The notes beneath the pieces are model-generated. The model searched no databases, was not told where the DNA came from, and saw only the letters and a program-made list of their open reading frames with translations. A stretch of 61,912 nt of DNA, filler included. It is 6 parts of 6 records of this genome, joined end to end, with 100 filler letters (N's around TTAATTAATTAA, not from the genome) between each part and the next. Parts side by side here need not be neighbours in the genome. Positions count along the whole stretch, not along the records: positions 29,526 to 41,896 come from SRR31147125_17651; 5 more parts are not named here. One strand, given 5' to 3'. Within the stretch, counting starts at the first letter, position 1, and each line of letters begins with the position of its first letter. Below are positions 1 through 61,912 of the stretch, piece after piece. A program made the position numbers and the translations under genes.

Positions 1-253
1 ACATAATAAATCTCCTTTTTGATTAAATATCATCACCTTCATACTTTGCGATCCACAATCAATTGATAAAATAAGATTTTTCATAGTCAGCCCCTTTTTT
101 GTAATAATAATAAATTAACAAATTTCCCTTAGCTTTTCAACATTATTAGCTAATATTCCACATTATTCTTGTGCTATTTGGGGTTAGAATGCCTAAAACT
201 TATAAATATATTAAATTTACTGAATAAAAGACGCATACTTTGCTATAATTTAA

Positions 254-282
254 TTGACAAAAGTTATAAAAGATGTTATTTT
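254..282 (+). promoter_or_regulatory. sigma-70/SigA promoter of cold-shock gene
   Basis: TTGACA (254-259), 17-nt spacer, extended -10 TG-n-TATTTT (274-282). It implies a long 5' UTR, as is typical of csp genes. Confidence 0.6.
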
Positions 283-416
283 TAATACGCTTAATATGTA
301 GTAAATAAGTTTCAATGAATACGTTTTTAATTAGATTTTTTAGTTCCATCCTAATTTTTAAATGTTTTGTAATGAATTTAGTATGTTTTAAGGTAAAAAA
401 TTAGGAGGTACTATCA

Positions 417-614
417 ATGACAGGTACAGTTAAATGGTTTAATACAGAAAAAGGTTTCGGATTTATCACAGGTGATGACGGAGTTGATGTTTTTGCACAT
501 TACTCACAAATCAATGCTGACGGTTTCAAAAACCTAGAAGAAGGTCAAAAAGTAAGTTTTGACGTTGTGCAAGGACAAAAAGGTCCTCAAGCAGAAAACA
601 TTCAACCTGCATAA
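417..614 (+). CDS. cspA: Cold-shock protein (CspA family)
   Basis: GTVKWFN, RNP1 KGFGFI, RNP2 VFAHYS, GQKGPQA; AGGAGG RBS. Confidence 0.97.
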
Positions 615-626
615 ACTAAAAAAATT

Positions 627-659
627 AAAAGCTGATTGTTATAACAATCAGCTTTTTTT
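627..659 (+). terminator. Rho-independent terminator
   Basis: Perfect palindrome AAAAGCTGATTGTTATAACAATCAGCTTTT followed by a T tract. Confidence 0.85.
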
Positions 660-843
660 ATTACCTTTTTTTAAGAATTTATTATCCAACCATTGTTAAA
701 TTATTAACTTTTCAAAAACTTCCAATTGATTTATTGAAAAAAAAATATTAATATAATACTATTGTATATGCGATTTATGCAGTATTATAGTTTTTTATGT
801 ATTTCATATGCATAAAAAGGTTTGTGGAGTTATTTAATTATTT

Positions 844-1992
844 ATGTTTAATAAATTGATATATACAATTATAACAGTTGTTATTATATGCCTCTTATTT
901 GTACCTATTACATCTTTGGCACAAGAAGTAAAGTTTGAAGAAGGTACAGTTATTGGTGATAGCATTAATATGAGGCTAAGACCCTCTGTTTCTTCACCTG
1001 CTATTTGCAAGCTAGATCAGGGTACAAGGATAGGTATTTACTGTTTATATGATGATTGGATTAGAGTAATATACGGCAATTATCGTGGCTACATTAAAAG
1101 AGATCTGGTTTTTTTACCATCAGAAGATTCTTATCAAGGGAATGTATTTGGGGATTCCTTACGACTCAGAAAAAATCCGGGTACATATAGCACTGTTCTT
1201 TCAACACTAGAAGTCGGTACTCCTTTAACTATTAATGATATTTATGGAGACTGGTTATATGTTACTGTTAACGAATCTGATGTCTCTGGTTTTGTAAGTA
1301 AAACGCTTGTTAAAAAGAGTGATGAAGAACAAGCCGGCTTTACCTTACTGCCGGGAATGAGCGGTACTCCTGTTTATAATATGCAAAAAGAGCTTAAAAA
1401 GAAAAATTTTTATGCTTTGCCTTGTACTGGCGTTTATGGAGATGCAACAAAAGCTGCTGTAAGAAACTTTCAACGTGTTGCTGGACTTAGAAAAACTGGT
1501 GATGCTGATGCTAGGACTTTGGACTTAATATACAATGATGACTCAATTAAGCTAGAAGGCTCTGCGGCTGCAAAGTCTGGTGGTATTATTTTAAAATCTG
1601 ATTGGTTTGAGACGATACAACATAAATTTGCACTAAAACAATCAGTTAAAGTAATAGATGTGAAAACAGGCAAATCATATAATGTAACTAGATACGGCGG
1701 TGTAAACCACGCTGATGTAACACCTGATACTAGAGAAGATACAGCCATTATGCTTGAAACATATGATGGTGCATGGTCTTGGGACAGACGTGCTGTTTGG
1801 GTCGTTATAAATGGTGTTATGTATGCTGGATCTATGAATGGTATGCCTCATGGAATAGACTATAATAGAAAAGACAATATGCAAGGACAAGTTTGTCTTC
1901 ACTTTGCTGGCTCAAAAGGCCATGGCAATGAAAAATTAGACGATATCCACCAAGCAATGATAGATTATGCTTATGAAAAAGCAAGAGACTAA
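844..1992 (+). CDS. Secreted protein: 2x SH3b + peptidoglycan-binding domain + His/Cys C-terminal domain
   Basis: Signal peptide; SH3b motifs (NMRLRPS..W..V..GYI; LRKNPG..W..V..GFVS); PG-binding motif (G.SG..V..MQ..L, GVYGDATKAAVRNFQ...GL..TG.AD..T). Confidence 0.85.
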   Translation: MFNKLIYTIITVVIICLLFVPITSLAQEVKFEEGTVIGDSINMRLRPSVSSPAICKLDQGTRIGIYCLYDDWIRVIYGNYRGYIKRDLVFLPSEDSYQGNVFGDSLRLRKNPGTYSTVLSTLEVGTPLTINDIYGDWLYVTVNESDVSGFVSKTLVKKSDEEQAGFTLLPGMSGTPVYNMQKELKKKNFYALPCTGVYGDATKAAVRNFQRVAGLRKTGDADARTLDLIYNDDSIKLEGSAAAKSGGIILKSDWFETIQHKFALKQSVKVIDVKTGKSYNVTRYGGVNHADVTPDTREDTAIMLETYDGAWSWDRRAVWVVINGVMYAGSMNGMPHGIDYNRKDNMQGQVCLHFAGSKGHGNEKLDDIHQAMIDYAYEKARD

Positions 1993-2024
1993 GTTTTTTT
2001 CAAATAAAAGGACGGTTACAATTA

Positions 2025-3308
2025 ATGAAACAAATGAGAAATTATTTTAATAAATATGGCACATTAACACTTGCCATTATACTGGTTTTTAGCCTTTTTA
2101 TTATATTGGCGCCAACCAAAGCAAGTGCAGGACTTTTAGATTTTACTGATGCACTTGCAGTAGGTAATGATATCAACATATATATTCGCCCAACAGATGA
2201 CTCTGGCATTTTAAAGGAATTACAACCTGGTAGCAGACTGGGTATTTATACCGAAGATTCACCTGGTTGGTACCGTGTTATATATGGAAATTATCGTGGT
2301 TACATGAAACGTGAAAATATATTTATGCCAGGAACAGACGCGACTTATGGCACGGTTATTGCTGATACCTCAATTAAGTCGCAACCATCGTACGGGAGTG
2401 ATTCTGTCGATACATTAGCGACTGGTATTCCTGTTAAAATAACAAATATGATTGGTGATTGGTACAAAGTAGAAACCGAGCCATCTGGTGAAGTTATCAC
2501 TACAGGGTATTTAAAAAAGCAAAGCATTATTCAAACAGATTCATCCGATTTCGAGATGATGTTAACAAGAGGAATGAGCGGTGAAAGTGTTGTTGATTTA
2601 CACACAAAACTTTTCGAGCGTGGCTTTTATGGTTATATTAACTATTACAGAGATACAAACGATAAAGATAACGACGGAGATAAAACTGAGATAATTAAAA
2701 TTATTGATGAGTATAATGCTGAAACAGAAATTAGTGTAAAGTGTTTTCAATACAAAGCTGGTTTAAGAATAACTGGAATCGCCGATGCAGAAACTTTGGA
2801 TAAATTGTATTCTGACGAGGATATACACTCTATAGCTCAAGATAGAGGTGTTCCAGATTCAGTTAGGAATTCGAGATGGTGGGAATGTGTTATTTATGAA
2901 TTTGCACGTGGATCCACTGCTAAAATATATGATATAGGAACACGACAAACATATAATGTTCAAAGATATTCTGGCACAAACCATGCCGACGTTGAGACCC
3001 TTACTCCAGAGGATACAGCCATTTTAAAATCTACAAATGGCGGAAAGTGGAGTTGGGACAGGCATCCTGTTTGGGTTATTACTGGAGGAGCAGCTTATGC
3101 CGCTTCTATGAACTGTATGCCCCATTCACCTAGCAACTCTGGCATAAAAAATAATGGCATGAGCGGTCAAGTTTGTTGTCATTTTAAAGATTCGTATAAC
3201 CATAACAAAAATGCTGAAGATCCTGAGCATTCTAGCAATGTTAAAGATGCTTACTTTTCATCTATAAATTATTACGAAATGCTAAAGGCGCTTAAAAGAC
3301 AAAATTAA
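2025..3308 (+). CDS. Paralogue of the upstream SH3b/PG-binding protein
   Basis: Same architecture; shared motifs RVIYGNYRGY, NHADV, DTAI, WSWDR, SMN.MPH, GQVC.HF. Confidence 0.85.
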   Translation: MKQMRNYFNKYGTLTLAIILVFSLFIILAPTKASAGLLDFTDALAVGNDINIYIRPTDDSGILKELQPGSRLGIYTEDSPGWYRVIYGNYRGYMKRENIFMPGTDATYGTVIADTSIKSQPSYGSDSVDTLATGIPVKITNMIGDWYKVETEPSGEVITTGYLKKQSIIQTDSSDFEMMLTRGMSGESVVDLHTKLFERGFYGYINYYRDTNDKDNDGDKTEIIKIIDEYNAETEISVKCFQYKAGLRITGIADAETLDKLYSDEDIHSIAQDRGVPDSVRNSRWWECVIYEFARGSTAKIYDIGTRQTYNVQRYSGTNHADVETLTPEDTAILKSTNGGKWSWDRHPVWVITGGAAYAASMNCMPHSPSNSGIKNNGMSGQVCCHFKDSYNHNKNAEDPEHSSNVKDAYFSSINYYEMLKALKRQN

Positions 3309-3319
3309 ATTCTTGTTTT

Positions 3320-3350
3320 CAAAACAGATATCAAGTAGATATCTGTTTTG
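3320..3350 (+). terminator. Terminator-like hairpin
   Basis: CAAAACAGATATC-aagta-GATATCTGTTTTG directly after the stop codon. Confidence 0.7.
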
Positions 3351-3510
3351 TTAAGAATAAATATTTTCAATATAAGCATAAATATATTATATAAAATCGG
3401 GGAATAGAGATTCTAAACATAAACAATATGGAATATTCTATACCCTGCTATCAAAATCAAAGTTCCACACCACTATTTTGTGATTTACAAACGAAAGGAT
3501 AATCATAAAC

Positions 3511-4664
3511 ATGACAAAAAAACGCAATGTTTTTATAGCAATAGTCGTTACATTTATCATAACCATAGCTTTGGTATACGCTTTTATCTCTTTTACCGGA
3601 TTTAAAAATTTATTATTCCCATCAGAAAGTACGGATGTTTCAAATAATGTTGAATCAGCTACTAAAATAATCGATTCGATGTTCTATAAAAGTGTAGAAT
3701 CGGAGGAACTAACTACAGCTGCAATAGATGGAATGGTTATGGCACTTGAAGACCCATACTCAGAATACTATGATGCAGAAGACTGGGAACTCTTTTTAGA
3801 AGATCAAAAGGGTGAATATACTGGAATTGGGGTTCAGGTTAACTACGACGAAGAGAATAAAGGTGTTTTAATAAACAAAATTTTTGAAGGTTCTGGTGCT
3901 GATGATGTCGATATTGCTGTAGGTGATATTATCATTGGTGCTTACGGCGAATCATTTGAAGAATATACTTATGAGGACATCGTAAATACCATTAGAGGCG
4001 AGGTAGATACTGTAATTGAGATCGAAGTTAAGCGTGGCGAAGAAATACTTTTTTTGAAGTTGTAAGGAAAGTCGTAATAAGTGATCAAGGTGAATTCGAA
4101 ATGATTGAAAATGATATAGGATTGTTAACCCTTTATTCATTTAGCGGTAATTCTGAAAGTATATTCTTTGAAGCATTTGATTTTTTTGAAGAAAATAAGT
4201 GCAGTAAAGTTATTGTTGATCTTAGAAACAATCCTGGTGGCGATTTAAAGATTGTTACAAGCATGTTAGACGCTCTTTTACCCGAAGGCAAGCTAATCAA
4301 TATTAAAGATAAGCAAGGAAACGAAGAATATATTTCTTCAGATAGTGAATATATCGATTGTGAACTCGTAATTTTGACAAATGGGAACAGCGCAAGTGCT
4401 TCTGAGCTATTTTCAGTTGCGATCCAAGATTATGAACGCGGCGTCACAGTTGGCGAAACAACATTTGGTAAAGGGCTTGTTCAAAGTATTATACCTATGG
4501 ACGGAGGAACTGGAATAAGGCTTACAACAGCTGAGTATTTTTCTCCTAATGGCAGAAGCATTAATGAAATTGGTGTTTATCCTGATCATTATATTACCGA
4601 CGAAGATATTTTTGATGAAGATGATTCTCAAATGGATTTTGCAATTGAATTATTATCTGAATAA
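3511..4664 (+). CDS. S41 family carboxy-terminal processing protease (PDZ + peptidase), split by a 1-nt frameshift at the T7 run 4049-4055
   Basis: L.DPYS.Y, GIGV PDZ motif, DLRNNPGG, SASASE, TFGKG, YFSPNG. Adding one T joins ORFs 3511-4065 and 4101-4664 (ILFFEVVRKVVISDQGEFEM). Confidence 0.92.
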
Positions 4665-4684
4665 TCACTTGACGGCAGCAAACC

Positions 4685-4722
4685 AAAAAAAGAACTTGCA
4701 ATTGCTTATGCAAGTTCTTTTT
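4685..4722. terminator. Bidirectional terminator
   Basis: A7-GAACTTGCA-loop-TGCAAGTTC-T5 between convergent genes. Confidence 0.8.
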
Positions 4723-4757
4723 ATTACTATTTATCCAAATAGCATATTTGCATATCT

Positions 4758-5063
4758 TTAATCAAAAACTAATATATTAATAACCAAAAATCCGTATCCC
4801 ACCTCTAAAACACCTTGTTTGTTTTTAAGCTTCGCGTTAAACGGCAAATTTGCAGCATTTACGCATCGTTCATAGCAGCCCAATACAATTTCATCAACTA
4901 TGCCAATTTACGCATTGTTGCCACTGTTTGCTCCGCCTGCAATTATCACGAAGGTTATCATACTGTTATTTTCAAAATCTACACTTAATATTGAATTTTA
5001 AAGACTATCCATAATATTGTCGACAACACTTATACTATCAACCTCTTTTATGTATGTTATCAT
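4758..5063 (-). pseudogene. Possible degraded amidohydrolase-like remnant
   Basis: One frame from ATG 5063 with two internal TAA stops. The end (NAANL..KLKNKQGVLEVGYG...ILVFD) resembles the amidohydrolase C-terminal NPA..LG...KG.LE.G.DAD...D motif. Confidence 0.3.
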
Positions 5064-5069
5064 TTTTTC

Positions 5070-6116
5070 TTATTTAAATAGCTTTGCTATATTCTCTTTA
5101 AACGGAGGATAAACAACACCTTTTTCAGTTATTATTGCAGTAATATACTTGGCATCCGTAACATCAAAAGCAGGATTATAAACCTTTACACCTTCTGGAG
5201 CTGTTCTTCTTCCAAAACCATTTGTTATTTCTTGTTTGTCTCTAAGTTCAATTTCAATATCATCTCCAGTTTCGGTTGATAAATCTATTGTAGATGTTGG
5301 ACCTAAAATATACATTGGTATGCCATATTCTTTTGCAAGTATTGCAACACCAGATGTTCCAATTTTGTTTGCAGTATCACCGTTAGCAGCCACTCTATCA
5401 CAGCCAACTAAAACCGCATCTATCATGCCTTGCTTCATCACTATAGATGCCATACTATCACAAATAACACTAACATCTATATCCGCTTTTAATAGTTCAT
5501 AAGCAGTAAGTCTTGCACCCTGCAACAAAGGTCTAGATTCATCCGCAAAAACTTTGAAATTATAATCTTTTTCATCTCCAAGGTATATTGGAGCAAGTGC
5601 AGTACCATATCCAGATGTAGCGAGTCCACCAGCATTACAATGCGTAAGTATACCCATATTAGGTTTTAACAAAGAAAGCCCATGCCTGCCAATTGCCATA
5701 GACATCTCCTGATCTTCTTTTAATATTAGCTCACTTTCCGATAAAAGAACCTCAATCACTTTATCACATGATTGATGTGTATTAGCATCAAATACTTCTT
5801 TCATTCTATTAAGTGCCCAAAAAAGGTTCACCGCAGTTGGTCTACTTGTAGCAAGGTATTCAATATCTCTGTAAAAATCATTTTTTAATGCTTCGATTGT
5901 AGAAGCTTTAGAATGCTTTGCACTTAAATAAGCACCAAAACCAGCAGCGCAACCTATAGCCGGCGCTCCTCTAACTCTTAAGAGTTTTATAGCTTCCCAT
6001 ATATCTTCCATTTTATAGATTTCTAAAAAGACTTCTTCATTAGGTAGTAGTGTTTGATCAATCAATACAAGTTTATCTTTTGCTTGATTTAAATGTGCTG
6101 GTATAATCGTCTTCAT
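5070..6116 (-). CDS. mtnA: S-methyl-5-thioribose-1-phosphate isomerase
   Basis: DQTLLP, VRGAPAIG, SRPTAVNL, LTHCNAGGLAT, ESRPLLQGARLT, NKIGT, NPAFDVT. Confidence 0.95.
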   Translation of the reverse strand: MKTIIPAHLNQAKDKLVLIDQTLLPNEEVFLEIYKMEDIWEAIKLLRVRGAPAIGCAAGFGAYLSAKHSKASTIEALKNDFYRDIEYLATSRPTAVNLFWALNRMKEVFDANTHQSCDKVIEVLLSESELILKEDQEMSMAIGRHGLSLLKPNMGILTHCNAGGLATSGYGTALAPIYLGDEKDYNFKVFADESRPLLQGARLTAYELLKADIDVSVICDSMASIVMKQGMIDAVLVGCDRVAANGDTANKIGTSGVAILAKEYGIPMYILGPTSTIDLSTETGDDIEIELRDKQEITNGFGRRTAPEGVKVYNPAFDVTDAKYITAIITEKGVVYPPFKENIAKLFK

Positions 6117-6332
6117 TTTTTTCTCCCATTGATATTAATATCTTTATTTTAACATAATTGATTATTCTTGCAATAGGTTGTATATTAAATAAAATTAAAA
6201 AAATAAATATAAAATACCATTGATAAAAGTATAGTGTTTATGTTATTATTTTTTCTGGCTTATATAACGTAATTTATATATTAAATATTTTTTACGAAAA
6301 TAATAAAAAAGCTATGCTGAGAGGAAATTTTT

Positions 6333-6899
6333 ATGAACAATACAAACCCAATTGTAGCTGTTGTCGGTATGCCGGGTGCGGGAAAAAGCGAAATGACCAC
6401 ACACCTTGTGAATCAAGGCTGGAAAAGCATATACTTTGGCAGTGTCACACTAAAAGAGCTTGATGAGCTTGGATTAGAATACACACCAGAAAACGAAAAA
6501 TCAGTTCGAGAACAATTAAGATCTGAATTAGGACAAGACGCCTATGCAAAAAAACTATATGAAGATATTTTGTCCAAATCGAAAAATAGCCCAGTTGTTT
6601 TAGATGGACTTTATTCTTGGTCTGAATATAAGTATCTTTATGATAAATTGGGACAACAGATTTATCTTGTATCAATAGTCTGCAACAGTAGCATTAGATA
6701 CGACAGACTAAAAAACAGAGAAATTAGACCTTTGGATAAAGCTGAAGCTAGAGGCAGGGATATTGCCGAAATTGAAAACATAGAAAAAGGCGGACCTATA
6801 GCTTTTGGTGATTATTTTGTTTTAAACAACAAATGCGTAGAAGATCTTTATTTACAGTGCGAAAAGATTATGAAAGATATTTTAAGCAATCATAAATAG
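6333..6899 (+). CDS. P-loop nucleotide/dephospho-CoA-kinase-like protein (UPF0200-like)
   Basis: Walker A GMPGAGKS, DG.YSW.E, R..RL..R, KGGPIA. Confidence 0.75.
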   Translation: MNNTNPIVAVVGMPGAGKSEMTTHLVNQGWKSIYFGSVTLKELDELGLEYTPENEKSVREQLRSELGQDAYAKKLYEDILSKSKNSPVVLDGLYSWSEYKYLYDKLGQQIYLVSIVCNSSIRYDRLKNREIRPLDKAEARGRDIAEIENIEKGGPIAFGDYFVLNNKCVEDLYLQCEKIMKDILSNHK

Positions 6900-6916
6900 A
6901 ATGGTTAAGCACATGA

Positions 6917-6945
6917 AAAAACAGCACTACCTACAGTGCTGTTTT
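6917..6945. terminator. Bidirectional terminator
   Basis: AAAACAGCACT-acctac-AGTGCTGTTTT between convergent genes. Confidence 0.7.
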
Positions 6946-6969
6946 AATATATCGACTTTTTTCGCTAAT

Positions 6970-7461
6970 TTATTTGATACTTGTTTTTTCGCTTTTTATA
7001 ACTAAAAAGTATGAATCAGCATTATAAAGCAGATCATCTGTTTCAATGTTTTCAAAATTACCACCATATGATTCTATAACATCGCTAGGCTGTTTACCAT
7101 AGCTATCAACTGTCATAACTACAAAGCCATAAATATCACTACCCCAATCTGGTTGAATCGTGAATTGCGCACTTAAATTATCGCCTGCTTTTACTATTAC
7201 CTTTTCTGCTAATGTTTTACCATTTGTAGCATTAACAGTAAGTGCAACTTTTGCATTATCCATAATATTTGCATCACTTGAAACTACCACAGTACTCTCG
7301 TTCACTTCAACTGTACATGTTCCAGTGATTTTTTGCATTTGCGCTCCATTTGCAGCACCAGCTGGAGGTGTAATCTCTTTACCACCACTACAGCTTGTAA
7401 GCATTGCAACAAGCAAGATAGTAATAACAGTTAGTAATAACTGCTTTTTAATCGTTTTCAT
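6970..7461 (-). CDS. Hypothetical lipoprotein
   Basis: Basic N-terminus, hydrophobic stretch, lipobox LTSC; AGGAG RBS. Confidence 0.8.
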   Translation of the reverse strand: MKTIKKQLLLTVITILLVAMLTSCSGGKEITPPAGAANGAQMQKITGTCTVEVNESTVVVSSDANIMDNAKVALTVNATNGKTLAEKVIVKAGDNLSAQFTIQPDWGSDIYGFVVMTVDSYGKQPSDVIESYGGNFENIETDDLLYNADSYFLVIKSEKTSIK

Positions 7462-7594
7462 AAATGTTGTCTCCTAATCTACTTTAAAAAATAATACAAA
7501 ACCAATATAAATAATAGCTTAAAATTCAATTAAACTATAACAAATCTAAGGCATGCTAACCATCATTATATCCGAAATGCATATACATGTAAAG

Positions 7595-7694
7595 NNNNNN
7601 NNNNNNNNNNNNNNNNNNNNNNNNNNNNNNNNNNNNNNTTAATTAATTAANNNNNNNNNNNNNNNNNNNNNNNNNNNNNNNNNNNNNNNNNNNN
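7595..7694. other. Artificial contig spacer
   Basis: N44-TTAATTAATTAA-N44, with stops in all six frames. Confidence 0.99.
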
Positions 7695-9869
7695 ATCATC
7701 GATATTATTATTTAAATTTCCTCTTAGCATCACACCTGAATATTGTGTTGCTCCATTACCCTGGCGTTTAGCAGAATCTGTCAATCTTCCATCAAATTGA
7801 CCGTTAATATAGCAATCAAAATGATGACCACTCTCGTCTGTACTCAAGATAACAATAAATTCATCATCAGAATTTGGAGCAGATAAGATTCCGGGTAAGG
7901 ACATAACACTTAAACCAGGGGCACCGTTTTCTATTGTCCAGAGATCCAGGTTATTATTAGTAGTGTGTCGCCACACCAAATACCCGCTGGCATTAACCGA
8001 TGCATCATCTAACATCAGAGCAAGGCCACCGGAATTAATTCCATCTGCATCTGCGTTTTGTCCCCACTTGATGGAAGCCTGAGCCGTTTGCATGGGTGCC
8101 TTGTAGACAGCCATAAAATTCCAGGAGGAAGTGGAAGACGTATTTGAAAGCTCATTACTAACAATCTGAAAGGCGGGATCAGCTACCCAATCTGATCCCA
8201 GGCTACTCCGGTTAAAATTATCAGTAAACACACCTTCCGCAAACGTCGTTGTCACAACAACATTTGATATTTGTGATATATTAGCGGCATCATCCAATGT
8301 TTTCACAGCAAAATAATAGGTTGTGCTTGATTGTAATCCCTGAGCAATAAAAATCTCTTGTGTTCCAGGATCTGAGGGTGAAGGAGTACCCGTTAGTCTA
8401 GTTGCATCAAGAAAATTGGAAGCTGTAATAGGACTCGTGGAATAACGAATATCATAGCTCGAAGCTATGCCTTCCATTCCATCATCACCAGAGGCACTCC
8501 ATAGCAATTCCACTGAGGTAGATGTTTTCGTACCAATATCAAGATCTGTTATTGTAGCAGGCGGCACCTGATCGCTTCCTGGATCGCTGCTCATTCCAAA
8601 ATTATCCACATTGTTATTTAAATTTGCATTAAGCATTACTCCGGCATATAACGTAGATCCATTACCCTGCAATTTATTCTCATCAACTACGGTACCATCA
8701 TACTCGCCATTGATATAACAATCAAAACGATTTGCATTATCATCCGACCTCACCACAACAGTAAAAATGTCACCAGGACCTGGTGAAGATAATCTACCAC
8801 TGATTGATTGAATTGATTGCCCGGCAACACCATTTTCAATGGTCCAAATATCAATTTTATCCGTGGAAGTATGTCTCCAAACCAGGTAACCATTCGCATT
8901 AGTAGAGGGACTATCAAGCATTAAAGCAAGGCCACCTGCATTTATGCCATTGGCATCGGCACTCGCCCCCCATGTCAAAGAAATTTGTGTTGGATTTTGC
9001 TGCTCATTATAGACAGCCAGATGTCTCCAACTTCCACTTGTTGCGGTGTTTGCAAGCTCATTATTAACAATTCCATATTCAGAATCAGCAACCCAGGCAG
9101 ATCCCAATTCGCTCCTGTTAAATTCATCGACAATGTTTATCGGACGCAAATAGTTCATGGCATCAACCAGGACCTCGTAATATTTTTGTGCAATAATATT
9201 GTAACCAATATCATTGGGATGTAAATAATCCCACATATAATCGGCTTCCCAATCCGAATTAGCTTTAAAAACTTCATTTTGACCGACATAATGAATATTG
9301 ATACCGTCAGCCCGTTTATTTTCTACCAAAGTCCAAATCAAATCATTTAATTCAGTATTATGAACATCTTTCGAATCTGATCTGGGAATCAGACTACTAA
9401 GCAAAATAATACTGGAACTATTAGAAGAATGTATTTTATCGACGATACTTGTAATGTCAGTGATAATAGCTGATGGAGTCCTGTTTTGTGATATATCATT
9501 CGTTCCAATATGCAATAAGACAATATCCGGATTTGATGAACCAAGATAACTATTTACACCACTATTTATCTCACTTGAAGTTTGGCCAGGATGTCCTTCA
9601 TGATACCCGGCACCATCGCTTTGCGAACCAACAAAATTAAAATTTATACCTCCGCTCGTTAACATAACAGCCAGGTCATCACGGTATCCACCATCTGTCG
9701 TTGATCCCACACCTTTGGTAATGGAATTGCCAAGTGGCATTATTTTATATTGCGCAAAGACCGATTGAATGGAAAAAAATAAGGCAAAAAGAATTACCCC
9801 TGCCAGTATAAATTTTGAATTTGATCGATACACCTTGAAATTCACCACAGCAACACTCCTATTTAGCAT
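7695..9869 (-). CDS. Large secreted protein: SGNH/GDSL hydrolase + repeated beta-rich domain + FN3 (3' end truncated by contig edge)
   Basis: SGNH blocks PLGNSIT, HEGHPG, HIGTND, DYLHPN; FN3 motifs (W.ASGDDG..YDIRYS, GL..STTYYFAVK); two ~178-aa repeats. Confidence 0.85.
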
Positions 9870-9979
9870 CTCTTGTAGATTTTATTACACCTTAAATTAT
9901 TTAAATAATTTAACCAACTTTATAAATTAATTTCGTATTTCGAAAAACAACATCAAACAGGACACATTGATTGATTGGT

Positions 9980-9995
9980 AGCAAAAATTGAACCA
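9980..9995 (-). promoter_or_regulatory. Candidate sigma-54 (-24/-12) promoter
   Basis: Minus strand reads TGGTTCAATTTTTGCT (GG-N10-GC), about 110 nt upstream of the SGNH gene. Confidence 0.5.
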
Positions 9996-10484
9996 TATCC
10001 AATTACATTGCTAAGTAACTGTATTTTTTACAACAGCTTAATAAATAAACAAATCCTTGAATAACAAAAATGTCTCCCTAAAGTATTATTTAATGCTGTC
10101 AGCTTTTGAAACAGTTTCTCAACATAAAACATCTCTGAGATAATAATGAAAGGCTATTATAATTCGCAACGATGTGATAGAGGTGATCCAGCATTGTCAA
10201 AAACAAAAAACATTCAAACTCATTTAAAAGTCCCTTCGCATCCTTGCTTTTAATGTGACATTAAAATCAGATTAAATGCTTCATTCTTCCCCCATATTGC
10301 AAATTCACACCCATAATAGTTATTCTCAAATAAGAACTCAGGAAGGAATAAATGACCGGGGGAAAAACCTGCTCTGTGGTTAGCCTTAACCCTTTGAAGG
10401 ATTCTCAATAATAAATATAATAAAACTCTGGCACATTTCCACTAAAAAAAACAGACCTTTAACTTACTGACCCCCAGGTGCTTA

Positions 10485-10862
10485 CTAGGCAATAGCAGAA
10501 AAAAACAAACCCGTAACGATTATAAACATTAATAATAACGAAACGATCAGAAAACTCAATAAAGACGATACTAAATTTCCCATTTTTTCACCTAATACTC
10601 TGCTGCAAGACCGTACCAGGGTAATATACCAAAGTAGCAAAATGAAACAAATCGGAATGCTAAATATAATATATAAGGACACCATACTAAAATGATCCCG
10701 AAGTGGAAAAGCTTCGCGAATAATAACTAATGACCCAAAGCCACCAACAGTCAGTCCCAATATAAATGTCGCGACAATAATCCACACTTTTGATGTACGC
10801 AATGAAACACCTCTTCTTTCTGTCGAAATTATTTTAATCGATTTCTGATCCGTAAATTCCAA
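10485..10862 (-). CDS. Hypothetical membrane protein (3 TM)
   Basis: Three hydrophobic segments; TTG start with AGGA upstream. Confidence 0.55.
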   Translation of the reverse strand: MEFTDQKSIKIISTERRGVSLRTSKVWIIVATFILGLTVGGFGSLVIIREAFPLRDHFSMVSLYIIFSIPICFILLLWYITLVRSCSRVLGEKMGNLVSSLLSFLIVSLLLMFIIVTGLFFSAIA

Positions 10863-11211
10863 AAATAATCATCCTACTTTACAATGCTTAAAAGGTTTGC
10901 ATAGTTTGCTGAAATTCCTTCAATATTATTTTATCAACTATCACAATTTACACATGAGCATTTTATCACTTTTTAAAGGTTGTGGATTAATAACTTCAGG
11001 AAGGTCTTGTAAATCATCTTCAAGGAAATGAGGTTCTATTCATTTTTAGGGACCTATCGTTACTTAATTAGAAAAGATTGTGCAAATGCATTATGACAAA
11101 AACCGGTAATTAAATAAAAAACCTCTAAAAAAATCTTTTATCATCTTTTATGTGCAATTTCATTTTCACAATCTTTTCATAATCAAGAAGAGTATGCATT
11201 TATCTTTAATC

Positions 11212-14030
11212 TCAATAAATCTTTAATCCCACAGGAGGGGAAGGCGGCTCCGTATCTCCATCTGTTCCTTTAACAAATACGGAATACATACTATATTGAT
11301 CTGCAGCCGAAAAACCATTAGCAGCATTCCCGCCCAATGCCACAGTTCCTGCGGAAAACGTTTTTTGCCAAACATCCAGCTCCTGTGCCTCGTCAGAAAC
11401 AAAAATGGGATAATTTGTCTTGGCAAAGTCACTTGTCAGCCAATCGGGTGGTGTCTGAACTCGACTGTCATAAGCAATAAAAACTGTAGCCTCTTGATTC
11501 AACTCAAAGCTTAAAAAATCACTTTGGGTATTTGTTTTATCATCATTCAGTGTTTTAAGCATTAACAGACCATCAAAAATTTCCGGGAGAACTGTAACAG
11601 TAAAATCTCTGTCTCCGTAATATTGATTCCCCTCAGCAATATTACCCAATCCATATCCTGTTCGACTTATATTTGTAATAGAAACAGCTTCCTTTATACC
11701 GAAATAAACAGCTGAACTATTAGCTGCTATTACATTCGCTGTTGATGCCAGGTCCTTCACATTGCTAATACGAATAGTATACATGGTTCCTATAGCATGA
11801 GTGCTAGTCGTCAAATGAACGGTTGTTTGATTATCATCAAGTACTGCCTGCGATATCACAATGCTATTATCAATCAAATAATTCTCACTATTTTGGGCTG
11901 ATGTTATTTCAACACGTTCACTGAATACAATATCGGTCTGAGTTGGACTGACTGCGACTACAGATGAAATAACCGGAGCAGTTGCGTCTGCCAAAGTCGT
12001 AATACTGACGGTTACCGGAGATAGACTCTTATTACCCACATCATCAACGGCATAGACTGAATAAGTATAGCTTGTATTTTCATTCAGCGATATATCTGAA
12101 TAAGAAGTCGAGGTAACAAGACCCAGATAAGTACCATCACGATAGATTTCATAAGCCGTTGCCACATCATTATCACTTGCTTCCAGGGAAGGTAACCAGC
12201 TTAAATCAATACTATGTTCCGTCTTGCTGTCACTCTTTAATTCTCGAGGTTCATTAGGTGGGACATCATCCGAATTGGCAGCACTGTAAACTAATTTGAA
12301 TGCATCAGCAATGACAGCTCCATTTGCATTATTATTCAACACTATTTTATAATCAGTTCCACCGGCTAAAAAATTAAAAGAACCTAATAAGATCCATTGA
12401 CCCGCATTCTGTTGTTGGTTAATTGTTCCACTGGTCTTTCCAACAGCGTGAGTAATCTCATAAGGCACATTCGTTGCTTCTGTGTAAAAGCCTTCCGATT
12501 CACCGACCCAGCCATGCCACTCATAAATATCATAAATTCCTGATACATTTATTTCGATATTATAGGTAGCCTTTTTACTTCCAGTACCACCATCAACCCA
12601 TTTATACCTTAAATAAGTTACAGCAGCTTCAGTTGTATTACACCAACGAGGACCTATTGTCCAGGAAGGATTATCAATGGCCGGATCATCCGAATTCATC
12701 GGATCGTCACCAGAATTCCAGGTTCCTTCAAAAACAGCAGGTTCTTGGCCCGCCAAAGTAGGTAATTCGGCATTATCCAGGTAAATATCAGTAACAATGC
12801 TTTTTGATGGAGGATTTATTAGCACTATTCCATCACCAAAAACTTTTCCGTTACTCGTCTGGCTACCCAATAATTCTATACTTGTAAACAATTCACCATT
12901 ATTTATTTCAGGTGCCTGATTACCTTTAAATCTATAATAAGGCCCTGCGTAACCGCTTAGTGAGGCTAAATCAGAATCTGTCACGTTTACATTATAATCA
13001 TTCCCATTTACGATAGAGACTCCATTATCGAAAAAACGGACATAGACATTATTAGCGACTGATTGAGCATCAGAAGTTGGGTATCCTAATTGGACCTCAT
13101 ACTCATCATAATAATCATCATAATAATGTTCAGTCGCACCATGGTAATCATAATATCCATCTCCAAGAAGAGAGGATGTTAGGCCAAATCGTACGAGACG
13201 ATAATCCGTTTTTGATCTGCTTCCTGTAAATTCTCCTGATCCATTCAGATAATATGTTGAAGGTTTTTGCCCGTTTCGGGTCCATGAGTTATAGTCATTC
13301 CACCACTCTGCCCAGGTATTAAATCCCCATGTATACCATTTTTCCACCATATGACCATTAACCAGAGATTTAAAATCAGTCATGCTCCCACCTGTATTAA
13401 TGAGCATGATTTTATTATTTGGTATCGCCTCTCTTACTCCACTAATTGTGCTCTCAATACCATCATGCCATACCGAATAAACCCAATCGCTCCCATGTTC
13501 AGAAAAATCATTCACACCATTCCGATCAAAATCAACATTATAAACTCCCCACGGCTTTATCCACAGGCCATCTGTAGAAACACCATCATAAATGGTCCAA
13601 TCAAAATTGGAGTATCTCTCAGCTAAGGCCTCATTATAAGTTTTACCGTCACTTCGCTGACAGTAACTTGTCATATTAGCGAGCAGTCTGTTTCTGGAGC
13701 CATAAATAGCAACAGCTTCTCCACTTGAATCATATACTTTCCATTCATCCGGTAAACTGGAAGAGAAAAAGCTCCCGCATTCCAATCTATTGTTGGGAGT
13801 ATCTGAACAGCGCTATTAATTTCTTTAACAGCTCTGGCATATTCACTGGTGCCGCCAAAAATCAACATATCAAAACGTGCATACCACTCAGGCCGTGCTC
13901 CTCCCCATTGAAACGAACCGATTCGTGGATAAGGTGGATTAAAATCCTGAGCAAATACACAACCCGTTAAAACCAGTATTACAAACGTTAGAGTGTTTTT
14001 TATTACTCTAAAACGCAGCGTCTTCATCAT
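11212..14030 (-). CDS. Large secreted protein: putative glycoside-hydrolase barrel + golvesin/xanthan-lyase-type C-terminal domain + FN3 + Ig-like; frameshift at A5 13766-13770
   Basis: Signal peptide in ORF 13671-14030. Adding one base gives DWNAGAFFSSSLPDEW. Motifs: DGVSTD, RFGLTSSLLGDGY, YYDEY...LGYP, golvesin-like GQW..LG.F.F / IADA.KLV, FN3. Confidence 0.75.
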
Positions 14031-14449
14031 CTCCGATCACCTCAATTAGATTTCGCCTTCTGAGCTCAAGTCAAGATTTTTCAAGAATAATCTTAACAAA
14101 ACTAATTATTCGTTTTTTAACAAGAAAAACAATAAAATGAGTAAGTTGTGGGTCAGTATGACCCTTTTGAGCCACGGAATTTCAATTTTGAAATATATTT
14201 ATTAAATTTGTAACTGCCAGCAAAACCAATAGTCGTAGCTAATCTTGTTATATCCAACTAAAATTCATTTTTTTAAACAAATAAGAAATAACCATAATCT
14301 TATTTGTTATCTTAAATTAAAGCTATTAAAAATGTTACAATGAAGAATAAAATATTAGCACAACACATTATTTTCACAGAATAAGCGAATATCCATTATT
14401 AACATATTTTAGCTTATTATTAAAATGGCAATATTCATACCATTTATTA

Positions 14450-15645
14450 TTAATTTGATTTAATTGTTCTGTTTGATAAACTATTAGCAATTTCATAAAC
14501 TATTGATGCATTATGTCGCCAGGTATAATTATTCATCACAAAATTTCTGGCTTCCAAACCCACCTTATTACGTTGGACATTGTCATTGGTTAATTTAGCA
14601 AAGAGTTCTAAAATAGAATCCCGATTATTCGGATTAACTAAAAAACCATTCACTCCATGGTTAATCACTTTTCCTATTTGCCCAATGTCCGTTGCAATGG
14701 TCGGACGCGCCGCAGCCATGTATTCAAATATTTTCAGAGGAGAAAAGAAAAACTCTTTTAAATTCGGGTAAATAGCCGTGGTTACATCTATTATATTTAT
14801 GTAACGATTAATCTCATCATGTTGGACATACCCAATTACTTTAATATGCTCTTCTAATTCATTTCTTTTGACGAGTTTTATAATTTCGTCACGTTTGGGG
14901 CCATCACCAATTAATAAAAAGGCGATATTGGGTATACGTTGAGTAGCCTCCAGCATTAATTCAGTTAAAATATCCAAGCCATGCCACTGATTCATAGATC
15001 CAACAAATCCAAATACAACTTTATCTTTCAGGCCGAGTGATTCACGTAACTTTATACTATCATTTACCGGCTTGAATTTTTCTATGTCAACTCCCATTGG
15101 ATTGACGACTAATTTTGCGCCAGGGACTTTATAATCAATTAATATGGATTTTAACTCTTCACAGGTTACAGTAATAAAAGAACTCAATTTAAAACAAAGT
15201 TTTTCCAATTCCGCAACAAGGGGATAATGAATGTGAAATTTTTCGTATTTTTTGATTTGCAAATGCCCTAATGCATTTACTTCCAAAATCAATGGAATTT
15301 TAAACATTTTTGCTAAAATAGGCAGAGTAAAAGAATAAGGAGCATGCCGGGATACAATTACATCAGGTTTTATTGTTTTGAGAATTCGAAATTCCTGTAC
15401 CATAAATTTAAAATTAAAAGACAACTGTTTGGGTTCATGGTAAAATCTTCTTAAAAACTTTTTCAATTTATTTTCACCCAAAACGGCTTTAATAGGTGAG
15501 TTATTTTCTTTTTCAAATGCAACGAATGGGTATGAATTTCATGTCCCAATTCATGAAATGCTTTTACAAATTCATTGACATGCACAAAACTACCAACCGA
15601 AGACTCTTTATAGTCATGAATATAATTAAAATAACATACTTTCAT
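14450..15645 (-). CDS. GT4 glycosyltransferase; frameshift at T5 15509-15513
   Basis: GS.VHV.E...A...LGH N-terminus; WHGLD, SPLKIFEYMAA, YTW C-terminus. Confidence 0.9.
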
Positions 15646-15697
15646 TTTATCATCTTTACTTTTTTATTCCCGGGCACAACTGGATTAGTTGAATATC

Positions 15698-17158
15698 CTA
15701 ATGTATAAAGTGCAACTTTTGTAAAATTAATTTCATTTTCCCATCACCTAAAATACCTTCTATCTCTTCATTCGTAAAAACTTTAATCAAAAGGGTGACG
15801 ACCAAAACACTTAATAATGAAACAGGGATCTGCAGGTACCATATTAATTTATGAAATAATATCATTGGCAGGAGCATAAAAGAAGCAGATATTATCGCTT
15901 TTACAATTATAGAAAACAAATTTCCCTTCAAATGAACAACTTTAAAAATCTCTTTAAAATATAAAACACAAACAAATACTTCTGTACTAAACGTAGTAAA
16001 AGCCGCTCCTACAAATCCGTAAAATGGAATGATAATTAAATTTAGCGAAATATTTATGAAAAAGGCCAACATTGTAACCTTTGCTGAAAACTTTTCTTTA
16101 TTAATTGCTCTTAATGTCGGTCCGAGTAAATTGTTCAAACAAAGTATGGCCACGGCCCACCCGAGTATCTGCAAAGCAATAATACTCGGCGTAAACTCTG
16201 GACCAAATGCAGTTATAATGACCGGTTTCGCCCACATACTGGTACCAATTGCCAGCACCAGGCCTGTTAGAGCCATGACCTTTAAACCTTTTTGCAATAA
16301 TATTCCAACCTTTTCTCTGGCTTGAATAAAGGAATTGGAGATGGCAGGATACAAAGCTCGTCCAAAGGCGATAGCTATAAATGTCATAATCGTCACAAAA
16401 CGATAGGCTGCGTTATAATATGCTACGTCTTCATCTCCCTTCATAAAAGAAAGCATATTTGTATCCATCAGGCAATAAGCAATTGCGAAAAAACTTTGCA
16501 GGCCAAATGCAAAAGAAGATTGGATAAGGTTTGGAATTGCTTTGAAATTGATATTATAAAATACTTTCCCATACTTTTTAAAATACAGACCAATCAAAAA
16601 AACAAATTCTAACAGAGAACAAAATAGATGAATAATGGAAAAATTGACTAAACCGTATCCCTTGAAAAGAACCAGATAGCCAAATCCAGCCAATAGCACA
16701 CTCAACAACACCGTTGCCTTTGTGTCATCAGCCATGTTCTGATGCCCATGTATCACAGCACGTATGGTTCCTGACAGAGAATTTATCATCAACGAAATGG
16801 TTATGTAAAATACAATCCATTTGGTAGCGCCATCCTTGGGCATTAAGTATATGATAATTGCCAGGATAATTATGCTAATAAAAAATAATACGAATTTTGT
16901 CAAGATAGCACGACTAAAAAGATGGCTTGTTGATGAAAGACTTTTAGCAATTTCCCTCGTCAGATACGGATTTATACCGAGATCTACAAGTAAAATATAT
17001 ATACCGCCAAATGCCAGAGCAAACCCATATTTACCAAAATTTTCGACACCAACTATTCTTGCTAAATATAATATGAGAAAAAATCGAATTACCTTACTGA
17101 ATATCTCCCCGCCAATCAAATAAACCGAATTGTTAAGAACTCTACTTTTAAATATCAT
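15698..17158 (-). CDS. Wzx-type polysaccharide flippase
   Basis: Many TM helices; LARIVG...FG.Y, DLG....REIA, D..ML, YNAAYR, YGFVGAA. Confidence 0.9.
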   Translation of the reverse strand: MIFKSRVLNNSVYLIGGEIFSKVIRFFLILYLARIVGVENFGKYGFALAFGGIYILLVDLGINPYLTREIAKSLSSTSHLFSRAILTKFVLFFISIIILAIIIYLMPKDGATKWIVFYITISLMINSLSGTIRAVIHGHQNMADDTKATVLLSVLLAGFGYLVLFKGYGLVNFSIIHLFCSLLEFVFLIGLYFKKYGKVFYNINFKAIPNLIQSSFAFGLQSFFAIAYCLMDTNMLSFMKGDEDVAYYNAAYRFVTIMTFIAIAFGRALYPAISNSFIQAREKVGILLQKGLKVMALTGLVLAIGTSMWAKPVIITAFGPEFTPSIIALQILGWAVAILCLNNLLGPTLRAINKEKFSAKVTMLAFFINISLNLIIIPFYGFVGAAFTTFSTEVFVCVLYFKEIFKVVHLKGNLFSIIVKAIISASFMLLPMILFHKLIWYLQIPVSLLSVLVVTLLIKVFTNEEIEGILGDGKMKLILQKLHFIH

Positions 17159-17185
17159 TTTTTTAGGAAATCATAGGTAATGTAT

Positions 17186-18300
17186 TTATAATAATTTTTC
17201 GTTGATTAATTCATCATATAATTTTTCAAATTCTGCAACCTGTTTTTCCAGATAAAAGAATTCTTCGACCCGTTTTCTACCAGCATTCCCCATAGCTTGA
17301 AGTCGCTTATCGTCTCCCAGCAGCTCCATTATTCTATCAGTTAGAATGGCCGTATTATGGGGAGGAACCAGAAATCCTGTAACGCCATCCTCTACCGCTT
17401 CAACCGTTCCGTCGACACTAGTAGCAATGACAGGTCTGGAACAGGCCATAGCCTCTAGTACCACATTTGGCAAACCCTCATAAATGGATGGTAATACAAA
17501 TAAATCAAATAAATTAACACAATCTTTTACATCATTTCGAAATCCTAAAAAGCGGAAATGATCTGTTAAATTCAACTCGGAAATCTGATTTTCCAATTCG
17601 GATCGAAGAGGACCATCGCCAACAAACACAAATTTCGCATTCGGAAACTTTTTTACTATTTCTAAAGCACCGGATATCAAATATTTGTGCCCCTTTTGAT
17701 AGGTAAACCTGGCAACAGTACCAATAACCAAATCATCTTCCTGCAAATCGAATTCTTTTCGTTTTAATTTACTATGTTGATCAAATTTGTTTACATCAAC
17801 TCCATATTGAATCGTCATCACTTTTTGAGGAGTTACATTTCTTTCCTGAATAACTTGCGTACGAATAGCATTGGAGACAGCTACAATTCGATCCATTTTC
17901 CTTTTCGCAATTGAATAGGCCATTAAATGTCTTCGCTTGTATGGGTGCGAAACAGCTTCCCAGGATATAACTATTGGAACTTTTGCCATCATTGCAGCAT
18001 ATGCACCTATAACATCCGCATAAAATAATGTGGTTTGTAAAAGTTGTATTTGTTTTTCCTCCATTAACTTTTTTACAAACGTTACAAGGCGGAAATCAAA
18101 ACTATGGCGTTTTTCAAAAACAAACACTTCCAGGCCGAGATCTTTAAATTTTTGTTCGAGAGGACCTCCCTGACCGACACTGCAAATAGTAATATTATAC
18201 TTGTCCCTGTTTAAATTCTCAACGAGTTCCAGCAGTTTAAGCTCTCCACCGCCGATGGCAAAACCATTTACCAATTGAAGCATATTAATCTTTTTTTCAT
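17186..18300 (-). CDS. GT4 glycosyltransferase (true start probably ATG 18300, one base lost in T7 18291-18297)
   Basis: GGGE, QKGH.YLI, EGLPNVVLEAMA. Confidence 0.92.
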
Positions 18301-18347
18301 AACCGAAACACTTTATTTTTAATTTTATTGTTTTATTTGCTCTACAA

Positions 18348-19587
18348 TCAATTATTTAACAATTCCTCATAAAGAGCCATCATTTTATTATAGTGATTAT
18401 CCCAGGAAAATTCTTCCTCCGCTCTCTTTCGGGCATTTTCACCAAACCTTTTAATCAATTCAGGGCTTTTATACAGAGATTCTATCTTTTGAGAAAGCTG
18501 CTCCACATGATGTGCATCAAACAGCATCCCATTTACATTGTCCTCTATGAATTCAGGAATTCCGCCTAACCTTGAACCGATTACAGGCTTGCCCAGGGCA
18601 AACGCTTCATAGATGACTACAGGTGAATTTTCATACCATTCAGACGGTATAACAACAAATTTTGATTTTGAGATGATTTCCCTTAGTTCATCACCGCCTT
18701 TATATCCCAAAAACTTTACATTAGTCAAACCAAAACTTAAAGCCTGAGCTTCTAATTCTGGCCTTAAAGGCCCCTCACCCACTATATATAAATTCATCGT
18801 TTTATCTGCTATTTTTTTCATCGCTTCAAGTAATGTGTGTAAACCTTTTTCACAACTTAATCTGCCAAAATATAATAAATAGTCATCATGAGCTGGATGA
18901 TAAGCATAGTCAGAAAGGTTAATCGTCAAAAATTGATGGCGCACCTTTTTAGGATCTACACCACTCTCAATTAATTTATTGCCTAAAAATTGACTGGGAA
19001 CATGAAATAGTCCAATGTTTTTATAGACATTAAGAATTTTATGAACATAGGCCTCTATAGACAGTATGGAACTGGCCAAATAAGAATTCTTGTGGCATTT
19101 TTCTATAATCGGATGGTAAAATTTACCACTGATACATTTTTCGCAAATTTCATTCTTGTGTTCAATATAAAAACGATAATTTGGGCATGCTATCTTGTAC
19201 TGATGAACAGTTTGTAATATGGGTATATTATATTTATGCAATGTCGATAAAATAGAAGGGGATATTTGATGATCTATCATATGAAGGTGTGCAATATCCG
19301 GCTTTGTTTTATTTATTAATGCTTCAATTTTTTTGAGCATGTCTTGAATAAATAATACGGCTAATAATTCGAGGGCTGTTTAATATCTTTTCTTTTGTGG
19401 TATTTAAATTGAATTCAATATTTTCAACAAAGTGTTCCTCAAAAGCAGAATCAAAATTTCTTTCATGTTTCATTGAAAAAGGGATAACTTGATGGCCGTT
19501 TTTAGTCAGAATATCTGTCAATTCAAACAAATATTTTTCCGCACCACCCTTGATAAAATGATATTTATCAACCATTAATACTTTCAT
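18348..19587 (-). CDS. GT4 glycosyltransferase; frameshift at T7 19328-19334
   Basis: GGAE, H.YK..CP, GRLS.EKG, SEWYENSP..IYEA. Confidence 0.92.
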
Positions 19588-19683
19588 AACAACCTATCTC
19601 CCAGAAAAGACTATTTTTTATTCAATTGGCAGATTTTTAAAATTAACATAAATTGGAACTGGCTCACTATGCAGCGACTATTT

Positions 19684-21015
19684 TTATCTGGACTGAATTC
19701 TCTGTGCACTTTTTCTTTTTACCATATTTAAATGTTTCATATTTAAATTCAGTTTCTCGAGACTGGCTAGTACAGCCAATTCACTCCAAAAAAGAACCTG
19801 AATAGGATAATGACGAAATTCAGGGACTCCAAAACTTTGTACCAAAAAGCCAAAAAAGGATGCCAGCAACGCCGCACAGATCAGAAAAAGCCCTTTTGAG
19901 GCAAGTTTGCGTAATATCCTGTAACCATCCCAAAATGCAAAAAACAATATAAAAGAAAAAATGATAAGAGCCGGGACACCATATTCGACGCCTATTTGTA
20001 AAAACGTATTTTCCGGAATTCGCTGATGCTCCTTTCTATAATGTATGAAACTGGGGTAACCCCACCTTGCATAATTATTAGGACCGACCCCCAAAAATGG
20101 CTTTGTCTTCATAGTATAGAACGCAGCGTCAACGAGGACCTGGCGATGCTCCATGGAATCGAATACATGAGTAAATCTCGATAAAATTCGTCCTCCATAT
20201 ATGGTCGCTATTGGTAATAGTAATAATCCCATTAAAAAAGAGGCTTTGTATACACGCCGTCGAAGTGGTCTTTTTGAAAAAAACAACATCAGCAAAAACA
20301 CTATTTGACCCACAAAACTGACCCATGCACTTCTTGAAAAAGAAGCATACAATGAAACTAAAGCGAGTAGAACCAGACTTCCTTTTACCACCATATTTTT
20401 GTCCAGAGAAAAACGGGAAAAAATTATTCTGGCCAACGGAACGATCATTGTAAACAATAAATATGAAGCAAAAAGATTCGGAAGCTGCAAAGAACCGGCA
20501 GAGCGCCAACTGCCACGTAAATCTCTAAATATGGCTAATCCTGTACTACCAAAACGCCATTGATAGAAACCCAACAAGGCTTCCACAAATAATCCGATGC
20601 TTATAGCATCAATGATAGCAACTAAGGCCTTATTGTTATTTATATTTTTATAAACCAAAATAAATAACAAAAAAGAGTTCGTCTGATCAAATACTGTGGA
20701 TATGGCTTCTCGTAAGTTTGTTGCCGCTACTAGTGATGATAAAAGGCCCAAAACTAAAAATGAAATGCCCAATATCTGAATTTTAGAGTAAAACTTTGTG
20801 GATTTGCCCTTCCTGTTAGAGCTAAATGTGTAAAATACAATAGTTGCATTAATTATCGTATATAGCAGGGCATTCAATGTACCACCCAGGTTTATGAGTG
20901 GAACGAGTATAGCGCATAATAACAACCCATAGACTGGCTTTTTATATATTTTAAAATAATATAAAATGACGCCAAAGACGATCAGAGCTAAAAATGTGAG
21001 AACTGCAAATTTCAA
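19684..21015 (-). CDS. O-antigen ligase / Wzy polymerase family membrane protein
   Basis: Multi-TM; R..G....PN, SFSRSAW, P.LGVG..NY, N..LQ...E.G. Confidence 0.85.
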   Translation of the reverse strand: MKFAVLTFLALIVFGVILYYFKIYKKPVYGLLLCAILVPLINLGGTLNALLYTIINATIVFYTFSSNRKGKSTKFYSKIQILGISFLVLGLLSSLVAATNLREAISTVFDQTNSFLLFILVYKNINNNKALVAIIDAISIGLFVEALLGFYQWRFGSTGLAIFRDLRGSWRSAGSLQLPNLFASYLLFTMIVPLARIIFSRFSLDKNMVVKGSLVLLALVSLYASFSRSAWVSFVGQIVFLLMLFFSKRPLRRRVYKASFLMGLLLLPIATIYGGRILSRFTHVFDSMEHRQVLVDAAFYTMKTKPFLGVGPNNYARWGYPSFIHYRKEHQRIPENTFLQIGVEYGVPALIIFSFILFFAFWDGYRILRKLASKGLFLICAALLASFFGFLVQSFGVPEFRHYPIQVLFWSELAVLASLEKLNLNMKHLNMVKRKSAQRIQSR

Positions 21016-21086
21016 ATAAAATCCTTTGATCTCTTTTACTGATAAATCATTCTAAAATTTTGAAACTTTCCGAAAACCTAAACGAG

Positions 21087-22025
21087 TCAAACATTCTTAT
21101 CTAAATTCAATCGTTCATCAACAATAAATATTGGTCGTTTTCGCGTTTCGTCAAAATTCCGCCATAAATATTCACCGATGATACCAATGCTCAGTAATTG
21201 AACACCTGAGGTGACCAATAAAATCACCATGAGCGAAGACCATCCAGCAACCGGTACCGAATGAAGGATACGATTGATTAACACAAACAACGCATACATA
21301 AGCCCAAGGACTGAAAAGATGAATCCAATCACACTAACCGTCTTTAAAGGGAAATAGGAAAACGCAGTAAAGGCATCAATGAATAACTTTATTTTTTTCG
21401 ACAATGTCCAACGAGATTTGCCTAAATCCCGACTTTTTCTCTTATAAGGTATGATTAACGGTTTAAATCCGGTCCATAAAATTTGTGTCATAATATGAGA
21501 ATTTTTTTCTTTCATGGTAATTAAAAGATCAATAATAACTCGATCTATTAACACAAAATCAAATCCACCTGCGGGAATTTCAGGTAATGCAAATTTTCTC
21601 ATCAACAAATAGAACAAGTTTGACAATGATTTTGATATAAATGATTCTTCACGATCTTCCCTCACAGCTAAAATGGATTTATAGCCGTTTTGCCAATTCT
21701 CAAACATTGTTGGAATAAGTTTCGGAGGATCCTGCAAATCGGCACTAATTACGACAGCACAATCACCAGAACAATAAGTCAAACCAGCTAAAATGGCTAT
21801 ATGCGACCCATAATTCTTTGATAACTTTATCACTTTACATCGTTGATCATTTTGAGCAAAATCGGATAATATGGGAAAAGACTGATCACCGGATCCATCG
21901 TCTACAAAGATAATCTCATATTCTGCATTGGGAATTTTCTTTAGAGTTTCCGTAACCTTTTCAAAAGTGATGGAAAGGTTTAATTCATTATAATAAACAG
22001 GTATAACTATAGAAATTTTTTTCAT
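21087..22025 (-). CDS. GT2 polyprenyl-phosphate glycosyltransferase (GtrB/ArnC-like)
   Basis: VDDGSGD, LSKNYG...A..AG, ADLQDPP, two C-terminal TM, IIGEY..R.FDE..KRP. Confidence 0.9.
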   Translation of the reverse strand: MKKISIVIPVYYNELNLSITFEKVTETLKKIPNAEYEIIFVDDGSGDQSFPILSDFAQNDQRCKVIKLSKNYGSHIAILAGLTYCSGDCAVVISADLQDPPKLIPTMFENWQNGYKSILAVREDREESFISKSLSNLFYLLMRKFALPEIPAGGFDFVLIDRVIIDLLITMKEKNSHIMTQILWTGFKPLIIPYKRKSRDLGKSRWTLSKKIKLFIDAFTAFSYFPLKTVSVIGFIFSVLGLMYALFVLINRILHSVPVAGWSSLMVILLVTSGVQLLSIGIIGEYLWRNFDETRKRPIFIVDERLNLDKNV

Positions 22026-23131
22026 AACTTCACCGCGTTTATAGTATTTACAATATACTCAAGTTCTTCTTCACACAATTCCGGATATATGGGCAGAGAA
22101 AGAATGGAGCTGGTAAAATCATCAGATCTCCATTTTTTTTCATAACCTTTTCGCCAATACTTTTCCAGAATTTTTTGTTTCCGACAAGGTATCGGATAAT
22201 GAATTGGCAAATTGATATTTTTTTGCAATAACAATTCTTGTAATTCATTACGATATTCACTTTTGAAAACAAACAGGTGATAATTCGTGTAATAATCCTT
22301 ACCTCTTTTAGGTAGTGGCATAATGGCACTATTGCATATATTATTTATATAATAATCAGCTATTTCATTTCTTCTCTCATTCCATAAATCAATATATTTC
22401 AGTTTTACCGTTAAGATGGCGGCCTGCATTTCATCCAATCGACTGTTAATTCCGTAGATATCATGGTTAAATCTTTTTGCTTCACCTAAATTTCTAAGCA
22501 TTAACAATTTATCATAAACGGTATCATCGTTGGTACCTATAGCACCGCCATCACCAAGCGCTCCAAGGTTTTTAGTTGGATAAAAGGAATAAGCTGCACT
22601 ATCTCCAAAAGAACCAGCCATTTTATCTCTATACCTGGCACCTACTGCTTGAGCACAATCCTCTATAACCGTCAAGTTATATTTTTCAGCAATCGTTAAT
22701 ACAGCATCCATATTGACAACTTGTCCATATAGATGAACAGGAACAATTGCTTTTGTGCGATCTGTAATAAATTCAGGTAGTAATTCCGGATCAATCAAGC
22801 CACTATCTTCATCAATATCCACTAATACCGGAGTGGCACCCGTCATTAAAATAGCCGTAACAGTAGGAAATGCTGTAACGTCAGTGGTCAGAACCTCATC
22901 ACCCTCCCCAATACCGTAGGCTAATAATGAAAGCATAATAGCTTCTGTACCCGAAGCAACACCGACAACGTGTTTGACATCAAGATATGTCGCAAACTTT
23001 TTTTCAAAGTTTTTTACCTGTTCGCCTAAAATATACCAGCCAGAATCAACAACCTTGTTAACTTTATCTTTTATCTCTTGTTTTATCGATTCATCCATGG
23101 CTTTAAAATTGTTAAATAAGATTTTCATCAT
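22022..23131 (-). CDS. DegT/DnrJ/EryC1/StrS PLP sugar aminotransferase
   Basis: SGT.A, PVHLYG, EDCAQA.GA, SFYPTKNLGALGDGG, NSRLDE.QAA. Confidence 0.95.
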   Translation of the reverse strand: MMKILFNNFKAMDESIKQEIKDKVNKVVDSGWYILGEQVKNFEKKFATYLDVKHVVGVASGTEAIMLSLLAYGIGEGDEVLTTDVTAFPTVTAILMTGATPVLVDIDEDSGLIDPELLPEFITDRTKAIVPVHLYGQVVNMDAVLTIAEKYNLTVIEDCAQAVGARYRDKMAGSFGDSAAYSFYPTKNLGALGDGGAIGTNDDTVYDKLLMLRNLGEAKRFNHDIYGINSRLDEMQAAILTVKLKYIDLWNERRNEIADYYINNICNSAIMPLPKRGKDYYTNYHLFVFKSEYRNELQELLLQKNINLPIHYPIPCRKQKILEKYWRKGYEKKWRSDDFTSSILSLPIYPELCEEELEYIVNTINAVKL

Positions 23132-23376
23132 CGTTTTCCATAATTGAATGAGTGTGATATGTTACGCTTGCATAAGCATCTGGTTATAATTGTGTAACAA
23201 TGTGCAGAGTTGTACCAGGTCGCTTCTCATTTTGGTAATCAAAAGTCATTTATCGCCTTGCTTTTACATCCCCATCAGGGATAAATCAGCAAAATAAAAC
23301 ACTAATAATCTCTATCAACAATCACTAATTTTGAACATATAATTCTGTGTTTATTAATTATCGGACACAATCTGTA

Positions 23377-24302
23377 TCATAGATATCTTGATATTATATG
23401 CGTTGTACTTCCTAATTTAAATCCACTTGAAGAGTAAATATGAAAAGCTGCTCTGTTGGCAGACTGTGTCGTTACAGTTACATAGTCAGAATTCATCTCT
23501 TTTAAAATATAAATCATCTCTGAAAGTAACTTCCTGAGCCACCCTTTACACGTTTTCGAAGATACAGCTGTTAATAAAATTTTTGCAATATTGACACCTG
23601 ACACATCTACCGGTTTATTCGCTACTAAAAAAGCATCAGAAGAAAGCAACTTATCATCTGGCACTAATACAATATCACAAAATCCTTTTATAGCTTCTTC
23701 TGTATACGTTGCTAAATAGTCATTGGCCTGGGACAAAGTAAAAACAGCGTCTGAATGTATTCTATCATAGTAATTGATCATTTCAGCTGCTACTCTTCTA
23801 AGATTTTCAATATCGCTTGTTACCGCCTTTCTTACAGGAAATCGTTCATAATTATAATTGTCAAAATTATCAAAAAAACAGTTTAATCTCGTCTCTATTA
23901 ACTTGAATCTGTTTTCACAAAGAGCTTGTATTAAATAATTATCTTCAGAGGGGATTTCTATAAAACAATATTTTTTTTCACCTTTAAAGAACATGTTACA
24001 AAATTTTTCAGTCGCTTGCTTTAAAATTACATAGTCATCATGTTTGTATAAAACAGCAAGGATCTTATACGTAGGAATTCTAAAATAATTTGAATCCCAT
24101 TGTAAATGTTGAATAATAAAAAAATGTTTCTCCTGAGAACTCGTTATTTCAACAACTTGAGAGTCATCATCATCAATAGCATTTAAAAGTGGTTTTAGTA
24201 CTGAGCTTTCATAAAGCATATTTTTGTCAATTTGTCTTAGGAAACTATAAGGAGAATAATAAAAAGCTTCTCCTTTCGAAATTTCATTGCTTCACCGATC
24301 AT
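23377..24302 (-). CDS. WecD-like GNAT sugar acyltransferase (start probably ATG 24302; frameshift at A5 24261-24265)
   Basis: L.WDS.YF, R.H.D, V.TQ.AN.AA...Y...GF. Adding one base gives MIGEAMKFRKEKLFYYSPYSF with an AAGGA RBS. Confidence 0.7.
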
Positions 24303-24411
24303 ATCATATCCTTTTTTGCAAGTAATATCTCCTCTTTTGGGTAGGATAGATTCTTTGATGCTCCTGCATTTCCTGACAATTTATAATAATTATTAAACTA
24401 TGTCTATTCTG

Positions 24412-25413
24412 TTACCAATAAAAATGCTTGTGTTTTTTATAATAATCGATCGTCATTTGCAAACCCTCTGCCAAAGAAAATTCAGGAGACCATTTTACCA
24501 TATTTTTAATTTTTGTAATGTCTGAATAAAAATCCCCCGGCTCCTGCGCTTTTCTCTCCGGTGTAAAAGGAGCAAATTCCCATTTTCCGGTGCCGGATAA
24601 TTCCGTAATCAATTTAGTTAATGTCAAAAAATCAGAAGGTTCATCAATGCCAACATTGAATATCTCCCCGTAGGCCTTTTCCACAAGTGCGCTCATTAGT
24701 ATAGCTGACACACAATCATCAATGAACAAAAAATCCCTTTTAATTTTACCATCGCCAAAAACCTTAATAGTCTCATTGTCGATGGCCATACGGATAAACC
24801 AATTCGCAACACCATAGTTAGGAGTTTTCATTTGAGAACGTGGCCCAAAAATATTTGTCAAGCGCAACAATACTGAGCGAATCCCAAAATTATCATGGTA
24901 AACCTTCATTATCTTTTCGGCCGTCAATAAAGAGATTTCATAAATTCCCTTTGGATTTGTTGGTGCATCTTCATTCACTGGTAATTTCGTAGCCGGGCCA
25001 TACTGACCTCTTGTTCCGGTTCGCACAACAATAGCTTTGGGATTAATTTTTTTACAGGCTTCCAACAAGATCGCTGTTCCTTTTATATTTATATCTATAT
25101 CTGGAAAAGGATCTGTCAAACTTTTAACATGGTTCACTTGTGCGGCCAAATGAAATATAAAATCTGCATCCCGAACCAAATATCTCATGGAATGTTCATC
25201 TAATACATTGGAAAAGTTAACATGAACTTTATCTTTTATCGGTTCAATATTATAAAGATTACCACCATATTCAGGAATCATGGCATCTACAATAGTAACA
25301 TTTGCTCCTGCCTCTACTAACTTTATGGCAAGATTACTCCCAATAAATCCTAAACCACCTGTAATGAGACAATTTGAATTTTCATAGGCTTTGAAATTAT
25401 TTACATCTTTCAT
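24412..25413 (-). CDS. NAD-dependent nucleotide-sugar epimerase/dehydratase (extended SDR)
   Basis: ITGGLGFIGS, FHLAAQ, RLTN.FGP, RDF..IDD. Confidence 0.92.
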   Translation of the reverse strand: MKDVNNFKAYENSNCLITGGLGFIGSNLAIKLVEAGANVTIVDAMIPEYGGNLYNIEPIKDKVHVNFSNVLDEHSMRYLVRDADFIFHLAAQVNHVKSLTDPFPDIDINIKGTAILLEACKKINPKAIVVRTGTRGQYGPATKLPVNEDAPTNPKGIYEISLLTAEKIMKVYHDNFGIRSVLLRLTNIFGPRSQMKTPNYGVANWFIRMAIDNETIKVFGDGKIKRDFLFIDDCVSAILMSALVEKAYGEIFNVGIDEPSDFLTLTKLITELSGTGKWEFAPFTPERKAQEPGDFYSDITKIKNMVKWSPEFSLAEGLQMTIDYYKKHKHFYW

Positions 25414-25441
25414 GAATATAAACTCCCATTGTGCAAGCTTG

Positions 25442-26938
25442 TTAATTTGTCTCTTTTTTCTTTGAAAATAATACTACATCAATACCGGTAAATCTTTTGT
25501 TATGAACCCTGTTAAAGTCTTTCATAATAAATTCCTGGGTTTTGTCACTATAATTCACAACTTCCCAGGGATGACTAACTACAAACCAAAGGCGATTATA
25601 ATTTTTAGCCGTATTCACTACTTTCGAATGATGTAAGCTATGAAAAATACCATATACAGGATAACCTGTTGGCAAATAATATTCCAGCGCTGGTTTGATG
25701 ACAAGTACATAAATGCAATCACCCTCTGAAAAATTTTCTTCTAAATAAGCCGCTGCTTCACGGCTGTCATCCTTGCCATAAGCTTCATCGAAATAATAGT
25801 TCTTTGCTGAAAATAACATTAATGAGATCGTTAATATCAACACGGTATTTCTTATTATTCTGGATTCACTTCTTAAGATTATGTAGCTCGTCAAAACAAT
25901 AAATGCAGGGAAAGCAAAACAAACATATCTAACATTGAATTTTAAATTTGTTATCACTGACACTAATGAAACTAAAATGATTGGTATAATTATGTTTAAC
26001 AACAAAAAATCTAATTTACGAAAATCATCCTTGATATTTTTCAAAAGTATTATGGCTATTAAGACAAATAATACCGCTAACAGAACCAGTAATGGTAAAT
26101 ACTGAATTAAAAGATCCATACCTTGTGTTGTGTGAATTTTCTCTACAGTCGGTCCTAAAAAATAGCCAAATAAAAATGTGTAAAAAATATAGACAAAACT
26201 AATTATACTAAATGACCTTTTTCCAACTCCGGATTCTCCTAACATGACCATTGTGTTCTTGACCATAATAAACATAAAAATAAGGCCAGGGATATATCCC
26301 AGGAACATAATAATCATCACAAGGAGCCATTTCCTAAAAGGAATATTCACTTTTTTCAAATGAAAAAAATAGTATATGTTATGCACTACAACGACAGTAC
26401 CAAAATATGCATGTGTATAAAGTCCCAGCAAAGTGATAATGATATACCCTATCCAATACTTTTTTTCGTCCTTGTATAGTGCCTGCCAGAAAAAATAGAG
26501 AGAAAGAGTCGTTAAAAATATTAGCAAGGCATAAGATCGCATTTCCTGGGAATACCAAATGTGAAAAGGCGATATAGCCAGAATAAAACTAGAGAGTAAT
26601 CCGGTTTTTTTATTAATAATGACAGATCCCAGTTTATATACGGCAACGAGTGTTAAAATTCCGAATATAGCCGAAGGAATGCGCAACCACCATTCTTCAA
26701 TGGATATTTTTGACCAACTGTTTATGATAAGATGAAATAGAGGAGGCGTATTATCTCTGGTCAAAATGGTTTTAAATAAATTATTTATAGTACCTTGACT
26801 AATCTCTAGCTGAATAGCCTCATCTACCCATATACTCTGCGCTCCAATATGGTATAGCCTCAAGAAACTACCTATAAGAACGATAAGAATTAAATAGAGA
26901 TTGTTTTTATCTATATTATTATTAATTAATTTATTCAT
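25442..26938 (-). CDS. GT-C (PMT/ArnT-like) membrane glycosyltransferase
   Basis: LRLY..G.QS.W.DE, PPLF, LR.PSA, SP.HIWYSQE.R.Y. Confidence 0.88.
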   Translation of the reverse strand: MNKLINNNIDKNNLYLILIVLIGSFLRLYHIGAQSIWVDEAIQLEISQGTINNLFKTILTRDNTPPLFHLIINSWSKISIEEWWLRIPSAIFGILTLVAVYKLGSVIINKKTGLLSSFILAISPFHIWYSQEMRSYALLIFLTTLSLYFFWQALYKDEKKYWIGYIIITLLGLYTHAYFGTVVVVHNIYYFFHLKKVNIPFRKWLLVMIIMFLGYIPGLIFMFIMVKNTMVMLGESGVGKRSFSIISFVYIFYTFLFGYFLGPTVEKIHTTQGMDLLIQYLPLLVLLAVLFVLIAIILLKNIKDDFRKLDFLLLNIIIPIILVSLVSVITNLKFNVRYVCFAFPAFIVLTSYIILRSESRIIRNTVLILTISLMLFSAKNYYFDEAYGKDDSREAAAYLEENFSEGDCIYVLVIKPALEYYLPTGYPVYGIFHSLHHSKVVNTAKNYNRLWFVVSHPWEVVNYSDKTQEFIMKDFNRVHNKRFTGIDVVLFSKKKETN

Positions 26939-27008
26939 ACCTACATCTTTTTTTAATATTCAAACGTTTTCTCAGAAATCGTCACATCATATCTTTGAAC
27001 GAGATATT

Positions 27009-28115
27009 CTATTTGTTGCCTAATATTTTATAAAACAATTCTTCATAATCTTGAGAAATTTTATTCCAGGAATATTTTTCTTGTACTCTTGTTTGTGCTT
27101 TCGCCCTATATTCATCAACTACTTCAGGATGATCACATAGATATTGCATTTTCTCCGTCAAATTGTCCTTTTCTTCGGTAGAAAAATATAATCCTGCTTT
27201 GGCTAATACCTCTCGATGCTCTGGCACATCATTCGCTAAAACACAATTGCCATACCCCATCCCTTCTAATAACGCAGGATGAGTACCTCCAACCTCGGTT
27301 GCTTGAACATAAATGTAAGCGTTTGATTGAAATTCTCGATACCCACTTCCAAAGACATAACCGGTAAAAATAACTCTGTCATCTTTAGTGGATTTAAGTT
27401 TATCAATGTAGGCCTTACTATAAGGGGCATCTCCAACAATAACTAATTTCTTGTCCGTTTTTACGTTTTCAAATGCTTGCAAAACTAAATGAGCATTATT
27501 TTCCGGTTCCAATCGACTAACATATAGTATATATTGATTCGTTGACAGTCCATATTCGTCCAGGATCGTTTTTGAATCAACTTTTTTCTCAGGTGCACCA
27601 TAAGGTATATAAGTCGAAGGTTTGTTAAATTTTTCCATATAGTACTCTTCGATACCTAGTGCATCTGTTACAATTTCATTAGGGAATAGGGTCGCTAAAT
27701 ATTCGGAAAACTTGTAAAACCATTTTCCAAAGATATTCCATTTTTGTCTCTTCCACTCCAATCCATCCACATTCAATGCGACTTTTTTACCACTAACCCT
27801 GGGTATCCAGGAAAAAGAGCTATTTGCGCTATTACAAATCAAGACAACATCAAATTTCTTAAAAAGACTGTGAATGCTGCATAAAAACGTATGAAATACG
27901 GTATCCAGATATTTATGACTTATCGTGGGTAATATTTTTATCGCAACGCCCTTGTAATGACTATCCTTGTAATCAATATTATTAGATCTTCCATACACAG
28001 TTACGCTGTGTCCTCGCTCGACTAATCGTGTCGCTAATTCTTCGGCAAACGTTTCAAATCCACCATAATTAGCTGGAATGCCGCGAATTCCCATAATTGC
28101 AATTCTCAACTTCAT
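27009..28115 (-). CDS. GT4 glycosyltransferase (DUF1972-type N-terminus)
   Basis: G.RGIPANYGGFETF, NVDGLEWKR.KW, RLEPENN, GGTHPALLE.MG. Confidence 0.93.
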   Translation of the reverse strand: MKLRIAIMGIRGIPANYGGFETFAEELATRLVERGHSVTVYGRSNNIDYKDSHYKGVAIKILPTISHKYLDTVFHTFLCSIHSLFKKFDVVLICNSANSSFSWIPRVSGKKVALNVDGLEWKRQKWNIFGKWFYKFSEYLATLFPNEIVTDALGIEEYYMEKFNKPSTYIPYGAPEKKVDSKTILDEYGLSTNQYILYVSRLEPENNAHLVLQAFENVKTDKKLVIVGDAPYSKAYIDKLKSTKDDRVIFTGYVFGSGYREFQSNAYIYVQATEVGGTHPALLEGMGYGNCVLANDVPEHREVLAKAGLYFSTEEKDNLTEKMQYLCDHPEVVDEYRAKAQTRVQEKYSWNKISQDYEELFYKILGNK

Positions 28116-28135
28116 AATCGTGATCTTGATCCTTT

Positions 28136-29425
28136 CTAGTTTAACTTAAATATCTTTAAACCAAGTCCTTCCGTTTCCTTATCCTCGTAAACGAGTCTTA
28201 ATGTTTCAGGTATCATGGTACCATCAAATAAATTTTTCAACTTTGGAAATCTTTCAAGATATCTTTCTGCTACAACAAGGTATTCTACGTTTTTAAAATG
28301 CGCATAAGACAATATTCGATCAAGGCTATTATTTGAAAAAGAAGCTCCTTTTCTAATATCCCGACAACCTGCATAAAAATCAACAGCCTTGTTTGTGCTC
28401 ATCAAAATAGGAGGCTGTATACTATTTTCTTTTAACCATATACCTGCTTTTTTTAACTCAATGGCATCTTCCCATTGGCCTGGAGCCCATTTCTCACGAG
28501 TTATAATTTTTCCCATTTCTGGTATAAACGATAAAAATAACACAACAACTATAACGCTAATCCATGAAAGCCATTTAATGTTTTGTAAGACTTTATTATT
28601 ACTGTCTCTGAGTAAAATGTAGAAATTTTCTTTTATCCAATTAGAGAATTCTACAACACCCTTACCGACCCAAATGAAACAAATAATTAATCCCGGTAGT
28701 AAATATCTATCGTTTATATGAAATAACGGTATAATGATCAACCAAAAAAAACCGACAAAGGTCAATAAATATAAACTAATTTTCATCTTGTTTTCTGGCC
28801 AGGCAGATCGAAACAAACCCAGGATAAAAAATAAAAACAAAAGAAAACCAAATAGTTGTGGAATCGCGTATTTTAACACACGATAGAAATTAACACTGAA
28901 TTTTTTCACGATCAAGGACAAGCGAATGGTTCTACCAGCGTGCGCGGATTGTTTTTTCGTGCTTGAGAAATTACCCTCATGATAAATAGCATCCATGGGA
29001 AGCATACGATTATCTTCACTCAATGAACGAAAATCATATTTTTGGGCAGTATAAGCATTGGCTTCAAATTGCTGATTTGCACCAATTTTTGCAGTCAATG
29101 TCCAACGACCCGTTTCTTTCTGAAGATAAATTATGTACGGACTGGCAACAAAAACAAAACCAATCAAGCAAGCAAATAATAACCAAACTTTTACCAGACC
29201 TTTCCGTCGGTACATGTCTACTAGTGCAAAAAGGCCAGCAACCATCAAATAGGTTGCCAAATAACCAACTCCCTCTGGTTTAATCAGGTAAGAAATTCCA
29301 AAAACAGCTCCGGTTAAAATGGAATACCTATACAAATTCTTTTCAACTGCTTTCAGACCTGTATAAAGACCAACAATGATAAACAGAATAAAAGCAGGCT
29401 CTGTTAATGTCGTTGTTGAAAAAAA
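28136..29425 (-). CDS. GT-C-like membrane glycosyltransferase (5' end truncated)
   Basis: Frame is open to the contig edge (STTTLTEP); YLIKPEG, RYLLP; multi-TM. Confidence 0.75.
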   Translation of the reverse strand, partial: FFSTTTLTEPAFILFIIVGLYTGLKAVEKNLYRYSILTGAVFGISYLIKPEGVGYLATYLMVAGLFALVDMYRRKGLVKVWLLFACLIGFVFVASPYIIYLQKETGRWTLTAKIGANQQFEANAYTAQKYDFRSLSEDNRMLPMDAIYHEGNFSSTKKQSAHAGRTIRLSLIVKKFSVNFYRVLKYAIPQLFGFLLFLFFILGLFRSAWPENKMKISLYLLTFVGFFWLIIIPLFHINDRYLLPGLIICFIWVGKGVVEFSNWIKENFYILLRDSNNKVLQNIKWLSWISVIVVVLFLSFIPEMGKIITREKWAPGQWEDAIELKKAGIWLKENSIQPPILMSTNKAVDFYAGCRDIRKGASFSNNSLDRILSYAHFKNVEYLVVAERYLERFPKLKNLFDGTMIPETLRLVYEDKETEGLGLKIFKLN

Positions 29426-29525
29426 NNNNNNNNNNNNNNNNNNNNNNNNNNNNNNNNNNNNNNNNNNNNTTAATTAATTAANNNNNNNNNNNNNNNNNNN
29501 NNNNNNNNNNNNNNNNNNNNNNNNN
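29426..29525. other. Artificial contig spacer
   Basis: N44-TTAATTAATTAA-N44. Confidence 0.99.
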
Positions 29526-29566
29526 GGCAAGTTATTAAAAACCGATTCCTTAATATTTTTGGGCAC

Positions 29567-30787
29567 TTATGCTTGCTCTTTTCCGGCGTTGATTTTCTCA
29601 TACGCTTGTCGCATGGTTTCAGCCAATTGATCGATATCTGCAGGTTTTCTCAGGTAGGCAAATGCTCCCAACTCCATGCAGGTTTTCTTGTCCGCCTCCG
29701 AGCCATGCCCCGTAAGGATAATCACTTCAATTTCAGGTTTGGTCTGTTTGATTCTACGAAGGACTTCAAATCCATCAATCCCGGGCATTTTCAGATCCAA
29801 TACCATGACTTCGGTTTCATCTTTATCGGCGGTGTCCAAGGCCTCTTGCCCGCTGAAAACAACATTACTGTTAATTTGTCTCATTCTCAGACGTTCGGAG
29901 AGGGTTTGAACGAACTCTTTTTCATCATCCACCAGCAGGACATGGAGCGGTGTTTCAAATTCAAAGTTGTGGGTCATGCCTGTTTTATAATAATTTTTTC
30001 CGATTTTTGTTTCAACGGCTTTTACCCCTTCGATTCTCTGTGTGATAGAGGTGATTTTTTGTTTTAACTTGGAAAGAAAGAGAACGTTCTTGTCAATTGT
30101 AACGGTAATTTTACCCTCAACTGAGGAAACAACCAAGCCGCTGCCCACTTCTGCAAGGGCCTTTGAAACATTCGCCGCCAGAACAAAGTCATCCGCTTCC
30201 ATTGCCACGGTTGTTTCAGAAATTTTTGACAATGTTTCAAGATGTTTTGTAATGAGAGCGACGGACGCTTCGACATCGAGCTTGTCCGAAGGAATGACGA
30301 TGTCATACAGAGACTCATCCCACGCTTTTTTCCCGGTCAGGCCGTTTACCCACAACATGGTTTGTTTATCCGCTTCCGCCACTTCGTTGGCAGCCTCTTT
30401 TTCGGAGATGCCTTTTTGGGCCGCACCGTCAATGACTCGGGTCTCTTTATCGGTGACGATCAGTACCCGTAGGGCATGACTGATCCACTCCGGAATGAGG
30501 TGGCCTAGAATACCGTTGAAGATAACATCACCTTTATTGATATGAGCGGCCAGTGTCGTTTTGAGTGCGGCAATGATTTTTTCCTTTTCATGGGTAAAGT
30601 CGTTAAAAGGAATCTGTTTGGAATCAATTACCTTCTGGATACTTGCCAGCTGAATTTCCTGGGTGTTGGCGGTTTCTTCCATAATGTCTCTATCCGTTAA
30701 TACAGAGTACCCTAATTGCTTGGACAGCTTGGCAACCGTTTCGTTCGAATGGGTAAAGTGTGCGCCTGTGATGGAAATAATAGACAT
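29567..30787 (-). CDS. Cytidylate-kinase-like domain + C-terminal receiver domain protein
   Basis: N-terminal A..LG, D..LYD..I kinase-like fold; receiver motifs LLVDDE, LDLKMPG.DG, LTGHG, KP. Confidence 0.85.
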   Translation of the reverse strand: MSIISITGAHFTHSNETVAKLSKQLGYSVLTDRDIMEETANTQEIQLASIQKVIDSKQIPFNDFTHEKEKIIAALKTTLAAHINKGDVIFNGILGHLIPEWISHALRVLIVTDKETRVIDGAAQKGISEKEAANEVAEADKQTMLWVNGLTGKKAWDESLYDIVIPSDKLDVEASVALITKHLETLSKISETTVAMEADDFVLAANVSKALAEVGSGLVVSSVEGKITVTIDKNVLFLSKLKQKITSITQRIEGVKAVETKIGKNYYKTGMTHNFEFETPLHVLLVDDEKEFVQTLSERLRMRQINSNVVFSGQEALDTADKDETEVMVLDLKMPGIDGFEVLRRIKQTKPEIEVIILTGHGSEADKKTCMELGAFAYLRKPADIDQLAETMRQAYEKINAGKEQA

Positions 30788-30907
30788 GATATGCTCCTTT
30801 AATTTATTATGGTGTCAATTCAATTAATTTGTTTTCAGCTATTCTTATCTTATGCTTAAGGTCAATGTACGTTGTTTCTTCTTGCGTTTTTCTTGTTAAT
30901 CTATAAC

Positions 30908-30923
30908 AGCAAACTGCGTGCCA
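30908..30923 (-). promoter_or_regulatory. Sigma-54 promoter
   Basis: Minus strand TGGCACGCAGTTTGCT matches consensus TGGCAC-N5-TTGCW. Confidence 0.85.
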
Positions 30924-30942
30924 ATTTTGTTTTATGTATATA

Positions 30943-30955
30943 AATCAAAATGTTG
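30943..30955 (+). promoter_or_regulatory. IHF binding site
   Basis: AATCAAAATGTTG matches WATCAANNNNTTR, about 20 nt upstream of the -24 element. Confidence 0.6.
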
Positions 30956-31197
30956 CGGTTTGTATGTGGTTTTTGTTTTTTTATTTATAAACGTTATGGA
31001 ACATAATGGGATTGCTGCATTCAGATGGTGCTGCACCCAAATGAAACATTATAAAACATTGATATTTTGATTTGATAACCGTTACAAGCAGCAAGTTAAA
31101 AATTGAAATAAAAGATAGTAAAAAGAAAAGTGGTTATCGAAGAAAGAGGAATAGAGTGGAGGGCGAAATAAAAAAATGAGAAGAAGTAAGATAAGAA

Positions 31198-31228
31198 TAA
31201 AAAAGCCCGGAAAAAAATTCCCGAGCTT
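31198..31228 (-). terminator. Rho-independent terminator
   Basis: Minus strand AGCTCGGGA-T-rich loop-TCCGGGCT followed by a T tract. Confidence 0.65.
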
Positions 31229-31439
31229 ATGGTCCAAAATCGTATGGTCTCAAATTACTGATGATTTGTTGTTCCGTTTTTGTTGCGACTCACTGGAAAT
31301 CAAGCAGCCTTTCTAAAGAATCGTCGGTTACCGAATCGTGTGGCGTGTGGACCTTTGGGTGTGTTTTTGTCCGTCCGCATCGTCCATGCGCTCTCTCAAA
31401 ATATCGCCGGTAAGCCAACAACGGCACAATTACAATGGT

Positions 31440-32144
31440 TTACTCAAACGTCAACATCAAGCCGTGGGGCTCAGCACGCATATTCCCTCCCAGCACATCA
31501 ACCGCCCGAATAAGCTCCTTCCAAAGGGCAACCGAAGGAAGCGCCTCAGCGATATCCGGCAGGGCACTTTCAGCATGAGAAATCAAAATGGCCACTTGAA
31601 TCTTTGACGGAGTGTCTTCATTGGCCTCACTATTTCCGGAAAAATCAAATGTAATGGCGGTTCCGGAAGGAACCGTTGAAAACAAACACTCCATGGAAAG
31701 ATGTAACACCGCCTGGAACTGAACCGGATCAGTATAATGGTTAATAGGGACGTTGCCGTTACACGGAGTTACCGACATCGTAACCCCGACATTTTCCGCC
31801 AAACGCCCGGTCAGTGCTAAAAGGCAATGCGCCAACGAAACAATATCCACCCTCTGAAAATCATGATCTGTTGTGTGGGCAAATCCGTTTAAATTGGACG
31901 TCAATCCGGTGCCTCGCACCGCTTGTTTTTTGATGAGTTCCAAACAACCGACCAACCGCTCCACAGGAACATCTTCTCCCTTGCGCATGGCCATCATGAT
32001 AAGATCTTCCATCAGTCCGGCATTTTCCTTGACAATGGCCAGAACATTTTGAATCTCATGTGAAACCGAGGCGGTCACTTTTCCGAAAAACCTGGGTTTC
32101 AGTGAATCTTGCGGGGTATCGGGTGCAGTCTCTTGGCCGGTCAT
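31440..32144 (-). CDS. Histidine-kinase-like protein with H-box but degenerate ATPase domain
   Basis: ASVSHEIQNVLAI H-box; no recognisable N/G1/F/G2 boxes; no sensor or TM region. Confidence 0.75.
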   Translation of the reverse strand: MTGQETAPDTPQDSLKPRFFGKVTASVSHEIQNVLAIVKENAGLMEDLIMMAMRKGEDVPVERLVGCLELIKKQAVRGTGLTSNLNGFAHTTDHDFQRVDIVSLAHCLLALTGRLAENVGVTMSVTPCNGNVPINHYTDPVQFQAVLHLSMECLFSTVPSGTAITFDFSGNSEANEDTPSKIQVAILISHAESALPDIAEALPSVALWKELIRAVDVLGGNMRAEPHGLMLTFE

Positions 32145-32201
32145 TGCTCTTTGTCCTTCTATTGTTCGTCATTTTTTGTTTCTGGGGCATTCAACTGGCG
32201 G

Positions 32202-32570
32202 TCAATTTCCGACAGCGCTTTTCACTTTATCGGTCAAATCCTTGATATCCACGGGTTTCATCAAATAGTCAAAAGCTCCCAGACGCATCCCCTCCATGCC
32301 TTCTCGGGTTGAACCATGGCCGGTCAGCAGAATCACCGGCAGCTCCGGAGTGATGATTTTGATCTGTCTCAATGTGTCAAGTCCGCTCATCCCCGGCATC
32401 AAAAGATCCAGGATAACAATATTGAAACCGTTGTCGGAAATTTTTTTCAGTCCGGTTTCTCCGTTGGCAGCGGTTTCGGTCTCGTAGCCTCTGAGGTTCA
32501 ATCGTTCAGCCAAAGTAGATGAAAACTCTTCTTCATCATCGATCAATAAAACCTTTAGGGATTCACTCAT
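32202..32570 (-). CDS. Single-domain response regulator
   Basis: LLIDDE, LDLLMPGMSG, LTGHG, DYLMKP. Confidence 0.93.
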   Translation of the reverse strand: MSESLKVLLIDDEEEFSSTLAERLNLRGYETETAANGETGLKKISDNGFNIVILDLLMPGMSGLDTLRQIKIITPELPVILLTGHGSTREGMEGMRLGAFDYLMKPVDIKDLTDKVKSAVGN

Positions 32571-34287
32571 TTCTTTCCTCCAATGCCTGCTCGGATGATT
32601 GTGGAAGGGTGATGATAAACTCCGTACCTTTGCCTACCCGGCTGGTGACATTGATGGTGCCGCCGAGCCGGTCGATGATCCCGTAGGAAATGGAAAGGCC
32701 GAGGCCGGTTCCTTTTTCCTTTTTGGTGGAGAAAAAGGGATCGAATATGTGTTTGACGAGGTCTTCCGGGATGCCGTGACCGTTGTCGCGAAGGGTGATT
32801 TTGATGCCTCCGTCCGTGATGTTGTCTGTCTGAACAATGACGACGCCGCCATCTTGCACGGCGTCAAAGGCGTTGGTCAACAGGTTGAGAATGACCTGTT
32901 GCACCTGACCTCTGTCGGAGATGATAGTGTGAACCGGGGTCACAAGTTTGAGTCGAATATCAATTTTACGGTAAAGCGCTTCTCTCTCAAGAAACCCCAA
33001 TACCTCCCGGACGACGGCATTGATGTCCATGCTTTCGATCTGAACATCGATTCGTTTGGCAAAACCCAGAAGCCGGTGGGTGATCTTTCGACAGCGATCC
33101 ACGGATTTCAGGGTGGAGTCAATCAATCCGGCGAACTTTTCTTTATGGGAGAAATCCTCTGAAAATTCCATGATATCGCTCATCAATCCCGCTTTTTCGT
33201 TGATGATGGCCAAGGGGTTGTTGATTTCATGGGCCACACCGGCGGCCAGACGACCAATGGAAGAGAGTTTTTGAGTGTGTTGCAGTTCATTCAAGGTGTT
33301 TTCCCGCCGCTCATCTGATGCCTTGAGGCGCTGGATCATCAAGTCCGTGATTCGAATGATGGCAATCACAATGAGCACAAGGCCGATGGCAAACACGGCA
33401 AAGAGCTCGGTTTTCAAGGCATACCACGATTGAAGCACCACGGATCGCGGTTTGACGATCACCAGCGTGTAGGGGGCTGTATTGAATCCCACGGTTGCAA
33501 TCACGACATTCTGACCGGTGTCGTCCCGGGTTTCATAAATGTAAGACTCGAAAGTCTCAGTGGAGATGTCAAGGGGGCACTTTTCCAGGGTCTTGCCGTA
33601 AAACTTGGCGTCGGTTTGAAAGATGCCGTCCGTATCGATGAGAAATGCGTCGCTTTTCGGGTCGAGCCCCATGCTTTGAATCAATCCTTGGAATTGATCC
33701 GTATCGATGGTGGCTCTTAATATCCAGGTGCGACCGTCATCGGCAAGGTGCTGGACCGCCATCACCATGTGGGGGAATTTGCGATGTCCCATAAAGACAT
33801 TGCTGATATATTTTCCTTTGATGCGCACTTCTTGAAAAGAGATCTGTTCCGCATAGTTCTTTCCCAAAAGCGGGTAGGGTCCGGCATAGCTGATGAGAGT
33901 TCCCTCGGCATCGATCAGACCCAGATCGACAAATCCGCCGAATTCCTTTTTCAGGAACATCAGGATTCGTTTCATCTTGTTATTGTCTTTGAGTTCCTCA
34001 TAGGTGTAGGCCGTTGCAATGAATCGGACGGTGGAGAGACGCGCCTCCAGTAAGAGTTCGAATGAGTGTTTGGTTTTGCTTGCCAACGTTAGAATCGGTG
34101 CCGTGATTTCGCTTCTCAGGTGGGATCGGTATTGAAAATGGTTGATGACGATCATCAATCCCATGGGCAGTGTGGTGATGGTGATCATGATAATGATGAT
34201 CAGTCGACGCAGAACGATGTAATGTTCCGGAGACATCTCATCGGGATGGAAAAGCTTGGCGATTAAAGCGAAAAATTTGGTTTTCAT
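32563..34287 (-). CDS. Membrane sensor histidine kinase with Cache-type extracytoplasmic domain
   Basis: 2 TM; GVAHEINNPL, NLLTNA, DNGHGI, FDPFFSTK, GTGLGL. Confidence 0.93.
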   Translation of the reverse strand: MKTKFFALIAKLFHPDEMSPEHYIVLRRLIIIIMITITTLPMGLMIVINHFQYRSHLRSEITAPILTLASKTKHSFELLLEARLSTVRFIATAYTYEELKDNNKMKRILMFLKKEFGGFVDLGLIDAEGTLISYAGPYPLLGKNYAEQISFQEVRIKGKYISNVFMGHRKFPHMVMAVQHLADDGRTWILRATIDTDQFQGLIQSMGLDPKSDAFLIDTDGIFQTDAKFYGKTLEKCPLDISTETFESYIYETRDDTGQNVVIATVGFNTAPYTLVIVKPRSVVLQSWYALKTELFAVFAIGLVLIVIAIIRITDLMIQRLKASDERRENTLNELQHTQKLSSIGRLAAGVAHEINNPLAIINEKAGLMSDIMEFSEDFSHKEKFAGLIDSTLKSVDRCRKITHRLLGFAKRIDVQIESMDINAVVREVLGFLEREALYRKIDIRLKLVTPVHTIISDRGQVQQVILNLLTNAFDAVQDGGVVIVQTDNITDGGIKITLRDNGHGIPEDLVKHIFDPFFSTKKEKGTGLGLSISYGIIDRLGGTINVTSRVGKGTEFIITLPQSSEQALEERNE

Positions 34288-34292
34288 CAGTT

Positions 34293-34679
34293 TCAATGAG
34301 ACGCCTCCATAATGTACGGTTCGACGGGGCACTGTTCAACCATTCGTTTGAAAAGAACAGCCTCTGATGTCAATGTGCCTGAGAGATAGGTCTCAAAAGC
34401 GCGCTGCCATGTTCCGATGACGGAATCGAAAATCGTGATTTTTTTCCATCTGAGAAACTGGTAGAACTCGTCTTCAATGGCACCGCAAATCAGGGTGTGA
34501 ATGTTTTCCTTTATGATGAGGTGGCACAGTTGTTCGGCGGATGCCCCCGGAAGCACAACGGTTCGCTCTTCTTCCACCTCTTTTTCCCTGGAGATTAGAA
34601 AAATAAGAACTTCCGTTGCCAAATCAAATCGGGGAGAGACTTCGTCTCCTGAAATGGGGATCAAGACTTTTTTTATCAT
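34293..34679 (-). CDS. NifB/NifX (MTH1175 / Orange-protein-like) family protein
   Basis: K..IP..G..VSPRFD.A, LICGAI, terminal Y..G.L. Confidence 0.75.
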   Translation of the reverse strand: MIKKVLIPISGDEVSPRFDLATEVLIFLISREKEVEEERTVVLPGASAEQLCHLIIKENIHTLICGAIEDEFYQFLRWKKITIFDSVIGTWQRAFETYLSGTLTSEAVLFKRMVEQCPVEPYIMEASH

Positions 34680-34829
34680 GGCGGTGCGGCTATGGGTGTC
34701 TCAATTCATTGATAAAAATAAAATTCATTTAATTCATGATGTTATGCCGTCAACATACCGTCAAACCCATGCGGTGTCAATGATGATGTTTCATTAGTTT
34801 GAATATTTGTTTTGAAAAGTTTCAAAATG

Positions 34830-36492
34830 TTATTCAATCCCATGCTGCTTCATTTTTCTCCACAAGGTCGTGCGTCCCCACCCGAGAAGTTTTGCGGCAA
34901 CTTGTTTTTTCCCTTTTGCTTTTAGTAGTGCATCGAGAATCATTTCCCGTTCTGCCGCGGCCCAAGTCATTTCTCTTCGGGATGTCGGGGGCGTCTGGGG
35001 GGGAATGGTGCAGAAGGGTCAGAAGTCGACGACAAAGACTGTGGCGGTGATGGAGACGGGGGAACCGCTGTACCGGGAGTGGGGGAATCGGTGGCATACG
35101 TCGGCTGATCGTGACCGGTCATCCCTGCATGATGCGCCTGTTGTTGCGTGGAAGCAAATTGTGGAGAGCAAAATTGCGGGGTTTCTAAATGGGTGAGGGG
35201 GAATCTAGCTGGTGCGTTGTCGGATCGGAAGGCGCAGCAGCAACGGGCAGAGGTGATGCGGTACCATTTGTTTGTTCTACTCCGGGCGTGGACCCGTCAA
35301 ATAAATACGCGGGTAGATGATCCGGTTCGATAACACTCTCCCCGGCCATGTTGACGGCATACTCCACAATGTTTCTCAGTTCTCGAATGTTGCCGGTATA
35401 GGGATATTTAGTCAAAATGGTCAACGCACTCGGCGAGATGCGCCGGGTCGATCTTCTCTGGGTGGAAAAGGTGTTGAGAAAGTGATCCAGCAGCAGACGG
35501 ATGTCCCCGTCCCGTTCCCGAAGCGGGGGGAGATGAATTCTGGCCACGTTCAATCGATAGAAAAGATCCTGACGAAACTTGCCTTCTTTCACCATGATTT
35601 CAAGATTTCTATGGGTAGCGGCGATCATCCGGACATCCGCATTGAATCCTTTGGTGCTGCCAAGGGGGTAGATCACCTTGTCATCTAGGAAAGTCAACAG
35701 CTTCACCTGAAGGGGCAGGGGCAGATCTCCGATCTCGGTCAAAAAGATGGTGCCGTTGTGCGCCAGTTGGAATCGTCCCGGTTTGTTTTCCACGGCGCCG
35801 GTAAACGCCCCTTTTGTATGACCGAAAATCTCCGACTCCAGCAGGGTTTCCGGAAGGGCACCGCAGTTGATTTTGATGAACGGCCCTGACGCGCGGGTGG
35901 AGGTTTGATGGATCGCTTCGGCCACCAGATCCTTTCCCGTACCGGTCTCGCCGGTAATTAAGATGGAGGTGTCGCTTTGGGAAAGGATGGGGATGGTCTG
36001 AAAGATTTTTTCCATCTGCGGACTTCGGCCCACGATATCGGAGAAGCTGAAAGGCGCGCCGCTTTGGGGAAGGCTCTGTTTGATGGATTCGACATCCTCC
36101 AAAGTCTCCATGTACCCGGTGTGGGTACCGTCGGAAGAGAAAATGGGAGCCAGGGTCATCCGGACGGAAAAGCGTCTCCGGTCCCGATTGATGATATCGC
36201 TTTCAAATGCGATGGGCTTTTGGTTTTTCAGGATGGAAGCAGCGGGGCAGCGGCCCATACATTTCTTGCTTCGGGTGATGTGACGACAGGGAACGCCGAT
36301 GGCATCGGATGCGGAAAAACCGGTCAACGCTTCAAATGCGCGGTTGACACGGACAATCCTGAAATCAAGATCGGTAATGGCAACGCCATTGGGGATTTCA
36401 TCAAGGATTCCGCAAAAATTGACGGGAGAACGAAATAACCCTTGAACGGACGGGATAATGGACTGATTTATGGGATGTGTGCTCGATTGCAT
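34830..36492 (-). CDS. Sigma-54 enhancer-binding protein PAS-AAA+-HTH (OrpR-like); frameshifts at G5 35197-35201 and G7 34997-35003
   Basis: PAS with CX8CX3C; GETGTGKD, ESEIFGH.KGAFTGA, FRQDLFYRL, GNIREL.N. A Fis-type HTH (EREMILDAL...AAKLLGWGRTTLWRKMK) is recovered by adding one base at each run. Confidence 0.9.
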
Positions 36493-36826
36493 GATAGCGG
36501 CATGGTAAATGGAATTGAAAAAGGTGTCAAATGAAAATGGGAGCGGGGGGAATTTTTAGATATGTTTACATGGTTGTTCCATGGATGGAACGAAAAAGAA
36601 CAGAAATGCGACCAAGTGGCTGTTTTTTTTATTGTAATTCTCTACTTATTTCCATGGGGGGATCGTCGGAACTTCTCATTGACAAACCGTCGAAGCTCAT
36701 ATATTTATCGATACTTGTATCATGTGAACTATTGAATATAAGTGGGTGCTTGACCACATGAAGTAATAAATCAAGTGAGTTGTAAGTTATTGGTTGGTAA
36801 AAATTATTAATAAAAAGGAGAACTTA

Positions 36827-38985
36827 ATGTTGACAAAAATTTTTCCGTTTCTGCTCTGGTTCCAAGATTACAATGGAGAGAAGTTCAGAGCGGATCTGAT
36901 TGCCGGCATCACGGTTGCCATGGTGCTGATTCCTCAGTCCATGGCCTATGCTCAATTGGCAGGGCTTCCTGCCTATTACGGGCTTTATGCTGCCTTTCTA
37001 CCCCCCATGATCGCATCGCTGTTCGGTTCCAGTCGTCAGCTTGCCACCGGGCCGGTGGCGGTGGTGTCGTTGATGTCGGCGGCCTCTTTGGAGCCCCTGG
37101 CAACGGCAGGCGGGCCGGAGTTCATTGCCTACTCCATCATTTTGGCATTTACCGTGGGAACCTTCCAGCTTTTTTTGGGTATTTTCAGATTGGGTCTGGT
37201 GGTGAACCTGCTCTCCCATCCCGTTGTCAACGGGTTTACCAATGCGGCGGCCATCGTCATCGCATCGTCCCAGTTCTCCAAGCTGTTCGGTGTGTATGTG
37301 GACAAAGCGCCGCACCATTATCAGACCATTGTTAATGTGTGTAAATCCGCCATCCATTATACCCACTTTCCCACACTCGGCATGGGCATTCTCTCCATTG
37401 CCATCATGGTGGGACTGAAACGATACAACCCCAAAATTCCCAACGTGTTGGTGGCGGTTGCCCTGACTACGATTCTATCCTGGGCAACGGGATTCAATAA
37501 CGATCGATATGTTCCCATAGAGAACATCAAAAATCCCAAAGTCGTTGAGACCATTCATGAATTTAATAAGGATGTTGCCCTCATCGAAGAATTGGGTACG
37601 GATAGGGCAATGTTGAATAACGAGTTGAAAGCGGCGCAACAGGCCTCAAAACATGCGGCGCATCACTTCCCCTCGGACAAGGAGATCGAGCTGAAACATC
37701 AGCTGGTCATCCTCAATTCCAAGATTGATCGCGCCAAAGCATCCGCCCATGAGAAACGGGAGTTGCTGCGTCTGATTCATTTCTCCACAGCCAAAGATCC
37801 GGGAGAGACACCGGAGTTTCATGTGGGGTCCATATTGCCAAGCGGTGAAGAGACCGATGGTAACAAGTGGCGTATCAAAATATCCAATAAAGAGGTCAAG
37901 ACCGATCGAATCAAAATGATCGGTGGCGGTGCCATTGTTGCCGACATCCCCAAGGGGCTGGTTTTCAGCATCCCCAAAGCACCGGCAAACACCTCTTATC
38001 TCTCTGTTTTTTTCAATTGCTTCCATTTGCTATTATCATATCTCTTTTGGGGTTCATGGAGGCTATTGCCATTGCGAAATCCATGGCCGCCAAGACCGGG
38101 CAGAAGCTTGACCCAAGTCAGGAGTTGATTGGACAGGGGCTTGCCAACATGATCGGTTCCTTTGGTCAGAGTTATGCGGTTTCCGGTTCTTTTTCACGTT
38201 CCGCAGTCAACCTTCAAGCCAATGCCGTGAGCGGGGTGTCCTCAGTCATCACCAGTGTCGTGGTGGCATTGACCTTGCTGTTCTTTACTCCGCTTCTCTA
38301 TCATCTCCCCCAGGCGGTTCTGGCATCGGTCATCATGATGGCGGTTATCGGACTGATCAATGCGTCCGGTTTTATCCATGCCTGGAAAGCGAAACGTTCC
38401 GATGGGATCATCTCGGTGATCTCTTTTGTCTGCACCCTATATTTTGCACCGCATCTTGAGGAAGGTATCATGGTGGGTGTCGGGCTCACCTTTTTGCTTT
38501 TTATCTACAAAAACCTTCGTCCAAGAGTAGCGCTTCTTTCAAAAAGCGAAGACAATACACTGAAAAGCGCCATCAAATGCGGTCTCAAAGAGTGTGATCA
38601 CATTGCCGTGGTCCGATTTGACGGCTCTTTGATCTTCACCAATGCCACCTATCTGGAAGACAAGGTACTTGAATACATTACTGAAAAACCGGAGCTGATG
38701 CATGTGCTTATCGAGTGCAGTGGTATCAACGATATCGATGCTTCAGGCGAGGATGCCCTTTCCATTCTCATCGATACGGTACGCGGCAGTGATCGCGAGA
38801 TCTCATTCTGCGGCGTCAAAGAGGTGGTGAACGATGTCATGGATCGTACCCATCTTCTTGAAAAGATCGGTATGGAAAATATTTATCCCGATGCCGGCAC
38901 TGCCCTCAACACCATTCATCAGCGAATCCATGATCAGGGCGACTGTGTACACTGTCCTTTGAAAGAGTGTGTCTATCTGCCCTGA
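36827..38985 (+). CDS. sulP: SulP/SLC26 anion (sulfate) permease with STAS domain; frameshift at T7 38007-38013
   Basis: D.IAG.TVA.VLIPQSMAYA, GSSRQLATGP, QELIGQG.AN, GSFSRSAVN, STAS RFDG.L.F.N and IDASG; AAGGAG RBS. Confidence 0.93.
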
Positions 38986-39029
38986 AAAGAAAATAATTAA
39001 AAATTGACCGGTTTTTGAATTAAAACCAG

Positions 39030-39068
39030 AAAGCGCAGATTGGTATCGAGCAATCTGCGCTTTTTTTT
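39030..39068 (+). terminator. Rho-independent terminator
   Basis: AAAGCGCAGATTG-loop-CAATCTGCGC-T8. Confidence 0.85.
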
Positions 39069-39178
39069 GTGAGATGGATTTTGTTGTTGTGGATCAAGTA
39101 CATCGTGTCAACTGGTTGTTTCAGATTGATAAAATCGAAGAAAATTCGATGGGTAATGGCTTTTTATTCATTTGTTTT

Positions 39179-40144
39179 TCATTGACTGACCACTTGTCCT
39201 CTGCCATTTTGTTTTGCCTGATAAACCCGTTTGTCGGCGATCTCAATCAATGCCTCAGAGGTGGTTCCATCAGCCGGAAAATAGGACATCCCCGCACTGA
39301 AACCGATGGATATCGGCGGATCACCAGGGATGGGGGACGCCATCTTGGTCATCAAGTGTCTCACCAATGTCGGTCCACGTCTGTTATCAATGCCTTGAAG
39401 GATCAGTACGAACTCATCTCCGCCGTAACGAAACAGCAGGTCCGTGGTCCTCAGGGTGGCCATGATCCGCTTTGAAAACTCAATCAGCACCTCATCTCCC
39501 CGAAGATGGCCATACATGTCGTTGACCTTCTTGAAATGGTCGATATCCAAAAAAACCAATGAAAATAGATAGTCGTATCGCTGAGCCCGATGGATCTCGT
39601 CCAACAATCGCATATCAAACGCCTGGCGGGACAATGCACCGGTTAAATGATCGTACAGGCCGTCGCTGTATTCAGCCGGCTTTACTTCACGTAATCGGGT
39701 GCTGAGCAAGCGCAGCAACTCAATCCCGAAACCGGGAATGAGGGATAGCAGATCTTGGAATCTATCTTTACTTAAATGTTTCAACTTGGTTTCGGTAATG
39801 GCGATCACCGATGCCGTTCGTTCAATGTTTTCAAGAAGTGCGATTTCACCCACCACATGGTGGGGTTTTCGGAAAGTGAGAACCCTTGGGCAATCCAATG
39901 AGTCTTGGAGCACCACCATCACCCCGGACTCTATCAAATAGAGACCATCGGCCAAGTCATTTTGCATGAACAGAATCTCACCGGGCTGCAGGGTACAGTC
40001 ACTGCCATATGCATCGAGGAAGTCCTGCAGGTTTTCGTTTACAATGCTTTCATTCTCCAGTGACGTGGAGCGATCCGGAAAATGGCGGTAAGTGGATTGT
40101 AACTTTTCCAGTAGAGCGTTTGAAATACGTTGTTTTTCATTCAT
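39179..40144 (-). CDS. Cyclic-nucleotide-binding domain + GGDEF diguanylate cyclase
   Basis: GEILF.Q.D, GEIALL....RTAS; DIDHFK.VND.YGH..GD, RTTD I-site, RYGGDEF. Confidence 0.92.
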   Translation of the reverse strand: MNEKQRISNALLEKLQSTYRHFPDRSTSLENESIVNENLQDFLDAYGSDCTLQPGEILFMQNDLADGLYLIESGVMVVLQDSLDCPRVLTFRKPHHVVGEIALLENIERTASVIAITETKLKHLSKDRFQDLLSLIPGFGIELLRLLSTRLREVKPAEYSDGLYDHLTGALSRQAFDMRLLDEIHRAQRYDYLFSLVFLDIDHFKKVNDMYGHLRGDEVLIEFSKRIMATLRTTDLLFRYGGDEFVLILQGIDNRRGPTLVRHLMTKMASPIPGDPPISIGFSAGMSYFPADGTTSEALIEIADKRVYQAKQNGRGQVVSQ

Positions 40145-40382
40145 AGGATATTGATCTCACATTTGTTCGGCAGCATTTTTGCATCAATTGGGTAAGCAGG
40201 TTGCCATTGATTCCGGCGCTTATGGTTGGTCCGATTTCCTTTGCACTTCAAATTTCATTTTTCACAGGGTCTTATAATGCGTTCCAGCTGAATGTTACAA
40301 CACTTTCTATCATCGAGAGTCAATTTTTTTTGAAATTGTTCCAAGAGATTGTTCCGTTGTTGAGCGGGTCGGTTGATATATA

Positions 40383-41495
40383 TTAAGTTCGTCGTTTCAT
40401 TTTGTTTATGGCTTTAATTTTCAGCGAAACTTCTTTCCATCGTTCCTTTTCAATACGATCCGCACTTTTGTGTTGACGGTCCGATAAATAGGACAGTTCC
40501 CGCTGCATTTTTCGAAAGCTCTCCAATCGTTCTTGGCTGAGTTCACCTTTCTTGACGGCTTGCATTACCGCACACCCCGGTTCATCCCCATGGTTACAAT
40601 CGGAGAACCGGCATTGATCGGCCATCGCTTCGATTTCCGGGAAGGTCGTGCCCACGCCGTCGTCATCGTTCCAAAAAGCGATCTCCCGAATTCCCGGATT
40701 GTCAATCACCATACCGCCACAGGGCAGCTGGATCAAATCCCTGGAGGTGGTGGTGTGCCGTCCTTTGCTCACCGATTCACTGACCGTCGCGGTGGGCTGG
40801 ATCTGCTCACCAAAGAGCCGGTTGGCCAATGTGGACTTGCCCGCACCGGATGAACCGATCAAGGCAATGGTTTTTCCTGGGGAGAGATACGGCAACAGCC
40901 CATTGATCCCTGTATGGTCGTGGGAGGAAACCAAGTGAACGGGAACACCGAATGCCACCGATTCCACATCTGCGGCATAGATCTCGGGATCCGGATGAAG
41001 ATCGGCTTTTGTCAGCACGATAACGGGCGTGAGACCGCAATTGTATATCAGTGTTAAATATCGCTCGATACGGCGAAGATTGAAATCCCGATCCAGCCCG
41101 CAAACAATGAACACGGCATCCAGGTTGGCAGCAATCTCTTGCGCTTTTGTCGGTGCGGTGTCTATTTTGCCTCGACTGCCGGCCGCCCCTCTGGAAAGTA
41201 CATTCTTTCGGGGGAAAACGTGATGAATGAGGGTGTCTCTCACAAGAACCCAATCTCCAGCCACTGGAAATATACCGCTATTTTCATGCATAAGTCTACC
41301 GGCAAGGGAGACCAATCGTTCCGAGTTACCGTCAGCGATTCGAAAGCTGTTTTTTCTCACGCCAATGACTCTGGCAGGAATTTCAAACGCGTTGTCTTCT
41401 TCATGAGAAGCGTGTTTAGAAGTTAATTTTTCCAATTGTGACTGATAGTAGGAATTCCAACCCAATCTTAAAAGAACTTGATTTGTAATAAGCAT
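40383..41495 (-). CDS. rsgA: Ribosome small subunit-dependent GTPase A
   Basis: P..GDWV, RIERYL, TKAD, GSSGAGKSTL, GRHTT, D.PG.RE, Zn site CRFSDC.H..EPGC; GGAG RBS before ATG 41495. Confidence 0.93.
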   Translation of the reverse strand: MLITNQVLLRLGWNSYYQSQLEKLTSKHASHEEDNAFEIPARVIGVRKNSFRIADGNSERLVSLAGRLMHENSGIFPVAGDWVLVRDTLIHHVFPRKNVLSRGAAGSRGKIDTAPTKAQEIAANLDAVFIVCGLDRDFNLRRIERYLTLIYNCGLTPVIVLTKADLHPDPEIYAADVESVAFGVPVHLVSSHDHTGINGLLPYLSPGKTIALIGSSGAGKSTLANRLFGEQIQPTATVSESVSKGRHTTTSRDLIQLPCGGMVIDNPGIREIAFWNDDDGVGTTFPEIEAMADQCRFSDCNHGDEPGCAVMQAVKKGELSQERLESFRKMQRELSYLSDRQHKSADRIEKERWKEVSLKIKAINKMKRRT

Positions 41496-41780
41496 TGTCT
41501 GTCTCCGTATTGATCGTTGATTTGATTGACTTTGGCAGCGTTCTTTCAAGGGCAATCAAACCTCGTTGAGAGCAAGTTGCCCATGCGCATTTAATTGAAT
41601 TGATCTTGGTGCATTGATTTACCAAAAATAAGATTAAATGACTGATTGCTGTAATGTACATCGGGGATATTAAAAAACGCGTTGCAGACGGAGAAGGCAG
41701 CTATAGCGACGGGATTGGTTCGATTGAGTATCGACCCGGAAGGAACTTAAAATTGAAGGGTGATTACTTGAAAAGTCGGG

Positions 41781-41852
41781 TTAATCGGCCGTCTGGAGAC
41801 GCTCTTTCATATCTGCAACGGCGGGCACAATTTCCATCATTTTCCTTAACAT
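41781..41852 (-). CDS. Candidate 23-aa leader peptide MLRKMMEIVPAVADMKERLQTAD
   Basis: GGAGG RBS 4 nt before ATG; lies in the leader of rsgA; coding region is complementary to a downstream segment. Confidence 0.5.
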   Translation of the reverse strand: MLRKMMEIVPAVADMKERLQTAD

Positions 41853-41896
41853 AAAACCTCCATTTCATTATAACGGCCATGTCAGGCCACCTGACA

Positions 41897-41996
41897 NNNN
41901 NNNNNNNNNNNNNNNNNNNNNNNNNNNNNNNNNNNNNNNNTTAATTAATTAANNNNNNNNNNNNNNNNNNNNNNNNNNNNNNNNNNNNNNNNNNNN
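41897..41996. other. Artificial contig spacer
   Basis: N44-TTAATTAATTAA-N44. Confidence 0.99.
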
Positions 41997-42096
41997 TTAA
42001 AGTTTGTATATTCGTGTACTTGGATTAAAGGCAAACCATGTCTGTATTTCAAAAAGCAATAATTTTAGATAAAGAATAAATATAGATAATACCAAT

Positions 42097-43233
42097 ATGA
42101 AATTTGTAGTTTCAAGCACCGAATTACTGAGTCATCTTGCTGCTATTAGTAAAGTTATCAGCAGTAAAAGTACAATGCCAATTCTCGATAACTTTTTGTT
42201 TCAATTTTCTGAAACAGAGTTAACAATTACGGCTTCCGATTTGGAGTCGACTTTAATTACGAGCCTCGAATTGGATAATATCGAGGGAAATGGTGCTGTG
42301 GCCATTCCTGCAAAATTGCTAACCGATACCTTAAAGGAATTTCCTGAGCAACCTCTGACTTTTCAGATTGATGGCGATTCTTTTAATATCGAAATTTTTT
42401 CTGATAATGGTAAGTTTAGCATTATGGGGCAGGATGCGGTTGATTTTCCGGAGCAACCACAACTCGATGCCGATGCAGCTTCTTCAATTAACGTAAGCCA
42501 CGTTGTGTTGCAAAAAGGTATTGAAAAAACATTGTTTGCCACTGCCGACGATGAGCTTCGTCCGGTAATGAACGGTATTTACGTGGAGCTTTCGCCCGAT
42601 TATATGAGCTTTGTGGCTTCTGATGCGCATAAACTTGTACGCTACCGCAGAATGGATGCAAAAGCTGAATTCGAATCGTCTTTCATTCTTCCTAAAAAAC
42701 CGGCCAGTTTATTGAAAAACCTGTTGCCAAAAGAAGAGTTTGATGTAAAAGTTGAATTCGATGATAAAAATGCATTTTTCGAACTCAGCAACTACAAACT
42801 AATTTGTCGTTTAGTTGAAGGAAACTATCCAAGTTACAATTCGGTAATTCCTACAGTTAATCCAAATAAAATGACCATCGACCGTTTGAACTTTTTCAAT
42901 ACGGTAAAAAGGGTGTCGGTATTTTCTAATCAGGCAAGTAACCTCATTAAATTGAATATTAACGAAAACCAATTGGTGGTTTCTGCTCAAGATATCGATT
43001 TCTCGATTTCGGCAGTTGAACGTTTGAACTGCGAATACGAAGGAGAAGAAATTGAGATTGGCTTCAAATCTACTTTCCTGCAGGAAATATTAACCAATAT
43101 TTCTACCGTAGATGTTAGAGTAGAAATGAGTGACCCAACACGTGCCGGGTTATTGCTTCCGACCGTAACTGATGATGCAGAAGAAGAAGAAGACATGCTT
43201 ATGCTTCTGATGCCGATGATGATTAACGCATAA
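42097..43233 (+). CDS. dnaN: DNA polymerase III beta clamp
   Basis: PILDNFLF, ASDLE, D.LRPVMNG, ASDAHKL, G.YP.Y..VIP, LLMPM. Confidence 0.97.
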   Translation: MKFVVSSTELLSHLAAISKVISSKSTMPILDNFLFQFSETELTITASDLESTLITSLELDNIEGNGAVAIPAKLLTDTLKEFPEQPLTFQIDGDSFNIEIFSDNGKFSIMGQDAVDFPEQPQLDADAASSINVSHVVLQKGIEKTLFATADDELRPVMNGIYVELSPDYMSFVASDAHKLVRYRRMDAKAEFESSFILPKKPASLLKNLLPKEEFDVKVEFDDKNAFFELSNYKLICRLVEGNYPSYNSVIPTVNPNKMTIDRLNFFNTVKRVSVFSNQASNLIKLNINENQLVVSAQDIDFSISAVERLNCEYEGEEIEIGFKSTFLQEILTNISTVDVRVEMSDPTRAGLLLPTVTDDAEEEEDMLMLLMPMMINA

Positions 43234-43252
43234 AAAATTATAAAACAACCAT

Positions 43253-43297
43253 AAAAGGTATCCAATTACTGTTGAAACATTTTGGATACCTTTTTTT
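43253..43297 (+). terminator. Terminator hairpin
   Basis: AAAAGGTATCCAA...TTGGATACC-T7. Confidence 0.7.
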
Positions 43298-43310
43298 ATA
43301 CAACAAAATC

Positions 43311-44115
43311 ATGCAACTTCAATTAAAAAATCCCATTGTTTTCCTCGATTTGGAAACCACCGGTATTAATATTGTTACCGACCGAATTGTAGAAATTGCT
43401 TTAATAAAAGTAAATATTGACGGAACAGAAGAGGAAAAACTTTTACGGATTAATCCGGAAATGCCCATCCCTCAGGAATCATCATCCATTCACGGTATTT
43501 ACGATGAGGATATAAAAGATGCACCAACTTTTAAGGAAGTAGCAAAAACACTTGCAAAGTTTATAGAAGGATGCGACTTGGGAGGTTTTAATTCGAACCG
43601 TTTTGATATTCCTCTTTTGGCCGAAGAGTTTTTACGTGTGGAAGTAGATGTGGATTTTAAAAAGCGCAAATTTATTGATGTGCAAGCTATTTTTCACAAA
43701 ATGGAGAAACGCACATTAACTGCCGCCTATAAGTTTTATTGCAATAGAATTGACCGATGCACACAGTGCCATGGCTGATACAAAAGCTACCTACGAAGTA
43801 TTAAAGTCTCAACTAGACAAATACAAAGGAGTAGAATTTGAAGATAACAAAGGCAAAAAATCTACGCCCATTGTTAATGATATTGATGAACTCAGCGAAT
43901 TTTCATCGTACGACAGAAATGTAGATTTTGTTGGCCGTATTGTTTACGACGAGAATGGAGTTGAATGCTTCAACTTTGGCAAAAATAAAGGAGTTCCTGT
44001 GGAAAAAGTATTGCAGGAACAACCCGGTTATTTTGGCTGGATTTTAAACAGCGAATTTCCGCTTTATACCAAGAAAGTTTTAACTCAGTTGAAACTTAAA
44101 ATGATGAATAAATAG
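43311..44115 (+). CDS. DEDDh 3'-5' exonuclease (DnaQ-like); frameshift near 43743-43750
   Basis: DLETTG, FN...FD, and AHSA.AD in the second frame; FGK.KG C-terminus. Confidence 0.9.
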
Positions 44116-44118
44116 ACT

Positions 44119-44200
44119 TGTCATTTCGAAGGAGGAATGACTGAGAAATCTGTTACTCGCTGACGACCGTTGGTAGCAGATTCTCGATTCGTTCGATATA
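44119..44200. repeat. Degenerate REP/MITE-like palindromic element
   Basis: TGTCATTTCGAA..GAGAAATCTG...CAGATT-CTC..TTCGA imperfect inverted repeat in intergenic DNA. Confidence 0.55.
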
Positions 44201-44226
44201 ATAGCAATGTAATAATAACTAAGGTC

Positions 44227-44841
44227 ATGAAAATAATTTGCATAGGAAGAAATTACGTGGCTCATGCAAAAGAATTTAATGAGCAGGTTCCGGAAGAACC
44301 CATATTTTTTATGAAGCCCGATACGGCTTTGTTACGAAATAATGATCCATTTTATATTCCGGAATGGACAAACGAGGTGCATCACGAAATTGAACTTGTT
44401 ATTAAGATAACCCGAATTGGGAAAAATATTGAGAAACGTTTTGCACACCGTTATTACGATGAAATTGGTTTAGGAATTGATTTTACTGCCCGCGATGTTC
44501 AGGCAGAGTTGAAGAAAAAAGGACTTCCATGGGAAAAATCTAAAGCCTTTGATAAGTCGGCGGTACTAGGCAATACATTTTTATCGAAATCTATTTTCCC
44601 CGACGATGAGGCTATAAAATTTAACCTTGACATTAATGGAAAGACTGTACAAGAAGCACATTCGGGATTGATGATTTTCGATTTCGACGAGCTTATTGCC
44701 CATATTTCAAAGTACGTAACCTTGAAAATTGGTGATTTAATCTATACCGGAACGCCGGCAAACGTTGGCCCCGTTAAAATTGGCGACCACCTTGAAGCTT
44801 ATCTGGAGGATAAAAAGCTTCTTGATTTTATGATTAAATAG
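44227..44841 (+). CDS. Fumarylacetoacetate hydrolase family protein
   Basis: KIICIGRNY..H..E, F.KP, HHE.EL, D.TARD.Q, K.FD, TGTP. Confidence 0.93.
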   Translation: MKIICIGRNYVAHAKEFNEQVPEEPIFFMKPDTALLRNNDPFYIPEWTNEVHHEIELVIKITRIGKNIEKRFAHRYYDEIGLGIDFTARDVQAELKKKGLPWEKSKAFDKSAVLGNTFLSKSIFPDDEAIKFNLDINGKTVQEAHSGLMIFDFDELIAHISKYVTLKIGDLIYTGTPANVGPVKIGDHLEAYLEDKKLLDFMIK

Positions 44842-44892
44842 TTAAGTAGAACTTAGGTCTTCGGTCTTCCGATTACCGTCATTTTTTCTTTT

Positions 44893-45315
44893 ATGCAAAA
44901 CCATCATTTTGAACTCGAATTGCAGGTTCGCGACTACGAATGCGACATTCAAGGTATTGTTAATAACGCCGTTTATCAAAATTATTTAGAGCATACGCGC
45001 CATAAGTTTTTAAACCACGTTGGACTCGATTTTGCGGAACTCCATAACGAAGGAATTGATGCCGTGGTTATCAAATCCGAATTGGAATACAAGTTTCCTC
45101 TGCGTCCGGGTGATGATTTTTTTGTGCGTTTAAAAATAGGAAAACAAGGACGATTGAGAATAATTTTCCTGCAGGAAGTTATTCGAAAAGCCGATGAAAA
45201 ACTAATGGTAAAAGCACGAATTACATCGGTATTAACTAGAAATGGAAGGCCGCTATCTCCGGAAATTTTGGAAAGTAAGTTTGAGGAAGCTGGAATAAAA
45301 CTGGAAGAGGTTTAG
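44893..45315 (+). CDS. Acyl-CoA thioesterase (YbgC/4HBT hotdog fold)
   Basis: VRDYECD.QGIVNNAVY..YLE..R. Confidence 0.9.
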   Translation: MQNHHFELELQVRDYECDIQGIVNNAVYQNYLEHTRHKFLNHVGLDFAELHNEGIDAVVIKSELEYKFPLRPGDDFFVRLKIGKQGRLRIIFLQEVIRKADEKLMVKARITSVLTRNGRPLSPEILESKFEEAGIKLEEV

Positions 45316-45326
45316 CACTCTCCCGA

Positions 45327-45962
45327 CTATCCGAGTATCTCTTCAATCCGAAACTCTTCAGGAAGAATACCATTCAATTTTAATGCAGCTTTAAATCCTT
45401 CGTTCATCATTCTTCCCAAACGCAAGGGCATGTCGAGTAGGGCAGGGTAGCTGTTTTTGTCTTCCGGTTTATTAAAGAATTTCAAACAACTTTTTACCGA
45501 CGATGACAAATAAATACGGCATGCCATTGGGCGCGCTTCGTAGGCCATGCAGGCTCCTTCGTTGAGCAAAGGACAGGGGGCTTTTGAATTCAGCAGTTCA
45601 GCTTCATCAAGTTTGTCCAGCTTATTTTTTTTACGCTGAGCCTTGGTTTTTATGGCAGCCTTTGTTTCATCATCAAAATATTCGTCGATATAATTCTGAA
45701 GGTAGCCAAGCTCGTAGTCCAATGCAAAAACCGGCTGATGACAGCACCACTCGCAACCTAGCTTACATTCGATGGCTTGTCCTTGTTGTTGGGCTAAAAC
45801 AGTAATCTGATCAATCAAGCTATCAATTGCCGAGTACATTTCCTGAATAGCTGCAAACATACTTTTTTTATTGTCGCCACCCTCAAGTGCTTTCATCCCC
45901 AGTTGGAATCCGTCGTTGTAAAAGGCTTTTTCAAATGCTTCAATCTGTTTATCTGTACTCAT
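45327..45962 (-). CDS. YkgJ family cysteine-cluster protein
   Basis: C..GC..CC, CPLL..G.C..YE.RP..CR. Confidence 0.88.
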   Translation of the reverse strand: MSTDKQIEAFEKAFYNDGFQLGMKALEGGDNKKSMFAAIQEMYSAIDSLIDQITVLAQQQGQAIECKLGCEWCCHQPVFALDYELGYLQNYIDEYFDDETKAAIKTKAQRKKNKLDKLDEAELLNSKAPCPLLNEGACMAYEARPMACRIYLSSSVKSCLKFFNKPEDKNSYPALLDMPLRLGRMMNEGFKAALKLNGILPEEFRIEEILG

Positions 45963-46026
45963 TCTGATGATTTTTGGCGAAGATAGGTAAAATGCAAATA
46001 ATGAAACAACAGAGGAATTAATAAAT

Positions 46027-46057
46027 AAAAAATCTTCCCGTAAATGAGAAGATTTTT
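46027..46057. terminator. Terminator-like hairpin
   Basis: AAAAATCTTC-loop-GAAGATTTTT. Confidence 0.6.
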
Positions 46058-46111
46058 AAAACATTGTTTAACTGCTTTAGTGATTGACTTTCAAAAAAAA
46101 TAGTTTAATTG

Positions 46112-46510
46112 TTAAGCAAGTCTTTCCGAGTTAATTTTAATTCGGAATATAAACCAAATTATACTTGTTACAAGAAACAGGAAAAGGGAATAAAGTGGTG
46201 CAATAAGTGATGCTTTTAAACCGCCCGCAACGAGCGTTGGAGAAATATCGGAGGTGGTTTCCAAAACAGAGAATGCGCTGTACATTCCCAAGGTTCGGTA
46301 GAACAGGGAGAAAAGTAAACCAAATCCGCCAATAAAAAGAATTGTAGCATTAAATTTATCCAACTTTTTGAAATCACGATTTGTAGATCGGAAGTTTCGT
46401 ATGATACGAATACTTAGAACAATTACTAAAACCCACATAATGTAATGTAGTATCATGAAGAATGGGCCTCCTTCAATAAAATTTTCTTTTAATAAATCAG
46501 CTACTGACAT
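46112..46510 (-). CDS. Small MotA/TolQ/ExbB-like membrane protein
   Basis: F.EGGP.FM, G...AF......ISP..VAGG.K..LI; 3 TM. Confidence 0.7.
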   Translation of the reverse strand: MSVADLLKENFIEGGPFFMILHYIMWVLVIVLSIRIIRNFRSTNRDFKKLDKFNATILFIGGFGLLFSLFYRTLGMYSAFSVLETTSDISPTLVAGGLKASLIAPLYSLFLFLVTSIIWFIFRIKINSERLA

Positions 46511-46565
46511 AATTTTTAAGTTTTTAGATTATTGAATTCTTGTTTGTAAATAATAGTTGAGTTAA

Positions 46566-47453
46566 CTAAGCTTGTTGTTCATTGGATTTTGCCAAAGAGA
46601 CCAAACCTCCCATTGCGCCCAGATTCATTGAGTCGAGCGCCGAGCTTGGCACAATTACCATGGAGCCTTTTTCTTTTAGTCCTTCAAATAGCATATTCAT
46701 TCCGCGCAATTGTAATGCAACAGGATTATTGATATATTTTTGACTGGCCTCTTCAAATTTTACGGCAATTTCAGTTTCGGCAGTTCCTAAAATAACACGT
46801 GCCTGACGTTCGCGTTCTGCTTGTGCTTGTTTACTCATGGCATCGGCAAGGCTTTTCGGAATAATCACATCTTTAATACCAACTGTTTGGCAGGTAATTC
46901 CCCAGGGATTTGTATGTTCATCCAAAGTTACCTGAAGTGCTTCGGCAATTTTTTCACGGTTTTGCAGCAAGTCTGCCAGTTCGTGTTTTCCAATGGTTTC
47001 GCGTAAACAGGTTTGCGCAATATAACTAACCGCACGAATGTACTGTTGCACCTCAAGAGCAGCTTTTTCTACATCCCAAACGGTCCAGTAAACAACGGCA
47101 TCAACATTTACAGGAACAGTGTCTTTGGTTAAAGTTTCTTCGGCTTTAAAATCGGTTACCCGAATTCGTTGGTCTATGTAATTGTCAACCTTATCAATTA
47201 TCGGAATAATCATAAATGGGCCGGGACCTCGTAGTCCGGTGAATTTCCCCATTCGTAACACAACGGCTTTTTCCCATTGGTCGGATATGTGGATTGAGGA
47301 GGCGATTAAAATAGACAGCAAGCCAAGTACAATGGCAAGAATAATATCTATTTTTTCGAAGTAAAATAGTATTCCTACAACACCGAGTAAAATAACTAAA
47401 ACCGCCGTTGAAATGGGATTAAAAAGGCGAAGATTTCTGGATACATATTTCAT
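46566..47453 (-). CDS. SPFH/stomatin (slipin) family protein
   Basis: E.AVVLR.G, LTKD.V.V.VDAV, QT.LR..IG, WG, QA.AERE..A. Confidence 0.93.
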   Translation of the reverse strand: MKYVSRNLRLFNPISTAVLVILLGVVGILFYFEKIDIILAIVLGLLSILIASSIHISDQWEKAVVLRMGKFTGLRGPGPFMIIPIIDKVDNYIDQRIRVTDFKAEETLTKDTVPVNVDAVVYWTVWDVEKAALEVQQYIRAVSYIAQTCLRETIGKHELADLLQNREKIAEALQVTLDEHTNPWGITCQTVGIKDVIIPKSLADAMSKQAQAERERQARVILGTAETEIAVKFEEASQKYINNPVALQLRGMNMLFEGLKEKGSMVIVPSSALDSMNLGAMGGLVSLAKSNEQQA

Positions 47454-47471
47454 TTTAGTAGAATTTAAAGG

Positions 47472-47855
47472 TTATTGTTTATTATTGTTTTGCATAGCTT
47501 TTAACTCGTTAACTATGTCGTTACTTGTAAAACCATAACTTGAAGCTATGGTGAGGAATTCACGGCAGATGCTGTGCAGCTTTTCTTGCTTTTGTTTTGG
47601 TGTTATTTTTAAATCGGTGTTGCCTATAAAAGTGCCCGAACCTAAATGTGTTTCCAAAACATTCCGAATTTCCAACTCTTTATAGGCTTTCGAAACCGTA
47701 TTCAAATTAACTTTTAACTCTACCGCCAGGGCGCGTACTGTGGGAAGCTGTTCTCCAACGTTTAGATTCCCACTGGCAATTCCAAATTTTATCTGATCTA
47801 TTATTTGTCGATAAAATGGAACGCCTGCTTTTGGATCTAATTTGAAATCTATCAT
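47472..47855 (-). CDS. GntR family regulator, YtrA subfamily
   Basis: P.Y.QI..QI...I..G.L..G.QLP.VR.LA..L.VN.NTV.KAY; short C-terminal domain. Confidence 0.92.
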   Translation of the reverse strand: MIDFKLDPKAGVPFYRQIIDQIKFGIASGNLNVGEQLPTVRALAVELKVNLNTVSKAYKELEIRNVLETHLGSGTFIGNTDLKITPKQKQEKLHSICREFLTIASSYGFTSNDIVNELKAMQNNNKQ

Positions 47856-47878
47856 TATGAAATATTAATATAAAACTA

Positions 47879-47904
47879 TATTGTAATACTACAATAGTAC
47901 AATA
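47879..47904. promoter_or_regulatory. YtrA-type GntR operator
   Basis: Palindrome TATTGTA-ATACTACAATAG-TACAATA, about 25 nt upstream of the gntR start. Confidence 0.7.
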
Positions 47905-48155
47905 AATATTTAACCCATAACAAATTTTTAGTGGTGTTGTTTAGTAGGTCGTGGCTAACTGTCTGAATGAGTGAGGATTAATGGTTTGGCCGCTGTGTTG
48001 TTCAACTACGGAATGTCTTATTCGGGAAACCTTTAGCAGGTAGTGTTGACACTTCTTTCTGACTTAAAGAGTAGTTTGAAGCAATAAAGTCATGATGACT
48101 CTTAAACTCAAAGTATCATAATTAGAAATGAATTTGGGAATTAAACTTAAGAAAA

Positions 48156-49538
48156 TCAGATTTTTTTGCGTTCCTTCTTCTCGGCTTTTAAGCGCTTAAA
48201 ATAATCTTTTGACGCGCGTTTCACATGTTTCGATAGAAGTATGGTTGTAATAACCGTAGGAAATGCCATCAGTGCAAAAGCAATATCAATGAGGCCGATA
48301 ATAACGCGCAGGTTAGCTACCGCACCAAGTAGAATAACTGCAACAAAAAGGTAGTTATAAATATTCTGATATTTCGTTCCTGCAACAAATCCAAGGCATT
48401 TTACGCCATAATATGGGAAGGCAAACATGGTAGACATGGAGAAGAAAATGACACAAGTTGCCAGGATGTATTTTCCGTAGAAAGGTATAGACGAATCGAA
48501 AGCTTGTGCAGTTAAGGTAATTCCATCGGCGCTGCTTTCTTGCCAGGTATTGGTAATAATAATGGCCAAAGCAGTCATGGTACAAACAATAATGGTATCA
48601 ATTATTGGTCCGAGCATAGCCACCAAACCTTCGCGAATGGGCTCGTTGGTTTTTGCGGCTCCGTGTGCCATTGGAGCAGTTCCCAGTCCGGCTTCGTTCG
48701 AAAAGGCTGCACGACGAACGCCGGTAATTATTATTGCACCAAGCGCTCCTCCCAGCACTGCATCGCCTGTAAAAGCATCATGCAGAATGGTTTGAAAAGC
48801 CGGAATTATTTGTGACGAGTTAGAGAAAATAATGTACAAAACAGTAAGCGTATAAACCACCACCATGGTTGGCACCAGCCGCCCGGTAACGTTGCCAATA
48901 CGTTTAATGCCACCAATTACAACCAGTCCAACAAGAATAGATATAACCACTCCGGTGAGGATATTCGAGGTAAAAGATGTTTCAATATTATTGGGAATAA
49001 GAATTACATCGCGTACCATTTGCGTAAGTTGGTTAGCCTGAAAAAGTGGTGAAACTCCAATCATTGCCATTAATGCAAAAAATACGGCAACCGGTCTCCA
49101 GTTTTTTCCAAGTCCTTCAGTAATGTAATACATGGGGCCTCCCTGAATTTCGCCGGCATCGTCTTTGCCGCGAAACATTACGGCCAGCGAGCAGGTAAAA
49201 AATTTGGTACTAACTCCTAAAAGAGCCGATACCCACATCCAGAAAATGGCTCCCGGTCCACCCATGGTAATCGCCACTGCAACACCACTTACATTTCCCA
49301 TTCCCACGGTTCCGGCCAGCGCAGTTGAAAGTGCCTGGTAATGCCGAAGTTGACCTTCTTCATCGGGATCGTCGTATTTACCGGTAAGAATTTGAATGGC
49401 ATGCCCAATGTAACGCAGGGGGGCCAAACGCGAATAAACCAAAAAGTAAAATCCGCCTCCAAGCAGCAAAATTAGTATTGGGGCTCCCCAAATTCCATCG
49501 GAAATAGAAATGATAAGTTGACCGAGTTTTTCAAACAT
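48156..49538 (-). CDS. Alanine/glycine:cation symporter (AGCS/AlsT family)
   Basis: AL.TALAGTVG.GN..GVA.AI..GGPGA.FWMW, GGPMYYI, FSNEAG.G, IDT...CT. Confidence 0.95.
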   Translation of the reverse strand: MFEKLGQLIISISDGIWGAPILILLLGGGFYFLVYSRLAPLRYIGHAIQILTGKYDDPDEEGQLRHYQALSTALAGTVGMGNVSGVAVAITMGGPGAIFWMWVSALLGVSTKFFTCSLAVMFRGKDDAGEIQGGPMYYITEGLGKNWRPVAVFFALMAMIGVSPLFQANQLTQMVRDVILIPNNIETSFTSNILTGVVISILVGLVVIGGIKRIGNVTGRLVPTMVVVYTLTVLYIIFSNSSQIIPAFQTILHDAFTGDAVLGGALGAIIITGVRRAAFSNEAGLGTAPMAHGAAKTNEPIREGLVAMLGPIIDTIIVCTMTALAIIITNTWQESSADGITLTAQAFDSSIPFYGKYILATCVIFFSMSTMFAFPYYGVKCLGFVAGTKYQNIYNYLFVAVILLGAVANLRVIIGLIDIAFALMAFPTVITTILLSKHVKRASKDYFKRLKAEKKERKKI

Positions 49539-49632
49539 CTTGCTAAGAAAATGTAATTATCTTGAAAAACAAACAGCATTTTGAAAGAAAATTGAATGTT
49601 TTTGTGATAAAGTGCTTTGGTAAATCAAGGCT

Positions 49633-49678
49633 ATTCACGGGGTGACTTTAAGTTATCACAAATAGTCACCCCGTGAAT
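49633..49678. terminator. Strong hairpin at contig end (terminator or REP)
   Basis: 15-bp perfect inverted repeat ATTCACGGGGTGACT / AGTCACCCCGTGAAT. Confidence 0.55.
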
Positions 49679-49686
49679 TAAAAAAA

Positions 49687-49786
49687 NNNNNNNNNNNNNN
49701 NNNNNNNNNNNNNNNNNNNNNNNNNNNNNNTTAATTAATTAANNNNNNNNNNNNNNNNNNNNNNNNNNNNNNNNNNNNNNNNNNNN
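49687..49786. other. Artificial contig spacer
   Basis: N44-TTAATTAATTAA-N44. Confidence 0.99.
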
Positions 49787-51074
<1,288 letters not shown>

Positions 51075-51106
51075 TCAATACAGCTTAAAGAAAAGAGGTT
51101 TTCTAA

Positions 51107-51137
51107 GGCCGCTTCGGATTTTCCGGAGCGGTTTTTT
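51107..51137 (+). terminator. Rho-independent terminator
   Basis: GGCCGCTTCGGA-ttt-TCCGGAGCGGTT followed by a T tract. Confidence 0.8.
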
Positions 51138-51183
51138 ATTCAAAAAAAGTCTGGATGACCAAAGCCGGGTTTCTACTGCAGCA

Positions 51184-52106
51184 TCAGCGACCGCGGGTAA
51201 AGAAGTTCTCCATAAGCCCTGATATAAAAGCGGGTTCGGGGGATGGCTTGAAAATTTCGGATTTCTTTACCGGCTTTGTATCAAGGCAGAGCCGTATAAG
51301 AGCTTTGAAGCCTTTATCTTCATCCTGGATATGATTGAGGAGAAATACCGCTTCATCCAGATAGTCCTGAAGAAACTTCTCCTGAATTCCTCCATGGTCT
51401 ACCCGCAGATGCTCTTCTACATCCTGAAGGATTCCTCTGATACTGAATGGATGACCCCGTTCCTGGGAGCTTATGACTTTGAAATGATTCAATACCAGCC
51501 AGTTGCGCAGATAGAGTTTTCTATCATCGGTGTAGATCCTGGATTTCTTAGCGACTTCCCGGTTCAGTATGTTTTTTATCCGCATCTCGTCGGGATCATT
51601 GACCATGATAAGTTTCAGACGCAATTTCGGGAGGGGAGTCTCTGTTTTCCCCTTCATTTCTGCAAACTGAAGGGCCCCGAGGATGATTGTTTTTCTATAA
51701 TCACTGGAAACTCCTCGGATCACGAGATCATCCATCTCTATGACCCCCTGAATTTTGGCCCTGTTTTCTTTAGAAAGGGCTTTCCGGATCCGGGCGAGGG
51801 TGTACCAGCCTGTGGTGTATGAACCGACATTATGTTTTTTCATCAGTCGAGTTGCTGTCACCGGACCTTTGAGGGATACCACATCATGAATAAAACCGAG
51901 CCAGGTGGTGAGCGGAAGGTGGCTTCTGTGAAAAAGGGTGGCGCTCAGAGGAGACCACTCCTTCAGGCAGCCGGCACAGATGAGCTTTCGGCGGCTGACT
52001 CTTTCTCGGATATGGGAGTGTCCGCAGGAAGGACAGAGGGGGAACTACCGTATTTCAGATTGACAAGGAACCTAAAAGCGTCAATTTCCGTAGAGGGTGT
52101 GACCAT
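51184..52106 (-). mobile_element. IS1595-family transposase-like gene (Zn ribbon + divergent DDE domain); frameshift at G5 52038-52042
   Basis: Restored N-terminus has CPSC..CAGC and T.FH.S.LPL..W; also G.IE.DD, IYTDD, K.LQ.YLDE..F..N. No matching terminal inverted repeats found. Confidence 0.75.
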
Positions 52107-52221
52107 AAAGTTCACTATAGTGAGAAAAAGGCATTAAGTAAATAAGATGGGCGTATTTTATCTTGACGGTATTAAAACCTGTATGCTTATATGAAGATAT
52201 TATAATTTCAGGAGGAACAAA

Positions 52222-52352
52222 ATGTTTGGATTACCCGCAGCTACAAGCTGGGTACTTTTTGGTTTTCCCGCCTTTTGGATCATTTATACGGTTGTTTTTA
52301 TGGTGAAAACCAGAAACTGGCCGGATGATTCGGAAAAGGGGGGGATGAATGA
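52222..52352 (+). CDS. Small (~43 aa) single-TM accessory protein of the symporter
   Basis: AGGAGG RBS; hydrophobic core. One extra G in G7 52338-52344 places TGA over the symporter ATG. Confidence 0.65.
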
Positions 52353-53890
52353 ATTCCATAGTACTTGTATTTCTCGTTTTCTATTATGTCGTTGTGGTCG
52401 GTATTGGTTTCTGGGCCGTTAGAAAAGGCGGCGCAAAGGATCTTGAAGGATTCCTGTTGGGAGGACGTAAAATCGGTCCTCTGGTAACGGCCATGACTCT
52501 TCAATCAACATCCATGAGTGGTTACATGTTTCTGGGCGGTGGTGCCGAAGGATTCAGGACCGGTTACTGGGCTATCTGGTATGCCGTAGGTGATTTGGGT
52601 GGCGGAGTCGTCAACCTTTCTGTCATCGGACGGCGGATGAGGAAGTTCAGTAAACTCCTCGGTTCTTTAACTGCGATAGAATATCTGGAACATAGGTATC
52701 CTCATCCTGCGATCAGATTGATTGGTGGCGGGTTATCGGTATTCCTTCTGTACTTCTATGTTCTGGCTCAGTTTATCGCAGGCGGTAAAGGAATGGCTCT
52801 GGTTACCGGGCTGCCCTATGCTGCAGCTCTTTGTATAGCTGTCGGTATTATAATGATCTATACCTTCCTGGGCGGTTATTTTGCTGTAGCTTATACGGAT
52901 TTTTTTCAGAGTATAGTCATGGTTGTGGGTATGATTTGGATCACCATTGCCACCTTCAGTGCTGTCGGCGGATTCGGAGCAGCAAATGCGGCGCTCGCCA
53001 AAATTGATCCAACCTATCTATCTATCTGGGGTAAGGATTTGGCATTTAAGGGTGAGTGGGGCGAGGTCGCCGGTGCGGTCCTTATCTTCTCTGTCGGGTA
53101 TATGGGCTGGCCCCATGTTGTTACCAGACATATGGCGATGGAAAGTCCGAAAACCGCCCGAATGGCGGCTCTTTATTCGACGATCTGGAACCTGTTTTTT
53201 GTAACAGCTCCCTATCTCCTCGGTATTATGGCTATCCTGATTCTGCCTAACCTGGCGGATCCTGAAGTTGCTATTTTTACCCTGGCAAGTAAACTTCTGC
53301 CTCCCGCAGTCACTGGTATTGTTATGGCGGCCATCATGGCGGCTATCATGTCCACGGCCGATTCGATCCTGCTTCAGGTCGGAACGATCGCCTCTCGTGA
53401 TATCTTCCAGAGGTTTTTTAAACCTGATGCCTCCGATCACCATATGGTCTGGGTTTCAAGAATCCTGATCCTTGTCATGGGAGTTATCGGCCTGCTTGTA
53501 GCGATTTTTAATCCTCCGGGAGTCTTCGCTATCGTTACTTTCACCACATCCGTACTGGGTTCGGCCTTCCTGCCCCTTTACGTCTGTGCTGTCTGGTGGA
53601 AAAAAGCCAACACCCCCGGAGCCCTGGCTTCGATGATCGGTGGTGCGCTGATCGCTTTTCTCTCCAGGAAGCTGGGATGGGGACTCCACCCCATGCTGGC
53701 CGGACTTATTGCCAGTATCCTTCTTATGGTTGTTGTTTCTCTGTTAACCCAGAAATCACATCCGGTACAGAAACATATCCTGGAAGCTATGGATGAGGCC
53801 TCCAAGCTTGGCCCTATCCCCAAGGAAATGCTCTCTTCTACCGATTCCAACCTGAGTGCTCAGGCTCGGAATATTAAGAAAAAACTGTAA
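52349..53890 (+). CDS. Sodium:solute symporter (PutP/PanF-like)
   Basis: F.LGGR..GP, S.SG..F.G, YT..GG..AV.YTDF.Q, G.PH...R, AAIMSTADS. Confidence 0.92.
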   Translation: MNSIVLVFLVFYYVVVVGIGFWAVRKGGAKDLEGFLLGGRKIGPLVTAMTLQSTSMSGYMFLGGGAEGFRTGYWAIWYAVGDLGGGVVNLSVIGRRMRKFSKLLGSLTAIEYLEHRYPHPAIRLIGGGLSVFLLYFYVLAQFIAGGKGMALVTGLPYAAALCIAVGIIMIYTFLGGYFAVAYTDFFQSIVMVVGMIWITIATFSAVGGFGAANAALAKIDPTYLSIWGKDLAFKGEWGEVAGAVLIFSVGYMGWPHVVTRHMAMESPKTARMAALYSTIWNLFFVTAPYLLGIMAILILPNLADPEVAIFTLASKLLPPAVTGIVMAAIMAAIMSTADSILLQVGTIASRDIFQRFFKPDASDHHMVWVSRILILVMGVIGLLVAIFNPPGVFAIVTFTTSVLGSAFLPLYVCAVWWKKANTPGALASMIGGALIAFLSRKLGWGLHPMLAGLIASILLMVVVSLLTQKSHPVQKHILEAMDEASKLGPIPKEMLSSTDSNLSAQARNIKKKL

Positions 53891-53899
53891 TTTTAAATC

Positions 53900-53930
53900 A
53901 ATATCCCCCGGGGGTCCCGGGGGATATTTT
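53900..53930 (+). terminator. Hairpin/terminator
   Basis: AATATCCCCCGGG-ggt-CCCGGGGGATATT-TT. Confidence 0.65.
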
Positions 53931-53945
53931 CGGGCGGGGAGCGCG

Positions 53946-54454
53946 TTGAGAATCAACACCATTGCGAAAGACATCGAGCGTGAAGACGCATATAAAATTA
54001 TCCAAAAAGTTTCGGGCGGATTTCAACCCCAGGTGCAGAAACTAATCTATTACCCCTATTTCTGGGTTTTTTTGAATATGAGGTGAAAACAATCCTCGGA
54101 AAACGTCAAATCAACGCCTACACCCTGGTGGACCTTCTTGAAAATCAGGCGGCAACGGCGGACAGTTTCAAGATCGAAGAGCTGGAGATTCCGGCTGAAA
54201 GTGTTCTGGAGCCGGTGTTCGATACAGATGCTGCAATGAAAACCGCACAGACCTATCTGGTTCACTCGGCCGTTCATCAGATGAAGTCACTTCAATTCCC
54301 CAGGTCTGAAGTTAAAAAAAGTATGGTCCTCTACAAACCTTTCTGGATTGTCCGCTGTGACAATGCCTCAGGGGAACGCTTTCGTGTTATAGTGGACTCC
54401 TTAACAGGAAAGTATGAAATTCTGAATGTCGAGGAGAAAGATAAGAATGAATAA
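53946..54454 (+). CDS. Hypothetical protein; frameshift at T7 54067-54073
   Basis: TTG start after GGGAG. One extra T fuses the two ORFs. Internal duplicated motif YYPYFWV / YKPFWIV. Confidence 0.65.
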
Positions 54455-55250
54455 ACTGTTGTTTTTACCGGGGCTGTTATTTCTAATCGTCATTTTTTTC
54501 AGAGTTGTGCTCCCTCTTTTAAAATCACCGGCATGGAAACGTCTTCTCGATTCCGCCCGTTATGAACGGGCCCGGAAAAACCCTGAAAAATCAGACAGGC
54601 TTCTTTTAAAGGCCGTCGCAAAATTTCCCGATCGGCCGGAGGTATATCTGGAGTATTACCTGAATCACTCTGATTCGGCAGATCTGGGGGCCCGGTTTGA
54701 GGTTTTGAAAGCGGGGTATGAAAGAACCGGCGATGTCCCTCTCTCCTTTTTTATCGGTTCCGCCTGGCTGGAAGAGGGCGATTTTGAGAAGGCTGCCGAG
54801 CTTCTGGAAAAAGAAGAGGTGACTTCTTTTATCAGAGAAAAACACATCCTGATTTTGCCTCTGCTTCATCTGGAAAGGGGAGATTATGAAAAAGCCGAAG
54901 AGACATTCTGGGATTTTCACCGGGTCAATTCTGCGGATGAGAAGGCTAAAACAGAACTCCTCGGGACTATGAGTGCCCAGGATATAATCACCCTGGTGAT
55001 CATTCGCCGGGCTGCTGGGGGACAGTGGCTGGAGGTTATGCAACACGTCCCTCTGCGGACAATCCATTCCGATATGAGCTGGGAAGACTACCGGCATCAG
55101 CTTGAGGAGAGCCTCGAAAAATTAAAGCCTGCCAGAACCGGAATTGCCGGTGCTCCGGATCGGTTCAATCGGCGGAGGGAGGCGTTTTTCAAGGAACGTA
55201 TGACCGTCGTTGACGAAGGAATAAAGAGTCTGGAGACCTCCCGGGGGTGA
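54447..55250 (+). CDS. Membrane-anchored TPR-like protein
   Basis: N-terminal TM; repeats of G..EKA.E in helical units. Confidence 0.7.
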   Translation: MNKLLFLPGLLFLIVIFFRVVLPLLKSPAWKRLLDSARYERARKNPEKSDRLLLKAVAKFPDRPEVYLEYYLNHSDSADLGARFEVLKAGYERTGDVPLSFFIGSAWLEEGDFEKAAELLEKEEVTSFIREKHILILPLLHLERGDYEKAEETFWDFHRVNSADEKAKTELLGTMSAQDIITLVIIRRAAGGQWLEVMQHVPLRTIHSDMSWEDYRHQLEESLEKLKPARTGIAGAPDRFNRRREAFFKERMTVVDEGIKSLETSRG

Positions 55251-55293
55251 GGCAGAGGTAACAGCCCTGCTAAGGTTCGTTCGTGTATTTTTA

Positions 55294-55516
55294 TCATTCC
55301 TGAAAGACTTCTTCCACATTCACTTCGAGCCCGGGAAGCAGGGGGGTTGTGAGAGTCTCTCCTTTTCGGAAACATTCGGGTTTGGAGAACTCGCCCTTCT
55401 GCAACCGGTAAACAAGGATCTGCCCGGCTTCGGGGATGACGATCCAGTACTCCGGGAGGCCGTGTTTCATATAGAGTTTGAACTTCTCGTTCTGATCCCT
55501 GTAGGCGGTGGAGGGG
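55294..55516 (-). CDS. Uma2 (DUF820) family endonuclease, C-terminal part
   Basis: Manual translation PST...D...K..LY...G.PEYWIV.P....VY.L ... LLPGL.V....VF. Confidence 0.85.
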
Positions 55517-55616
55517 NNNNNNNNNNNNNNNNNNNNNNNNNNNNNNNNNNNNNNNNNNNNTTAATTAATTAANNNNNNNNNNNNNNNNNNNNNNNNNNNN
55601 NNNNNNNNNNNNNNNN
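55517..55616. other. Artificial contig spacer
   Basis: N44-TTAATTAATTAA-N44. Confidence 0.99.
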
Positions 55617-55768
55617 ATTTTAGATGAAATCGAAGACTTTTTTTATAAGGAGGAAAGAAGTTAAAAAGTATTTGGAAAAAAAGAGAAAATAATTAGTGAA
55701 TGAAAGTTTTGAGTGTAAAAATAGAATTATACTTCACAATTAGTAATTCACAAAAAGGAGATGAAAAG

Positions 55769-57145
55769 ATGAAAGTATTTTCAAAGTTTCAAGCGTTAGG
55801 AAAAGCACTAATGATGCCAATAGCAGTAATGCCGGTAGCAGCTATTTTATTGAGATTAGGTGTGTTATGGAATTTATCTTTTGTAACAGCAGCAGGTTCA
55901 GCAATCTTTGATAATTTGGCAATATTATTTGCAATAGGTGTGGCTATTGGACTTGCGAAGGACAATGCGGGAGCAGCAGGCTTAGCAGGTGTTGTCGGAC
56001 ATTTTGTAATCTTAAACGGAGCAAAGGCTATCAATGGGGATATAAACATGGGTGTATTCTCAGGAATTATTGGTGGATTGGTAGCAGCAAATATGTATAA
56101 CAGATATCATAAAATTCAACTACCAGAATTCTTAGGTTTCTTTGGTGGAAGAAGGTTTGTACCAATAATTACATCTTTAGTTTGTATCGTATTAGCGGGA
56201 GTATTTGGATATGTGTGGCCAGTTATTCAAGATGGATTAGATGTAACTGCAAAATGGATGATAGGTTCTGGTTCAATAGGACTGTTCTCATTTGGGGTAC
56301 TTAATAGATTACTGATTCCAACTGGATTACACCACGTAATCAACTCAATGGCTTGGTTTACATTTGGGAATTTTGAATACCTAAAAGACGGAGTAGAAGT
56401 AGTAGCTAATGGTGATCTACATAGATTCTTCGCTGGAGATCCAGCAGCAGGTATATTTATGACAGGATTTTTCCCAGTGATGATGTTTGGATTACCAGCG
56501 GCAGCGTTAGCAATGTATACAACAGCTAAAAAGGAAAATAAAAAGAGAGTAGCAGGGGTTCTGTTTAGTATAGCTTTCACAGCATTTTTAACAGGAATAA
56601 CTGAACCAATTGAATTTATGTTTATGTTTTTAGCACCTGGTTTATATTTGATTCATGCGATATTAACAGGAGTGGCACTAGCATTAACGGCAGCATTAGG
56701 AATTCATCATGGTTTTGGGTTCTCAGCAGGAGCAATAGATTTCTTCTTAAATATGAATATAGCGACGAAAGGTTGGTTACTTATTCCCGTTGGAATAGCT
56801 TTTGCAATAGTATACTATATTATATTTGTTGCTGCGATAAAAATGTACAATTTAGCAACTCCAGGAAGAGAAGATGAAAATGAAGAGGATAAAGAAGAAA
56901 CTGGATCTTCTGACCAGTTATCTATTCAAGTTTTAAAAGCATTAGGTGGAAAAGAAAATATAATTTCAGTAGATGCTTGTATTACTAGATTACGATTAGA
57001 GGTTAAAAACCAAGATGTTATTCAAGATCAGGTACTTAAAAATTTAGGAGCAAAAGGAGTAATTAGACCATCAGAAACTACTACTCAGGTAATTTTCGGT
57101 GCAAAGGCTGAAATAATTGCTCAAGAAATTAGAAATTTGAAATAA
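55769..57145 (+). CDS. nagE: PTS N-acetylglucosamine-specific IICB component
   Basis: Q.LGKALM.PIA, FFGGRRFVP, GLHH, GITEPIEF, IIB DACITRLR; AAGGAG RBS. Confidence 0.92.
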   Translation: MKVFSKFQALGKALMMPIAVMPVAAILLRLGVLWNLSFVTAAGSAIFDNLAILFAIGVAIGLAKDNAGAAGLAGVVGHFVILNGAKAINGDINMGVFSGIIGGLVAANMYNRYHKIQLPEFLGFFGGRRFVPIITSLVCIVLAGVFGYVWPVIQDGLDVTAKWMIGSGSIGLFSFGVLNRLLIPTGLHHVINSMAWFTFGNFEYLKDGVEVVANGDLHRFFAGDPAAGIFMTGFFPVMMFGLPAAALAMYTTAKKENKKRVAGVLFSIAFTAFLTGITEPIEFMFMFLAPGLYLIHAILTGVALALTAALGIHHGFGFSAGAIDFFLNMNIATKGWLLIPVGIAFAIVYYIIFVAAIKMYNLATPGREDENEEDKEETGSSDQLSIQVLKALGGKENIISVDACITRLRLEVKNQDVIQDQVLKNLGAKGVIRPSETTTQVIFGAKAEIIAQEIRNLK

Positions 57146-57256
57146 ATAGCTTAAACCGGTTGAGTAATATTTTAAAATCTTTTATAATTGAGTTAGAGTT
57201 TCATCTAAGAGAAAGCATAGAAAAATACTTGATAATGAATAAAGTTGGAGGAGAAG

Positions 57257-57994
57257 ATGAGTAAAATATCAAAAGACAGTATTATACCTCTTTATCATCA
57301 AATAAAAAAACTTATAAAAGATATGATAAAAAATGACTTAATAAAACCGGGAGATTCAGTTCCTTCAGAAAGAGAATTAAGTAAAAAATACTCAATTAGT
57401 CGGCTGACTGCAAATAAAGCTGTGTCTGAGTTAGTTGACGAAGGAATTCTTTATAGAGAAAAAGGAAAAGGAACCTTTGTATCTAAACCCAAACAATCAC
57501 AAAAACTAGAATATCTAAAGAGTTTTACAGAAGAGATGAAAGAAAAAGGTTTAATTACTAAAACAGAAATTCTAGAATTTGAAATAGAGAATATAGAACA
57601 TAAATTGCGAGAAAAAATCAATATTGATAAAAGTGTAGAGAGAATTATAAGAATTAAAAGATTAAGAATTATTGAAGAAGAGCCTTTTGCAATTGAAACT
57701 GTTTGGATTCCTCTAAAATATTGTCCGGATTTGACAAAAGAAAGATTAGAGGGTAAATCACTTTATAATGTATTACAAAGAGATTATGGTTTAGAACCCT
57801 TTTATGCAAAACAGGCAATAAAACCTATAAAAGTATGTAAAAATGAAGCAGGAATACTTAAAATAAAAAAAGGTGATTTGGCACTTCTATTTAATAGAAG
57901 GACATATCTTAAAAATGATGAGATAATAGAGTACACTGAAACTATTAATAGATGCGATAGGTATGAGTATGAAGTTATTTTGAAGCATAATTAA
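57257..57994 (+). CDS. GntR/HutC (UTRA) regulator, NagR-like
   Basis: PLY.QI, PSEREL, SR.T..KA, G.GTFV, SFTEEM; nag operon context. Confidence 0.9.
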   Translation: MSKISKDSIIPLYHQIKKLIKDMIKNDLIKPGDSVPSERELSKKYSISRLTANKAVSELVDEGILYREKGKGTFVSKPKQSQKLEYLKSFTEEMKEKGLITKTEILEFEIENIEHKLREKINIDKSVERIIRIKRLRIIEEEPFAIETVWIPLKYCPDLTKERLEGKSLYNVLQRDYGLEPFYAKQAIKPIKVCKNEAGILKIKKGDLALLFNRRTYLKNDEIIEYTETINRCDRYEYEVILKHN

Positions 57995-58026
57995 TTTTAA
58001 GAGAGTCATTAGAGAAGGAGTGGAAT

Positions 58027-58839
58027 ATGCCATTAAAAATAAATCCAAATACAGTGAATATTGATAAAGCAGATAGTCTGAAGATAGTAGAGCTAATGAA
58101 TGCAGAGGATAAGAAAATAGCTTTTGAAGTAGAAAAATCAAAAGAATCAATAGCAGCAGCTATAGATTTAATGGAAAAATGTTTAAGGGAAGATGGAAAA
58201 ATAATATACTTGGGAAGTGGGACAAGTGGAAAATTAGCAGTTATTGACGCTTCCGAATGTCCACCTACCTTTGGTGTGGATGATGATATGATCATAGCTT
58301 TGATTTCAGGTGGAAATGAAGCCGTTTATGGTTGGAAAGAAGAAACAGAGGATAATTTAGCTTTAGCTGAAAAGGATTTATCTGATATTAATTTCTCCTC
58401 AAAAGATATATTAGTTTCGGTATCAGCAAGCGGTAATACTCCTTATGCTGTGTCGGGAGTGGAGTATGCCAAAGAACTTGGTGCAAAGACTATAGGTTTA
58501 TTTTGTGCAAAAGAATCTAAAATGGAAAAACTAGTTGATATAGGTATTTTGGTTGATGTAGGTCCGGAAGTAATTGCCGGATCTACTAGGCTAAAAGCTG
58601 GAACAGCACAAAAAATGGTTTTAAATATGCTTAGCACAGGAGTTATGATAAGACTAGGTTATGTGTATAGTAACTTAATGATTAACCTAAAACCTATTAA
58701 TCAAAAACTAAAAGATAGATTAATTGATATAGTTTCAATTGCATCAAAAAAAACTAGATTAGAAGCTAAAACTACTCTAGAAAGAAGTAAATATGATGTA
58801 AAGCTGGCGATAAAGGAATTGGGAAAAGAGGAACGCTGA
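58027..58839 (+). CDS. murQ: N-acetylmuramic acid 6-phosphate etherase
   Basis: G.GTSG.L...DASECPPTFG, ASG.TPY, GPE...GSTRLKAGTAQK.VLNM. Confidence 0.93.
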   Translation: MPLKINPNTVNIDKADSLKIVELMNAEDKKIAFEVEKSKESIAAAIDLMEKCLREDGKIIYLGSGTSGKLAVIDASECPPTFGVDDDMIIALISGGNEAVYGWKEETEDNLALAEKDLSDINFSSKDILVSVSASGNTPYAVSGVEYAKELGAKTIGLFCAKESKMEKLVDIGILVDVGPEVIAGSTRLKAGTAQKMVLNMLSTGVMIRLGYVYSNLMINLKPINQKLKDRLIDIVSIASKKTRLEAKTTLERSKYDVKLAIKELGKEER

Positions 58840-59981
58840 TGAAAGCAATAATAAATGGAAAAATAATTCACAAAGATAAGATTTTAGAGGATTATGTGAT
58901 TGTTTTTGATAAGAGGATTAAAGAAATCCTGAAAGTTGAAGATTTTGAGAAGGGTAGTTACGATATTGAAATAATTGACGCTAGTGGAAACTATGTATCG
59001 CCAGGTTTTATAGATATTCATATTCATGGATGTGCAAATAGTGATGTAATGGATGGAACTAAAGAAGCTCTTGAAACAATGGGAAAAACAATAGCTAAAA
59101 ATGGAGTAACATCTTACCTACCGACAACAATGACTATGGATAAAAAAATAATAAAAAAAGCATTGGTGAATATTAGAGAAGCGATATCAATGAATATAGA
59201 GGGTGCAGAAATATTAGGAGCTCATCTTGAGGGGCCTTTTATAAATGAAAAATATAAAGGGGCTCAAAATGAAAAACATATTATAGATCCTGACTACGAA
59301 TTTGTAAAATCTTATTTAGATGTCATTAAATTAATTACATATGCTCCTGAAAAGGATAATAATTATGAGTTCACTGATAAGATGTGCAGTTGTCATAAAG
59401 ATGTTACTTTATCTATTGGTCACACTGATGCAGATTATAGAACATGTATGGATGTAATTGATAAAGGAGTTTCTCACATAACTCATTTATTTAATGCAAT
59501 GCCAGGTTTTCATCATAGAGAACCTGGTGTTATTGGGGCAGCTTTTAATAGTGATGTAAGCTGTGAGTTGATAGCAGACAATGTACATATCAATCCAGAG
59601 AATTATAATATAGTATTAAATATTAAAGCAGAAGATAAAGTAGTGTTAATAACTGACTCTATGAGAGCTGGTTGCCTAAAGAGTGGAACATATGATTTAG
59701 GAGGACAAGAAGTAATAGTAGAAGGAAATGCAGCTAGATTAAAAGATGGAACATTGGCTGGAAGTATATTAAAATTAAATGATGCAGTTAATAATATAAA
59801 GAAAAAAACAGAAATAGATCTACTTCATTCAATTAAACTTGTAACAATTAACCCTGCAACTGTTATAGGTGTTCAAGATAGAAAAGGAAGCCTTGAAGAG
59901 GGAAAAGATGCAGATATTATAATAATTGATGAAAACTTCCAGATATATAAAACAATAGTAAATGGAGAGGTACAGTATTAA
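58839..59981 (+). CDS. nagA: N-acetylglucosamine-6-phosphate deacetylase
   Basis: PGFIDIHIHG, HLEGPF, GHT, THLFNAM, TDSM, LAGS. Confidence 0.96.
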   Translation: MKAIINGKIIHKDKILEDYVIVFDKRIKEILKVEDFEKGSYDIEIIDASGNYVSPGFIDIHIHGCANSDVMDGTKEALETMGKTIAKNGVTSYLPTTMTMDKKIIKKALVNIREAISMNIEGAEILGAHLEGPFINEKYKGAQNEKHIIDPDYEFVKSYLDVIKLITYAPEKDNNYEFTDKMCSCHKDVTLSIGHTDADYRTCMDVIDKGVSHITHLFNAMPGFHHREPGVIGAAFNSDVSCELIADNVHINPENYNIVLNIKAEDKVVLITDSMRAGCLKSGTYDLGGQEVIVEGNAARLKDGTLAGSILKLNDAVNNIKKKTEIDLLHSIKLVTINPATVIGVQDRKGSLEEGKDADIIIIDENFQIYKTIVNGEVQY

Positions 59982-60025
59982 TTTATTAAAAGAAATTAAC
60001 AGTTTATTTATATATGGGAGGTTAT

Positions 60026-60844
60026 ATGAGGTTAATTATCACAGATGAAATGAGTGAATGGGCAGCGCTTTATGTAGTACAGGAGATTAATAAATCTAGG
60101 GCTAGAGGGAAGAAACATTTTGTGCTGGGACTTCCAACTGGTGGAACACCACTTGAAATGTATAAAAAATTAATTAAGTTTAATAAAGAAGGTTTGATTA
60201 GTTTTGAAAATGTAGTGACTTTTAATATGGATGAGTATGTGGGGCTTCCTGAGGAACACCCTGAGAGTTACCACTCCTTTATGTATAACAATTTCTTTAA
60301 TCATATTGATATTAAAGATGAAAACATAAATATACTAAACGGAAACTCAAATGATTTAGAACAAGAGTGTAAAGACTACGAAGAAAAAATTAAAAGTTTT
60401 GGAGGAATTGATCTCTTTATTGGAGGTGTAGGAGCAGATGGACATATTGCATTTAACGAACCATGCTCATCATTATCCTCAAGAACAAGAATTAAAACTT
60501 TAAATGAAGAAACTAGAATAGCAAACTCAAGATTTTTTGAAAATGATATAGCTAAAGTTCCGAAAACAGCCTTAACAGTTGGAGTAGGAACGATACTGGA
60601 TTCAAAAGAAGTTTTGATACTTGTAAAAGGGTATGGAAAAGCCTTGGCATTGAAACAAGCTGTAGAGGGAAGCGTCAATCATATGTGGACAATAACAGCT
60701 TTACAGACTCATCGTAAAGGGATAATCGTTTGTGATGAATCGTCTACAATGGAATTAAAGGTTAAAACAGTAAAATATTTCAAGGATCTTGAAAAAAATA
60801 ATCTGAATGTAAAAGAAATTTTAAATAGAATAAAAAATAATTAA
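60026..60844 (+). CDS. nagB: Glucosamine-6-phosphate deaminase
   Basis: [28 protein letters not shown]. Confidence 0.97.
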
Positions 60845-60847
60845 ACT

Positions 60848-60889
60848 AATAAGGAAAAAGAAACTAAATGTTTCTTTTTCCTTATTTTT
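60848..60889 (+). terminator. Rho-independent terminator
   Basis: 17-bp inverted repeat AATAAGGAAAAAGAAAC / GTTTCTTTTTCCTTATT plus T tract. Confidence 0.85.
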
Positions 60890-60942
60890 ATTAATATTAA
60901 ATGAGTATAGAAAAATCAATAGTTAAAAACTCTGTAAAAACT

Positions 60943-60991
60943 TTTACAAATCTTTTACAAGTTGTTAATGAGCTGTTTACAGAACTTTAGT
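60943..60991 (+). promoter_or_regulatory. Pho-box-like direct repeats
   Basis: TTTACA at 60943, 60954 and 60976, with degenerate TTAATG at 60965 (11-nt period); TATAAT follows; upstream of pstC. Confidence 0.7.
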
Positions 60992-61039
60992 ATAATCAAC
61001 TTGTAAAATAAAATTTTAAAAGATGCAGAAAGGAAAAAA

Positions 61040-61912
61040 ATGGATATTAGAAAATTTAAAGACAAATCAATGAAAAATGTAATATTTGGAGTAGCAGGAT
61101 TTAATATTTTAATCGTATTTCTTATATTTATGTTTGTTTTTACAAATAGTATAAAGTTTTTTAGTCATCATCCGGCAGGGAAATTCTTCGGAGGAGTTGA
61201 GTGGATATCAACATCTGATATATTTGGTTTTTTACCTCTATTAACAGGAAGTTTATGGGTTACATTTACAGCTTTAATAATTGCAGTACCTTTAAGTGTA
61301 ATAACAGCTGTTTACATAGCAGAATATGCGCATAAAAAAACAAGAGATATATTGAAAATTTTAATAGAAACGATGGCAGCTTTACCTTCAGTTGCTTTAG
61401 GATATATAGGATTATATGTACTAGCAGGACCGATTAAAAAGTTGTTTAACTTAGATACAGGTTTAACAGCCTTAACAGGTGGAATAATGTTAGCATTTAT
61501 GTCTATCCCTACAATGGTAAGTATAGCAGATGATGCTATTAGAGCACTGGATAAATCGTATAAAGAAGCGTCACTTGCACTCGGAGCTAATAAATTAGAA
61601 ACAATAATAAAAATCTTATTACCAGCAGCTTTCCCTGGTATATTCGCAGGAGTTATGCTTGGGTTTGGTAGAATAATAGGAGAAACAATGACAGTTCTTA
61701 TGGTAACAGGAAACTCACCTAATATCGGAGCAGGATTACTTGATCCGGTAAGAACAATGACAGCAACAATTGCAGCAGAAATGGGAGAGGTAGTTAATGG
61801 AAGTGAACATTATTACTCACTGTTTGCAATTGGTTTAGTACTGTTTGTAATTTCGTTTATTACTAATAGTTTAGGAGATTACTTCATTCACAAATCAAGA
61901 AAAGCAGCTAAA
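61040..61912 (+). CDS. pstC: Phosphate ABC transporter permease PstC (runs to window end; absent from the ORF track)
   Basis: Manual translation: G.LPL..GS, A.YIAEY, E..AALPSV..G, EASLALGA, GRIIGETM.V.MV.GN, RT.TATIA.EMGE, LFAIG..LF. Confidence 0.93.
   Translation, partial: MDIRKFKDKSMKNVIFGVAGFNILIVFLIFMFVFTNSIKFFSHHPAGKFFGGVEWISTSDIFGFLPLLTGSLWVTFTALIIAVPLSVITAVYIAEYAHKKTRDILKILIETMAALPSVALGYIGLYVLAGPIKKLFNLDTGLTALTGGIMLAFMSIPTMVSIADDAIRALDKSYKEASLALGANKLETIIKILLPAAFPGIFAGVMLGFGRIIGETMTVLMVTGNSPNIGAGLLDPVRTMTATIAAEMGEVVNGSEHYYSLFAIGLVLFVISFITNSLGDYFIHKSRKAAK

Follow-up and report, generated by a model that had tools for sequence, protein, structure and literature searches.

Sulfate respiration begins with the uptake of sulfate, a step that shapes sediment rates and isotope signals and whose switching so far rests on a speculative model (PMC11887813, available text). 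In 2025, a core formed by SulP, a Cache kinase and receivers was proposed as a sulfate-uptake regulator (PMC11887813, partial text), and proteomic and expression data have linked clusters with SulP or DASS transporters to the uptake of sulfate (PMC11887813, PMC5840216, both in their available portions). A first-pass annotation of the locus described here knew of no characterized system of this layout, a statement that is not supported, as genomics and proteomics have described clusters in which Cache kinases accompany SulP or DASS (PMC11887813, in the portion available). Another system that comes close is that of OrpR, an activator encoded beside orp operons and gated by a redox-sensitive [4Fe-4S] cluster. 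Its cysteines C52/C61/C65 have a spacing equal to that of the activator reported here (PMC8359166). OrpR supplied from a plasmid activates its own promoters in E. coli, so that a partner is unneeded for activation in that case (PMC3897727). The Orange protein (Orp8) binds a Mo-Cu-S cluster (PMC6345978, partial text).

The DNA analyzed (hereafter the window, 61.9 kb) consists of joined contigs, of which the one at issue spans 29526-41896. Gene calls and Pfam confirmed the seven genes annotated at first pass (Table 1), with sulP on the plus strand, divergent from the other six on the minus strand, and the window has the SulP with Cache kinase and receivers that marks the published SulP clusters. 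The six genes are all present, but they do not form a single operon because the terminator-like hairpin and the sigma-54 promoter lie between the cmk-receiver and the remainder. In the assembled sequence, the activator is without its HTH, which is found in another frame (HTH_8, E 4.8e-14), and sulP is divided into two ORFs. The public contig of run X1 covers the whole contig unbroken, with one extra base in each of four homopolymer runs, and with these bases the activator reaches 554 aa including the HTH and SulP 719 aa; since this contig is possibly the source of the window DNA, it is not independent support for assembly slips. Genuine frameshifts or pseudogenes are ruled out by the run X1 contig together with the unbroken activator and sulP orthologues of relatives, and the breaks are assembly slips. 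The contig stops 41 bp beyond the cmk-receiver stop codon, placing the further genes of the sigma-54 promoter out of view, and its end is a repeat, at which the run X1 contig ends as well, so that a rearrangement at this locus is possible.

Table 1. Features of the activator/SulP locus, in window coordinates.
Feature	Position	Strand	Remarks
cmk-receiver (Cytidylate_kin2+REC)	29567..30787	-	First gene behind the sigma-54 promoter; Pfam, alignment, model and fold search
Sigma-54 -24/-12 promoter	30907..30923	-	One of 2 strict matches in the window
IHF-consensus match	30943..30955	+	Between boxes and promoter; consensus from PMC3897727
Proximal activator box, tandem ATGTTTCA, 10-bp period	30987..31006	-	83 bp upstream of promoter; score 13.7
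Distal activator box	31042..31061	-	138 bp upstream of promoter; score 18.7, best in whole window
Terminator-like hairpin	31203..31228	-	3' of pseudo-kinase; pattern only, totals not above chance
Pseudo-kinase	31440..32144	-	H-box SHEIQN retained, ATP-binding boxes lost; no Pfam match
Lone receiver (REC)	32202..32570	-	Pfam
Membrane Cache-domain histidine kinase (dCache/HisKA/HATPase)	32563..34287	-	H, N and G boxes intact in sequence
Di-Nase (NifX-like; Nitro_FeMo-Co) partner, ICGAI/Orp7-position type	34293..34679	-	Predicted PAS-domain binder (model)
Sigma-70-like site of partner gene	34752-34780		Preceded by the reverse-oriented activator box
Reverse-oriented activator box	34805..34824	+	Score 16.9; just past activator stop, upstream of partner gene's sigma-70-like site
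PAS(C69,C78,C82)-AAA-HTH sigma-54 activator	34830..36492 (PAS and sigma-54 AAA part 35185-36492)	-	Intact GAFTGA; LTE at Walker B; one-base assembly slips at two places
SulP/STAS anion permease, ~719 aa	36827..38985	+	One one-base assembly slip

Within the order, 401 genomes yielded 74 activator orthologues, no genome having more than one. Desulfamplus magnetovallimortis and Desulfoluna butyratoxydans are among the carriers in culture. DASS (PF00939) transporters occur in 49 of these 74 loci, and in 45 of the 57 in which at least 10 kb are covered downstream, the remaining 12 well-covered loci having none; SulP occurs in 6 of the 74. In the closest relatives the DASS genes come after the cmk-receiver, and DASS accompanied by two-component and CBS genes was seen in relatives, the window contig ending before this point. 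Distant loci carry TauE or PiT transporters, or none. The co-occurrence check suggested at first pass gave a divided answer, as the association with sulfate-candidate anion transporter families is wide but all seven families appear together in only 6 of the 74 loci.

The annotated consensus sigma-54 promoter was found as TGGCAC-N5-TTGCT on the minus strand. A sigma-54 site stands ahead of 20 of 29 cmk-receiver genes in related loci, in the same position as in the window, and upstream of 33 of 165 receiver genes, with none upstream of 52 pseudo-kinase and 68 partner genes. When scored with a matrix trained without the window, the left-out window gave its top box score exactly at the sigma-54 promoter region; at least two boxes were detected in 47 of 52 promoters and none in shuffles, the matrix having been trained on these same promoters. 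The 80 loci and the window together hold 40 sigma-54-like sites, and boxes accompany 11 of these, corresponding to the window, nine loci holding the activator and one with the activator 28 kb away (two of these loci were in the training). The strict pattern was detected in 23 of the 401 genomes, 20 of the 74 with the activator vs 3 of the 327 without it, in a test that is partly circular and made on related genomes; two of these three have an orthologue beside the site, a box without a found activator orthologue was seen in genome G048, and the reversed-pattern control matched 0 of 401. Boxes are absent from three sigma-54 promoters that lie behind canonical kinase/activator pairs. At junctions like that between activator and partner gene, a reverse-oriented box is present in 21 of 67 related cases and a forward one in none. 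The IHF-like site is weak, as a strict match occurs in only 7 of 52 related promoters. A palindrome at ~31010-31040 is not the conserved element. Altogether, the sigma-54 promoter and tandem ATGTTTCA boxes head the cmk-receiver/DASS operon and track the activator across genomes, and the activator most likely controls this DASS (sodium-sulfate-type) transporter operon rather than the neighboring SulP.

The activator is, as annotated, a PAS sigma-54 activator with a CX8CX3C motif (C69-X8-C78-X3-C82). Its description as OrpR-like is right concerning relatedness and the cysteine triad but not concerning membership, as it belongs to a separate paralogous clade with 40-43% identity. In the phylogeny proposed as a check, it stands apart from orp-linked activators on a long branch (0.63, FastTree support 1.0), OrpR being represented by three orp-linked GAFTDA activators (L243, L244, and L253) and not by DVU2106 itself; as the trees were subsampled (56 and 44 sequences) with a midpoint or arbitrary outgroup, only the split is claimed. 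Both kinds of activator, OrpR-type and new-clade, occur within one genome (G379). The triad is found in 73 of the 74 order-level orthologues, collected without selecting for it, and all three cysteines are missing from five distant orthologues, which makes redox gating plausible although not a constant feature. The position two after the first cysteine, an acidic residue proposed as fourth ligand in OrpR and Glu or Asp in the three orp-linked proteins, is His in the window activator and, as judged from 77 aligned sequences, mostly non-acidic in its clade, the most frequent residues including H (33), N (20), Y (11) and D (5).

The adjacent gene, present in 71 of the 74 activator loci, encodes a protein with a Di-Nase domain (PF02579, E 6.9e-07, above the cut-off). 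Rather than Orange-protein-like, as first annotated, it falls among activator-adjacent and orp7-position proteins (support 0.913), apart from the Orp8 type (0.995), in a tree built on a short alignment with types assigned by gene position. A metagenome scan using this partner as query gave only 3 loci. The predicted complex of partner and activator PAS scored 0.70 in three runs, the best of three controls reaching 0.01, against a mark that 51 of 78 solved complexes and 2 of 108 mismatches attain. The runs had no fewer than 86% of contacts in common, and partner pLDDT was 88 or higher. However, 7 of 44 blind neighbors also pass this test, which does not distinguish family members. Conservation of the interface exceeded that of the rest on the partner side (0.73 vs 0.59, p 0.012) but not on the PAS side (p 0.55), where the invariant Arg105 is the best-resolved contact in the model. 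By sequence, no similar complex was found among solved structures. These models predict that the partner binds the PAS domain of the activator.

Concerning the remaining genes, a multistep His-Asp-His-Asp phosphorelay, as annotated, is plausible. The dCache score of the kinase (39.8 bits) is below the 45-bit cut-off. The pseudo-kinase retains its His in 55 of 56 family members, with one gap, and is probably a phosphotransferase or phosphatase. The cmk-receiver combines a nucleotide-kinase-like fold with a degenerate P-loop, a BON-like middle domain (E 0.013, under the cut-off) and an intact receiver (D331); in 22 aligned sequences the P-loop motif GxxxxGK[ST] lacks GK[ST], the fold being retained, and no DNA-binding domain was found.

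In the first-pass annotation, a candidate Fe-S redox sensor pair coupled to the phosphorelay would control expression of the divergent sulP. The near-constant cysteine triad is in line with this model, as is the same SulP subtype at up to ~10 kb from the activator in eight other loci, and the relay could still control SulP post-translationally, since sulP lies directly 5' of the cmk-receiver in most TetR-type loci. Nevertheless, neither a sigma-54 site nor an activator box precedes the window sulP, and no sigma-54 site was found upstream of sulP in two comparisons (0 of 6 and 0 of 64 regions); activator control of sulP was consequently rejected, and the conserved target is most probably the DASS operon. 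A TetR operator is also absent within 400 bp upstream of the window sulP, and the contig has no TetR gene. A Rex-like box was absent from 10 of 11 recovered upstream regions, with one weak match in the other. Moreover, the orientation varies, with the divergent layout in only 1 of 74 loci (L211); in Desulfamplus magnetovallimortis, the nearest named relative, the SulP orthologue is on another contig, and the five cysteine-free distant orthologues keep both the partner gene and the odd Walker B, all of which renders this model very unlikely. It is also improbable, if somewhat less so, that the wiring is as proposed here while the solute is an anion other than sulfate, such as bicarbonate, dicarboxylate, thiosulfate or phosphate. 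Members of the DASS and SulP families transport a wide range of anions (PMC5840216, partial text), and genes for carbonic anhydrase, ClC, CitMHS-type, TauE, and PiT proteins recur near the clusters. Conversely, the window SulP is of the long type, and its length and YGLY motif match clade C/Ci, proposed sulfate carriers; in D. autotrophicum, SulP and DASS genes seven tags apart respond to sulfate level (both PMC5840216, available part), and such proteins are abundant and constitutive in the proteomes of six sulfate reducers (PMC11887813, for Ds. variabilis, available part).

A further alternative concerns the activator itself, whose ATPase site is, as read from the alignments, rewired. The Walker B Asp is replaced in all 78 orthologues (Thr in 75, Ala in 3) and kept in 12 of 12 paralogues, Thr being found in the 23 readable of 30 phylum-level loci; the canonical bEBP Walker B, hhhhDE, is absent from the window activator clade. 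With PspF numbering inferred from the alignment range, the R122 position is Thr, Ser or Met and the E125 position Asp in 78 of 78. In PspF, D107A, R122A, and E125D have rates of 0.23, 1.26, and 0.43 vs 39.5 per min (PMC3419264, Table 1), and since each change alone cripples PspF, activation is not assured. The activator might bind the box with a weak or dead ATPase and act as a repressor or as a sigma-54 polymerase trap, or it might function only when it shares a ring with a canonical activator (one is present in 14 of 52 promoter loci), the partner serving as switch. This reading is unlikely: GAFTGA is kept in 77 of 78 and the Walker A lysine, catalytic Glu, R-hand, and sensor II are intact; the altered residues are near-invariant, as in a rewired and selected site, and a sigma-54 promoter requires some activator, while 38 of the 52 promoter loci have no canonical one.

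Based on the available evidence, the locus is probably a two-layer variant of the Desulfobacterota sulfate-transporter control clusters, an activator/box/partner layer being added to a Cache-relay layer. The OrpR-paralogue activator would bind the two tandem ATGTTTCA blocks to act on the promoter of an operon with the order cmk-receiver, receiver, DASS and, in some cases, CBS, and the Di-Nase partner, encoded behind it, would dock on the PAS domain beside the cysteine triad and set its activity. Among Desulfobacterales, an Fe-S cluster is probably bound at the triad and would provide a redox input. The Cache kinase may sense an outside solute, for which sulfate has been proposed in print, and transfer phosphate through the lone receiver and pseudo-kinase to the receivers, which, having no DNA-binding part, probably work through direct contact with the transporters. 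SulP would be a looser member with its own promoter. Many sulfate-reducing bacteria carry this switch, which would add a new layer to a described control system, with predicted roles for its named regulator, DNA box, promoter and partner protein. More tentatively, it is possible that an activator family running on a rewired ATPase site (lacking the Walker B aspartate and the trans R122) and switched by a dedicated Di-Nase partner, docked on the PAS domain beside the Fe-S site, serves as transcriptional switch for a main sulfate carrier in ~1/5 of Desulfobacterales, OrpR being controlled likewise via the unassigned Orp7. Two lines branch off from this: a natural sigma-54 activator family without the Walker B aspartate, and the predicted role of Orp7-type proteins as PAS-binding modulators, for which D. 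vulgaris is genetically tractable.

NifL-NifA is a partner-controlled sigma-54 activator pair. Like NifL-NifA and PspA-PspF, the present pair has a separate protein thought to set activator activity by binding (PspA-PspF: PMC4641369, PMC2731916, available portions), but here that protein is small, has the Di-Nase fold and is predicted to sit on the PAS domain. With the Desulfobacteraceae clusters the locus shares SulP, a Cache-domain kinase and response regulators, and its relatives share DASS transporters and CBS proteins as well (PMC11887813, Fig. 5C-D, available part). It differs from them in that the available text mentions neither a sigma-54 activator nor a Di-Nase partner, a pseudo-kinase or a cmk-receiver (the figures may draw an activator), that the receivers there are taken to be of the promoter-binding WalR type while none here has a DNA-binding domain, and that the window contig lacks the TetR gene and the palindromic 16-bp operator of the published TetR-headed SulP layout, which most of the 80 loci show (TetR in 46 of 80; operator in 29 of 32 tested). 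Equivalence with D. autotrophicum HRM2_40290-40360 was considered and rejected, as the six intervening tags, judged from tags alone, would better match the TetR-type layout (like L038). Searches of the open-licence literature did not yield any account of the activator/partner pair alongside sulfate transporters. With OrpR (DVU2106) of D. vulgaris Hildenborough, the activator shares the PAS-AAA-HTH build, the CX8CX3C motif, an adjoining Di-Nase gene, and a sigma-54 target promoter with upstream boxes and an IHF-like site (PMC8359166, PMC3897727, and PMC6345978, the last in part). In contrast to OrpR, its clade has GAFTGA instead of GAFTDA, TE instead of DE in Walker B and a different recognition helix; its box is a direct repeat and not the OrpR box GGGCGYRTTTTGCGCCC, which has no match in the window with up to 4 mismatches; it comes without Orp8 or Orp ATPases (none among the 74 orthologue loci as labeled), and its targets are transport genes.

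The six joined contigs of the window (positions 1–61912) range from 31 to 49% GC, are separated by N-TTAATTAATTAA-N spacers and differ in gene style, e.g., around the dnaN region and the PTS/nag cluster (Table); the window is probably a mixed assembly. Genes on either side of a spacer are not neighbours. On the contig at 29526–41896 (47% GC, ending 41 bp beyond the cytidylate-kinase-like receiver, cmk-receiver), the gene families named by the first-pass annotation were confirmed by Pfam. As assembled, sulP is broken in two and the HTH of the sigma-54 activator lies in a different frame; a public contig from run X1, which may be the source of this DNA, has one additional base in four homopolymer runs, giving an activator of 554 aa and a SulP of 719 aa. 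By its relatives, the cmk-receiver has its affinities with Desulfobacteraceae, the nearest named being Desulfamplus magnetovallimortis (76%). The contig ends are short repeats with depths of 493 and 3422 vs 94 in run X1, and there may be a mobile or multicopy element immediately beyond the cmk-receiver. The two genes after sulP, GGDEF and GTPase, are convergent with it, and neither was seen to recur as a neighbour.

Positions of the features discussed, along the whole stretch
Feature	Position	Strand
Repeat, contig end	29526-29557	
cmk-receiver (Cytidylate_kin2+REC)	29567..30787	-
Sigma-54 promoter	30907..30923	-
Box, further score	31006	
Box, top score	31061	
Pseudo-kinase	31440..32144	-
Lone receiver	32202..32570	-
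Cache kinase	32563..34287	-
Partner (Di-Nase, NifX-like)	34293..34679	-
Activator (PAS-AAA-HTH)	34830..36492	-
SulP	36827..38985	+
cNMP-binding GGDEF protein	39179-40144	
RsgA-type GTPase	40383-41555	
Repeat, contig end	41862-41896	
dnaN region	42097	
PTS/nag cluster	55700-60844	

Among the best 80 loci of 594 matches, most have the layout TetR > SulP > cmk-receiver > kinase > receiver > pseudo-kinase > receiver, with a same-strand SulP in 69 and TetR called in 46. The cysteine-bearing activator is seen in 8 of the 80. The closest relatives of the window are arranged as activator > partner > kinase > receiver > pseudo-kinase > cmk-receiver > receiver > DASS > CBS, the transporter being of the DASS family (PF00939). 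A PAS-region search (E 1e-25; more divergent orthologues exist beyond this cut-off) gave one match per genome in 74 of the 401 genomes of the order, and roughly 6 kb of upstream and 14 kb of downstream sequence was fetched around all 74, many contigs being shorter. These loci hold the CX8CX3C triad (C69, C78 and C82 in the window) in 73, the partner in 71, the kinase in 60, the pseudo-kinase in 50, the cmk-receiver in 25, a DASS-type transporter in 49 and SulP in 6. All seven families are together in 6/74 loci. DASS neighbours are of two types, conserved (53–88%) and divergent (23–27%). In 8 loci the SulP subtype of the window recurs close to the activator, its orientation varying; in D. magnetovallimortis the SulP orthologue is on a separate contig from the activator locus, whose gene order is that of close relatives except that 17 kb of inserted sequence interrupts it at the promoter.

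Sigma-54 sites were found upstream of the cmk-receiver (20/29) and of a receiver (33/165), and none before the pseudo-kinase (0/52), partner (0/68), DASS (0/53) or sulP (0/6). Two blocks of tandem ATGTTTCA with a 10-bp period (the box) lie upstream of these sites, mostly 80–130 bp off; at least two boxes occur in 47 of 52 promoters and none in base shuffles, and the window, excluded from matrix training, scores highest at one of the two box positions listed in the Table and scores again at the other. Boxes accompany a sigma-54 site only where the locus or genome holds the activator (11 of 40 sites) and are absent from promoters behind canonical kinase/activator pairs (3/3). The strict pattern occurs in 23/401 genomes (20/74 with and 3/327 without the activator, two of these three having the activator adjoining the site after all); the p-value is overstated because the pattern derives from these loci and the genomes are related; the independent part is four matches on non-activator contigs plus the window. 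The activator would be the protein that binds the box. The proposed control of sulP was not borne out: upstream of this gene there is neither a sigma-54 site nor a box, and the TetR operator is missing too. In loci L168 and L175, a canonical kinase/activator pair is followed by a second sigma-54 promoter (CBS > DASS); the motif upstream of it is another one (TGGACA..CTGGAAAC-like), probably the box of that pair.

The Walker B Asp is replaced by Thr or Ala in 78/78 activators and kept in 12/12 paralogues; R122, E125, E43 and sensor I are also altered (PspF numbering inferred). Single PspF mutants at three altered positions retain about 3% activity or less (excerpts of PMC3419264 and PMC2731916), and this provides the main rival explanation, in which the protein may be a weak or dead ATPase. 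The GAFTGA loop, Walker A lysine, catalytic Glu, R-hand and sensor II are kept in the clade. Thr stands at Walker B in all 23 readable activators of 30 phylum-level loci.

The partner, previously described as Orange-protein-like, clusters instead with Di-Nase proteins adjoining other CX8CX3C activators, apart from Orp8, and also groups with the product of the Desulfovibrio gene that lies between those for OrpR and Orp8. PRFD, ICG, WK and DSV.G residues are invariant in its family, where two cysteines are also conserved; some CX8CX3C paralogues are without a Di-Nase neighbour. The orp7-position genes (L243:8032-8520, L244:8249-8749) have a Di-Nase fold of the same ICGAI type, and their product is a candidate OrpR modulator; ORP complex members include Orp3, 4, 5, 8 and 9 and not Orp7 (part of PMC6345978). 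For a complex of PAS residues 16–140 with the partner, modelled without our own alignments, three runs gave a score of 0.70 (at most 0.01 in three controls), a mark reached by 51/78 solved complexes and 2/108 mismatches. Contacts agreed between runs by at least 86%, with partner pLDDT of at least 88, across an interface spanning the cysteine region and invariant Arg105. Conserved residues are enriched on the partner side of this interface (p 0.012), with no such enrichment on that of the PAS (p 0.55), and sequence search gave no close solved relative of either protein. The model supports a predicted binding of the partner to the activator PAS.

A [4Fe-4S] cluster on the PAS gates OrpR (part of PMC8359166). 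At the position of the proposed acidic fourth ligand, the orthologues have mostly His, Asn or Tyr. A phylum-wide search with the partner matched 37/401 genomes, and 20 wider loci held DASS-type transporters in 12 and SulP in one; five distant orthologues have no triad cysteine, yet retain the partner and the region around the Arg105 motif. By sequence, the constants of the family are the partner and the odd ATPase, redox input likely belonging to only part of it.

The Cache kinase has intact boxes. The pseudo-kinase, with His in 55/56, an E/DxxN motif and ATP-binding boxes absent, would fit a phosphotransferase or phosphatase, and in the cmk-receiver a kinase-like fold that lacks the P-loop is joined to a BON-like domain and an intact receiver. 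DNA-binding domains are absent from all the receivers and the activator is without a receiver of its own, so the relay has no direct route to transcription; we infer that it acts on the transporters. Loci without a cmk-receiver (L154, L166, L171, L177, L205 and others) have a closely related receiver with a C-terminal A(A/T)FAEAGEF tail, the motif being repeated in a small preceding ORF (19/77 loci; absent from the contig of the window).

Because these genomes carry multiple copies of CX8CX3C activators, orthology is not shown by the motif. Against three orp-linked GAFTDA activators, the OrpR-side references (GAFTDA for DVU2106 from a table in PMC4641369), the activator has 40–43% identity and its clade is separated with support 1.0, both kinds being present in one genome (G379). 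Other CX8CX3C PAS activators, whose loops read GAFTNA, GAFTHA or GAFSGA (L103-L105, L107, L109, L111, L114, L117), lie close to apparent CO-dehydrogenase/hybrid-cluster, IscS/NifU and HdrA-like genes, judged from N-termini; they make up an as yet unexplored family whose members are candidate Fe-S sensors.

Published clusters (parts of PMC11887813) have SulP together with TetR and two-component genes, or DASS accompanied by CBS and two-component genes, with sulfate sensing proposed for the Cache kinases, so the core of the locus was already known; long SulPs have been placed in group Ci, and SulP and DASS expression is reported to be sulfate-dependent (part of PMC5840216). A TetR operator, GACTGA-N4-TCAGTY, overlaps the sigma-70 promoter upstream of TetR in 29 of 32 loci tested (L013-L080) and agrees with a 16-bp palindrome mentioned in part of PMC11887813. 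The name OrpR is absent from the main text of that paper, and no description of an activator/partner/box layer on a DASS operon was found in searches of an open-licence library. The locus is real, conserved and in part already published; what it adds is a layer of activator, partner and box on the DASS operon.
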